Part shown: one piece after another, positions 1 through 32,000 of the stretch
Position numbering within the stretch: the first letter of the stretch is position 1
Layout of the letters: every line of letters starts with the position of its first letter
Assembly (NCBI GenBank): GCA_943789275.1
Contig: CALSTM010000002.1
Coordinates: 210,001-242,000, forward strand
Direction of reading: 5' to 3'
Length of the DNA stretch: 32,000 nt
Origin: Candidatus Poseidoniaceae archaeon
GTDB lineage: Archaea; Thermoplasmatota; Poseidoniia; Poseidoniales; Poseidoniaceae
The notes under the pieces: generated by a model
Seen by the model: only the letters and a program-made list of their open reading frames with translations
Databases searched by the model: none
Told to the model about the DNA's origin: nothing
Program-made: the position numbers and the translations under genes

Positions 1-430
1 GAGAACCGAGGGCTCCACCAACCACAAAGGATCGCTTAATGCCACCCCAGCCCTTTGGGCCACGCGGTGGGTGAAGTCTGAATACACGCTTCAAGTCGGG
101 AACTGCCTTGACCGTAGCATCACCATCAGAAATCGCCTTAGCGAAAGCAGTGATGTCAGCATAGTCTGTGTGTTCTGCAACAAGAGCATCTGTCAAAGGA
201 GCGTCGCCAACCATTCGGCCACGTTCCGAGAGCATCTTTTCGACCAGTTCTGGCGTAGCTTCTCCCCAAGTGATGTAATCCTTGGCCTTTTGAAGCATAC
301 CTCGATACTGAGCGTTCTCAGGAATAATCACTGCGTGATTGACCTTTGTTAGGTTCATGTGCAACATGGTTTCTTTGATACCACGTTCGACACCGACGTT
401 ACTTCGTGCTCGTACTACGATCCAACTCAT
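1..430 (-). CDS. rpl30: 50S ribosomal protein uL30 (partial; C-terminus lies beyond window start)
   Basis: Not in the ORF track because it has no stop in the window. Hand translation of the minus strand from ATG 430..428 gives MSWIVVRARSNVGVERGIKETMLHMNLTKVNHAVIIPENAQYRGMLQKAKDYITWGEATPELVEKML..., open to position 1. It occupies the expected slot after uS5 in the archaeal spc-type cluster. ATGA start/stop overlap with rps5. Confidence 0.85.
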   Translation of the reverse strand, partial: MSWIVVRARSNVGVERGIKETMLHMNLTKVNHAVIIPENAQYRGMLQKAKDYITWGEATPELVEKMLSERGRMVGDAPLTDALVAEHTDYADITAFAKAISDGDATVKAVPDLKRVFRLHPPRGPKGWGGIKRSFVVGGALGS

Positions 431-1191
431 TCTAGAATCCTCCCTTTATTGATAAACAAGCGCTCTTTTGATTCGTTTGAAACACGAGTTGTGTTCATGT
501 TCTGCAGAGCGTTGAATGTAGCACCAGCGTAATTGATGGTGGTGCGAGTTTGACCTTTGGTTCGTGAAAGAACGTCAGATACACCTGCAAGGTCGAGGAC
601 ACGCTTTCCGGTTTCGCCGATAACGAGTCCCTTACCCTTTGCAGCAGGCATCAATGTGACACGAGTTGAAGCGGCACGTCCGTGAGTCTTGAATGGAATC
701 GAAGTTCCAGGACCTGCAGACGATTCCCAAGAACCGTTACCACGTTGAACGGCGATGAGGTTGAGTTTAGCAGCGATAATTGCCTTGCGGATTGCTGCTG
801 CCACTTCCTTAGCCTTGGCCATACCGAGTCCGACGTATCCGTCCCGGTTGCCTACGCATGCCATGACATTGAAACGAACACGTCGTCCACTGTCGGTCAT
901 TCGTTGAACCATGTTGACCTTGATCACATCGTCTTCGAGGTTTGGAATCAATGCATCAACGATTTCAACTTCACGGATTGGAAGACCGGTCGCCAATGCT
1001 TGTTCGTAGGTAAGGACCTTACCGGCCATGACCATTTGACCCAATCGAGTCTTGGGGACCCACTTACGGAGTCCGGACATTGGGTCATCTTGCTTGCGAC
1101 GACGAGGTCGTCCGCCAGTATCCTCAGTTTCTTCAGGTGCAAGAGCTTGCATAAGCCCCGGTGCCATTTGTATGATTTCTTCTTCTGTCAT
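427..1191 (-). CDS. rps5: 30S ribosomal protein uS5
   Basis: 254-aa ORF. uS5 motifs: VNMVQRMTDSGRRVRFNVMACVGNRDGYVGLGMAKAKEVAAAIRKA and TRVTLMPAAKGKGLV. Operon position between uL18 and uL30. Confidence 0.95.
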   Translation of the reverse strand: MTEEEIIQMAPGLMQALAPEETEDTGGRPRRRKQDDPMSGLRKWVPKTRLGQMVMAGKVLTYEQALATGLPIREVEIVDALIPNLEDDVIKVNMVQRMTDSGRRVRFNVMACVGNRDGYVGLGMAKAKEVAAAIRKAIIAAKLNLIAVQRGNGSWESSAGPGTSIPFKTHGRAASTRVTLMPAAKGKGLVIGETGKRVLDLAGVSDVLSRTKGQTRTTINYAGATFNALQNMNTTRVSNESKERLFINKGRILE

Positions 1192-1700
1192 CAGTATGCC
1201 CCCTCGATTTTGGTTTTGGTTGATTCAACTGCAGCTGCCATGTCTCCGTTGATGTGAGCACCGTTGATACGGTCTTCATCCGGCAAGACATTTTCGCCGT
1301 GTGGAATTTCGAGTCCTGCGTCGACCATGCCCTTGAGAGCAGAGAAAACACGGTTCCCCGGTGTGCTAGCAGCCAATCCGATGTCAAGAACTGCTTCTTC
1401 AGCACCTTGTGCCAGAGCAGCCTTACCCATGGCGAATCCTACCAAGTAAGAAGCCGAAACGGATTTCTTTGAATAGTCTTCAGGCCAACCGAATTTCTTG
1501 GACAGGTCGGAGCCGGTCATGGAAACTGTAACGAGGTCACCGGATGCTGCCCAGGTCACAAGTTGGCAAGTTGTACGGGTGTTGGACACACGAACGACGG
1601 CACGAGGCTTGCGGCCAGTGAGAAGCTTGAGACGGCGACGGTAATCGGTCAAACCTGCCTTACGGCGACGGAAAATGGAGCGGCGGCGAGTTCCTCTCAT
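1191..1700 (-). CDS. rpl18: 50S ribosomal protein uL18
   Basis: ORF-track protein MMRGTRRRSIFRRRKAGLTDYRRRLKLL.... The first M is GTG at 1703. ATG at 1700 follows GGAGGTGA and overlaps the rpl19e stop (TGATG). uL18-like basic N-terminus and core. Confidence 0.95.
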   Translation of the reverse strand: MRGTRRRSIFRRRKAGLTDYRRRLKLLTGRKPRAVVRVSNTRTTCQLVTWAASGDLVTVSMTGSDLSKKFGWPEDYSKKSVSASYLVGFAMGKAALAQGAEEAVLDIGLAASTPGNRVFSALKGMVDAGLEIPHGENVLPDEDRINGAHINGDMAAAVESTKTKIEGAY

Positions 1701-2161
1701 CACTGCTCACCTCCTTTGAATTCGACGCCTTCCATGGTCATCTGAGAACGCATGTGGGCAATTGAACGGTATGAACCACCCTTTGCTTTGAGGTAGTATC
1801 GACGGTATTGAGAAGGTTCGATGGTTTCATCTTCACGAAGTTCCTTGAGAACACGTCGTTGTGAACGGATAGTTCGCATCCATCGGTTCTTACGAGGGTT
1901 TCGAGCGTTGGCTGTACCGGCTCTCTTACCTTGTCCCTTTCGTCGTCCCTTGCGCTTCTGCTCAAGACGAGCACGAGCACGGACTCTGGAAGTCCCCTTG
2001 ATTGGCTTTGCCTTAATCCATCCTTCTTCGATGAATTCACGAATATCATCGGTTTGAACTGCAGATGAGATTTGGTCAAGGTATGCTGGATTAATCCAAA
2101 CACGGTGAACACCGCACTTGAGTAACTTAGCTGCTAGGCGCTTTTGATTCGTAATTTGCAT
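1700..2161 (-). CDS. rpl19e: 50S ribosomal protein eL19
   Basis: MQITNQKRLAAKLLKCGVHRVWINP..., a typical eL19 N-terminus. The track start at 2164 is TTG. ATG at 2161 follows GGAGGG and overlaps the rpl32e stop by 1 nt. Confidence 0.95.
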   Translation of the reverse strand: MQITNQKRLAAKLLKCGVHRVWINPAYLDQISSAVQTDDIREFIEEGWIKAKPIKGTSRVRARARLEQKRKGRRKGQGKRAGTANARNPRKNRWMRTIRSQRRVLKELREDETIEPSQYRRYYLKAKGGSYRSIAHMRSQMTMEGVEFKGGEQ

Positions 2162-2775
2162 CAAATATCCCTCCTTCGGTTGAGGACACGAATACCGAGT
2201 TCATCGGCACGTGAGTAGATTTGTTCTCGCTTTCGTCCACCAACACTTCGACCAACGCGTGCAGCTTCAGTTTCAGGGTCAATGGTTTCGAGATCGAGTG
2301 TGTTCTGCACCATGATTTCACGGAATCCAGATGGGTGCAGTCCACGAGCAGCGGCGACTTTTCCGTGACCAACACGGACAAGTGCACTGCGGTATTTGTA
2401 ATTGCGTCGTTGTTTGCTGTCCATACCGTGAGGCGCTCTCCAGCCTGAGCGAGAAAGACGCTTGTATCGGAACCATTCAGTACGACGGAACGATGGAGTC
2501 TTCTTCTTTTGCTCAGATCGCAGTGAGAGAGCGGCTTTAGTATCATCATCAAGAACTGGTTTTTGCTTTGCGACGTGCCCTTCAGCAACATCGTCATCCC
2601 AATCACCATCATCGTCCCAATCCTCGTCGGAATCGTTCGATGCGGCCTCTTCGCTGCCGTTGGCTTCTACCAAACGGGCGATGAGGTCTGATTTCTTACC
2701 GGAGACCGGTAGGTCAGCAGCCTTGAGAAGCTCTTTGAGTTCTGCAACAGTCATTTTTTCGTAATCTTCTGCCAT
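2161..2775 (-). CDS. rpl32e: 50S ribosomal protein eL32 with N-terminal SAP-like motif and acidic Trp/Asp linker
   Basis: C-terminal ~115 aa (KKTPSFRRTEWFRYKRLSRSGWRAPHGMDSKQRR...GFREIMV...) is eL32-like. The N-terminal ~70 aa is an extension (see findings). AGGAGTGA SD precedes ATG 2775. Confidence 0.9.
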   Translation of the reverse strand: MAEDYEKMTVAELKELLKAADLPVSGKKSDLIARLVEANGSEEAASNDSDEDWDDDGDWDDDVAEGHVAKQKPVLDDDTKAALSLRSEQKKKTPSFRRTEWFRYKRLSRSGWRAPHGMDSKQRRNYKYRSALVRVGHGKVAAARGLHPSGFREIMVQNTLDLETIDPETEAARVGRSVGGRKREQIYSRADELGIRVLNRRRDI

Positions 2776-2780
2776 TCATA

Positions 2781-3323
2781 TCACTCCTTGTTGATGAGGT
2801 ATATTCCATCTTGGAACACACGGCGGTCACGGTTTTTGACCGTGGCGCACTTTTCGATGTTTGCTGCTGTTTGTCCAACAAGTTCCTTATCGATGCCAGA
2901 GACAACGACTTCGACCTTATTGTTGACCTTCACTTCAACACCAGAGAGAATGTCTGCGTTTCGAGGAACGCGTTCTCCGAAGTAGTTGTTGACAACGAAA
3001 ATATCGCCCTTCACAGACAAAGTCATTGGGAAGTGAGAGTAGAAGGCTTTCAGGTTGTATGTGAAACCGTCGGTTACACCCTTCACCATGTTGTTGAGGT
3101 GGGCGTTCCAAGTTCCAGCCAGAGCACGTTGCTTTCGGCGAGGCATGTCCACACGAACGGTCAATCCGCTACCATCTTGAAGCAGACTGATGAACGTACT
3201 CTTGAATTCACGAGAGAGAGAGCCTTTCGGTCCCTGGATAGTTACGACGCCATCTTCGCTGATCGATGCAGTAACGCCTTCAGGGATGGTCACGATGTGT
3301 TCGATTCTGTCGAGTTTTACCAT
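2781..3323 (-). CDS. rpl6: 50S ribosomal protein uL6
   Basis: Track ORF 2781..3383 overlaps rps8. The internal ATG at 3323 (MVKLDRIEHIVTIPEGVTASI...) is preceded by GAGGTGA and lies just after the rps8 stop (3334). Two-domain uL6-like sequence. Confidence 0.93.
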   Translation of the reverse strand: MVKLDRIEHIVTIPEGVTASISEDGVVTIQGPKGSLSREFKSTFISLLQDGSGLTVRVDMPRRKQRALAGTWNAHLNNMVKGVTDGFTYNLKAFYSHFPMTLSVKGDIFVVNNYFGERVPRNADILSGVEVKVNNKVEVVVSGIDKELVGQTAANIEKCATVKNRDRRVFQDGIYLINKE

Positions 3324-3333
3324 ATTATTCACC

Positions 3334-3723
3334 TCAATATACGTAAGCCAGTAGCTTACCACCAATACGGGCATCTTTCGCATCGTAGTGATGCATGATG
3401 CCGGAGTTCGTTGTTAGAATCAAGAGACCAAAGTCTTGAGCAGGCAAATAGCGAGTCTCCCATTGGTCGTATTCTTGACGTCGAATGCTGTGCCGTGGCT
3501 TCACTGTACCACAACGGTTGATTGCGCCGCGTAGTTCGACCAAGTAGGTACCGCCACGGCCGTTTTCAGTTCGGTCGATCGAGCCTACATAGCCAGATTT
3601 TTGCATAATTTCAAGGACGTTACCAAGCAGCTTGGAAGCCGGTGAAAGTTCGACATTGAACTTACCTGCTTGCTCTGCATTGTACATCTTGATGAGTGCG
3701 TCGTTGAGTGGATCAAATTGCAT
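3334..3723 (-). CDS. rps8: 30S ribosomal protein uS8
   Basis: MQFDPLNDALIKMYNAEQAGK...GGKLLAYVY, with classic uS8 termini. GGAGGAG SD upstream. Confidence 0.95.
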   Translation of the reverse strand: MQFDPLNDALIKMYNAEQAGKFNVELSPASKLLGNVLEIMQKSGYVGSIDRTENGRGGTYLVELRGAINRCGTVKPRHSIRRQEYDQWETRYLPAQDFGLLILTTNSGIMHHYDAKDARIGGKLLAYVY

Positions 3724-3736
3724 ATCTTTCTCCTCC

Positions 3737-3889
3737 TTAGTTCATTTTCTTGAAGCCTATTTCCGGAGCGATGTCGCGGAAACATTGTCGACAAACACGC
3801 AATCCGTGTCGTCGAATCATTCCACGTCGTCGCCCACAGCGTCGGCAGCCATTGGTTCGTCCAATTCTTTCTCCGTGATCTCTTGCCAT
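3737..3889 (-). CDS. rps14: 30S ribosomal protein uS14 (zinc-ribbon type, 50 aa)
   Basis: Too short for the ORF track. Hand translation of the minus strand: [50 protein letters not shown]. CxxC...CxxC zinc form. It fills the gap between rpl5 (stop 3892) and rps8 exactly. Confidence 0.9.
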
Positions 3890-3891
3890 TT

Positions 3892-4419
3892 TCATTCCTC
3901 CATGATGGTGATGCCGAAGTTCTCTGTGAACCAGGCTCGTGACTCTTCTGGGTTTAATCTGTGGCCCATTCCGACCTTGCCTTTCGCACGGCGGCGGCGG
4001 CTAACTCGGTGACCTGGTCGTTCGAGAACGACGGTGATGTCCATTCCAAAAATTCCGATGTCAGGGTCGTATTTTTGACCTGGGAAATCTGTGTAATCGC
4101 GAACACCGAACGAAAGGTTACCCTCTCGGTCAAAGTTCCATGCTGGAATCATGTTCTCACGAACCCAGAAAGCATCGGTCAAGAACTTCTTGATGACTTC
4201 TTGATTTCGCATGGTTGCTTTGCAACCAATTGGAGCACCTTGGCGAACCTTCAGGTCTCGGTTTTGAATGCGACCAAGGGTACGTTGCGGCTTGACACCG
4301 GTAACGAGTTGCAAAACATTTTCTGCATTGACAAGGCGTTCTCCACCTTCGCCAACACCGATGTTAACACTCACTTTGGTGATGCGAGGCATGAACATTG
4401 GATTTGCTGCGTCACTCAT
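3892..4419 (-). CDS. rpl5: 50S ribosomal protein uL5
   Basis: 175-aa ORF with [19 protein letters not shown] and [20 protein letters not shown] motifs. ATGA overlap with the rps4e stop. Confidence 0.95.
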
Positions 4420-5117
4420 TCAACCACCTCAGTGTGGGGGAGAGTTGAGTCGCCAACAGCGAATACATTGGATGCGATTGTACCAAAATCTTCGAAGAGA
4501 ACTTCGTTTGGCATACTGGAGCGCTTGATTTCTGAAGACTTCATGTTAGCAAATCCGCCAACGTGGGCACCACCGATAAGGTAGCAGCGGACGCCATCGA
4601 CGAACTTGATATGTTCAACAATCTCTTGACTCGGAAGTGCGATTTTCAGAGAACTGCCCGTCGAATATTCAGATGCGTCATCAACAATGATGTTTCGTCC
4701 ATCGTGAAGATTGAGTTGTGTCTTGCCACCCTTGATCGTGTTCTTTCCTTCAATACGGCAAACCTTCCATGCTGCTTCTTCAGCAGAAATGGTTCTGTAC
4801 CGTAGGCGACCGTTGTGGTCAAGGACACATCGGTAGTGGGAATCTCCGAGGGTAAGGACGTCCATGAGGCCAACGCCACGGCGAACGTCTTTGCAAACTC
4901 GACCATCAACCAACGCATGACCGTTGTGCAAGATGTGACGAACTTCACGGGTTGAACGTGCGTATCCAAGAACATCTCGAATAACGAGGCTAATCGGCAT
5001 GCACAACTCAAGAGAATGTGCGCCTGGTGTTGGGCGAGTCACCCAGATGCTGGTCTTACGAGGGAGAGGCCAGCTACGTGGCATAGCCAATCTCTTCAAG
5101 TGGTTACTGCTTCCCAT
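4416..5117 (-). CDS. rps4e: 30S ribosomal protein eS4
   Basis: The track start at 5126 is TTG. ATG at 5117 gives MGSSNHLKRLAMPRSWPLPRK, the canonical eS4 N-terminus. AGGAG upstream. Confidence 0.95.
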   Translation of the reverse strand: MGSSNHLKRLAMPRSWPLPRKTSIWVTRPTPGAHSLELCMPISLVIRDVLGYARSTREVRHILHNGHALVDGRVCKDVRRGVGLMDVLTLGDSHYRCVLDHNGRLRYRTISAEEAAWKVCRIEGKNTIKGGKTQLNLHDGRNIIVDDASEYSTGSSLKIALPSQEIVEHIKFVDGVRCYLIGGAHVGGFANMKSSEIKRSSMPNEVLFEDFGTIASNVFAVGDSTLPHTEVVE

Positions 5118-5122
5118 ATTTT

Positions 5123-5530
5123 TCAACTCCTGTTACCGGTTAGTTGCTGAACACGCAACTTGTCCGTTTCGTCAAGTTTGACGACAACGACATTGGAAGA
5201 ATGGACCGGGACCGCTTCTTCTTTGTTGTCGGCCTTGCTGGCCTTGGCACCTTCGATGTAAAGGCGACCCTTTTCTGAATCAATTCGAATGACTGGACCC
5301 GTCAATGGGTCGTTACCACGCTTTCCACCGTGCCGCTTTCCACCGTTGGAAAGGTCGCCACGCATGACACGAACTGTGTCACCGACACGAACAGTGACCG
5401 TACGGACACCATCGAATCGGGAATCTGGCTTGTCGAGTTGGAGTCGGGCAGAAATTCGCTTTCGCTTCTCGTGAAGAGGAGCGTTGAAATGTGCCTTTCG
5501 TTGCTTGGTTGGTTTCATACTTTTTACCAT
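5123..5530 (-). CDS. rpl24: 50S ribosomal protein uL24
   Basis: KQRKAHFNAPLHEKRKRISA...VRVGDTVRVMRGD (KOW motif). It carries a Gly/Lys-rich insert (SNGGKRHGGKRGNDPLTG) after the KOW motif. GAGGTGAG SD. Confidence 0.9.
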   Translation of the reverse strand: MVKSMKPTKQRKAHFNAPLHEKRKRISARLQLDKPDSRFDGVRTVTVRVGDTVRVMRGDLSNGGKRHGGKRGNDPLTGPVIRIDSEKGRLYIEGAKASKADNKEEAVPVHSSNVVVVKLDETDKLRVQQLTGNRS

Positions 5531-5539
5531 ATTCTCACC

Positions 5540-5938
5540 TCAAATAATTTGTTTTGCATTGGCTGCAATACGTGGCCAGCGTTCAGCTGCTTCACGAGAT
5601 ACTGGTCCTTTGATATCCGATCCTTGAACATCGCCCTTTTCATTCGTGATGACGCAAGCATTGTCTTCGAATTGAACCCAGGTTCCATCGACTCGGCGGA
5701 AAGGTCGGCGTTGTCGGATGATGACTGCGTTGAACATTTGTCGTCGAGTTTCAGGAGTTCCCTTCTTGACCGAGACCTTAGCAAGGTCACCAACGCCACC
5801 AGCAGGGTAACGTCGAATGGTGTTTCCGAGTTTGAGAATGTTGATGATTTGAACAACCTTTGCACCGGTGTTGTCAGCGACGTGAAGACGTGCTGCGGTT
5901 GGCAGACCACGGGTTTGCTTACCTGCAATTCCACGCAT
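5540..5938 (-). CDS. rpl14: 50S ribosomal protein uL14
   Basis: MRGIAGKQTRGLPTAARLHVADNTGAK.... The track start at 5941 is TTG. ATG 5938 overlaps the rps17 stop (TGATG) and follows GGAGGTGA. Confidence 0.95.
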   Translation of the reverse strand: MRGIAGKQTRGLPTAARLHVADNTGAKVVQIINILKLGNTIRRYPAGGVGDLAKVSVKKGTPETRRQMFNAVIIRQRRPFRRVDGTWVQFEDNACVITNEKGDVQGSDIKGPVSREAAERWPRIAANAKQII

Positions 5939-6273
5939 CAAGCTTCACCTCCAGTGTGTTCAATGACGCAAAACGAGATGGTCTTAGAAAGTGGGCGGCA
6001 TTCCATGATTTTCACAGAGTCGCCAACACTGACTTCGCCGATGCATGCCGGCAAGTGTGCAGACACAGCGCTGGTACGCTTTTCGAATCGTTCGTACTTT
6101 TCCATGTAACGAACATTATGGCGTTCGATGGTGATTGTCTTTTGCATGCCAACACCTGAAACTGTACCTTCAAGCACCTGTCCGCGCAAGCGCAGTGAAC
6201 CGTAAAACGGGCAGTTTGCATCTCCGTCCCACTCAGCGGTGGGGTTTTTTACATCAATTCCAATGTCTCGCAT
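5938..6273 (-). CDS. rps17: 30S ribosomal protein uS17
   Basis: 111-aa ORF. GTVSGVGMQKTITIERHNVRYMEKYERFEKRTSAVSAH...GDSVKIMECRPLSKT is uS17-like. Operon position. Confidence 0.9.
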   Translation of the reverse strand: MRDIGIDVKNPTAEWDGDANCPFYGSLRLRGQVLEGTVSGVGMQKTITIERHNVRYMEKYERFEKRTSAVSAHLPACIGEVSVGDSVKIMECRPLSKTISFCVIEHTGGEA

Positions 6274-6277
6274 GGTA

Positions 6278-6535
6278 TCAGGCCTTCCTGTATTTTCGGT
6301 GAGTTCTGTCTTCTGGGCGCTGACTCACCAATGCGCCTTGAATGATGACATCACTGTCATCAATGGTGAATGTGATTGCGGCCTTGCCAAAGGTAACTGA
6401 ATGGTCACCTTCAAGCAAAACCAATGTGTTCTTGGTTTCGTCAATGACTTGTCCGGAGCGTCCGACCAGTGTGGGGTCGTTCGAGGATACAACGTTCAAT
6501 GTCGTACCAATCCATGTTGAGTTATACATATCCAT
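6278..6535 (-). CDS. rnp1: RNase P protein component 1 (Rpp29/Pop4 family)
   Basis: ATG at 6535 follows GGAGGTG; the track start at 6613 would overlap the sui1 gene. WIGTTLNVVSSNDPTLVGRSGQVIDETKNTLVLL...RPEDR matches the archaeal Rpp29 pattern. It sits in the conserved slot between L29/SUI1 and S17. Confidence 0.85.
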   Translation of the reverse strand: MDMYNSTWIGTTLNVVSSNDPTLVGRSGQVIDETKNTLVLLEGDHSVTFGKAAITFTIDDSDVIIQGALVSQRPEDRTHRKYRKA

Positions 6536-6536
6536 A

Positions 6537-6836
6537 TTATCGCACCTCCACATTGAATCCGTTGTTTTTGAGTACACCTGCTGCTTTCTTTTTGTGATCG
6601 CCTTGAAGTTCAATTGTTCGTCCTTTCACTGTTCCGCCTGCAGCACATTTGTTCTTGAGTAATTTTGCGAGTTGATTAATGTCGATTGCTGAGTCATCTA
6701 TTCCTTCTACCTTGGTTACGATTTTTCCATAGCGTCGTCGGTCGGTTGATATGATGGCTCGTTGTTGTTCTTTGGCTATTTCTTGGCAAATGCAGAGTTC
6801 ATCTGGGAGTCCACAAATGTTACAGATAGCCGCCAT
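6537..6836 (-). CDS. sui1: translation initiation factor aSUI1/aIF1
   Basis: MAAICNICGLPDELCICQEIAKEQQ...VTKVEGID...LAKLLKNKCAAGGTVKGRTIELQGDH: Cys knuckle plus SUI1 core. AGGAG SD. Confidence 0.88.
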   Translation of the reverse strand: MAAICNICGLPDELCICQEIAKEQQRAIISTDRRRYGKIVTKVEGIDDSAIDINQLAKLLKNKCAAGGTVKGRTIELQGDHKKKAAGVLKNNGFNVEVR

Positions 6837-6858
6837 TGTTTTCTTCTCCTTGTGGGTT

Positions 6859-7053
6859 TCACTTTGTGTTCAAATGGGTTTTGAGTCGAGCGATACTTCG
6901 GCGAGTTGCCTTGTATGCTCCGATGTTCGAAGGGGTGCCACCAAGTGCTTTCTCAGCACGAAGTTGAAGCAATTCCTCTTGCAATTCGAGAAGTCGAGAT
7001 TCTCGAGCATCTTGGCTCATTGAAGCAATTTCACGGTTTGAAACGTAGCTCAT
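6859..7053 (-). CDS. rpl29: 50S ribosomal protein uL29
   Basis: 64 aa. SRLLELQEELLQLRAEKALGG...YKATRRSIARLKT is uL29-like. ATGA overlap with the rps3 stop. Confidence 0.9.
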   Translation of the reverse strand: MSYVSNREIASMSQDARESRLLELQEELLQLRAEKALGGTPSNIGAYKATRRSIARLKTHLNTK

Positions 7054-7727
7054 TCGCTCGCCTCCGCTTTTTCTGCTTCAGCAGCAGCCTGCTCTTCACG
7101 AATACGGAGTTCTTCTTCAGAGAAGATACTGATTTCGTGAGGTAGACGGGTTCCTGGTCGCATGATTTCGACGGTCACACCAATTGTTCCGAGTTTCTTA
7201 ACAGCAACTGCGTATCCCTTGTCCATGTGTTGTAGAGCAGTTTCACCGCAATACTTCACGTGACCAAGAATGAACTTCTGGGTTCGGTTTCGAGATCCAG
7301 TCAGTTTACCTGCAACGGTAACGATGACACCACGAGCGCCGGATTCCATGATGTTCTGAGCAGCACTTGCTCCAGCACGTCGGTAGTACCAGCCACGCTC
7401 AAGAGCGGATGAGATTTTCTCAGCCATAACTTGAGCGTTGAGTGTAGCAGCTTTGCGGTCGATTTCTTCGACTTTGAGCTTCGGGTTTTCGATTGCGAAT
7501 TCCTCATCAAGTCTCTTTTGGAGTTCATTGATGATTTTTCCTTTTCGGCCAATGACCATACCAGGACGTTCTGCGTGAACGGTGACTTCGGTTCCTTGTG
7601 GAGTTCGTCGAATCACGAGGTCACCAAAACCGGAGTTTTTGGTGTTCTTCATCAAGAATTCCTTGACGAGAAGTCGTTCAACGTTGCGGTTTACGATGGT
7701 TCGTAGAGTACTTTGTTTACCAGCCAT
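7050..7727 (-). CDS. rps3: 30S ribosomal protein uS3
   Basis: KH-domain sequence (VTVHAERPGMVIGRKGKIINEL). The track start at 7733 is TTG. ATG 7727 (MAGKQSTL...) follows GAGGTGA. Confidence 0.95.
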   Translation of the reverse strand: MAGKQSTLRTIVNRNVERLLVKEFLMKNTKNSGFGDLVIRRTPQGTEVTVHAERPGMVIGRKGKIINELQKRLDEEFAIENPKLKVEEIDRKAATLNAQVMAEKISSALERGWYYRRAGASAAQNIMESGARGVIVTVAGKLTGSRNRTQKFILGHVKYCGETALQHMDKGYAVAVKKLGTIGVTVEIMRPGTRLPHEISIFSEEELRIREEQAAAEAEKAEASE

Positions 7728-7738
7728 AATCAATCACC

Positions 7739-8332
7739 TCAGAAGTCGTCCTCCAACTCGTCCTCTTGAACACTAAAGTCTTCAAGGAATATTTCGAGAT
7801 TCACTTGGTAGTGGTTCGAAGGGGTTGCTCGGCCGCGAGCACGAGGAATGAATCCTTTACGGATTTGTCCACGGTGTGCAGCGATGTGTGTAATTTCCAT
7901 TTCTTCAGGGTCGACATCTTCGTATTGGTGCCGTGCATTTTCCATTGCGCTCTCAATCAACTTGATGATTGCGCGGGAACCCTTGACAGGATAGCGACCT
8001 GGGCCAATTTTCCCTTTGCGGTGACCGACCATCGATGGACCGCTGCGTCGCTTCTTTTTGTTGCCGCTTCCGAGACGGAAGGGGACTGCTGCTGCTTTGC
8101 GGCGGATATCTGCTCGGTTTGAATCAATCTTGAGAACTTCGTTAAGGAAAGCAATAGCTTCTCCTGCCTTCATGTTCTTGACGTATCGGCAGATTTCGAA
8201 ACAATGCTTCACGTGCATGTCCATGTTGACTGCACGAGCAGTAGCCAATCGGCTGCCCTGAAGTAATTGTGTGTAACCCTTTTGTGGGTTTTGACGGCGC
8301 TTTGAACGGCGATCTAATTGTGTCTTTACCAT
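7739..8332 (-). CDS. rpl22: 50S ribosomal protein uL22
   Basis: 197 aa. ARAVNMDMHVKHCFEICRYVKNMKAGEAIAFLNEV and HIAAHRGQIRKGFIPRARGRATP are uL22-like. It has a basic internal loop and an acidic C-terminal tail (EDELEDDF). Confidence 0.9.
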   Translation of the reverse strand: MVKTQLDRRSKRRQNPQKGYTQLLQGSRLATARAVNMDMHVKHCFEICRYVKNMKAGEAIAFLNEVLKIDSNRADIRRKAAAVPFRLGSGNKKKRRSGPSMVGHRKGKIGPGRYPVKGSRAIIKLIESAMENARHQYEDVDPEEMEITHIAAHRGQIRKGFIPRARGRATPSNHYQVNLEIFLEDFSVQEDELEDDF

Positions 8333-8342
8333 ACATCACACC

Positions 8343-8840
8343 TCACTTGAGAGCCACGTGCTTCGACGAACGTGTTGCACCGACACCAGGGCCGCTGTGA
8401 GCGACTCCTCTTCGGGTAATAGCGAATTCACCAAGGTAATGACCAATCATTTCCGGCTTGATATCGACTGGGACAAAGTTTTGTCCGCTGTAGACCGAGA
8501 TGGTCTTACCGACGAATTCTGGAAGGATTGGCATATCTCTGCGGTGCGTACGAACGGTCTTGCCGTTGGAACGTCGAACACGGTGAAGGAAATGTTCGTT
8601 CTCTTCTGAGAAACCTCGGACCATCGAGCGGCGTGCTCGAGCAGAGAGAATTGTAGCAATACATTCTGCGCCTGGGTTATCTTCAGGTGGGAAGAGAGGC
8701 ATATTGGACAACTCTTCAACAGAGTATCCACGGTACGTGAATTCTTTCTTCACTCGGCCAGTGGTTGTCGAAAGGCGCTTACGTGCCTTACGTCGGCTGG
8801 CTTTCGGGGTCATAAAGGACTTCTTCTTCTTACGTGCCAT
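8343..8840 (-). CDS. rps19: 30S ribosomal protein uS19
   Basis: FTYRGYSVEEL...VRTHRRDMPILPEFVGKTISVYSGQNFVPVDIKPEMIGHYLGEFAITR, the archaeal/eukaryotic uS19 pattern. GAGGTGA SD. Confidence 0.95.
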   Translation of the reverse strand: MARKKKKSFMTPKASRRKARKRLSTTTGRVKKEFTYRGYSVEELSNMPLFPPEDNPGAECIATILSARARRSMVRGFSEENEHFLHRVRRSNGKTVRTHRRDMPILPEFVGKTISVYSGQNFVPVDIKPEMIGHYLGEFAITRRGVAHSGPGVGATRSSKHVALK

Positions 8841-8851
8841 ACATCATCACC

Positions 8852-9568
8852 TCAGATTTTCTTACCGCGACCTCGTCCAGTGCGGCTTGGTGCAATCAGA
8901 CCGACCTTAGCACCTGGAGGGGTGCCACGAGCGACCGAGTTAGGACCGTGAACAGCTTGGTGGTTTCCACCACCGTGCGGGTGGTCCACGGGGTTCATTG
9001 CAACACCGCTGACGTGAGGGAACAACTTACCACGGGCCTTGGCCTTGTAGTAAGCAGCACCTGCAGTTCGCAGTGGCATTTCATCTCGTCCGTGACCTGC
9101 AAGAACACCGATGGTTGCACGGCATTTTGCTGGAAGTTCACGGAGTGATCCAGATGGCATTCGGACTCGAACCTTGTCGCCGATTCGTGCTTCTACGAAA
9201 CACGAGTTACCAGCGGCACGAGCAACCTTGCCACCGTCTCCAGGACGAAGTTCAAGATTGTTGATTGCAGTTCCTTCAGGAATGTTCGCGAGTGAAGTGA
9301 TGTTACCCGGACGGAGTGCAGCATTGTCGCCGATAGCGACGCTTGCTCCGACAGCGAGGCCTTCAGTAGCCACAACAAGTGTGGATTCACCGTCTGGCAA
9401 CTTCATCCGAGCGAGTGGAGCTGAGTGAACTGGGCTGTGTAGCAATTCTGTAATTTCACCAACAACACCTTCAGTGCGAGGCATGCGGTTCGCACCTGGG
9501 AACCGATGGCTTGCAACACGGTATCGTGGAGAGGAACCTTTTCGTTGTGCACGTATTCTCTTACCCAT
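8852..9568 (-). CDS. rpl2: 50S ribosomal protein uL2
   Basis: 238 aa. VSGVAMNPVDHPHGGGNHQ is the uL2 signature. Confidence 0.97.
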   Translation of the reverse strand: MGKRIRAQRKGSSPRYRVASHRFPGANRMPRTEGVVGEITELLHSPVHSAPLARMKLPDGESTLVVATEGLAVGASVAIGDNAALRPGNITSLANIPEGTAINNLELRPGDGGKVARAAGNSCFVEARIGDKVRVRMPSGSLRELPAKCRATIGVLAGHGRDEMPLRTAGAAYYKAKARGKLFPHVSGVAMNPVDHPHGGGNHQAVHGPNSVARGTPPGAKVGLIAPSRTGRGRGKKI

Positions 9569-9579
9569 GATAAATCACC

Positions 9580-9837
9580 TCAGAATGCTCCCAAGCGCAT
9601 TGCTGCGTCTTCTGCGTCGTAACCTTCGGCAAGCTTAACGGAAGCGTGCTTGCCGTGTTTTGAATTTCGTACGTTGACTTTCGCCACTTCGACTTCGAAG
9701 ATGGTTTCAATCGCACGTGCGATTTGACTCTTTGATGCACTGCGGTGGACGATAAATTCGAGGCGTTGCTCAGTAGTACGAGCTTCCATCGATTTTTCGG
9801 TCAACCAAGGCTGAATGATAATGTCGTATGCGTTCAT
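9580..9837 (-). CDS. rpl23: 50S ribosomal protein uL23
   Basis: ATG 9837 (MNAYDIIIQPWLTEKSM...) follows GAGGTGA and lies after the rpl4 stop (9848). The track start at 9870 would overlap rpl4. Confidence 0.9.
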   Translation of the reverse strand: MNAYDIIIQPWLTEKSMEARTTEQRLEFIVHRSASKSQIARAIETIFEVEVAKVNVRNSKHGKHASVKLAEGYDAEDAAMRLGAF

Positions 9838-9847
9838 GATGTTCACC

Positions 9848-10729
9848 TCAGTTAAGTGCCTCCACAGCATCTTTGGTAAAGACGGTCAAACGACCGATGT
9901 CGCCACCAGGCGCCAAATCTTCGGCGCACAGGTCACGGGCTGCAACCACATCGACACCAGGAAGGTTTCGAGCGGCTTGTGCCAATCCAGACTTCTCCTT
10001 AACGACAAGAAGTACGGACTTTGGAGTCTTGTGGACACGCCCACGCATGGTAGCCTTGCCCGCACGAATCTTTCGACCGTCACGAGCACGCATCAAGTCA
10101 TCTCCAAGACCAATTTGGTTGAAGATGGCGAGAACCTTTCGAGTAGCGGAACCGTGGTTGAACGATTCAATGTTGAATTCTTCGCTCTTTCCATCTCGGA
10201 CTTCAGTGTAGTTACCAAGAACGATCGGAAGGTGAGAAATTTCTTCAGAGAAACGGTGGCCTCGGGAACTGACTGTTTCGACTGATGTCGTTGCAGTCAA
10301 TGCCGAGTTACGTGCAAGACGGCGTTCTTTCAAGTTGAGTTTTCGTCCCCAGTTCTTTTCGACCTTAGGCCCGTGTGCTCGGCGTCCACCAAGTGTGTGC
10401 GGGTTTTGTGCACCACGGCTTTGACCTGTACGGCGCATAATTCGAGATACACCTCTTCCCTTCCCCCACCATTCGACGGAGTGCTTCATACCGGCCATTG
10501 GCGCACGCTTTCCAACGTGAGCTCGAGAACCGTATGCTTGGCGTCGGTTTGCACGGCTTGATGCCACTGCTAACTTGATGAGATCAGTACGTAGTTCGGT
10601 TGAGAAAGCATCAGAAAGAGTGACTTTCTTTCCATTTTCAACAGAGATTTCAAAGTTTTCCTGGAGTCGACCAGCGTCTACTTCGTCTTGGCTGACTGTG
10701 TTGGTAATATCGATGACGTTTACTTTCAA
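9848..10729 (-). CDS. rpl4: 50S ribosomal protein uL4
   Basis: 293 aa. MKVNVIDITN...SRANRRQAYGSRAHVGKRAPMAGMKHSVEWWGKGRGVSRIMRRTG is uL4-like. The start codon read from the sequence is TTG (10729..10727), 2 nt after the rpl3 stop; there is no nearby ATG. Confidence 0.9.
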   Translation of the reverse strand: MKVNVIDITNTVSQDEVDAGRLQENFEISVENGKKVTLSDAFSTELRTDLIKLAVASSRANRRQAYGSRAHVGKRAPMAGMKHSVEWWGKGRGVSRIMRRTGQSRGAQNPHTLGGRRAHGPKVEKNWGRKLNLKERRLARNSALTATTSVETVSSRGHRFSEEISHLPIVLGNYTEVRDGKSEEFNIESFNHGSATRKVLAIFNQIGLGDDLMRARDGRKIRAGKATMRGRVHKTPKSVLLVVKEKSGLAQAARNLPGVDVVAARDLCAEDLAPGGDIGRLTVFTKDAVEALN

Positions 10730-10731
10730 CT

Positions 10732-11751
10732 TCAGACCCCCTGCTTGGATGATGTACTCACGTACGTGATTTCGTATGGGTGCAATGTCTTGTCGGAACC
10801 ACGAGTCGCATCACGGAATCGGATGAGGCGCTTTGCAGGTCCTGGGACACTTCCCTTAACCAGAATGTAATCGGAATTGACTTCGCCGTAGTGAAGGAAA
10901 CCACCAGATGGAGTGATTGCGTGGTCTTCAGGAGACGCGACGCGAAGAATACGCTTGTTGTATTCTGTGCGTTGGTGGTAACCGGTTTGACCACCTTGAC
11001 GGATGGACTTTCGGACGTATCCGTCACCGAATGCACCCATGTTACCGTGTTGTCGGCGTTTCTTTGAGTTCTTGTGAGATTGCAACTTACCACCGAATCG
11101 CTTGATGACACCTTGCCATCCGTATCCTTTGGTCACTGCGACGATATCGGTGAGATTGCCTTCTTCGAAAGCATCTGCAAATGAATATTCTTCACCCATC
11201 TTCTCCTTAGCGTAAGCAAGCTTTTCTCCGATGTTGCCACCGTCAAGTCCAATTTCCATAACATCGGGTGTCTTGGAAGAAAGGCTTGAGACAGAGGATG
11301 GTTGAGTTGCAGCAATCAATCGAACTTCAACAAGGTCTGCCTTCATGAGGTTTTCAAAGTGCTTCTCTGCATCGTGTTCCTTGCGCTCAGGTAGGCGCTT
11401 GAACAAGTCAGGGAATGCTTCAGAGATTTGGGCTGCGTCAGCCCATGCTTCACCAGCGGCTTGCTTGCCGTATGGAGTCATTGTATATCCACGGACGCCA
11501 AGAATTCGCATTTTAGGGCATTCTACCACTGTAACTGGGACACGTACTTCTTGTCCAGCAGATGGGCTTCGTGGGTTTAGGTCTCGAGCGAGAATATGAG
11601 TCATACCAGCTTTCCAGCCAGCAAATCCTTGCATTCTCACTTCACTTGCATCGGTTGTAGGCCACGACTTTACTAGACCAAATGGACGGTTTGCTCGCTT
11701 TCGCGGGCTGAACGCCATCGATCCTCTTCGTGGGTGACTTTTCTTTGCCAT
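10732..11751 (-). CDS. rpl3: 50S ribosomal protein uL3
   Basis: 339 aa. HPRRGSMAFSPRKRA...FAGWKAGMTH...VTKGYGWQGVIKRFG is uL3-like. AGGAGGA SD sits 6 nt upstream of ATG 11751. First gene of the cluster. Confidence 0.95.
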   Translation of the reverse strand: MAKKSHPRRGSMAFSPRKRANRPFGLVKSWPTTDASEVRMQGFAGWKAGMTHILARDLNPRSPSAGQEVRVPVTVVECPKMRILGVRGYTMTPYGKQAAGEAWADAAQISEAFPDLFKRLPERKEHDAEKHFENLMKADLVEVRLIAATQPSSVSSLSSKTPDVMEIGLDGGNIGEKLAYAKEKMGEEYSFADAFEEGNLTDIVAVTKGYGWQGVIKRFGGKLQSHKNSKKRRQHGNMGAFGDGYVRKSIRQGGQTGYHQRTEYNKRILRVASPEDHAITPSGGFLHYGEVNSDYILVKGSVPGPAKRLIRFRDATRGSDKTLHPYEITYVSTSSKQGV

Positions 11752-11990
11752 GTCGGATTCCTCCTATGTTTTGTACAACGCATTGGCCCCACCGTGGGGG
11801 GCGTACGAGGGCTCTCCGGAAAGGAGTAGCCGTGACACTGCGCCCCAATCCCACGAGCGGGGAAAGAGACAGGTGGGGTCCTCGGGGGATGGCCCATTGT
11901 GTCTGGCTGCTCACCTTTGAGCAACCATCCGACTTACCTCCCGTATATGAGTGGTTCGGTCACGTACAGCGGTGAGGTGTCGTGGTTCGT
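11752..11990 (-). promoter_or_regulatory. GC-rich structured 5' leader (or independent small RNA) plus promoter region upstream of rpl3
   Basis: Non-coding. About 65% G+C by my hand count over 11781..11920. Nested perfect helices: 11872-11878/11787-11793, 11841-11846/11798-11803, and 11823-11831/11810-11817 (one bulged A). A 9-bp hairpin at 11905-11926 needs a G-U pair only on the minus strand. A/T-rich TATA-like candidates on the minus strand lie at ~12005-11995 (AAAAATACATC) and ~11949-11943 (CATATAC). The TSS is not determinable from sequence. Confidence 0.4.
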
Positions 11991-12126
11991 TGATGTATTT
12001 TTGTTCTGTCAATCATGAAAAAGTCCCCGGTAAAGAAGTCTTCTTCCAACCAACACGGCATTTCAATTCACTTTCACAAGCAGACCCCACACTATCCTTT
12101 TGAACCCTCGACCCAAAAGTAGGGTC

Positions 12127-14796
12127 ATGGCAGTGGTGGTGCATCCTTTTCTCAAAGAGGGCGTACAAGCTCGAGCCTACCAAATGATGGTGCTGCGAAA
12201 CACTCTAGCAGCATCTACGCTCATGGTCATGCCAACAGGTTTTGGAAAAACCGCTGTTGAGTGGATGGCTATGGCTGAAGCTCTTCGACTGAACGTTGGA
12301 AAGATTCTACTTCTCGCTCCAACCACAGGACTTGTCGAACAACAGCAACGGATGGCCCAGGAAATGCTTCAGTTGGACGAAAAACTCATCGTCAGTTATA
12401 CCGGCGAGAATGCTATTGCTCAACGCCCAGCAATCTGGGAGGAGGCAAGCGTGGTTATGGCGACAGCCCAAGTGATTCGAAACGATGCTGCAAATGAACG
12501 CATTGACTTATCTGAAGTTGGCTTGCTTATCGTCGACGAAGCACACCACGGGACCGGTAATCACGCTTATGCCCAAGTTGGTAACATGTACCGTAAGGCA
12601 TGCGAAGGCCATACGGCACCGAAGATACTTGGCGCTACAGCCAGTCCAGGCACCACAGAAAGTAGTATACTGGAGGTGGTAAAAAACTACGACTTTGATT
12701 ATCTCGAGGTCTCTCGCAAAGAGGACGCTATGCTTCAACCGTATGCAGTGGAAATGAATACTGTCCCTCATAGATTACCACTACCAGAGGAACTTTACCT
12801 TTTGATGCGCCCATTGCAAGACCATTTCGACTTAGAAGCAAAACATCTCCAAGACATGGGGTTCCTTTCTCCAACATCATACATCTCCGGGAAAATGATC
12901 AACGAAGCACAGCGAAGGGCGAGTCAAGCCATCCAGAAACGAGATGTTCGCGGCTACGATGCTGCCCGACGCATAGGTGACTTGCGAAGACTCCATATTC
13001 TTCTTGACTTGATTCAAACTCAAGGTCTTAAGGCAGCAGTATCGTTTCTAGATCGAGCAGAGGAAGACGGGCGAAGCGGGGAGAGAACAACCAACCGATT
13101 TGTAGCGAAACCTGCTGTCCACCAGTTTAGAATTGCCACAAAGGATGTGCAAGAGTATCATCCGAAACCAGGTTATGTTCGCGAGTTAGTAAAGAAACAA
13201 CTCCAACAACACCCCAACAGTAAGATCATTGTTTTCACAGAATATCGAGATACTGTCGAAAATCTTGTCTCCATTTTGGAATCTATAGAAGGGGCTAAAC
13301 CGGACCGTTTTATTGGCCAGTCTGGTAAAGGTAAACGGAAAGGAATGACGCAAAAGCAACAACTAGGACAACTGCAACGTTTCCGTGATGGAGACATGAA
13401 TATTCTCGTTGCTACATCGGTGGGTGAAGAAGGATTGGATGTACCGGCTGCAGAACTGGTCATTCTCTACGAACCTGTGGCCAGCGCAATTCGTACCATA
13501 CAACGCAGAGGGAGAACAGCTCGTCAGCAAGCAGGAACGGTTCACACGCTGATTGCAGAACAAACGCGAGATGAATTTGTCAACAGCGCAGCCGGAAAGC
13601 GAGAGGAAAGGATGTACCGCTTGTTAAAACGAATACGCAAACGAGGATTTATTCCCTCAAGGCCACCTGCCTCTGATGCTGTTTTCGAAGCCTTTCGTAT
13701 TCGTATTGATGAGGATTTAATCTCGGTGCCCACTTTCATTGAAGTGGAAAAGAAAAGAATAGAAGCCTTACTTCCAGCGCCTAAACCGATTCAATCTGAA
13801 GAAAAGAAGACGTCGAAGAAAGAAAGAGGCATACCCGTTATTGCTCCTTCAGATCGGAGGCATAGCCACCAAATGGGGCTTGAACAATTTGCATCCAACC
13901 CCTCGCCTAAGCCGAGTAAAGTTGAGAACAACAAGCCATCGATGCGTACGGTTTGGCCCGAACCAATACTGGACGGTGAAGCGCATCGCCATCAAGAGAA
14001 CCTCGCATCTGCGGCAGCATCTGCAATTGCCTCAGAAATGAACGATGTGGAGAAACAAGACATCAGCATCACTCTTGACCATCGAGAGGCTTCCTCAACA
14101 CTCGGAGCCTATTTGAGGAGCAGGGGGGCAACAGTCCACTTCAGTCATCTAAACGAAGGTGACATTCGAATTTCCGAGCGTATACTCATCGAGAGAAAAA
14201 CTGCACGAGACCTTGTTAATTCTCTAACTGACGGTCGATTGCTCAGTCAGTGCCGACGTTTGATTGCTTCATCCTCACGGCCGATGTTGCTTATCGAAGT
14301 TGGCGAAGTTCACGGGCAATTTGTCCATCCCAATGCAGTCCATGGAGCGCTGGCTCACGTGAGTCTGGATTTAGGGATTCCAGTAATGATGACCAAAAAT
14401 CCTGAAGAAACTGCCCATTTCATCATCGCAGCAGCAAAAAGAGAGCACGATATGATCGAGAAGATGGCTGCTCTCGCCCAAGGCCGAACTCAAAGCCATG
14501 AAGATGAAAGAAGTATTGAGAGAGCAATTTCTGCTGCGCTTTCTGAAATCAAAGCCATCGAACTGGACAATGAAATACCAACACCGCTTGCTGGGAGATG
14601 GACTGAACATCAAAGAAAAGTATCCGTGGATGTTCTTTCGGCCATACCGGGAATTGGGGCGAAAAAGGCGGAATCAATGGTGGATGCATTCAGCACACTC
14701 TCTGGTGTTTTTTCAGCATCCGTTGAAGAATTAAGCAGATGTGAACACGTCGGTTCAGCAAGTGCATTGAGAGTGTTTGAAACACTGCATGAGTGA
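12127..14796 (+). CDS. hef: Hef: helicase-associated ERCC4/XPF-family structure-specific endonuclease
   Basis: SF2 helicase motifs MPTGFGKT, IVDEAHH, ILVATSVGEEGLDVPAAELVILYEP and QRRGRTAR. A long low-complexity linker follows. ERCC4 nuclease signature LDHREA ... GDIRISERILIERKTARDL (GDxnERKx3D). C-terminal (HhH)2: LSAIPGIGAKKAESMV...VGSASALRVFETL. The track start at 12100 is TTG; the first ATG is 12127 (MAVVVHPFLKEG...). Confidence 0.9.
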   Translation: MAVVVHPFLKEGVQARAYQMMVLRNTLAASTLMVMPTGFGKTAVEWMAMAEALRLNVGKILLLAPTTGLVEQQQRMAQEMLQLDEKLIVSYTGENAIAQRPAIWEEASVVMATAQVIRNDAANERIDLSEVGLLIVDEAHHGTGNHAYAQVGNMYRKACEGHTAPKILGATASPGTTESSILEVVKNYDFDYLEVSRKEDAMLQPYAVEMNTVPHRLPLPEELYLLMRPLQDHFDLEAKHLQDMGFLSPTSYISGKMINEAQRRASQAIQKRDVRGYDAARRIGDLRRLHILLDLIQTQGLKAAVSFLDRAEEDGRSGERTTNRFVAKPAVHQFRIATKDVQEYHPKPGYVRELVKKQLQQHPNSKIIVFTEYRDTVENLVSILESIEGAKPDRFIGQSGKGKRKGMTQKQQLGQLQRFRDGDMNILVATSVGEEGLDVPAAELVILYEPVASAIRTIQRRGRTARQQAGTVHTLIAEQTRDEFVNSAAGKREERMYRLLKRIRKRGFIPSRPPASDAVFEAFRIRIDEDLISVPTFIEVEKKRIEALLPAPKPIQSEEKKTSKKERGIPVIAPSDRRHSHQMGLEQFASNPSPKPSKVENNKPSMRTVWPEPILDGEAHRHQENLASAAASAIASEMNDVEKQDISITLDHREASSTLGAYLRSRGATVHFSHLNEGDIRISERILIERKTARDLVNSLTDGRLLSQCRRLIASSSRPMLLIEVGEVHGQFVHPNAVHGALAHVSLDLGIPVMMTKNPEETAHFIIAAAKREHDMIEKMAALAQGRTQSHEDERSIERAISAALSEIKAIELDNEIPTPLAGRWTEHQRKVSVDVLSAIPGIGAKKAESMVDAFSTLSGVFSASVEELSRCEHVGSASALRVFETLHE

Positions 14797-15657
14797 TTAG
14801 CCGCCGATGACCAGTGCACGTGTTCGAAGTTGTGCGAACCGGTCAGGGTAGTGGCCTAAAGCAAAGGCAACCATCTCAGCAAGGTGAAGAATAGGCATTG
14901 TGGTGTCTTTACGAGCAATTTTACCTGCTTTGGATTGATAAGAATCGAGGTTTGCATGGGAGATGGTGCATGCCGAGACAATGAGGTCTGCACCGCTTGA
15001 TTTAGCGTCGGAAAGAACGGCCGCAGTCATTCGCATTACCGGTTTATTGATGGTCAGCAACGAAGGCGCACCTACGCTTTGACATTTCAGGTCGTATTCG
15101 ACTGGTGTACCGCCAAGAGCCGTGATGAGTTGTTCCATGTAGGTTGGCATGAATGGGTCATCATCACCACAGGCTCCACTGCGTTGCATGCTTGAGCCGT
15201 AATATGCGGCTACATTCAACCGAAGAGGATTAATGACTGCATCTCGAACTTTTTCCAATCCGATTTCTTCGACCAAGAAATGCAGTAGATGACGAGATTG
15301 AGATTCACCGTTGTATTCGATGCCTGATGTACGGGCCACGATGTTGTTGACATGGTTTGCAAAACTGCGGTCTTCCTTGAACTCGTCAATTGTGTCGCAC
15401 ATGATGCCATGGCTGGTCGCACAGGTTGTCAGAACATCAAGGCCTTTGGATTCTGCAAGAGCGAGGTTGCGTGCAACCAATGCGTGCTGAAGCTTCGGTG
15501 AGGATTGCTTGATGATATTGCCACCGTCACTGCTTGCTTTGGGTATTTCAGTTAATTGAATGCCGAGAGTCTTGCACAGTGGTTGAATGCAATCTTCAAC
15601 TTCAGAAGACGCTGCACGAGCAGCATTACCGGGATAATATGCGATTTTCACAGCCAT
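14797..15657 (-). CDS. HdrB / SdhE(SdhC) / TfrB-C-like protein with two degenerate CCG domains (cluster cysteines mostly lost)
   Basis: 286 aa, collinear with remembered HdrB: KIAYYPGN.., KASSDGGN, LDVLTTCATSHG, LNVAAYYGSS, VEYDLKCQSVGAP, DLIVSACTISHANLD, MPILHLAEMVAFALG. GAGGTGGA SD; 9 nt downstream of the preceding gene. The stop codon abuts the convergent hef stop with zero spacer. Confidence 0.8.
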   Translation of the reverse strand: MAVKIAYYPGNAARAASSEVEDCIQPLCKTLGIQLTEIPKASSDGGNIIKQSSPKLQHALVARNLALAESKGLDVLTTCATSHGIMCDTIDEFKEDRSFANHVNNIVARTSGIEYNGESQSRHLLHFLVEEIGLEKVRDAVINPLRLNVAAYYGSSMQRSGACGDDDPFMPTYMEQLITALGGTPVEYDLKCQSVGAPSLLTINKPVMRMTAAVLSDAKSSGADLIVSACTISHANLDSYQSKAGKIARKDTTMPILHLAEMVAFALGHYPDRFAQLRTRALVIGG

Positions 15658-15666
15658 AATTCCACC

Positions 15667-17634
15667 TCAGAACCTCTGGTCAATTTCATTGAATAGGCTG
15701 ACAACTTCATGGTGTGCGACAACCTTGCTGTTGATCATGTTCGGGATTTTACCGATTCCGGCAGGTGGTGCAAGAAGTGCTTGTAGACTGCGGAATGGAG
15801 GGGCTCCAGTACGAGTAAAACCAAGGAACATTCGGGCAGATACACCATCGAAGATGTTGCTCAAGAGACCAACTGGCCCGAGAACCTGACGGTAAAGTGT
15901 GGTTTCATTGACGTTCCCACTCCATTTCACACTGCGGCCGTACCACTTGACAAGTCGGCCGTGGGGTCCCGAATAGTTGGTAGAGTTCAATAATTTACCA
16001 CGAGCAGTGTTGAGCGCCTTAGAGGCAGTACGGCCGTCAGAGCCGTACCGAGCAACGGATGTGAAATCTGTTTCAGCCCAAACACCGTGCTCACTACCAA
16101 TGGATGCCATCAAGGCATCTCGCTGAGACTCACCGGTTCGTGGGTCGACACATCGATTCCATTGTTGCAACAAAATGCCGGGACCCATGTAATCGGAATC
16201 GTAAGCGAATGTGTCTGACATCGATTGAAGCAGTTGGAAAGAGACAACGTCTCCCATTGCGTGGAGAGTTAACGCAGTTGCAGCCTCCATGGTACCCATT
16301 GCGCTGCCGTTGAGGAGGGTGTGACCGTCACGTGGGTCCGCCTTCATCCATGGTTCACTGGCTGAGCGAGAGGATTCGTACGATGAATAATCAACAACAA
16401 GGTCTCGAACAACAGGATAACCTGGAAGAGGTTCTACTTTGAGAACGCCACCTTCGTTAACCAAGTCACTGATTTGAACAAGGTCGGCCAAAACAGTACG
16501 GCCGTTAACTCGGACCCCCGAAGTCGGAGAACCGTTGCTGTTGCCTCTGCGGAAGGCGAGACTGCCATCGACATCTTGCTGAACAGCGAGGAGAAGGTCC
16601 TCGACGGTTGCATGGCCAGGGACTGCACAAGCAATTGTATCCCATCCGGAGTCTGCCGCTTCGGGGCAGTATCGGAATAAAGAGAGGGTGATTGAAAGAT
16701 CTTCTTGTACAATCACGCCAGGTGTGAAATCGCCTTCAACGGCTTCCTCACCAGAGCCTGAACCGTAGGCAATCATCTCATCGAGAAGTACTTCTTGTAA
16801 AGTTCCTGATTCATCAACACAAGCAATCATTGGTAGTGCTTCAGCAACCCATTGACCCCAAGGCGTATCAAAGTCAACGTCGCACAATTGAGTCGTATGA
16901 ACTTTGTTTGCACCGAGTTCGACATACTTCTCATCCCAGTCCGTTCCAGCTTTACAAAACTCATCGTAAGAGGAATCTCCAATGGCACAGATACTGAATG
17001 AAACGCCTGAAAGAGATGGTGCCTGGGCACTCACTGATTGCCAAAGCGATTCGGCGTTATCCGGCATTTCTCCTTCGCCCCAAGTTGACGTGATGATGAG
17101 AGTACGCTTGTGTTGAGCGAGCGAAGCTGGGTCAAATCCGTCCATGTCATAGACGGTAGGGACCAGTCCGTAGTTGGCTGCAAGTTTTGCAGTCTTCTCT
17201 GCAAGTCCAGCAGCGTTGCCTGTTTGGGAACCGAAAAGAATGGCAAGAGAGCGGTCCCCTCCACCAAGAAGGGCTTGGAGTTCATCGCTACCGCCAGTGG
17301 CAACAGCGACGGCCGCAGCAGGTGCTGCTGCTACCTCGGCTGCAGGTGCAACTTCTGCTACTGTTTCCACAGCACCATCAGTTTGCAGTTCGAATTTGAT
17401 AATCTCAACAGGACAAGCCTCTGCAGCCTCGAGAATCATTTCACCGTAATCGGTGCCTGTTGAGCCTGCCATAGCGGCACCGCCAACGTTGCGGTCAAGA
17501 ACCCCATCCATGCGAACGGCGGCTAAAATCTTCGACGTGTCATCAGAAACAATGAACACTTCAGGACAGATGTCCTGACAAGCGTCACATGTGATGCAAT
17601 CTTCTTCAATCCACACCTTTGCTACGATGGTCAT
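15667..17634 (-). CDS. fusion protein: single-cluster ferredoxin + flavodoxin-like FMN domain + cysteine-less SdhB/FrdB-like domain + unknown C-terminal region
   Basis: The track start at 17649 is GTG. ATG 17634 follows GAGGGTGA (MTIVAKVWIEEDCITCDACQDICPEVF...EACPVEII). Flavodoxin motifs: AILFGSQTGNAAGLAEK, LIITSTWGEGEMPDNA, FSICAIGDSSYDEF. SdhB-like motifs: LFRYCPE, LAFRRGNSNGSPTSGVRVNGRTVLAD, VEPLPGYPVVRDLVVDY, YMGPGILLQQWNRCVDPR. Confidence 0.8.
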   Translation of the reverse strand: MTIVAKVWIEEDCITCDACQDICPEVFIVSDDTSKILAAVRMDGVLDRNVGGAAMAGSTGTDYGEMILEAAEACPVEIIKFELQTDGAVETVAEVAPAAEVAAAPAAAVAVATGGSDELQALLGGGDRSLAILFGSQTGNAAGLAEKTAKLAANYGLVPTVYDMDGFDPASLAQHKRTLIITSTWGEGEMPDNAESLWQSVSAQAPSLSGVSFSICAIGDSSYDEFCKAGTDWDEKYVELGANKVHTTQLCDVDFDTPWGQWVAEALPMIACVDESGTLQEVLLDEMIAYGSGSGEEAVEGDFTPGVIVQEDLSITLSLFRYCPEAADSGWDTIACAVPGHATVEDLLLAVQQDVDGSLAFRRGNSNGSPTSGVRVNGRTVLADLVQISDLVNEGGVLKVEPLPGYPVVRDLVVDYSSYESSRSASEPWMKADPRDGHTLLNGSAMGTMEAATALTLHAMGDVVSFQLLQSMSDTFAYDSDYMGPGILLQQWNRCVDPRTGESQRDALMASIGSEHGVWAETDFTSVARYGSDGRTASKALNTARGKLLNSTNYSGPHGRLVKWYGRSVKWSGNVNETTLYRQVLGPVGLLSNIFDGVSARMFLGFTRTGAPPFRSLQALLAPPAGIGKIPNMINSKVVAHHEVVSLFNEIDQRF

Positions 17635-17736
17635 GCTTGTCACCCTCACTTACGTGTCGTAAGCAATTATTCCCACCATGGAGGGGCCTTTCAAGGTTCG
17701 CTTTTATCCCCATCAAAGAAGGCCTTCAATTTCGAG

Positions 17737-17753
17737 AAAAATAGTCTTAAAAA
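17737..17753 (-). terminator. two oligo-T tracts downstream of the thermosome gene (possible archaeal terminator, may double as an A/T-rich promoter element for the next operon)
   Basis: The minus strand reads ...CAGTTTTTAAGACTATTTTTCTC..., beginning ~25 nt after the thermosome stop. Archaeal termination commonly uses T5+ runs. Confidence 0.35.
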
Positions 17754-17778
17754 CTGTACTCATTGCAATGGGGGAACT

Positions 17779-19401
17779 TCACATTTGGAAGTCGCCCATG
17801 CCACCCATTCCACCGTCCATAGGGACGCCCTTGGAAGAGATGACATCGTCGATTCGAAGAATCATGATTGCGGTTTCAGTTGCGGATTGAATGGCCTGCT
17901 CAACAACGCGCATTGGCTCGACAACGTTCGCCTGCTTCATGTCGACTACGCCACCTTCGTAGACGTTGATACCGGCGTGCGATTGCCCGTCAGCGTGCGC
18001 CTTACGCAGTTCAATGAGGGTAGTCACGGGATCCAGTCCGGCGTTTTCAGCAAGTGTTCTTGGAATAATTTCGAGTGCCGAAGCAAAGGCTTCAATGGCC
18101 ATTTGTTCGCGGCCACCAACGGTCTCGGCATAGGTGCGAAGGTCACGTGAAAGTGCTGCAAGAACACTGCCACCACCGGTCAAAACTGCACCGTCTTCCC
18201 AAGCAACAGAAACAACTCCAACTGCATCATCAAAAGCACGTCGAATTTCATCGACGACGTGTTCGGTTCCACCACGAAGAAGAACGGAAACTGATTTTGC
18301 TTCAGGGCATCCGGTAATGAAGGTCATGTCCGATTCACCAATCTTGCGCTCCTCAACTTTAGCAGCATGTCCAAGGTCATCATCCGAAAGGTCATCGATG
18401 TTTGTGACAATTCGACCTGCGGTTGCCTTTGAAAGTGCTTCCATATCCGATTTCTTGGCACGGCGAATGGCAAAGATTCCAGCCTTCGACATGTAATGCT
18501 GAGCCAACTCATCAATACCTTTCTGACAGATAAGAACAGTTGCGCCAGAGGCTTGAATTTTCTCGACAAGTCCACGGATGTAATTTTCCTCTTCTTCGAG
18601 GAAAAGAGCAAGTTGGTTGGGATCTGTAATCTGGATTTTAGCATCGACTTCAGTTTTCTTAACTTCAATTGCTGAGTTAATCAGAGCAATTTTAGCATTT
18701 GAAATAGAGCGAGGCATTCCTGCGTGAACTCTTTCCTTATCCAAAAGGATTCCATCAATGAGTGTTGAATCCTTGATTGAGCCACCTTGTCGCTTCTCGA
18801 CCTTAATATCTGAAAGGTCAACGATTCTCTCTTCGTCTTCGATAATTCCGACGGCGTTCACTGCACGGACGCAAATATCCGCCATGAAACTCTTGACTGC
18901 ACCGGCGGACTTGCCAGTAAGAGCCGTTTTTGCAACTTCCATCAATACTGAATCTTGGTTTTCGGTTGAGATACCATGAGCTTCAAGCAATTCAACAGCC
19001 TTCTCTGCTGCGAGTCGGAAGCCTTCGCAAATGACGGTTGGATGAACATTCTGTTCGATGAGGTCTTCACTGCGCTTGAGGAGTTCCCCGGACAGGACGA
19101 CGGCAGATGTGGTCCCGTCGTAACAATGCTGCTCTTGGGTCTTAGCGACTTCAATAATCATCTTGGCCGCAGGATGGTCGATATCCATTTCCTTGAGAAT
19201 TGTTGCGCCATCGTTGGTAATGACGACATCACCCATCGAGTCAACCAGCATTTTGTCCATGCCCTTCGGTCCGAGTGTTGAGCGAACGGCGTCGGCGACA
19301 GCCTTGGCAGCTGCTATGTTGTTTGATTGAGCGGTTCGACCGCGAGTTCGTTGTGTTCCATCCTTCAAAATGAAGATAGGTGCTTGTCCGTTTCCATACA
19401 T
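17779..19401 (-). CDS. ths: thermosome subunit (group II chaperonin)
   Basis: 540 aa. [61 protein letters not shown] and the C-terminal [11 protein letters not shown] tail. AGGAG SD. Confidence 0.96.
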
Positions 19402-19472
19402 ATGAACGTCTCCTTACAACTATGCCGAGGGCGAGTACGACTTGAACCCTACGCTTAGGATTGTATCAAGAA

Positions 19473-22400
19473 TTAAGCCTGTCCATTTTGTTCAAGCCAC
19501 ATTTGACCGTAGACATTCCACTGTTCCATGGTCCATCCATCAGGCAAACCTGCTGCTGGAACCGGCGGAGCAGTATCCGCAGTGCTCAAGTTTGGAGATG
19601 GAGCGGAAGGTGCCTGAACGATAGGTGCTGCTGCTGGAGGTGCTCCGGCGGGTGGAGCGATGGATGGAAGTGACTTCGGAACTTCGTATGCAGCGCCAGC
19701 GACTGGAACGGTTGGTGCGGCTGCTACAGCGCCGTAGGTTGCTTCAACACTACCTTCGTAGCCTTCTTCACCCCAGCCACCGTAATCATCTTCTTCTTCC
19801 TCTTCAGTAAGGATTCGGAAGATAACCCCTACACCGATGACAAATACCACGATGAAGCCAATCCAAGTTAGTATTGAGCCCATGTCGATGCCACTGGAAT
19901 CTCCGCCAGTACCGTCGGTGGAAAGATCTGAACCGGTTTTGACCAATTGAAGTTGTAAAGTGGTGCTTGCCGCGTCACTGACTGTTTGAGATTCTGCCCA
20001 TAGAGTAAGGTTGGTGAACAGAGAATCACTACCCAAATTGTTGAGAGTTGTGGATGAAACGGTGAAGATGACAGTGACTTGGCGTTCCTCCTCGACTGCC
20101 AATGAGAACGTTCGGTCGCCGTTGGCAAGCTTTGATTGAACCCAATTCGAAGATTCACCACTGTCAAGATTCATAGAGACCGATTGTGCAGTCGTGTATT
20201 GATTTCGGACGGTGACGGTCATCGACCATGCATCAACGGGTTCTGCCTCGTCAATAACCAGCATTTCTGTTGGAATGATTTTCAACCAGTTCTGAGAGCC
20301 GACCAAGTAGGTTGCTGAGCCGGACGAACTGATACTTGCGTCGTTGACGCTCGTTGCAATGATGTTAAGCAGCAACTGCCCTTCTGTACCGTCCACGAAG
20401 GAGAAGCGAACCGAAACGTTGTAACTGCTACCGGTTGGGATTTCAGGAGTCATGCCATCAAAGAGGTTTGTGAACTCTACGTTCATCCCCGCAGGGGCGT
20501 TGGAAGTCATTGTGAACCTGTCAACGCTGTTTCCATCGTTGAACACTTCAAACTGCATAGTTTGGGCAGCTTGTCCCGGAATGTAGGATTGGTCTGCATC
20601 TTCGTCTGAAACACGAACAGCAGCAGTATCGAGAATGTCGACGGTGAGGCTGATTGAGGATTTAACTGTAGGATCATCAACGCTGGTTGCTGTCACAGTA
20701 AGGCTGTACAGTTGCGGAGCCAATCCAATCGGCATAGGAAGATTGAGTTGAATAATCGATGAACCATCCCAAGCGTCCATGACCGCAGTTTGGCTGCTTG
20801 CCAAGTTTGCACCAAGTTGCCAGTTCTGTTGAGTCAAAGAGAGATCGTATTGCTCATCATCGTTACCGATGTTGTAAATGCTGATGTAAACCTTCTTCGA
20901 CACGCCATTCGCTGGGCCAGAGATATCTGTAGTGTCCGTTTCCAGAGAGACTTGGCGTAGAACTGGGACTTCGATGTTACGAGAAAGGACATCGTTACCG
21001 AATAAAGCGCCGCATGAAGGACAGGTTGCCCGAAGAGTGAAAGAAACCGTTCCAGGATTCGCTTGAGTTGCGGCAGTAATGTTGAGTTGCAAGTTGATGC
21101 TCTGCCCACGGCCAACATAAACTGGATTCGAGACGGATGCACCTGTGTCGTTCACAAGCAGCGCAGACCAATCATCCTCGGAGAAAGTGGTAGCGAGGTT
21201 GAATGAAGCATCTCGGTTTCCAGAGTTTTGCAAACGGAACGGAACCATGCCAGATTGGCCTGGTCCGAACGAGCCGGCTTGAAGACCAACGGTCGATGTG
21301 AGAGAGACACCAAATTGTTCGGTAACCCCTACAGAAGCGGAAAGTCTTGCTTTCTCACCCGAGTTCTGTCCCGAGGCATCCGTAAACCAAAGTTGCCAGA
21401 TGAGTTGCTGGACATCTGCGCCTGGGGGAATGGTAAGGTTGACCCATAGGTCAACAGAACCGCCACCAGGAATTGGAGGGATGAGAATGCTGGTGTCGTG
21501 ATCACCAACCAAAGTCGAGTAACCTGCACCGTTAATGTACACTGCATCTTGGCGAATCATTGGATTGGCAGGGTCCATCCATGTCAAATTGGAAATGTTT
21601 GATTCCGAGCGTATTGCAGCAGGAGCGTATCCGTTGTTGGTGACCGTACAATACAAGCTCAAAAGGTCACTTGGTGGTGCAGAATAGCCGTTTTCAGGAG
21701 CATCGCAACTCACGTCTAAGGTGTATTCTTGCACCTTACGAACACCAAATTGAATCCAGTCGTCCACGTGGAATCCTTCTGTCGCATCGCTGCTGTCGCT
21801 TCGAAGAACCATGCCCATTGAGTACGAGTTGCCGCCAAGGAATACATTTTGGTTGGTCACATATGGGTTTTGCAAGTAAGTCACTTGAGGGTCCCAACTG
21901 ATACGAGTCCATTGGTCAGGTGCTTGGCTTGGGTTGCCTTGGGAGATGTCATAGACAATGGATTCGTTGATGTTTTGCCCACCGGAACCACGCCACATCT
22001 CAATCGAGACGCTGTCGCCAGATGCCACACTGCCCCATGCTTGGATATGAATTTGGGAAGAGATATAGTTCGATGCATAGAAGACGTTTCGACAAATCCA
22101 TGTGCCGTACACCTGAGACATTCCGGCGTCGAGTTGCCCATTTGCACCGCAGTTGTTTCCGTTCGTTGAAATGAAGGAATTGACCAGGCGGTCGTGTGCA
22201 TTGGAAGGATAGTTGTTGCCTGCTTCAGCATTGCCCCAATGCTTTGAGCCAACGGCTCCACCCGAAAGGTCAGCCCAAGAACCATCCCCGTTTGCATTTC
22301 CACCATCGACCGGATAACGAGCAGGGATGAACGTCGAAGATTGAGTGGTTGTTCCATCAAACGAATCCTTCATGATGGCGATTGGTACCGTCTTTTCCAA

Positions 22401-22901
22401 CATGTCGTTTTCGTTACGGTCGTCACCGTTCGAATCTTTGTCAAGCATGGCCCGCAAGATGAGTCCTCCGGAAAGGTCGTTGGTGGTCGTATCGAGTACG
22501 GAGTGTGCTGCTGTCGGTGTCCAAAGGAAGGTTTTCGAGTCACTTTGACCACCGATAAGCAGTCCTGAAGTCCACGTGAATGTTTCCATGACGTATCCAA
22601 TGGGATGAATGATCTGAATCATAGCGACGCTGTCTTTACCGGTGAAAGAATTACCTCCACGTTGAATTTCCATACCAACTTCAATGGTGTCACCCTCAAA
22701 CATGTACTCAACAATTGTACCGTTTGATTGAGTCCACTCTTGGGCAGGTACGCTTGCGTTTCCAAGAGAAATGGAAACCACACGGAAATCATCGTTCGCT
22801 CCGCCACGGCCAGCAGTTGCACTGGCAGGAGCAGCCATTCCCATGGCAAGGGTTTGGAGCAACAATAGGGCAACAAGGGTCAACGGAGTGATACGACGCA
22901 T
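19473..22901 (-). CDS. very large secreted surface protein with C-terminal transmembrane anchor and 111-aa cytoplasmic tail
   Basis: ATG 22901 (MRRITPLTLVALLLLQTLAMGMAAPASA, signal-peptide-like) follows GGAGGT. The body contains several ~100-aa segments with the V..L...N.GN....F.L pattern of CARDB/NEW3-type beta-sandwich repeats; this is a motif impression, not an HMM result. TM segment ILTWIGFIVVFVIGVGVIFRIL, then an acidic and Ala/Pro-rich tail. Confidence 0.8.
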   Translation of the reverse strand: MRRITPLTLVALLLLQTLAMGMAAPASATAGRGGANDDFRVVSISLGNASVPAQEWTQSNGTIVEYMFEGDTIEVGMEIQRGGNSFTGKDSVAMIQIIHPIGYVMETFTWTSGLLIGGQSDSKTFLWTPTAAHSVLDTTTNDLSGGLILRAMLDKDSNGDDRNENDMLEKTVPIAIMKDSFDGTTTQSSTFIPARYPVDGGNANGDGSWADLSGGAVGSKHWGNAEAGNNYPSNAHDRLVNSFISTNGNNCGANGQLDAGMSQVYGTWICRNVFYASNYISSQIHIQAWGSVASGDSVSIEMWRGSGGQNINESIVYDISQGNPSQAPDQWTRISWDPQVTYLQNPYVTNQNVFLGGNSYSMGMVLRSDSSDATEGFHVDDWIQFGVRKVQEYTLDVSCDAPENGYSAPPSDLLSLYCTVTNNGYAPAAIRSESNISNLTWMDPANPMIRQDAVYINGAGYSTLVGDHDTSILIPPIPGGGSVDLWVNLTIPPGADVQQLIWQLWFTDASGQNSGEKARLSASVGVTEQFGVSLTSTVGLQAGSFGPGQSGMVPFRLQNSGNRDASFNLATTFSEDDWSALLVNDTGASVSNPVYVGRGQSINLQLNITAATQANPGTVSFTLRATCPSCGALFGNDVLSRNIEVPVLRQVSLETDTTDISGPANGVSKKVYISIYNIGNDDEQYDLSLTQQNWQLGANLASSQTAVMDAWDGSSIIQLNLPMPIGLAPQLYSLTVTATSVDDPTVKSSISLTVDILDTAAVRVSDEDADQSYIPGQAAQTMQFEVFNDGNSVDRFTMTSNAPAGMNVEFTNLFDGMTPEIPTGSSYNVSVRFSFVDGTEGQLLLNIIATSVNDASISSSGSATYLVGSQNWLKIIPTEMLVIDEAEPVDAWSMTVTVRNQYTTAQSVSMNLDSGESSNWVQSKLANGDRTFSLAVEEERQVTVIFTVSSTTLNNLGSDSLFTNLTLWAESQTVSDAASTTLQLQLVKTGSDLSTDGTGGDSSGIDMGSILTWIGFIVVFVIGVGVIFRILTEEEEEDDYGGWGEEGYEGSVEATYGAVAAAPTVPVAGAAYEVPKSLPSIAPPAGAPPAAAPIVQAPSAPSPNLSTADTAPPVPAAGLPDGWTMEQWNVYGQMWLEQNGQA

Positions 22902-22988
22902 AAGACCAACGAAACCTCCGAGATTCACGCGGCATATAGAGATGGCCATTTGATGACCAGACAGAGGTCACGAGGATTTACTTCAAAT

Positions 22989-24320
22989 TCACTTCGATTT
23001 GCGTAACCCGCTAATCGATGGCTGGTCGTAAGTTGGTGCTGCCACGGCCTCTTGCACACCCTCGCTCAATCGTTCTGCAGTTTCCTTCTGGTCAAACAAA
23101 TCACCGATCCCTTGGAATTGAAGATCTTCGGGTTGCGACGGTATCGATTCTACAACGCTTGAGGCTTCTTCAAGAGATGATACCCCTTGTGCTGCTGAAT
23201 GGAGATGTGAAGGGGCCTGAACCGCTAAAGAAGTCCCTGTTACGGCTGCACTCGCAGCCTGTACCGCCGTCGTCGCCTTACTTGCAAGAGCGGTACCAGC
23301 AACCACTGCTGCAGTCGTAGCGGCGGAGGCTGCGATTCCCGCCCCTTTGCTAACAAGGCCTGCGGTTTTCGAAGGCGGTTTTTGTACAGCGGTCGGGTTT
23401 TGAAATTCGTACATCCATTCGGGTGGATCCGCTGAGCCAGCGCCAAGAACTGCCATGGTGGTAAAAGCGGCCAAGGGCATGACTGCCAACGCTGTAAGTA
23501 AATCAAGGAAAGAAGTTTCAGGAACTGAAGCGATGGACAGTGAAGACTCAAATAATTCCTTTTCTAAGTTGATGTTAAGATCGAGGTCAGGGCCCATCCA
23601 TCCGATAACGGCCACACTTGCTACGCGTCCAAGAAGCCACAACACGAGAACTGGAGCCAGCCAAGAGAGTTTCGTCATCGAGATCAGCCATTTTCGAGTG
23701 AAGGATGCAATTCCGATGTATTTTTCCGCAATTCGAGGAAAAACCCTCATGATGGATAAAAGTCCGAACAGATAAACAAGCAGAGCCATCTCAAGTCTTC
23801 GTTCAGGATGCATCATCGTGTCAGGGATAAGTAAAACAAGCATCAGCGGAACGGTTGCCAACACCACTTGGAACGGTACAGCCAGTAAGATAAGGCCACC
23901 GTGAGTGGACAGAATAGTATGACCATCGACCCATCGTTCATGAGCTAAAACGGTCAATCGCCCGTGAGGTGACTGGGCGTACTTTTTGCGCACAAATCGT
24001 CTTGAAAAGGCATCCGATTTCCCCCTACTGAGTCCTAAAAATCGTAACCATCCGCCCTTTTCAACGACACGAAGTGGCATGAACCCTCCAATCAACAGCG
24101 CCAACAGCAAAGCCATCATCCCATACATCATAGAGGCTGCAATAATCCAAGGCAACATATCCCAATCGAAGGATAATGCCGCTCCCTCGTCGGCAAGCGA
24201 GAATTGAAAAAAGTAAGTAATCAAAAATGCTGCTAAAGGCGTGAGAAAAACTTGACAAAAGGCGACGATTGTCAGCCATACTCGGGGTATGAGCGTTTTA
24301 CGTCGCGCATACCTCCCCAT
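22989..24320 (-). CDS. polytopic membrane protein of unknown function with Ala/Thr-rich C-terminal tail
   Basis: 443-aa ORF with multiple hydrophobic segments (e.g. WLTIVAFCQVFLTPLAAFLITYFF, IIAASMMYGMMALLLALLIGGF, LILLAVPFQVVLATVPLMLVLLI). Low-complexity tail AGIAASAATTAAVVAGTALASKATTAVQAASAAV. No family recognised. Confidence 0.6.
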   Translation of the reverse strand: MGRYARRKTLIPRVWLTIVAFCQVFLTPLAAFLITYFFQFSLADEGAALSFDWDMLPWIIAASMMYGMMALLLALLIGGFMPLRVVEKGGWLRFLGLSRGKSDAFSRRFVRKKYAQSPHGRLTVLAHERWVDGHTILSTHGGLILLAVPFQVVLATVPLMLVLLIPDTMMHPERRLEMALLVYLFGLLSIMRVFPRIAEKYIGIASFTRKWLISMTKLSWLAPVLVLWLLGRVASVAVIGWMGPDLDLNINLEKELFESSLSIASVPETSFLDLLTALAVMPLAAFTTMAVLGAGSADPPEWMYEFQNPTAVQKPPSKTAGLVSKGAGIAASAATTAAVVAGTALASKATTAVQAASAAVTGTSLAVQAPSHLHSAAQGVSSLEEASSVVESIPSQPEDLQFQGIGDLFDQKETAERLSEGVQEAVAAPTYDQPSISGLRKSK

Positions 24321-24405
24321 GTTTGACGCTGATTCATTACCATCTCAAAGATTGCCCTTCACTGGAGAGAAAAACCGACGGTTGTGGTGTCGGGTGGTGA
24401 GCCCG

Positions 24406-25011
24406 TCATTCCTCTTCAGACGGAGGAATATTCTCAAAGAATGCCAGGATGGAGTGACCGTCTGTAAACAGCAGATACAGCAAACCAAGCGGACGGCGTT
24501 CACGTCTTTTGCGGCCCAAGTCTGGGCGAGGCATATTCGAGAGTTTAGCCTTACAATTGACGCAGTATATTCCAGTAACCCCCCAGTAAGGAGAAGCCCA
24601 GTTACAACAACCACCCGAAACTTCGGCTTCATTTGCAATGATTTGCAGTTGATTTGCCATATCTCGAGTCCAAGGTGGAACCATACCGCCGACAAAGTAC
24701 TGCAGGCGATTGAAAACAAGCCAACTGCTGGAGGTTAAAAGCCCGAAACCAAACGCAGCATTCCCCCAGCGTACCGATGCCAAACCAAGCCCCAAGGGCA
24801 GCACAACGACAACGAAACTCATCCAGTAAAACATGCGCATATGGAGCACGCGTTGGGTGAGGTGAGGTGACAGGGGAATCGGTTCAGGGTGGGGAGGAAA
24901 CTTCGTGTTGAATCCTCTGGTACGAGACAACATCAAAAATGGAAAACGAGGCAAAAAAGTACCCAGGAGAACGCCAAGGAAGAAAAATCCTATGGCTGCT
25001 AAAAGATTCAT
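24406..25011 (-). CDS. small membrane protein with C-terminal four-Cys motif, unknown function
   Basis: 201 aa with three hydrophobic segments, then GGCCNWASPYWGVTGIYCVNCKAKL (CC...CxxC) and a basic stretch. AGGTGAG SD; starts 9 nt after the aminotransferase stop. Confidence 0.6.
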   Translation of the reverse strand: MNLLAAIGFFFLGVLLGTFLPRFPFLMLSRTRGFNTKFPPHPEPIPLSPHLTQRVLHMRMFYWMSFVVVVLPLGLGLASVRWGNAAFGFGLLTSSSWLVFNRLQYFVGGMVPPWTRDMANQLQIIANEAEVSGGCCNWASPYWGVTGIYCVNCKAKLSNMPRPDLGRKRRERRPLGLLYLLFTDGHSILAFFENIPPSEEE

Positions 25012-25020
25012 TGACTCACC

Positions 25021-26172
25021 TTAGTTTTCTGACTGAAGACGAACAAGGGTCTTTTCAACGATGTCCATTCCTTTGCTGATGTCTTCTTGACTGATGGTGT
25101 ATGCAAAACGTAAGTGCCCTTCACCGGAGGGGCCAAAGGCAGAACCTGGAGAGCAAAGTACACCGTCTTTGAGCAGTTCCATCGCAACCTCTTGTGAATT
25201 CATGTTTGGTACATCGACCTTCGGGAACACATAGATAGCACCTTTCGGCTTATGGCATTCGACTCCAGGCATAGCGTTTAATCGACCAACAATCAGTTCA
25301 CAACGCTGCCTAAACTCGTTGGCCAACACACTCGGATAATCGCTTGCTTCGTTCATGGCTGCAAGAATTGCATATTGCATGGCATCGTTGGAACATGCTG
25401 TAATGTAATACTGCATTTTGGTAATTTGCTGCATGGCTTCACGGTTTGTAGAAGCGATGTACCCCATTCTCCAACCGGTCATGGCAAACGTTTTGGAAAA
25501 AGAGTTGACCACGAGTACACGATCATATCCCGTACCCATGAACGACACATGGGGGCCATCAAAGACAATTCGGTCGTACACTTCATCGGAAATAATCCAA
25601 AGATTGTGTCGCTTTGCGAAATCGAGTAATTGGTCGCGTTGAGATTCGTCGAGCGTGCCTCCCGTCGGGTTACTTGGGAAATTGTACAGAACAGCGACTG
25701 TGTTTTCGTCAACCAAGGAATCGAGGTGCTCAACATCCGGTATGAACTCGTTTTCAAACAAACACGAATAGTACTTTGCAGTCCCTCCAGCGATGGATAC
25801 ATCCGGCCCATACAATGGAAAATAAGGTTCAGGAAGCAAAACATTGTCACCGGGATTAACCAATGTCAAAAACAAATTGAGAAGCGCATTGGTCCCAGAC
25901 ATCGTGATACAGACATTGTGCTCATCCATTCCGGGTTGATATGAAGCCCATGATTCTGCAATTTTCTGACGCAGTTCGGGTAAACCTGCAGTCGTGGTGT
26001 ACTTGTTACGCCCATCCAACATTGCTTGATGAAAAGCCTCGATGGCAACGGGTGGAGGTTGGAAGTCTGGCTCACCCAGTCCAAATGAAATAACATCGTC
26101 ACCAGCAAGGTCAAACATCTTACGAACACCCGTAGGCTGAATACTCATTGCTCTGTCGCTGAATGTTCGCAT
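25021..26172 (-). CDS. class I/II PLP-dependent aminotransferase (aspartate/aromatic aminotransferase-like)
   Basis: SFSKTFAMTGWRMGY (PLP-lysine motif) and YNFPSNPTGG. ATG 26172 (MRTFSDRAMSIQPTGVRKMFDLA) follows GGTGA. The track start at 26235 would overlap the subtilase gene. Confidence 0.9.
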   Translation of the reverse strand: MRTFSDRAMSIQPTGVRKMFDLAGDDVISFGLGEPDFQPPPVAIEAFHQAMLDGRNKYTTTAGLPELRQKIAESWASYQPGMDEHNVCITMSGTNALLNLFLTLVNPGDNVLLPEPYFPLYGPDVSIAGGTAKYYSCLFENEFIPDVEHLDSLVDENTVAVLYNFPSNPTGGTLDESQRDQLLDFAKRHNLWIISDEVYDRIVFDGPHVSFMGTGYDRVLVVNSFSKTFAMTGWRMGYIASTNREAMQQITKMQYYITACSNDAMQYAILAAMNEASDYPSVLANEFRQRCELIVGRLNAMPGVECHKPKGAIYVFPKVDVPNMNSQEVAMELLKDGVLCSPGSAFGPSGEGHLRFAYTISQEDISKGMDIVEKTLVRLQSEN

Positions 26173-26231
26173 ACTATCACCGAATGAAGGGGTCCTTTTC
26201 AAGTCGAGGTAAAAACGAAGTCTCCGTATCG

Positions 26232-28424
26232 TCATTTGCCGTCGCCAATCTCGGCTACAAGCACTCCATCAATGACTTCTGCCATTTCGGCATCAGCAGC
26301 AATAGCAGCATCGATGGAAGCGTTCGGTTCATTCGAGACAATACCCAACGGAGCATCCGTCCGAGAGTTCCAAAGAAGAACGATTACGATGATGCTGAGT
26401 AGAATGAAATAGCCACTTGTTGGGAGGGCTCCAAACAAGCCTGACGCTTGGTTTGAGGCACCATCGCCGGTGCCCATGACCGAAACCGAAACTGGAAGGG
26501 ATTGAACTCCTTGTTCGTTAAGAGCGCGGAATTCTACGGTTTGGTTACCTTCCGCCAAAGCGTCGAGGTCAAGCGCTACCATCCATGTGAACCTCTCCAG
26601 TGCGGCCAGCTGTGTGCTTGTTTCATCGAATGCTGCGCTCTTCCAATCTCCGCTACCAATTCGGTATTCAACCGCAGAAATGGTTCCAGCTTGACTCCAA
26701 GCCATTCCTTCAATGACATGAAGTCCGTTGCTTTGGTTTACTGAAGAGTTGGTAACGTGGACTTGTGAGTACACATCGATGGAGCCGGTGAGGTTTTCCT
26801 CCTTGAGCATTATTGCCATCTTTGTAGCCTCATACGCATCAGCCATGCCCCATCCGAAATCACGGTTCCAAAACGGGTCGACCTCTGGTTGTGTTGCTTC
26901 TCCGCGGCGTTCTGCGGTAAGTTTGATGATTTCCTTCAACTCTGCCGGAGAAAGTTCTGGATTTGCTTCAATCATCAAAGCAAGAATACCCGATACGGCA
27001 GGTGTAGCGTACGAGGTTCCTGAGCCACGTCCTGTGTAGCCGTTTTGTGATGCATCGTTGAGTAAATTGCTGCATCCACCACTGGTCACACATCCCTCCG
27101 CTTGAACGATGTTTGTACCCGGTGCAGTAATCTCAGGTTTGAGTTCGTTGAGAGGATTTCCATCTCCGTTGTCTCTGCGAGGACCACGTGAAGAATAATC
27201 TGCAATCGTGTCGTCTTGTCGGTCGACAGTGTTGCGGTCATCGGTCGCACCGACGGTGAGTGAGAGGTCAGAAGAACCCATGCCAGACAAACCATCGTTG
27301 GAAGGACCATCGTTTCCTGCGGCTACACTGACAATAATTCCTGCTTCCATGGCTTCGTTGAGGATTTGGCTGTGCATGTCGTTGCCATCTGAGCCGCCGC
27401 CTTCGTGGGATGTGATTCCCCATGAGAGTGACAGGATATCAATTCCGTAGTTGGTGCCATCAGCGTCTTGCCAAGCGGTATCCTTGTTGTCGATAATCCA
27501 TTGCATACCGTTCATTGCAGATTCATAAAATTCCTGTTCGAGAACATAGTTTTCAAACGGACCTGCGCCAGCGTCGGTGCCAATTCGGACATCGACGAGT
27601 GCTGCATCGGGTGCTGAGCCGTAAAATTCAGTTTGTGCTCCACTCGCATCAATGCCCGTTGCTGCTGCCATCCCCATGCAAGCAGTGCCGTGTTGATTGC
27701 CATCATCTGGGTCAAACGTGCCGTCGGTTTCTCTTCCGGGATTAGAGAGAATACACGTAGGGTCAGTGTGTAGATAACAAACTGCATCGTATCCCGCAAC
27801 AAATTTGTCGCTGAGTCCAGGATGTTCATTATCGACGCCGGTGTCAACCATTGCAATGTTCACGCCAGCCCCTGAAACACCGAGGTCCCAAGCACCCATT
27901 GGGTAGAAACTGGAGTTGCTGGCTTTTACTGCAGGAGTTTGAACATCGCCATAGAAAATTACGTTGCCGTATTCTTCGACCATCACCACATCCTCAAGAG
28001 CAGCAAGCGTCGGAGCAAGCGTCGTATTGACCTGACCGAGGAGAACTCCATTCACAGCCTCAAGGACATCAACCACATTGAGACCGAGGCCTTCCAACGC
28101 AGCAAGATGGGCGTCTGTGACATCAGTTTGATAGACTAAGGCTGTACCGGTCACGCCGATTCTTGATTCTATAGAGTCGTGAATTTCGTTCCGGTCAAGA
28201 TCCAAAGACGTTCGCTCCCACCACGGAGTATCGTCATCGACCCATCCTGGAGATGTTTGAGCAGGAACATCGAATGTTTGCCCTGATTGTATCCATTGGA
28301 GACCATCGGAATCAACAGCAGACCATGAAGAATGTCCATTGTCATCTGCAACGATGAGGGACCCCGTGACAGGGCCCATGAGAAGAGCGAAAAGAAGCAA
28401 AGCAAGTGGTCGGCGCATGGACAT
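26232..28424 (-). CDS. secreted subtilisin-family (S8) serine protease with C-terminal transmembrane anchor
   Basis: Signal-like MSMRRPLALLLFALLMGPVTG. Catalytic motifs: VNIAMVDTGVDNEHPGL (Asp), GNQHGTACMGMAAATG (His), AAGNDGPS (oxyanion Asn), GSGTSYATPAVSGILALM (Ser). C-terminal YFILLSIIVIVLLW plus an acidic tail. Confidence 0.9.
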   Translation of the reverse strand: MSMRRPLALLLFALLMGPVTGSLIVADDNGHSSWSAVDSDGLQWIQSGQTFDVPAQTSPGWVDDDTPWWERTSLDLDRNEIHDSIESRIGVTGTALVYQTDVTDAHLAALEGLGLNVVDVLEAVNGVLLGQVNTTLAPTLAALEDVVMVEEYGNVIFYGDVQTPAVKASNSSFYPMGAWDLGVSGAGVNIAMVDTGVDNEHPGLSDKFVAGYDAVCYLHTDPTCILSNPGRETDGTFDPDDGNQHGTACMGMAAATGIDASGAQTEFYGSAPDAALVDVRIGTDAGAGPFENYVLEQEFYESAMNGMQWIIDNKDTAWQDADGTNYGIDILSLSWGITSHEGGGSDGNDMHSQILNEAMEAGIIVSVAAGNDGPSNDGLSGMGSSDLSLTVGATDDRNTVDRQDDTIADYSSRGPRRDNGDGNPLNELKPEITAPGTNIVQAEGCVTSGGCSNLLNDASQNGYTGRGSGTSYATPAVSGILALMIEANPELSPAELKEIIKLTAERRGEATQPEVDPFWNRDFGWGMADAYEATKMAIMLKEENLTGSIDVYSQVHVTNSSVNQSNGLHVIEGMAWSQAGTISAVEYRIGSGDWKSAAFDETSTQLAALERFTWMVALDLDALAEGNQTVEFRALNEQGVQSLPVSVSVMGTGDGASNQASGLFGALPTSGYFILLSIIVIVLLWNSRTDAPLGIVSNEPNASIDAAIAADAEMAEVIDGVLVAEIGDGK

Positions 28425-28563
28425 CCCAAACGTCCCTCGAAGGCATAATTGAAGAACATATGCCTTCGGTGTAAAGTTTCCACTTGCATTGAATAAGAAT
28501 AAAGTTGGGAGCGCATGATTGAATCTCACGTAATAAAGCAGAAGAAAACCGCTTCATGAAGGT

Positions 28564-28583
28564 CAAGAAAACGCATACTGCGT
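28564..28583 (-). terminator. hairpin plus U-tract downstream of tRNA-Trp
   Basis: The minus strand reads ACGCA-GTA-TGCGT followed directly by TTTCTTG, about 17 nt after the tRNA 3' end. Confidence 0.4.
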
Positions 28584-28599
28584 ACTGTTTGAATGAAGG

Positions 28600-28781
28600 T
28601 GGGAGCAGAGGGATTTGAACCCCCCCCAGCGGATTTCTTCTGAAACTGCCCACCGAAATGGGCAGTCTGCAGGATTGCAACAGGTCGGCGCTCCAGTTGG
28701 TCATCAACTTTCAGCAAACCCACTCGTCGTCATTCCTGTGCAACTGGAGCCCGCGATACTACCAAGCTATACTATACTCCC
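28600..28781 (-). tRNA. trnW: tRNA-Trp (anticodon CCA) interrupted by a 109-nt intron at the canonical 37/38 position
   Basis: Hand fold of the minus strand. Acceptor GGGAGTA/TGCTCCC (one G-U), discriminator A. D arm GTAT-AGCTTGGTA-GTAT. Anticodon stem GCGGG/TCCGC, loop CT-CCA-G[intron]A. Variable TGGG. T arm GGGGG-TTCAAAT-CCCTC. 5' exon 28781..28744, intron 28743..28635, 3' exon 28634..28600. The mature length is 73 nt; CCA is not encoded. Confidence 0.9.
28685..28733 (-). ncRNA. box C/D guide RNA embedded in the tRNA-Trp intron
   Basis: C box AUGACGA (28733..28727), 12-nt guide, D' CUGA (28714..28711), 3-nt spacer, C' UUGAUGA (28707..28701), 12-nt guide, D-like CCGA (28688..28685). This is the archaeal C-12-D'-C'-12-D geometry. 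Both guides pair with the host tRNA, placing C34 and U39 at the N+5 positions. Confidence 0.8.
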
Positions 28782-28802
28782 TAAGTGTAGAAACACCATG
28801 AA

Positions 28803-28910
28803 TCATGACTTGGCTTGCTTACGAGCACGCTTTCGACGGCGCAACTTCTTCTTACGCCACTTCCACCGTTGGTTACCGGTTTTCTTCCAAGCACGTGAGC
28901 CTCGCTTCAT
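28803..28910 (-). CDS. rpl41e: 50S ribosomal protein eL41 (35 aa)
   Basis: Below the ORF-track size cut-off. Hand translation: MKRGSRAWKKTGNQRWKWRKKKLRRRKRARKQAKS. The RWKWRKKK.RR.KR core resembles eukaryotic eL41 (KWRKKRMRRLKRKRRK) and remembered archaeal L41e. GGAGG sits ~12 nt upstream of the ATG. Confidence 0.7.
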   Translation of the reverse strand: MKRGSRAWKKTGNQRWKWRKKKLRRRKRARKQAKS

Positions 28911-28937
28911 GGTGAACGAGCCTCCGACCAACCATCC

Positions 28938-28943
28938 ATATAT
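28938..28943 (-). promoter_or_regulatory. TATA-like element upstream of rpl41e/tRNA-Trp
   Basis: The minus strand reads CTCATATATGG, ending 27 nt upstream of the rpl41e ATG. That spacing would give a very short leader, which conflicts with use of the GGAGG motif, so the call is weak. Confidence 0.3.
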
Positions 28944-29110
28944 GAGAGCATCGGGTTAAACCACTGAATCCTGTTCGCTGGAATTAAATGCAATTGCGGG
29001 CTTAAACCGACCATTGCGCCGTGAAACACCATGTTTCTGTATTGAAGGTGCAAACATTTGGCAGGAGCAGGAATAATCCTCATTGTGCAACCCAAACGAG
29101 GTTTCCAATC

Positions 29111-29157
29111 AACTTTTTTTGTTTCAAATCAAGATTTGTTTCTTGGAAGTATAATAA
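29111..29157 (+). promoter_or_regulatory. A/T-rich promoter region for the MBL-fold hydrolase gene
   Basis: AACTTTTTTTGTTTCAAAT (29111..29129) and TATAATAA (29150..29157) lie upstream of the GGAGGAGGG SD and ATG 29182. Which one is the TATA box cannot be decided from sequence. Confidence 0.35.
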
Positions 29158-29181
29158 GTCATACTTGAGTGGAGGAGGGCA

Positions 29182-30624
29182 ATGGAGCATCCCAAAAGCA
29201 GTGAAGTCGAGACTTCAAGAATGCGCTTAGGAGGCATGCTTCTTTTTCTTGCAAGTTTCATGTTGTGGCTGTATCGCCATGATTTACATCCCGTGAACTA
29301 CATCTTCGTGGTGTTACTGATGTTTCGGGCAGTGGAATATGCTGTTTCTAAAACTTCACTTTTTGTCAAGAAGGCTGACGATCTTGAATCTCCTAGCATC
29401 GCTCGACGTGCCAAAATTTACTCTTCTGTTGTCGCTTTGTTGCTCACCATTGTTCTGGTTTCTACGATAATGTTCCTTCAATTCTCCCAGCAAGTCGGCG
29501 GAGAGCCGGGCTCTTACGACTCAAAAAACTACTACGACGGTGCTTTCCATAACCTCGAAGAATCAGGAACCGGCACGGGCTCATTTCTCGAAACGTCGCT
29601 CGGATACTTGACCGACGATGGCAGCAGGTATCCAAGTTCAGTCCTTCCTTCAATCGAATTTGCTCCGATGAATCTCACCGAAGGACAATTGAGCATCACT
29701 TGGTTTGGACACTCGTCCATCCTGGTACAAACTGACAACGTCTCTCTCCTGTTCGACCCCGTGTTTGGTGAAGACAACACGGATCCGCTGTTCTTTGGAC
29801 CCTCACCGTTTGAATACGAACATACCTATGAACTGGAAGATTTACCACCCATCGATTATGTATTCATCTCACATGACCACTACGACCATCTGGATATGGA
29901 TGCGGTCAAATACCTCAGTTCTTCGCAGTACGTCGTCCCACTTGGCGTGAAGGCACATGCAGTTGAATGGGGCATACCAAGTTCCAATGTCCACGAATTC
30001 GATTGGTATGAAGAAGCAAACATGTCTGAAGACATGAGTGTCGTTTTTACTCCTTCTCAGCATTTTAGCGGTCGAGGAATCAACCAGGACAATACGCTTT
30101 GGGGCTCATGGGCTGTTTACCTGAACGAGCATGCTCTGTATTTCAGTGGTGACGGAGGATACTCCAGTGAATTTTCAGAAATCGGAGAGAAATACGGACC
30201 TTTTGATATCGCTTTCATTGAAGCTGGACAATACGATGAGGCATGGGCAGATGTGCATATGTTTCCTGAGCAAACCGTTCAAGCAGCTCTGGATTTGAGG
30301 GCAAAGTCATTGCTCCCGATTCACAACACGAAGTTTGTTCTCGCCCTTCATGGATGGGATGAACCCCTTGAAGATGTTACCGTGGAAGGGCAAAGAAGGA
30401 ACGTCAACGTAACGACACCGATGCTCGGGGAGACTTTCCTTCTGGACGAAAACATGCCACACGACACGTGGTGGCGAAATGTTTCGATCTATGAGCCTCC
30501 GATGTTAAAGACAAACTCGTTGGTGGGTGTAATCATGTATGCTTCGATGTTTGTCTCGGCCATTATGATTCGCTTAGGTTCAAAGGAACCGAGGGTAAAA
30601 CTCCAGCAGAAATACGAGGATTGA
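29182..30624 (+). CDS. membrane-anchored metallo-beta-lactamase-fold hydrolase, NAPE-PLD-like
   Basis: 480 aa. N-terminal hydrophobic segments: [48 protein letters not shown]. Core: [83 protein letters not shown]. This closely parallels my memory of NAPE-PLD ([56 protein letters not shown]). C-terminal hydrophobic segment [17 protein letters not shown]. Confidence 0.85.
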   Translation: [480 protein letters not shown]

Positions 30625-30649
30625 AAACCTCTCGGCCGGACAGGCATTC

Positions 30650-31174
30650 ATGGAGCGAGCGTTGTTGGGAGGCGGATGTTTTTGGTGCACTGAAGGTGCG
30701 TTCAAAGGATTGTACGGTGTTGAATCTGCTCTTCCGGCCTATGCGGGTGGACACGACCCTAATCCAAGATACGAGCCTGTATGTTCTGGAACAACCGGTC
30801 ATGCTGAAATCGTTGAAGTCGTGTTCGACCCCGATTTGATTCCATTTGAGACCATACTGGAAATCTTCTTCACTGTACATGACCCAACACAATTGAATCG
30901 ACAAGGAAACGATGTTGGCACCCAATACCGTAGTTGCATCATGCCGACCTCTGAACAACAGACGTTAACTTCTCAGATTGTTATTGAACGGATGCAAGCG
31001 CATTACGACAGGCCAATTGTCACGACGCTCGAAGAAGCCAAACACTTCACACTGGCTGAAGAATACCATCATGACTACTACGCAAGAAACCCTGGACAGG
31101 GGTACTGCATGGCTGTTGTCGGTCCAAAACTTCGAAAAGTCCGTGCGAAACACGCTCATCTCTACATAGCGTGA
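30650..31174 (+). CDS. msrA: peptide methionine (S)-sulfoxide reductase MsrA
   Basis: LGGGCFWCTEGAF, GHAEIVEVVFDP, HDPTQLNRQGNDVGTQYRS. Confidence 0.95.
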   Translation: MERALLGGGCFWCTEGAFKGLYGVESALPAYAGGHDPNPRYEPVCSGTTGHAEIVEVVFDPDLIPFETILEIFFTVHDPTQLNRQGNDVGTQYRSCIMPTSEQQTLTSQIVIERMQAHYDRPIVTTLEEAKHFTLAEEYHHDYYARNPGQGYCMAVVGPKLRKVRAKHAHLYIA

Positions 31175-31206
31175 TGTTGAAGTGGCGGGTGCGATAGCGT
31201 CGTAGC

Positions 31207-32000
31207 ATGGTGAACAATGTTCCTCGCCCACCGACCCCTGTAAACGAACCTGTACTCGGCTACCTTCCTGGCAGCCCAGAGCGTGCAGCACTCAAGGCTG
31301 AAATCGCTCGACAAGAAAGCGAAATTATAGAAATACCGTGCATCATCAACGGTAAGGAAGTCTTCACCGGTGATGTGGTTGAGCAAGTCATGCCTCACGA
31401 CCACAGCCACGTCATTGCTCGAGTCCACATGGCTACAAAAGCCAACGTCGAAGAAGCCATTCAAGCATCACTCGACGCACACGACATGTGGTCGACCATG
31501 CCCTGGGAAGCCCGTGCTGCGATCTTCTTGAAAGCAAGCGAACTCTTGGCTGGTGAATACCGAGCGCAAATCAATGCCAGCACCATGCTCAACCAATCGA
31601 AAACTTGCCACCAAGCAGAAATTGATTCCGCATGTGAACTCATTGACTTCTGGAGATTCAATACCGTTTATGCACGGGAAATTTACGAAGATATGCAACC
31701 GCCTGTTTCACCTTCAAGCATGTGGAACTCCAGCGAAGTTCGTCCTTTGGAGGGCTTTGTCTTCTCTGTAACGCCATTTAACTTCTCAAGCATCGCTGCA
31801 AACCTACCATCAAGTATGGCCATCATGGGGAATACTGGCGTATGGAAACCAAGCCGTAACTCGTATGTATCCAATTACTTACTTATGCGGCTGATGATGG
31901 ATGCCGGTCTTCCTGCAGGCGTCATCAACTTCATCCCAGGTAAAGCAAGCATGGTTGGCGATACCGTACTTGCTCACCCAATGCTGGCTGGAATTCACTT
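31207..32000 (+). CDS. 1-pyrroline-5-carboxylate (glutamate-gamma-semialdehyde) dehydrogenase, aldehyde dehydrogenase superfamily (partial; continues beyond window end)
   Basis: Not in the ORF track (no stop in the window). Hand translation from ATG 31207: MVNNVPRPPTPVNEPVLGYLPGSPERAALKAEIARQESEIIEIPCIINGKEVFTG...EGFVFSVTPFNFSSIAANLPSSMAIMGNTGVWKPS...AGLPAGVINFIPG, the pattern of P5CDH-type ALDHs. Confidence 0.88.
   Translation, partial: MVNNVPRPPTPVNEPVLGYLPGSPERAALKAEIARQESEIIEIPCIINGKEVFTGDVVEQVMPHDHSHVIARVHMATKANVEEAIQASLDAHDMWSTMPWEARAAIFLKASELLAGEYRAQINASTMLNQSKTCHQAEIDSACELIDFWRFNTVYAREIYEDMQPPVSPSSMWNSSEVRPLEGFVFSVTPFNFSSIAANLPSSMAIMGNTGVWKPSRNSYVSNYLLMRLMMDAGLPAGVINFIPGKASMVGDTVLAHPMLAGIH

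What the first reader, a model, noticed from the sequence alone, without database searches (positions are those of the whole stretch)
14797..17634. Two-gene module: SdhB-like and HdrB/SdhE-like partners that both lost their Fe-S ligands, capped by intact ferredoxin and flavodoxin domains
Seen:
- Two same-strand ORFs are separated by 9 nt (upstream stop 15667-15669, GAGGTGGA, downstream ATG 15657), so they are very likely co-transcribed.
- The upstream product reads, N to C, as a single-cluster ferredoxin (CITCDACQDICPEVF...EACPVEII), an Ala/Pro/Val linker, and a flavodoxin-like FMN domain (AILFGSQTGNAAG..., LIITSTWGEGEMPDNA, FSICAIGDSSYDEF).
- A ~230-aa region collinear with the succinate dehydrogenase/fumarate reductase Fe-S subunit follows, then ~120 aa of unknown sequence.
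- The downstream product is collinear with HdrB, the CCG-domain subunit (SdhC/SdhE) of archaeal type-E succinate dehydrogenases.

Established: SdhB-like plus HdrB-like is exactly the domain pair of thiol:fumarate reductase TfrB and of type-E SDH. In those enzymes the two parts form a chain of Fe-S clusters.

Inference:
- Both partners here have lost nearly all cluster cysteines in parallel, while keeping non-ligand framework motifs and long uninterrupted ORFs. That argues for a repurposed (pseudo-enzyme or scaffold) pair rather than decaying pseudogenes.
- The only plausible redox centres left are the newly fused [4Fe-4S]/[3Fe-4S] ferredoxin and the FMN domain.
- No SdhA/TfrA flavoprotein gene is adjacent; the neighbours are the thermosome and the convergent hef.
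- I do not know of a described system with this architecture.
Basis: partly seen in the sequence, partly recalled or inferred. Interest (0 to 1): 0.82.

Follow-up and report, generated by a model that had tools for sequence, protein, structure and literature searches.

The report
Cluster-less SdhB/HdrB pair with fused carriers
Marine Group II archaea all carry an expressed two-gene module that descends from the iron-sulfur subunits of succinate dehydrogenase and heterodisulfide reductase but has lost those iron-sulfur clusters and gained fused ferredoxin and flavodoxin domains; its function is unknown, and genome annotations mislabel it as cysJ, sdhC or hdrB.

Summary
Protein A (15667-17634, minus strand, 655 aa) is ferredoxin + linker + CysJ-type flavodoxin + SdhB-like body with 0 of 12 cluster cysteines. 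Its "unknown" tail is partly the C-terminal arm of long (type-E/TfrB-like) SdhBs. Protein B (14797-15657, 286 aa) has the HdrB fold (TM 0.86) but keeps only 2 of 10 ligand cysteines.

The pair is not decaying. It occurs in 197 species genomes, always between the thermosome and Hef genes, with tight gene spacing and dN far below dS, and it is transcribed in situ. A canonical sdhA-sdhB lies elsewhere in an annotated MGII genome, so this is an extra module, not complex II.

New findings:
- Sister lineages form a graded series. B's C-terminal site is always remodelled (invariant Cys230-x-x-Ser-His), while its N-terminal cluster motif keeps 5, 2 or 1 of 5 cysteines.
- A's N-terminus varies: Fdx, Fdx-Fdx, Fdx-Fld or Fld-Fld. 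Some versions should therefore contain no iron.

The most likely role is an electron-transfer module whose tethered carriers serve B's remodelled cleft. The chemistry is unresolved. I found no published functional description.

The parts
15667..17634 (-). Gene A, 655 aa: Fdx - linker - Fld - cluster-less SdhB-like body - C-terminal arm. Orthologue of MG2_0753; labelled 'cysJ K00380' in KEGG-based annotation.
17380..17634 (-). Single-cluster ferredoxin domain (aa 1-85). Likely ligands are Cys13, Cys16, Cys19 and Cys74-Pro; Cys23 varies and is not a ligand.
   Evidence: Fer4_13 34.9 bits. C13/C16/C19 are present in 35 of 35 Fdx-bearing members, C74 in 45 of 45, C23 in 23 of 45.
17251..17379 (-). 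Ala/Pro/Val/Glu-rich flexible linker (aa 86-128); the least constrained segment together with link 2.
   Evidence: Sequence; dN 0.05-0.30; pLDDT below 50.
16810..17250 (-). CysJ/MioC-type flavodoxin (FMN) domain (aa 129-275). Invariant FMN loops GSQTGN (135-140), TSTWGEG (182-188) and CAIGD..Y (216-223).
   Evidence: Flavodoxin_1 96.2 bits; TIGR01931 cysJ 2.9e-35; invariant columns; the only confidently modelled part of A, pLDDT 75-88.
16375..16704 (-). SdhB N-terminal (2Fe-2S, Fer2_3) domain homologue (aa 311-420) with none of the 4 ligand cysteines.
   Evidence: Fer2_3 44 bits; alignment to cysteine-bearing SdhBs; E. coli SdhB 2wp9_B alignment.
16030..16374 (-). SdhB C-terminal (two-cluster helical) domain homologue (aa 421-535) with none of the 8 ligand cysteines; the fastest-evolving folded part.
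   Evidence: dN up to 0.37.
15670..16029 (-). C-terminal arm (aa 536-655), the most constrained part of A. Motif G.HGR.VKW(Y/F)..SVK.SG.(L/V)NET.L..Q.LGP is shared with long SdhBs; the insert RM.LGFTRTG.PP.R..Q and the tail GK.P...N....H.EV..(L/I)FNE.D.RF are family-specific.
   Evidence: dN 0.013-0.087.
15658..15666 (-). 9-nt spacer with a GGTGGA Shine-Dalgarno-like element between the A stop and the B start; A and B share a reading frame.
   Evidence: The spacer is 6-11 nt in 78 of 79 loci, and the genes abut or overlap in divergent lineages.
14797..15657 (-). Gene B, 286 aa: HdrB/SdhE-fold protein with both CCG motifs degenerate. Orthologue of MG2_0754; labelled 'sdhC K00241' or 'hdrB' in automatic annotation.
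15421..15423 (-). Codon of Cys79, the only surviving ligand position of the N-terminal CCG motif (first Cys of CxxC).
   Evidence: 225 of 227 family representatives.
14956..14970 (-). Codons of Cys230-Thr-Ile-Ser233-His234, the remodelled C-terminal CCG site, invariant across the family.
   Evidence: C230 in 227 of 227, S233 in 224, H234 in 226.
17635..17778 (-). Intergenic region between the thermosome stop and the A start. It has T-runs just after the thermosome stop, an A/T-rich box (AATAATT) about 35 nt upstream of the ATG, and GGTGA before the start. Presumed own promoter and RBS (inference only).
   Evidence: Sequence; not tested.

Best explanation
A and B form a two-subunit complex specific to Poseidoniales (Marine Group II). 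It descends from a type-E-SDH/TfrB-like SdhB + SdhE(HdrB) module. The SdhB-like body of A has lost all three Fe-S clusters in every lineage. Together with its highly conserved C-terminal arm, it now serves as a cluster-free structural adaptor clamped onto B (inferred).

Electron transfer is instead carried by carrier domains fused to A's N-terminus through flexible linkers: a [4Fe-4S] ferredoxin and/or a CysJ-type FMN domain. These domains are interchangeable across lineages (Fdx, Fdx-Fdx, Fdx-Fld, Fld-Fld).

I propose that these carriers shuttle electrons between a soluble donor and the remodelled HdrB-type cleft of B. Candidate donors are 2-oxoacid:ferredoxin oxidoreductase or an NAD(P)H-dependent FNR/CysJ-like FAD module. 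The family-wide invariant feature of B's cleft is the C-terminal site Cys230-x-x-Ser233-His234, together with S194-V195-G196, D238 and Y240-Q241.

In sister lineages the opposing N-terminal site still has a full five-cysteine noncubane-cluster motif. That gives a 'one cluster + one conserved cysteine' layout like the thiol/(tri)sulfide reductase DsrK. In the window's clade that cluster has been replaced by Asn11, Ser43, Asp44, Cys79 and Ser82, so the only redox cofactors left are one [4Fe-4S] and one FMN. The Fld-Fld variants should have no iron at all.

Shown: homology, ligand loss, the graded series, conservation, synteny, expression. Inferred: A-B complex formation, carrier shuttling, B's cleft as the working site, thiol-based or quinone-directed chemistry, and iron economy as the selective driver.
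For: - Homology and ligand loss.
- The arm is homologous to the extension of long SdhBs and is the most constrained part of A.
- B is under very strong constraint (dN/dS 0.008-0.06).
- C230, S233, H234, S194-V195-G196, D238, Y240 and Q241 are invariant in about 227 representatives, and C79 is present in 225 of 227 even where the cluster is gone.
- Graded series of the N-site, 5/5, 2/5 and 1/5 Cys.
- Variable carrier modules.
- A-B adjacency with 6-11 nt spacers or overlaps in all lineages.
- Present in 197 species genomes. KEGG 'cysJ', the label this gene receives, is called in 99-100% of MGII genomes.
- Transcribed in situ at thermosome-like levels.
- FMN and Fdx motifs intact.
- DsrK, HmcF and TmcB provide a precedent for a single CCG cluster plus a conserved cysteine (PMC10861901).
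- KorAB and a stand-alone CysJ-like FAD/NADPH protein exist in an MGII MAG.
Against: - No direct evidence for the A-B interaction. The full-length A model was poor (pLDDT 50.5, arm below 50) and no multimer prediction was possible.
- Invariant positions in B are only about 2-fold enriched near former ligand columns (Fisher p = 0.07), so a functional cleft is not statistically established.
- The conserved gene neighbours are housekeeping genes (thermosome, Hef, ribosomal operon) and give no functional clue.
- Fld presence does not track cluster loss in B: the 5/5 lineages include Fdx-Fld forms.
- Stand-alone ferredoxins exist in MGII, so the tethered carriers are not uniquely required.
- No substrate can be named.
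Confidence: 0.4

Rival explanations
1. Redox-inert docking scaffold. The cluster-less SdhB-like body, arm and B have no catalytic site of their own. They only anchor the tethered Fdx/FMN carriers to a partner (an SdhA-like flavoprotein, the NuoEFG-less complex I, or the membrane surface), making A/B an electron-input or output adaptor.
For: - All relay clusters are gone.
- The most constrained parts are the arm and B, as expected for interfaces.
- Enrichment of invariant residues at former ligand sites is not significant.
- In type-E SQR, SdhE is thought to be a monotopic membrane anchor (PMC2754724).
- There are no TM segments, so the complex is at most peripheral.
Against: - A pure scaffold does not readily explain near-absolute invariance of Cys79, Cys230, Ser233 and His234 at former ligand positions.
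- It does not explain why some lineages keep a full catalytic-type noncubane-cluster motif in B.
- No partner gene is ever adjacent in about 90 loci.
Confidence: 0.3
2. Ferredoxin/flavodoxin:quinone oxidoreductase. The module keeps the quinone-reducing role proposed for SdhB-SdhE in type-E SQR, but FMN passes electrons directly to a quinone bound at B's Ser/His/Tyr/Asp-rich remodelled site. This would re-oxidise the ferredoxin reduced by KorAB/PorAB in an aerobe.
For: - Ancestry from the quinone-side module of type-E SQR.
- The invariant S233, H234, D238, Y240 and Q241 are residue types typical of quinone sites (my own knowledge of Q-sites).
- KorAB is present.
- The module is universal and expressed.
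Against: No membrane-binding element was detected. Quinone binding at CCG sites is itself unproven. There is no experimental or contextual support.
Confidence: 0.15
3. B has become a cofactor-independent two-thiol enzyme (racemase, epimerase or isomerase-like), using one cysteine from each pseudo-symmetric half as Asp/Glu racemases do.
For: - Foldseek lists Asp/Glu racemases and arylmalonate decarboxylase after the CCG proteins (E 1e-4 to 1e-2, prob about 1).
- Weak Pfam Asp_Glu_race hit (E 0.029).
- Exactly two invariant cysteines, one per half, in TTC79ATSH and SAC230TISH.
- Resemblance to the racemase motifs ACNTAH and GCTE (recalled from memory, a lead only).
Against: - TM-scores to racemases are low (0.3-0.38).
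- In sister lineages Cys79 is part of an intact CxxC cluster motif, so a two-thiol acid/base pair cannot be the family's ancestral mechanism.
- A racemase would not need fused Fdx/FMN carriers.
Confidence: 0.07
4. A and B are the Fe-S and anchor subunits of the organism's actual complex II, as KEGG-style labels ('sdhC') would imply.
For: B is assigned K00241 sdhC. Tully's pangenome lists a single 'sdhC' cluster and no sdhD.
Against: - An MGII MAG carries canonical sdhA (612 aa, K00239) and sdhB (255 aa, K00240, 2Fe-2S domain hit) at another locus (MG2_1658/1659), preceded by two unannotated small genes that could be the anchors.
- A has no relay clusters.
- No SdhA gene is ever adjacent.
Confidence: 0.03
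5. Decaying pseudogenes or annotation artefacts.
For: Loss of nearly all catalytic ligands.
Against: - Intact ORFs in 74 of 74 (A) and 72 of 72 (B) loci internal to their contigs.
- dN far below dS.
- 197 species genomes.
- Transcripts detected in situ.
- The one apparent A-B fusion is an ambiguous base, and the one split A gene is in a single contig.
Confidence: 0.01

Closest known systems
Type-E succinate:quinone reductase SdhB + SdhE (Sulfolobus/Acidianus; also the MFR of Campylobacter/Wolinella)
   Same: Two-protein pair of a long SdhB with a C-terminal extension and an HdrB-like CCG protein. NCBIfam MFR SdhE hits B at 1.1e-37, and PRK12576/PRK12577/MFR SdhB models hit A. The closest cysteine-bearing relatives of A are long SdhBs with a second CxxCxxCxxxC motif.
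   Different: All 12 SdhB ligands and 8 of 10 CCG ligands are absent. Fdx and FMN domains are fused N-terminally. No sdhA or sdhF is adjacent. The organism has a separate canonical sdhAB.
Thiol:fumarate reductase TfrB (SdhB-like + HdrB-like in one chain)
   Same: Same domain pair in the same order. NF004898 TfrB hits A at 3.2e-9. A and B are in the same frame, 9 nt apart.
   Different: Two polypeptides, no TfrA partner, no clusters, and extra carrier domains. The apparent natural fusion in L050 is an ambiguous base.
HdrB of HdrABC heterodisulfide reductase
   Same: Best sequence and structure match for B: TIGR03288 1.3e-39; 8rvv_B 1e-32; Foldseek TM 0.84-0.87, rmsd 2.6-3.7 A.
   Different: HdrB binds two noncubane [4Fe-4S] clusters through 10 cysteines. 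B in this window keeps 2 of them. No HdrA or HdrC is present; the HdrC role is taken by a cluster-less SdhB-like body.
DsrK / HmcF / TmcB (single-CCG thiol/trisulfide reductase subunits)
   Same: Design principle of one noncubane-cluster motif plus one strictly conserved cysteine left from the lost second motif (PMC10861901). This matches the half-intact B proteins of sister lineages.
   Different: A different cysteine is retained (first Cys of CxxC here, versus the GECGH cysteine in DsrK). There is no DsrM-like cytochrome b partner. In the window's clade even the remaining cluster is gone.
CysJ / diflavin-reductase FMN domain and MioC-type flavodoxins
   Same: A's residues 128-271 match TIGR01931 cysJ at 2.9e-35 and MioC at 5.5e-21, with intact FMN loops.
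   Different: No FAD/NADPH domain is in the same chain. The KEGG label 'cysJ' rests on the FMN domain only (score 11). A separate 425-aa CysJ-like NAD-binding protein exists in an MGII MAG.

Membership tests
SdhB/FrdB iron-sulfur subunit of complex II | Detectable homology over both domains (Fer2_3 plus the two-cluster helical domain) | tested here: met
   Fer2_3 44 bits above its cut-off of 27. NF004616 E 1.5e-20 over residues 314-520, but 73 bits against a cut-off of 228.
SdhB/FrdB iron-sulfur subunit of complex II | Cysteine ligands for [2Fe-2S], [4Fe-4S] and [3Fe-4S]/[4Fe-4S] (11-12 Cys) | tested here: not met
   0 of 12 ligand columns are Cys in the window protein and in 8 divergent family representatives.
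SdhB/FrdB iron-sulfur subunit of complex II | Encoded with, and partnered to, an SdhA/FrdA flavoprotein | tested here: not met
   No SdhA homologue in the window or in 1.43 Mb around 87 related loci. Canonical sdhA-sdhB lie at a different locus in an MGII MAG.
HdrB / SdhE / CCG-domain proteins | HdrB fold (two pseudo-symmetric alpha/beta halves) | tested here: met
   AF2 pLDDT 87.4; Foldseek to 8rwn_B, 8rvu_B and 5odc_B at TM 0.85-0.87.
HdrB / SdhE / CCG-domain proteins | Two CX(n)CCGX(m)CXXC motifs, each ligating a noncubane [4Fe-4S] cluster | tested here: not met
   Window B keeps 1 of 5 Cys in each motif. Family-wide, the C-terminal motif is 1/5 in 227 of 227 and the N-terminal motif is 5/5 in 44, 4/5 in 1, 2/5 in 70 and 1/5 in 112.
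Thiol:fumarate reductase TfrAB | SdhB-like plus HdrB-like domains with full cluster sets and an adjacent TfrA | tested here: not met
   The domain order is shared, but the clusters are absent and there is no TfrA/SdhA nearby.
Flavodoxin / CysJ-type FMN domain | Flavodoxin_1 profile above cut-off with conserved FMN phosphate and ring loops | tested here: met
   96.2 bits against a cut-off of 25. GSQTGN, TSTWGEG and GD..Y are invariant in 45 sequences. FMN binding itself is not testable here.
CysJ (assimilatory sulfite reductase flavoprotein) | FMN domain plus FAD/NADPH domain in one chain; whole-protein score above the equivalog cut-off | tested here: not met
   TIGR01931 scores 122 bits against a cut-off of 668, and only profile positions 59-203 of 597 match.
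Single-cluster [4Fe-4S]/[3Fe-4S] ferredoxin (Fer4_13) | CxxCxxC...CP ligand set and profile above cut-off | tested here: met
   34.9 bits against a cut-off of 24.5. C13, C16 and C19 are present in 35 of 35 Fdx-bearing members and C74 in 45 of 45. Cluster type is not testable here.
DsrK-type single-CCG reductases | One intact CCG motif plus the conserved catalytic cysteine in GECGH; partner DsrM | tested here: not met
   The window B has no intact CCG motif. Sister lineages have one, but a different residual cysteine (AC..SH) and no DsrM-like neighbour.
Asp/Glu racemase superfamily | Racemase fold with two catalytic cysteines; profile match | tested here: inconclusive

The most novel reading that the evidence does not exclude
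The module is a previously unrecognised kind of oxidoreductase in which an Fe-S electron relay (up to about 18 Fe in the SdhB+SdhE ancestor) has been replaced stepwise by tethered flavin and ferredoxin carriers. This goes down to fully iron-free Fld-Fld versions, as an adaptation of the most abundant surface-ocean archaea to iron scarcity. The remodelled two-cysteine cleft of B would carry out thiol/disulfide or quinone chemistry without any cluster. If the acceptor is quinone, it would also supply a missing route for ferredoxin re-oxidation in aerobic archaea that use 2-oxoacid:ferredoxin oxidoreductases.
Probability: 0.2. Interest if true: 0.85.

Novelty: new variant of a known kind. Interest (0 to 1): 0.66.

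Why it matters
Poseidoniales are the most abundant planktonic archaea in surface oceans and remain uncultured.

- **Scale:** this pair is a core, expressed part of their genomes (197 species genomes).
- **Annotation:** it is currently read as 'cysJ', 'sdhC' or 'hdrB' in metabolic reconstructions. Those labels imply sulfite reduction, a complex II anchor or heterodisulfide reduction, and the sequence supports none of them.
- **Enzymology:** for Fe-S enzymologists it is a rare natural series. One orthologous module is caught at several stages of cluster loss (B at 5/5, 2/5 and 1/5; A's carriers from Fdx-Fdx to Fld-Fld). It could be used to ask what an SdhB/HdrB scaffold does without clusters, and whether flavin can replace an Fe-S relay under iron limitation.
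- **Correction:** the real MGII complex II is encoded elsewhere.

Tried and rejected
1. **Does flavodoxin gain track loss of B's last cluster?** Rejected. Lineages with a 5/5 N-site include Fdx-Fld forms. Fld-Fld forms were seen only with cluster-less B, but the numbers are too small for a claim.
2. **Are invariant residues of B enriched near former ligand columns?** Only about 2-fold, Fisher p = 0.07, so inconclusive.
3. **Natural A-B fusion in L050 as interaction evidence?** It is an ambiguous base (TNA) in the stop codon.
4. **Full-length AF2 model of A:** poor (pLDDT 50.5) except for the flavodoxin domain, so there was no fold search of the SdhB-like body or arm.
5. **Organisms of the closest cysteine-bearing SdhB relatives:** the only two that carry an organism name are Nitrospirota MAGs, which says nothing about MGII's own SdhB. 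The canonical SdhB was found through a published MAG annotation instead.
6. **Is A's ferredoxin the only ferredoxin in MGII?** No. Stand-alone 2Fe-2S and 4Fe-4S ferredoxins are annotated.
8. **First alignment for the genome scan:** too divergent; a 5-sequence alignment worked.
9. **Literature searches** for a description of the module found only the synteny remark in PMC6741140 and automatic labels in supplements.
10. **Hydropathy scan:** no transmembrane segment.

Full report
**What is in the sequence**

Two minus-strand ORFs occupy 15667-17634 (A, 655 aa from the ATG; an in-frame GTG lies 15 nt upstream) and 14797-15657 (B, 286 aa). The A stop (TGA, 15669-15667) is followed by GGTGGAATT and the B ATG, a 9-nt spacer, and the two genes share a reading frame.

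Neighbours:
- Downstream is a convergent Hef-type helicase/nuclease (12100-14796, +), followed by the large ribosomal-protein operon (427-11751, -).
- Upstream are the thermosome (17779-19401, -) and a 1158-aa Pfam-less surface protein.
- No SdhA-like gene is in the window.

**Domains**

Pfam gives A a Fer4_13 single-cluster ferredoxin (10-80), Flavodoxin_1 (132-257, 96 bits) and Fer2_3 (317-419).

NCBIfam shows three things:
- The FMN domain is CysJ/MioC-like (TIGR01931, 2.9e-35, FMN part only).
- Residues 311-522 align with SdhB/FrdB models (E 1.5e-20), far below every curated cut-off.
- B matches HdrB (TIGR03288, 1.3e-39) and the SdhE anchor of methylmenaquinol:fumarate reductase (1.1e-37), also well below cut-off.

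**Ligands**

I aligned A and eight divergent family members with the closest cysteine-bearing SdhBs. All 12 ligand columns (4 for [2Fe-2S], then CxxCxxCxxxC twice) are non-cysteine in every family member.

Against solved HdrB (8rvv_B, E 1e-32), B keeps only the first Cys of each CxxC, namely Cys79 and Cys230. The AF2 model of B is confident (pLDDT 87, pTM 0.88) and superimposes on HdrB chains at TM 0.84-0.87.

**The 'unknown' tail**

An exhaustive search of 1.8 billion representatives with A(300-655) found the family (23 representatives at E below 1e-30), then a wide gap, then SdhBs at about 1e-15. The best of these are long (300-330 aa) forms, with alignments running to query position about 300.

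These long SdhBs share the motif G.H.KWF..SVK.SG.LNET.L with A's tail. A profile of the tail alone hits only the collinear C-terminal extension of long cysteine-bearing SdhBs, weakly but consistently (best 26 bits). So the first half of the tail is the type-E/TfrB-like SdhB arm. The insert RM.LGFTRTG.PP.R..Q and the last ~50 residues are family-specific. This arm is the most constrained part of A (dN 0.013-0.087, against 0.05-0.37 for the former cluster domain).

**Not decay**

- A genome scan found the family in 197 species-level genomes. The best 80 are all Poseidoniales, including the MG-II reference chromosome CM001443.
- The order surface protein - thermosome - A - B - Hef(-) - L3 is essentially invariant. 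It holds even in the most divergent members, at 37-39% identity.
- A and B are intact wherever the contig allows, 74 and 72 loci.
- Spacers are 6-11 nt, or the genes overlap.
- dS is saturated while dN stays low: omega is about 0.025-0.06 for A and 0.008-0.06 for B. Both genes are more conserved than Hef.
- In a published MGII MAG the two genes have in-situ transcripts, with A at thermosome-like levels (PMC9723583, supplementary file 4).

**Relation to the real complex II and to existing annotation**

The same table labels A 'cysJ K00380' (score 11; eggNOG 'SDH/FRD iron-sulfur protein', MG2_0753) and B 'hdrB' / 'sdhC K00241' (MG2_0754). It lists a canonical sdhA (612 aa) and sdhB (255 aa, 2Fe-2S domain hit) at another locus (MG2_1658/1659), preceded by two unannotated small genes.

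Tully's pangenome has 'cysJ' in 99-100%, 'sdhB' in about 90% and 'sdhC' in 92-96% of MGII genomes. Pereira et al. noted the conserved helicase - 'SDH cytochrome b' - 'sulfite reductase flavoprotein' - thermosome synteny without analysing it.

So the module is additional to complex II. The labels in circulation are artefacts of partial domain matches. Four literature searches found no functional description.

**New: a graded series**

Across 227 B-family representatives the C-terminal CCG site is always remodelled and nearly invariant: Cys230 in 227 of 227; S194-V195-G196; S233-H234; D238; Y240-Q241. The N-terminal motif occurs in three grades (examples):
- Fully intact (C/CC/CxxC): 44 representatives.
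- 2 of 5 Cys (N, S, C, C, T/S): 70 representatives.
- 1 of 5 Cys (N, S, D, C, S/A): 112 representatives, including the window.
- One further representative keeps 4 of 5.

Cys79 persists in 225 of 227. A's SdhB-like body is cluster-less in all lineages.

A's N-terminus also varies:
- Fdx only (446 aa).
- Fdx-Fdx (583 aa).
- Fdx-Fld (about 650 aa, the majority).
- Fld-Fld (720-755 aa).

Lineages with a 5/5 N-site always carry at least one Fdx domain. Fld-Fld forms were seen only with cluster-less B, but Fdx-Fld occurs in all grades. Cofactor swapping is therefore real, but the correlation is unproven. An Fld-Fld A paired with a 1/5 or 2/5 B should contain no Fe-S cluster at all.

**How it most likely works**

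Shown: a conserved, expressed, tightly co-encoded pair, with intact FMN and [4Fe-4S] ferredoxin motifs on flexible linkers, a cluster-free SdhB-like body with a highly constrained arm, and an HdrB-fold partner.

Inferred:
1. The arm and body clamp onto B, by analogy with SdhB-SdhE, HdrC-HdrB and the TfrB fusion.
2. The tethered carriers replace the lost relay. They shuttle electrons between a soluble donor (KorAB-reduced ferredoxin pool, or NAD(P)H through a stand-alone CysJ-like FAD protein) and B.
3. B's cleft, especially the universally conserved Cys230-x-x-Ser-His site, is the working site.

The half-intact lineages have the 'one noncubane cluster + one conserved cysteine' layout that DsrK, HmcF and TmcB use for thiol/trisulfide reduction (PMC10861901). 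This points to thiol-based chemistry, with Cys79 (plus Cys44 or Asp44) taking over from the cluster in derived clades.

I put about 0.4 on this overall picture. The rivals are a redox-inert docking scaffold (0.3), a ferredoxin/flavodoxin:quinone reductase (0.15) and a racemase-like two-thiol enzyme (0.07). The racemase idea comes from distant Foldseek and Pfam similarity to Asp/Glu racemases. 'Real complex II subunits' and 'pseudogenes' are essentially refuted.

**Limits**

- The A-B interaction, cofactor content and substrate are untested.
- The full-length A model was poor outside the flavodoxin domain.
- Enrichment of invariant residues near former ligand columns was not significant (p = 0.07).
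- The conserved neighbours are housekeeping genes and give no functional hint.
- Neither protein has a predicted transmembrane segment.

**Verdict**

The module is a new, cluster-less variant of the SdhB/SdhE (TfrB-like) module with fused carriers. It is universal in Marine Group II archaea, mislabelled in current annotations, and of unknown function.

Noticed in passing
MGII MAG SIMO Bin 19-2, gene 732 (PMC9723583 supplementary file 4); not in the window: A stand-alone 425-aa protein is labelled 'hmp' / cysJ K00380 (score 102) with an NAD-binding domain (PF00175). It could be the FAD/NADPH half of a split CysJ-like diflavin reductase whose FMN half is the flavodoxin domain of protein A.
   Followed up: no
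window 14797-15657 (B model) against the PDB: After the CCG proteins, the structural neighbours are Asp/Glu racemases and arylmalonate decarboxylase (prob about 1, TM 0.3-0.38). Pfam also gives a weak Asp_Glu_race hit. B's two invariant cysteines sit one per half, as in racemases.
   Followed up: partly
window 2161-2775 (-): Ribosomal protein L32e carries an N-terminal SAP domain (Pfam 1.4e-15), an unusual fusion for a ribosomal protein.
   Followed up: no
window 427-1191, 8343-8840, 9848-10729, 7739-8332 (-): Several ribosomal proteins are longer than their Pfam domains. S5 has an ~84-aa N-terminal extension and S19 a ~70-aa one. L4 and L22 have long insertions relative to their profiles.
   Followed up: no
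window 19473-22949 (-): A 1158-aa protein with no Pfam hit has an N-terminal hydrophobic segment and a C-terminal TM helix followed by an acidic then Ala/Pro-rich tail. It is conserved next to the thermosome in nearly all related loci and is probably a surface (S-layer-like) protein.
   Followed up: partly
window 22989-24320 and 24406-25011 (-): Two ORFs (443 and 201 aa) have no Pfam match.
   Followed up: no
L050:9089-11932: A and B appear as one 948-aa ORF only because the A stop codon contains an ambiguous base (TNA). It is not a real fusion.
   Followed up: yes
L093:404-2601: An Fld-Fld type A gene is split (80 aa + 631 aa) by a frame disruption in one metagenome contig. This is probably an assembly or sequencing error, since the near-identical L092 is intact.
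   Followed up: partly
L057 (NZEQ01000037.1): A contig carrying the typical Poseidoniales thermosome-A-B locus is deposited in a MAG named 'Verrucomicrobiales bacterium'. This is likely binning contamination.
   Followed up: no
L081 (3.0-Mb contig, 69% GC): The most divergent family member (Fdx-only A of 446 aa, with B's N-site 5/5) sits on a 3-Mb, high-GC contig with the same synteny plus an inserted PLD-like gene. This genome is larger and more GC-rich than typical MGII genomes, and its taxonomy was not resolved.
   Followed up: no
MGII MAG SIMO Bin 19-2, genes 286-287 upstream of sdhA/sdhB (PMC9723583 supplementary file 4): Two unannotated genes (191 and 266 aa) directly precede the canonical sdhA-sdhB. 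They may be the true, unrecognised membrane anchors of MGII complex II.
   Followed up: no

Follow-up and report, generated by a model that had tools for sequence, protein, structure and literature searches.

SdhB is among the most conserved of the electron-transfer proteins, and its cysteine ligands are near-invariant. Marine Group II archaea (MGII, Poseidoniales) belong to the most numerous archaea of ocean surface waters; to our knowledge, none has been brought into culture, and what is known of their respiratory chain comes from annotation alone. For the SdhE of type E succinate:quinone reductases, Hamann et al. (2008) describe a proposed role as monotopic membrane anchor, with a cluster that is perhaps already structural only (PMC2754724). 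Fe-S clusters and a zinc site have been described for HdrB and SdhE (PMC2754724), and mutagenesis of HdrB placed a [4Fe-4S] cluster at the second of the CCG motifs (cited in PMC2754724). In other enzymes, CCG proteins pass electrons to quinones or disulfides (PMC2754724).

Gene organization and domain content of the fusion protein

The window, a stretch of 32,000 nucleotides from a Candidatus Poseidoniaceae archaeon, encodes an SdhB-like domain at 16030-16698 on the minus strand, as part of a 655-aa gene that runs from 15667 to 17634 on the same strand. The domain corresponds to aa 318-540 in the numbering of the ORF, or to aa 313-535 in that of the 655-aa protein. The mechanical ORF of the fusion gene in the ORF list extends over 15667..17649 (minus strand, 660 aa) with a GTG start at 17649. 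The aligned homologues begin with MTIVAKVW, and a Shine-Dalgarno-like GAGGGTGA lies 7 nt before the ATG at 17634. Therefore, the true start of the fusion gene is probably at 17634, giving a protein of 655 aa. The features of the locus are the following:

15667..17634, minus strand: fusion gene (655 aa plus stop) for ferredoxin, linker, flavodoxin, linker and cluster-less long SdhB
17395..17607, minus strand: ferredoxin domain with a single cluster (Fer4_13, Pfam PF13370), aa 10-80
17242..17394, minus strand: linker 1, flexible and rich in Ala/Val/Pro/Glu, aa 81-131, sequence AEVAPAAEVAAAPAAAVAVATGG
16864..17241, minus strand: CysJ/CPR-type flavodoxin (FMN) domain (Pfam Flavodoxin_1), aa 132-257
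16687..16863, minus strand: linker 2, aa 258-316, from alignment consensus and AF2
16378..16686, minus strand: SdhB N-terminal domain ([2Fe-2S] type, Fer2_3) without ligands, aa 317-419
16030..16377, minus strand: SdhB C-terminal helical two-cluster domain without ligands, aa 420-535
15670..16029, minus strand: C-terminal extension, aa 536-655, from hhalign and MAFFT
15754..15822, minus strand: family-specific insertion of ~22 aa inside the extension, GFTRTGAPPFRSLQALLAPPAGI, a template gap in hhalign and MAFFT
15658..15669, minus strand: gene junction, read directly as TGA, Shine-Dalgarno-like GGTGGAATT and ATG of the partner gene
14797..15657, minus strand: partner gene, HdrB/SdhE-like with two CCG domains, 286 aa, from HMM and PDB matches

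The gap between the fusion gene and the start of the partner is of 10-20 nt in all 80 of the related loci compared, and the two genes abut in L083/L084. The succession of stop, Shine-Dalgarno sequence and ATG at the junction indicates translational coupling, and the fusion gene and its SdhE/HdrB-like partner are predicted to be co-transcribed as well.

The N-terminal domain of the fusion matched Fer4_13 (PF13370) with an E-value of 2.6e-8 (34.8 bits versus a cut-off of 24.5), and its ferredoxin motif, C-x2-C-x2-C-x3-CP followed by a second CP, is intact and reads CITCDACQDICP ... ACP in the translation; the domain is predicted to be a [4Fe-4S]/[3Fe-4S] carrier. The second domain matched Pfam Flavodoxin_1 (PF00258; 2.6e-27, 96.2 bits versus a cut-off of 25) and the FMN domain of CysJ in the PDB (1ykg_A; 1.7e-18), with SQTGNA, TSTWGEGEMPDNA and GDSSYDEFC aligning to CysJ. 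The flavodoxin fold (AF2 pLDDT ~90) and the loops that bind the FMN phosphate and the isoalloxazine are kept, and FMN binding is predicted. The match to TIGR01931 (cysJ) covers positions 59-203 of the 597 in the profile and scores 121.9 bits versus a cut-off of 668, and no FAD_binding_1 or NAD_binding_1 domain was found with Pfam in the fusion protein. The gene apparently goes by the name 'cysJ / sulfite reductase flavoprotein', which is misleading for a product without an FAD/NADPH reductase domain.

Both domains are followed by linkers. In the first, residues 73-114 have AF2 pLDDT values <50, and its length and sequence vary among homologues. The second contains a conserved ACVDESGTLQ helix (AF2 helix 281-291) and then an acidic Gly/Ser stretch, with pLDDT <50 at 293-307. 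The set of carriers also varies across the family, from flavodoxin alone (131) to ferredoxin plus flavodoxin (51), two flavodoxins (18) and ferredoxin alone (5), a second flavodoxin replacing the ferredoxin domain in some relatives.

The C-terminal 345 aa of the fusion are a full-length homologue of long, "type E-like" SdhB. Comparison by hhalign with a profile of 21 long SdhBs gave a probability of 100 and an E-value of 2.6e-46 over 313 aligned columns, and matches were obtained to Pfam Fer2_3 (2.4e-11, 44 bits, above the cut-off of 27), to NCBIfam SdhB PRK05950 (1.4e-20, aa 319-525) and, by phmmer, to E. coli SdhB (2wp9_B; 7e-11), whereas the curated cut-offs for the SdhB family were not reached (TIGR00384, 67.5 versus 88 bits; PRK05950, 73.5 versus 228). 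When the AF2 model was searched with Foldseek, the best matches were all SdhB/FrdB chains (8gs8_B, E-value 7.6e-12, ~245 columns), and the two-domain SdhB fold, with a plant-type ferredoxin N-domain and a helical two-cluster C-domain, was recognized. The framework of the N-domain (FRYxP, DGSLxFR, VNG, PLPGxxVxRDLxVD) is kept in the family.

The extension (aa 536-655) is homologous to that of the long SdhBs of the PRK12576/PRK12577 type (317-330 aa), as hhalign reaches the final residues of both profiles and a MAFFT alignment with P0161, P0165, P0166 and P0173 agrees. Conservation is higher here (0.66) than anywhere else in the fusion protein (0.53-0.56 for the core), and dN is about a quarter of that of the core; modelled alone, the extension has AF2 pLDDT values <50. 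The RMxxGFTRxG of its ~22-aa insertion is invariant, and the insertion is missing in canonical long SdhBs. The clusters of the nearest canonical SdhBs were named Nitrospirota or carried no taxonomy, and a filter on amino-acid composition did not discriminate a canonical SdhB or SdhA of Poseidoniales. On these comparisons, the domain is a genuine homologue of long, type-E-like SdhB that comprises the two subdomains as well as the C-terminal extension, and it is predicted to be cofactor-less.

The SdhB/FrdB-like identity that an initial annotation of this DNA had proposed by eye was thus borne out by profile alignments, profile-profile comparison and fold search, and the objection raised there, that the similarity might be insignificant, fell away, as the similarity is highly significant. 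In its alignment with SdhB, the CxxCxxCxxxC stretch was ~6 residues off: the counterpart is DVVSFQLLQSMS, not TLHAMGDVVSFQ. The fusion to ferredoxin and flavodoxin, the nature of the C-terminal 120 aa, the loss of cysteines in the partner and the conserved synteny had been overlooked.

Cluster ligands in the SdhB-like domain and in the partner

None of the 12 cluster-ligand columns holds a cysteine in the SdhB-like domain of the window, either in the hhalign or in the MAFFT alignment. In the 655-aa numbering, the [2Fe-2S] site (C-x4-C-x2-C-x11-C) is occupied by N365, a gap, S372 and D384 with MAFFT, whereas hhalign shifts the first two positions, so that the first Cys faces a gap and the second faces S369. 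The [4Fe-4S] site and the first S3 ligand correspond to V463, F466, L469 and S473, and the columns of S3 and the fourth S2 ligand to E521, F524, V527 and G531.

The ligand columns were also scored in 223 members of the family, with identities down to 35-38%. No member has a Cys in the columns of the C-x2-C-x2-C-x3-C and C-x2-C-x2-C-x3-CP motifs, and the sole ligand column that is ever Cys is the third [2Fe-2S] position (C65-equivalent; 21 of the 223). S473 and E521 are the only invariant ligand columns (223/223), most others being hydrophobic or variable, and the [2Fe-2S] loop that faces SdhA is shortened and variable. A His/Asp substitute ligand pattern was looked for on the cluster columns of the 223 members and was not found, and no intermediate came to light when 1.84 billion representatives were searched exhaustively. 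All the members found, in MGIIa, MGIIb and deeper lineages, lack the ligands.

These results agree with the earlier observation that all three Fe-S sites had become non-cysteine within a retained framework, which profile alignments, profile-profile comparison and the fold search upheld, and neither cysteines nor a coherent group of His/Asp ligands appeared at the cluster positions. The three leftover cysteines (FRYCPE, IACAV, WNRCVD) indeed fall outside the ligand columns in the alignment. The count of 11 ligand columns given at that time has to be corrected, as the nearest relatives carry 12 ligand Cys, and the question then raised, of whether ligand loss is ancestral to a clade, can be answered in the affirmative, since every member found is without ligands.

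The invariance of S473 and E521 on ligand columns, and the Asp found in the alignment at one [2Fe-2S] position of E. coli SdhB, would fit a protein in which Fe-S clusters are still held by non-cysteine ligands (Asp, Glu, His, Ser). However, each former site has at most 1-2 polar residues and none has three candidate ligands, while hydrophobic residues, Gly or gaps, mostly variable, take up 7 of the 12 columns, which makes this explanation highly improbable. The hydrophobic and variable columns suggest a filled core instead of a new metal site. The invariant S473 and E521 could, together with D523 and R529, which are invariant as well, form one site of some function.

The partner is also a full-length homologue of a cluster-binding protein, with matches to TIGR03288 HdrB (1.3e-39, 136 bits versus a cut-off of 345), to MFR SdhE (1.1e-37, like HdrB far below its curated cut-off) and to HdrB in the PDB (8rvv_B; 1.1e-32) over 266 residues (4-269). 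Its C-terminal tail, PDRFAQLRTR, is conserved. The two CXnCCGXmCXXC motifs (10 Cys) are not preserved in the partner of the window, which has N, S, D, C and S at the N-terminal motif positions and S, S, V, C and S at the C-terminal ones. Only 2 of the 10 Cys remain, so that neither the Fe-S clusters nor the zinc site described for HdrB/SdhE can be accommodated.

Neither CCG motif survives in the window or in 108 of 112 partner homologues. The second motif is lost in all members, and the first is complete (five Cys) only in L081/L082 and L087, and partly lost in L083-L086. From this series, the loss of cysteines in the partner appears to have been stepwise, from intact to partial to gone. The GC contents of L081 (53%) and L087 (69%) are insufficient to place the lineages with an intact CCG motif in the deep-sea family MGIIc.

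In the two deep lineages with an intact first motif the partner may be redox-active or catalytic, and the fusions of L081/L082 and L087 are ferredoxin-only. Along with HdrB being the best family match of the partner, and with the transfer of electrons to quinones or disulfides by CCG proteins elsewhere (PMC2754724), this would speak for a catalytic CCG-type enzyme, whose active site in the partner reduces a disulfide or a quinone and is fed by the tethered carriers, the SdhB-like part being an adaptor. We consider such an enzyme quite unlikely, as both motifs are gone from nearly all the homologues despite strong constraint, and the second, which is the [4Fe-4S] site of HdrB by mutagenesis (PMC2754724), from every one of them.

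Distribution of the gene pair and its possible relation to complex II of MGII

Relatives of the fusion occur in 339 species-level genomes, and fusion and partner are syntenic in all 88 sequences examined. The gene order is thermosome, fusion, partner, Hef and ribosomal operon, and it is shared, at 35-45% identity, by MGIIa, MGIIb and deeper lineages. The pair belongs to the core genes of Poseidoniales. Compared with the closest relative, the core has a dN/dS of 0.019 and the extension one of 0.014, values that point to strong purifying selection on the SdhB-like part.

Total loss of ligands is how decay is expected to look, and some database entries are frameshifted fusions (P0122), as if the pair were a functionless relic in decay or an artefact of annotation or assembly. 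Against this, dN/dS is ~0.02, reading frames are intact in hundreds of genomes, 339 species encode a relative, the fusion family has dozens of invariant columns, and synteny and the coupled partner are conserved. The pseudogene or artefact reading was rejected on the dN/dS and conservation data, and its probability is close to nil.

In databases, the partner is apparently labelled 'SDH cytochrome b subunit / sdhC', with a K00241-style name in JGI, and in published pangenome tables the two genes seem to be entered as "cysJ" and "sdhC". The literature on cluster-less SdhB and on MGII redox genes and transcripts yielded the pair only under automatic names. In the core tables of Tully (2019; PMC6336850 supplement), sdhA and a separate sdhB are core in MGII beside 'cysJ'; 'sdhB' is core in 92% of MGIIa and 90% of MGIIb, and 'cysJ' in 100% and 99%, respectively. 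Only one 'sdhC' is listed and sdhD is absent, and there are many SdhA-like gene clusters in MGII (PMC6336850 supplement). Given the K00241-style name, the 'sdhC' counted for complex II of MGII may be the partner gene, so that a direct link to SdhA/SdhB is possible. As the pair is apparently mislabelled, this locus may be part of the basis on which a 'canonical complex II' has been reported for MGII.

These data bear on whether the pair could be part of an iron-sparing complex II or fumarate reductase, in which the cluster-less SdhB would sit on an SdhA-type flavoprotein and the partner on the membrane, with FMN and ferredoxin domains swinging between FAD and the quinone site in place of the fixed three-cluster wire. 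The descent of the pair from an sdhB-sdhE (or TfrB-like) module, the retained framework of the SdhB N-domain, the 'sdhC' that may be the partner, the unlisted sdhD and the abundance of SdhA-like clusters would all be in keeping with it. However, the separate, single-cluster 'sdhB' is core in most MGIIa and MGIIb genomes, and its presence beside 'cysJ' means that a canonical wire exists in MGII. By tblastn, with an E. coli SdhA query, no SdhA-like ORF was found within ~10 kb in the window and 87 related loci, and no second SdhB was found in the same set. The loop that would contact SdhA is short and variable, and it is the extension that is under the strongest constraint, the N-domain, which in complex II faces SdhA, being less constrained. 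Ferredoxin and flavodoxin are low-potential carriers and a poor match for the succinate/fumarate couple. Taken with this evidence, a role in complex II seems rather unlikely.

Proposed function and comparison with known systems

With moderate confidence, we propose that the pair acts as a scaffold or anchor, itself redox-inert, to which mobile ferredoxin and flavodoxin domains are tethered. The fusion of the SdhB copy to intact carrier domains suggests that a former electron wire is now probably a carrier scaffold. The highly conserved C-terminal extension would still hold fusion and partner together, in the manner of type E succinate:quinone reductases, and the two would form a rigid scaffold or docking platform that conducts no electrons. 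Points against this proposal are the intact first CCG motif of the two deep lineages, the 'sdhC' of complex II that may be the partner gene, and the invariant S473, E521, D523 and R529. The redox chemistry would have shifted to the N-terminal domains, which would move on their Ala/Pro-rich linkers as swinging arms, making the product an anchored ferredoxin/flavodoxin. Low-potential electrons, for instance from 2-oxoacid:ferredoxin oxidoreductases, could then be delivered to a partner at the scaffold, for which the quinone pool of the membrane or a respiratory complex is the most plausible candidate. No neighbouring gene conserved across the loci pointed to an electron donor or acceptor. Fewer Fe-S clusters, and flavodoxin in place of ferredoxin, would fit iron-poor and oxygen-rich surface water.

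A more far-reaching version, which we regard as unlikely, would have the part of a type-E complex II by which electrons leave rebuilt as a protein-only shell (cluster-less SdhB plus cluster-less SdhE) in which one or two mobile FMN or ferredoxin domains replace up to five fixed Fe-S clusters. The product would be either an iron-sparing succinate/fumarate:quinone enzyme with SdhA or a new, non-pumping ferredoxin/flavodoxin:quinone oxidoreductase. If the latter were true, it would account for the re-oxidation of ferredoxin in Rnf-less aerobic Poseidoniales, and with such a shell the series of CCG decay and the swaps of ferredoxin and flavodoxin would be a record of stepwise adaptation to iron-poor, oxic surface water.

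A lineage-wide SdhB without cluster ligands, next to a partner that sheds its clusters stepwise, would be a rare and datable case of an Fe-S wire turning into a scaffold. If the tethered carriers on an inert scaffold are real, they would point to the missing link from ferredoxin-producing catabolism to the membrane chain in MGII, and would give a concrete example of how marine heterotrophs economize on iron.

Among known systems, the lipoyl domains of 2-oxoacid dehydrogenase E2 are swinging-arm carriers on Ala/Pro-rich linkers. They resemble the N-terminal half of the fusion in being small carriers, variable in number and joined by flexible Ala/Pro-rich linkers; the likeness is one of analogy only, the sequences being unrelated and the carriers of the fusion being redox proteins. 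With the FMN domains of CysJ and cytochrome P450 reductase and with short-chain flavodoxins, the fusion shares the fold and the FMN-binding loops, whereas the FAD/NADPH reductase domain that defines CysJ/CPR is absent.

The thiol:fumarate reductase subunit TfrB also combines SdhB-like and CCG modules, and the NCBIfam match to it is weak (3.1e-9). In TfrB the modules are in one chain, whereas here they are in two genes, without clusters and with no TfrA/SdhA gene nearby. The partner has the same length as SdhE of the Sulfolobus type E SQR and as HdrB (two PF02754 domains), aligns with them over its full length and lies, as expected for SdhE, downstream of an SdhB-like gene; in contrast to them, it keeps 2 of 10 Cys, and its PDRFAQLRTR tail is absent from HdrB.

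Also among the closest systems is the long ('non-classical', type E-like) SdhB/FrdB (PRK12576/PRK12577; MFR SdhB NF042952). The protein of the window differs from it in having none of the 12 ligand Cys, in its fusion to ferredoxin and flavodoxin, in the ~22-aa insertion and in the absence of an adjacent sdhA. Nevertheless, both subdomains and the ~90-aa extension align end to end, and a CCG-domain gene of the SdhE type lies next downstream in 88 of 88 cases, as it does for long SdhBs such as the canonical P0168.

Gene structure of the locus

The window derives from a Marine Group II (MGII) archaeon (Poseidoniales, family Poseidoniaceae) and carries an archaeal ribosomal-protein operon as well as genes for a thermosome and a Hef helicase/nuclease; the proteins most closely related to the target bear the names Poseidoniales or Poseidoniaceae. 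As the homologues of the fusion begin with MTIVAKVW, and GAGGGTGA precedes the corresponding ATG, the gene is most likely slightly shorter than the mechanical ORF. Residue numbers refer to the resulting protein and are 5 lower than those of the initial annotation. The partner gene starts 9 nt past the fusion stop and is preceded by a GGTGGA motif; the two genes are coupled.

15667..17649, minus strand, mechanical ORF holding the SdhB-like domain (ORF list)
15667..17634, minus strand, most likely fusion gene, 655 aa
14797..15657, minus strand, CCG partner gene, downstream of the fusion gene

The Hef-like helicase beside the pair has 857-968 aa and an ERCC4 nuclease domain in the window (12100-14796) and other lineages, versus 587 aa without ERCC4 in two related loci (L085, 12550-14313; L086, 5928-7691). 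The Pfam-less ORFs beside the thermosome may be conserved lineage-specific proteins, and in the distant lineages L081-L087 the corresponding positions are taken by genes for proteins of 1101-1165 aa and 369-375 aa, also without Pfam match. Unusually for an archaeal ribosomal protein, L32e is fused at its N terminus to a SAP (DNA/RNA-binding) domain (Pfam, 1.4e-15). Ribosomal proteins S19, L4 and L22 far exceed their Pfam domain lengths, which suggests lineage-specific extensions or insertions.

19473-22949, minus strand, ORF of 1158 aa, no Pfam match
22989-24320, minus strand, ORF of 443 aa, no Pfam match
24406-25011, minus strand, ORF of 201 aa, no Pfam match
2161-2775, minus strand, SAP-L32e
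8343-8840, minus strand, S19, 165 aa, Pfam domain only at 71-148
9848-10729, minus strand, L4, 293 aa against a 190-position profile
7739-8332, minus strand, L22, 197 aa against a 104-position profile

An SdhB-like domain without cluster ligands

The proposed SdhB/FrdB-like identity of the domain was borne out by every method applied. The fusion exceeded the cut-off of Pfam Fer2_3 (2.4e-11), matched NCBIfam SdhB models down to 1.4e-20 over aa 319-525 and, by phmmer, the E. coli and mitochondrial SdhB structures (1e-10 to 1e-8). In the AlphaFold2 model the SdhB-like core was of moderate confidence (pLDDT 70-85), and its best Foldseek hits in the PDB were SdhB/FrdB chains (about 245 columns, E down to 7.6e-12). 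The strongest test, a profile-profile comparison of 10 family members with 21 canonical long SdhBs, gave probability 100 and E 2.6e-46 over 313 columns, spanning the first strand to the last helix. The similarity is therefore real and highly significant, and by descent the domain belongs to the long, type-E-like class of the SdhB superfamily.

The C-terminal 120 aa, previously described as unknown, align with the C-terminal extension of the 317-330-aa SdhBs of non-classical complexes (NCBIfam PRK12576/PRK12577, MFR SdhB), which sets these apart from classical 240-aa SdhBs. An insertion specific to the family (about 22 aa, GFTRTG...PPAGI) lies within it, and no solved structure covering the long-SdhB extension was found. 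This extension is the best-conserved region of the fusion, yet AlphaFold2 models it poorly on its own, as expected of a segment folding against a partner.

Ligand columns were read from profile-profile and MAFFT alignments, in which canonical proteins have 12 ligand Cys.

Residues of the window protein at the ligand columns
[2Fe-2S] (MAFFT): N365, gap, S372, D384
Second motif (alignment to canonical SdhBs): V463, F466, L469, S473
Third motif (alignment to canonical SdhBs): E521, F524, V527, G531

All 12 columns lack Cys, as the initial annotation had claimed for the three motifs; its by-eye alignment led to the right conclusion, although one motif was misplaced by about 6 residues. With hhalign the first two [2Fe-2S] columns shift, so that the first Cys faces a gap and the second faces S369. 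Among 223 family members, one column holds Cys in 21 and the other 11 never do. S473 and E521 never vary, and most of the columns hold hydrophobic or variable residues. No coherent alternative ligand set was found at the cluster columns of these members, and ligation of clusters by other residues is very improbable and effectively excluded. With neither Cys nor such a set present, the claim of ligand loss stands. A family-specific Cys336 (window about 16627-16629; motif DTxxC), kept in at least 90% of 57 aligned members, matches no SdhB ligand position.

Carrier domains, partner decay and distribution

The N-terminal half of the fusion contains a single-cluster ferredoxin domain with an intact CxxCxxCxxxCP...CP motif and a flavodoxin domain of the CysJ/CPR type, its FMN loops intact, unaccompanied by an FAD/NADPH domain. 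Their linkers are Ala/Pro/Val/Glu-rich and disordered in the AlphaFold2 model. This carrier set is modular across the family, and one database protein (P0131) has an extra, degenerate second ferredoxin domain.

Carrier sets among family members
Flavodoxin only: 131
Ferredoxin + flavodoxin: 51
Two flavodoxins: 18
Ferredoxin only: 5

The partner is a full-length HdrB/SdhE homologue (E 1e-32 to HdrB structures) that keeps 2 of the 10 CCG-motif Cys in the window. Its first motif forms a stepwise decay series, being complete in two deep lineages with ferredoxin-only fusions (L081/L082 and L087; GC 53% in L081 and 69% in L087, the latter on a 3.0-Mb contig), half gone in L083-L086 and missing from 108 of 112 other homologues, those of Poseidoniaceae included.

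L081, 11764-12624, partner with intact first CCG motif
L087, 11351-12214, partner with intact first CCG motif

The second motif is destroyed throughout. Residual CCG catalysis fed by tethered carriers is a quite improbable reading, plausible for such deep lineages only. Unlike the partner, the SdhB-like part is without ligands in every member, so the ligands were lost here first, or in any case before the family radiated. Two further database proteins, P0122 (507 aa) and P0168 (422 aa), are frameshift or read-through products in which the SdhB-like gene runs into the CCG gene that follows it; P0168 joins a canonical Cys-containing pair, and the sdhB-sdhE order is thus the same in canonical relatives.

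When 1.84 billion representative proteins were searched exhaustively, members were recovered down to 38% identity, and no intermediate with part of the clusters was found; below lies a sharp gap before canonical SdhBs (E 1e-54 versus 1e-15). Ligand loss is therefore clade-wide. Relatives occur in 339 genomes (one genome per species scanned); the members belong to Poseidoniaceae (MGIIa), Thalassarchaeaceae (MGIIb) and deeper lineages. The order thermosome, fusion, CCG partner, convergent Hef, ribosomal operon was kept in every examined locus (80 GTDB loci plus L081-L087), and dN/dS against the closest relative was 0.019 in the SdhB-like core and as low as 0.014 in the extension, where the strong constraint is centred. 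Therefore, the pair are functional, vertically inherited core genes, and a relic or artefact is effectively excluded, with hardly any probability left. A contig binned as 'Verrucomicrobiales bacterium' (L070, NZEQ01000037.1) carries a Poseidoniales-type fusion and partner (65-71% identity) and is probably mis-binned.

Proposed role and relation to known systems

The fusion and partner would still form an SdhB-SdhE-type heterodimer, presumably redox-inert and serving as a scaffold or monotopic anchor. In type E enzymes the latter role has been proposed for SdhE, and a purely structural function has already been suggested for the SdhE cluster (Hamann et al. 2008, PMC2754724). As tethered, swinging carriers, the ferredoxin and flavodoxin domains may deliver low-potential electrons. 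With moderate confidence, we favour a membrane- or complex-anchored ferredoxin/flavodoxin feeding the quinone pool or a respiratory complex. Ecologically, ferredoxin/flavodoxin interchange and cluster shedding would fit iron-poor, oxic surface water.

The main alternative, that the pair is still part of complex II, appears unlikely. The only core 'sdhC' gene cluster in MGII (96% and 92%; Tully 2019, PMC6336850) is probably the partner gene, and that table lists no sdhD. However, it has a separate single-cluster 'sdhB' (92% and 90%) beside 'cysJ' (100% and 99%), the latter very likely the fusion, and therefore a canonical Fe-S subunit exists. Moreover, no SdhA-like gene was found within 10 kb in 88 sequences (query E. 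coli SdhA, sequence approximate), and conservation is lowest in the loop that faces SdhA.

No paper describing the pair was found, MGII studies mentioning it solely through automatic annotations: apparently 'cysJ / sulfite reductase flavoprotein' for the fusion and 'sdhC / SDH cytochrome b subunit' or 'HdrB' for the partner (Tully 2019, supplement file 12). This locus may therefore underlie part of the 'canonical complex II' reported for MGII. The pair is of interest for the evolution of complex II and of Fe-S proteins and for the bioenergetics of marine archaea. Compared with known families, the domain lacks all three SdhB ligand sets and falls below the curated score cut-offs, and is not to be filed as SdhB in the functional sense; the flavodoxin domain likewise lacks the functional features implied by 'cysJ', and the partner, homologous to SdhE/HdrB by descent, lacks those of that family.
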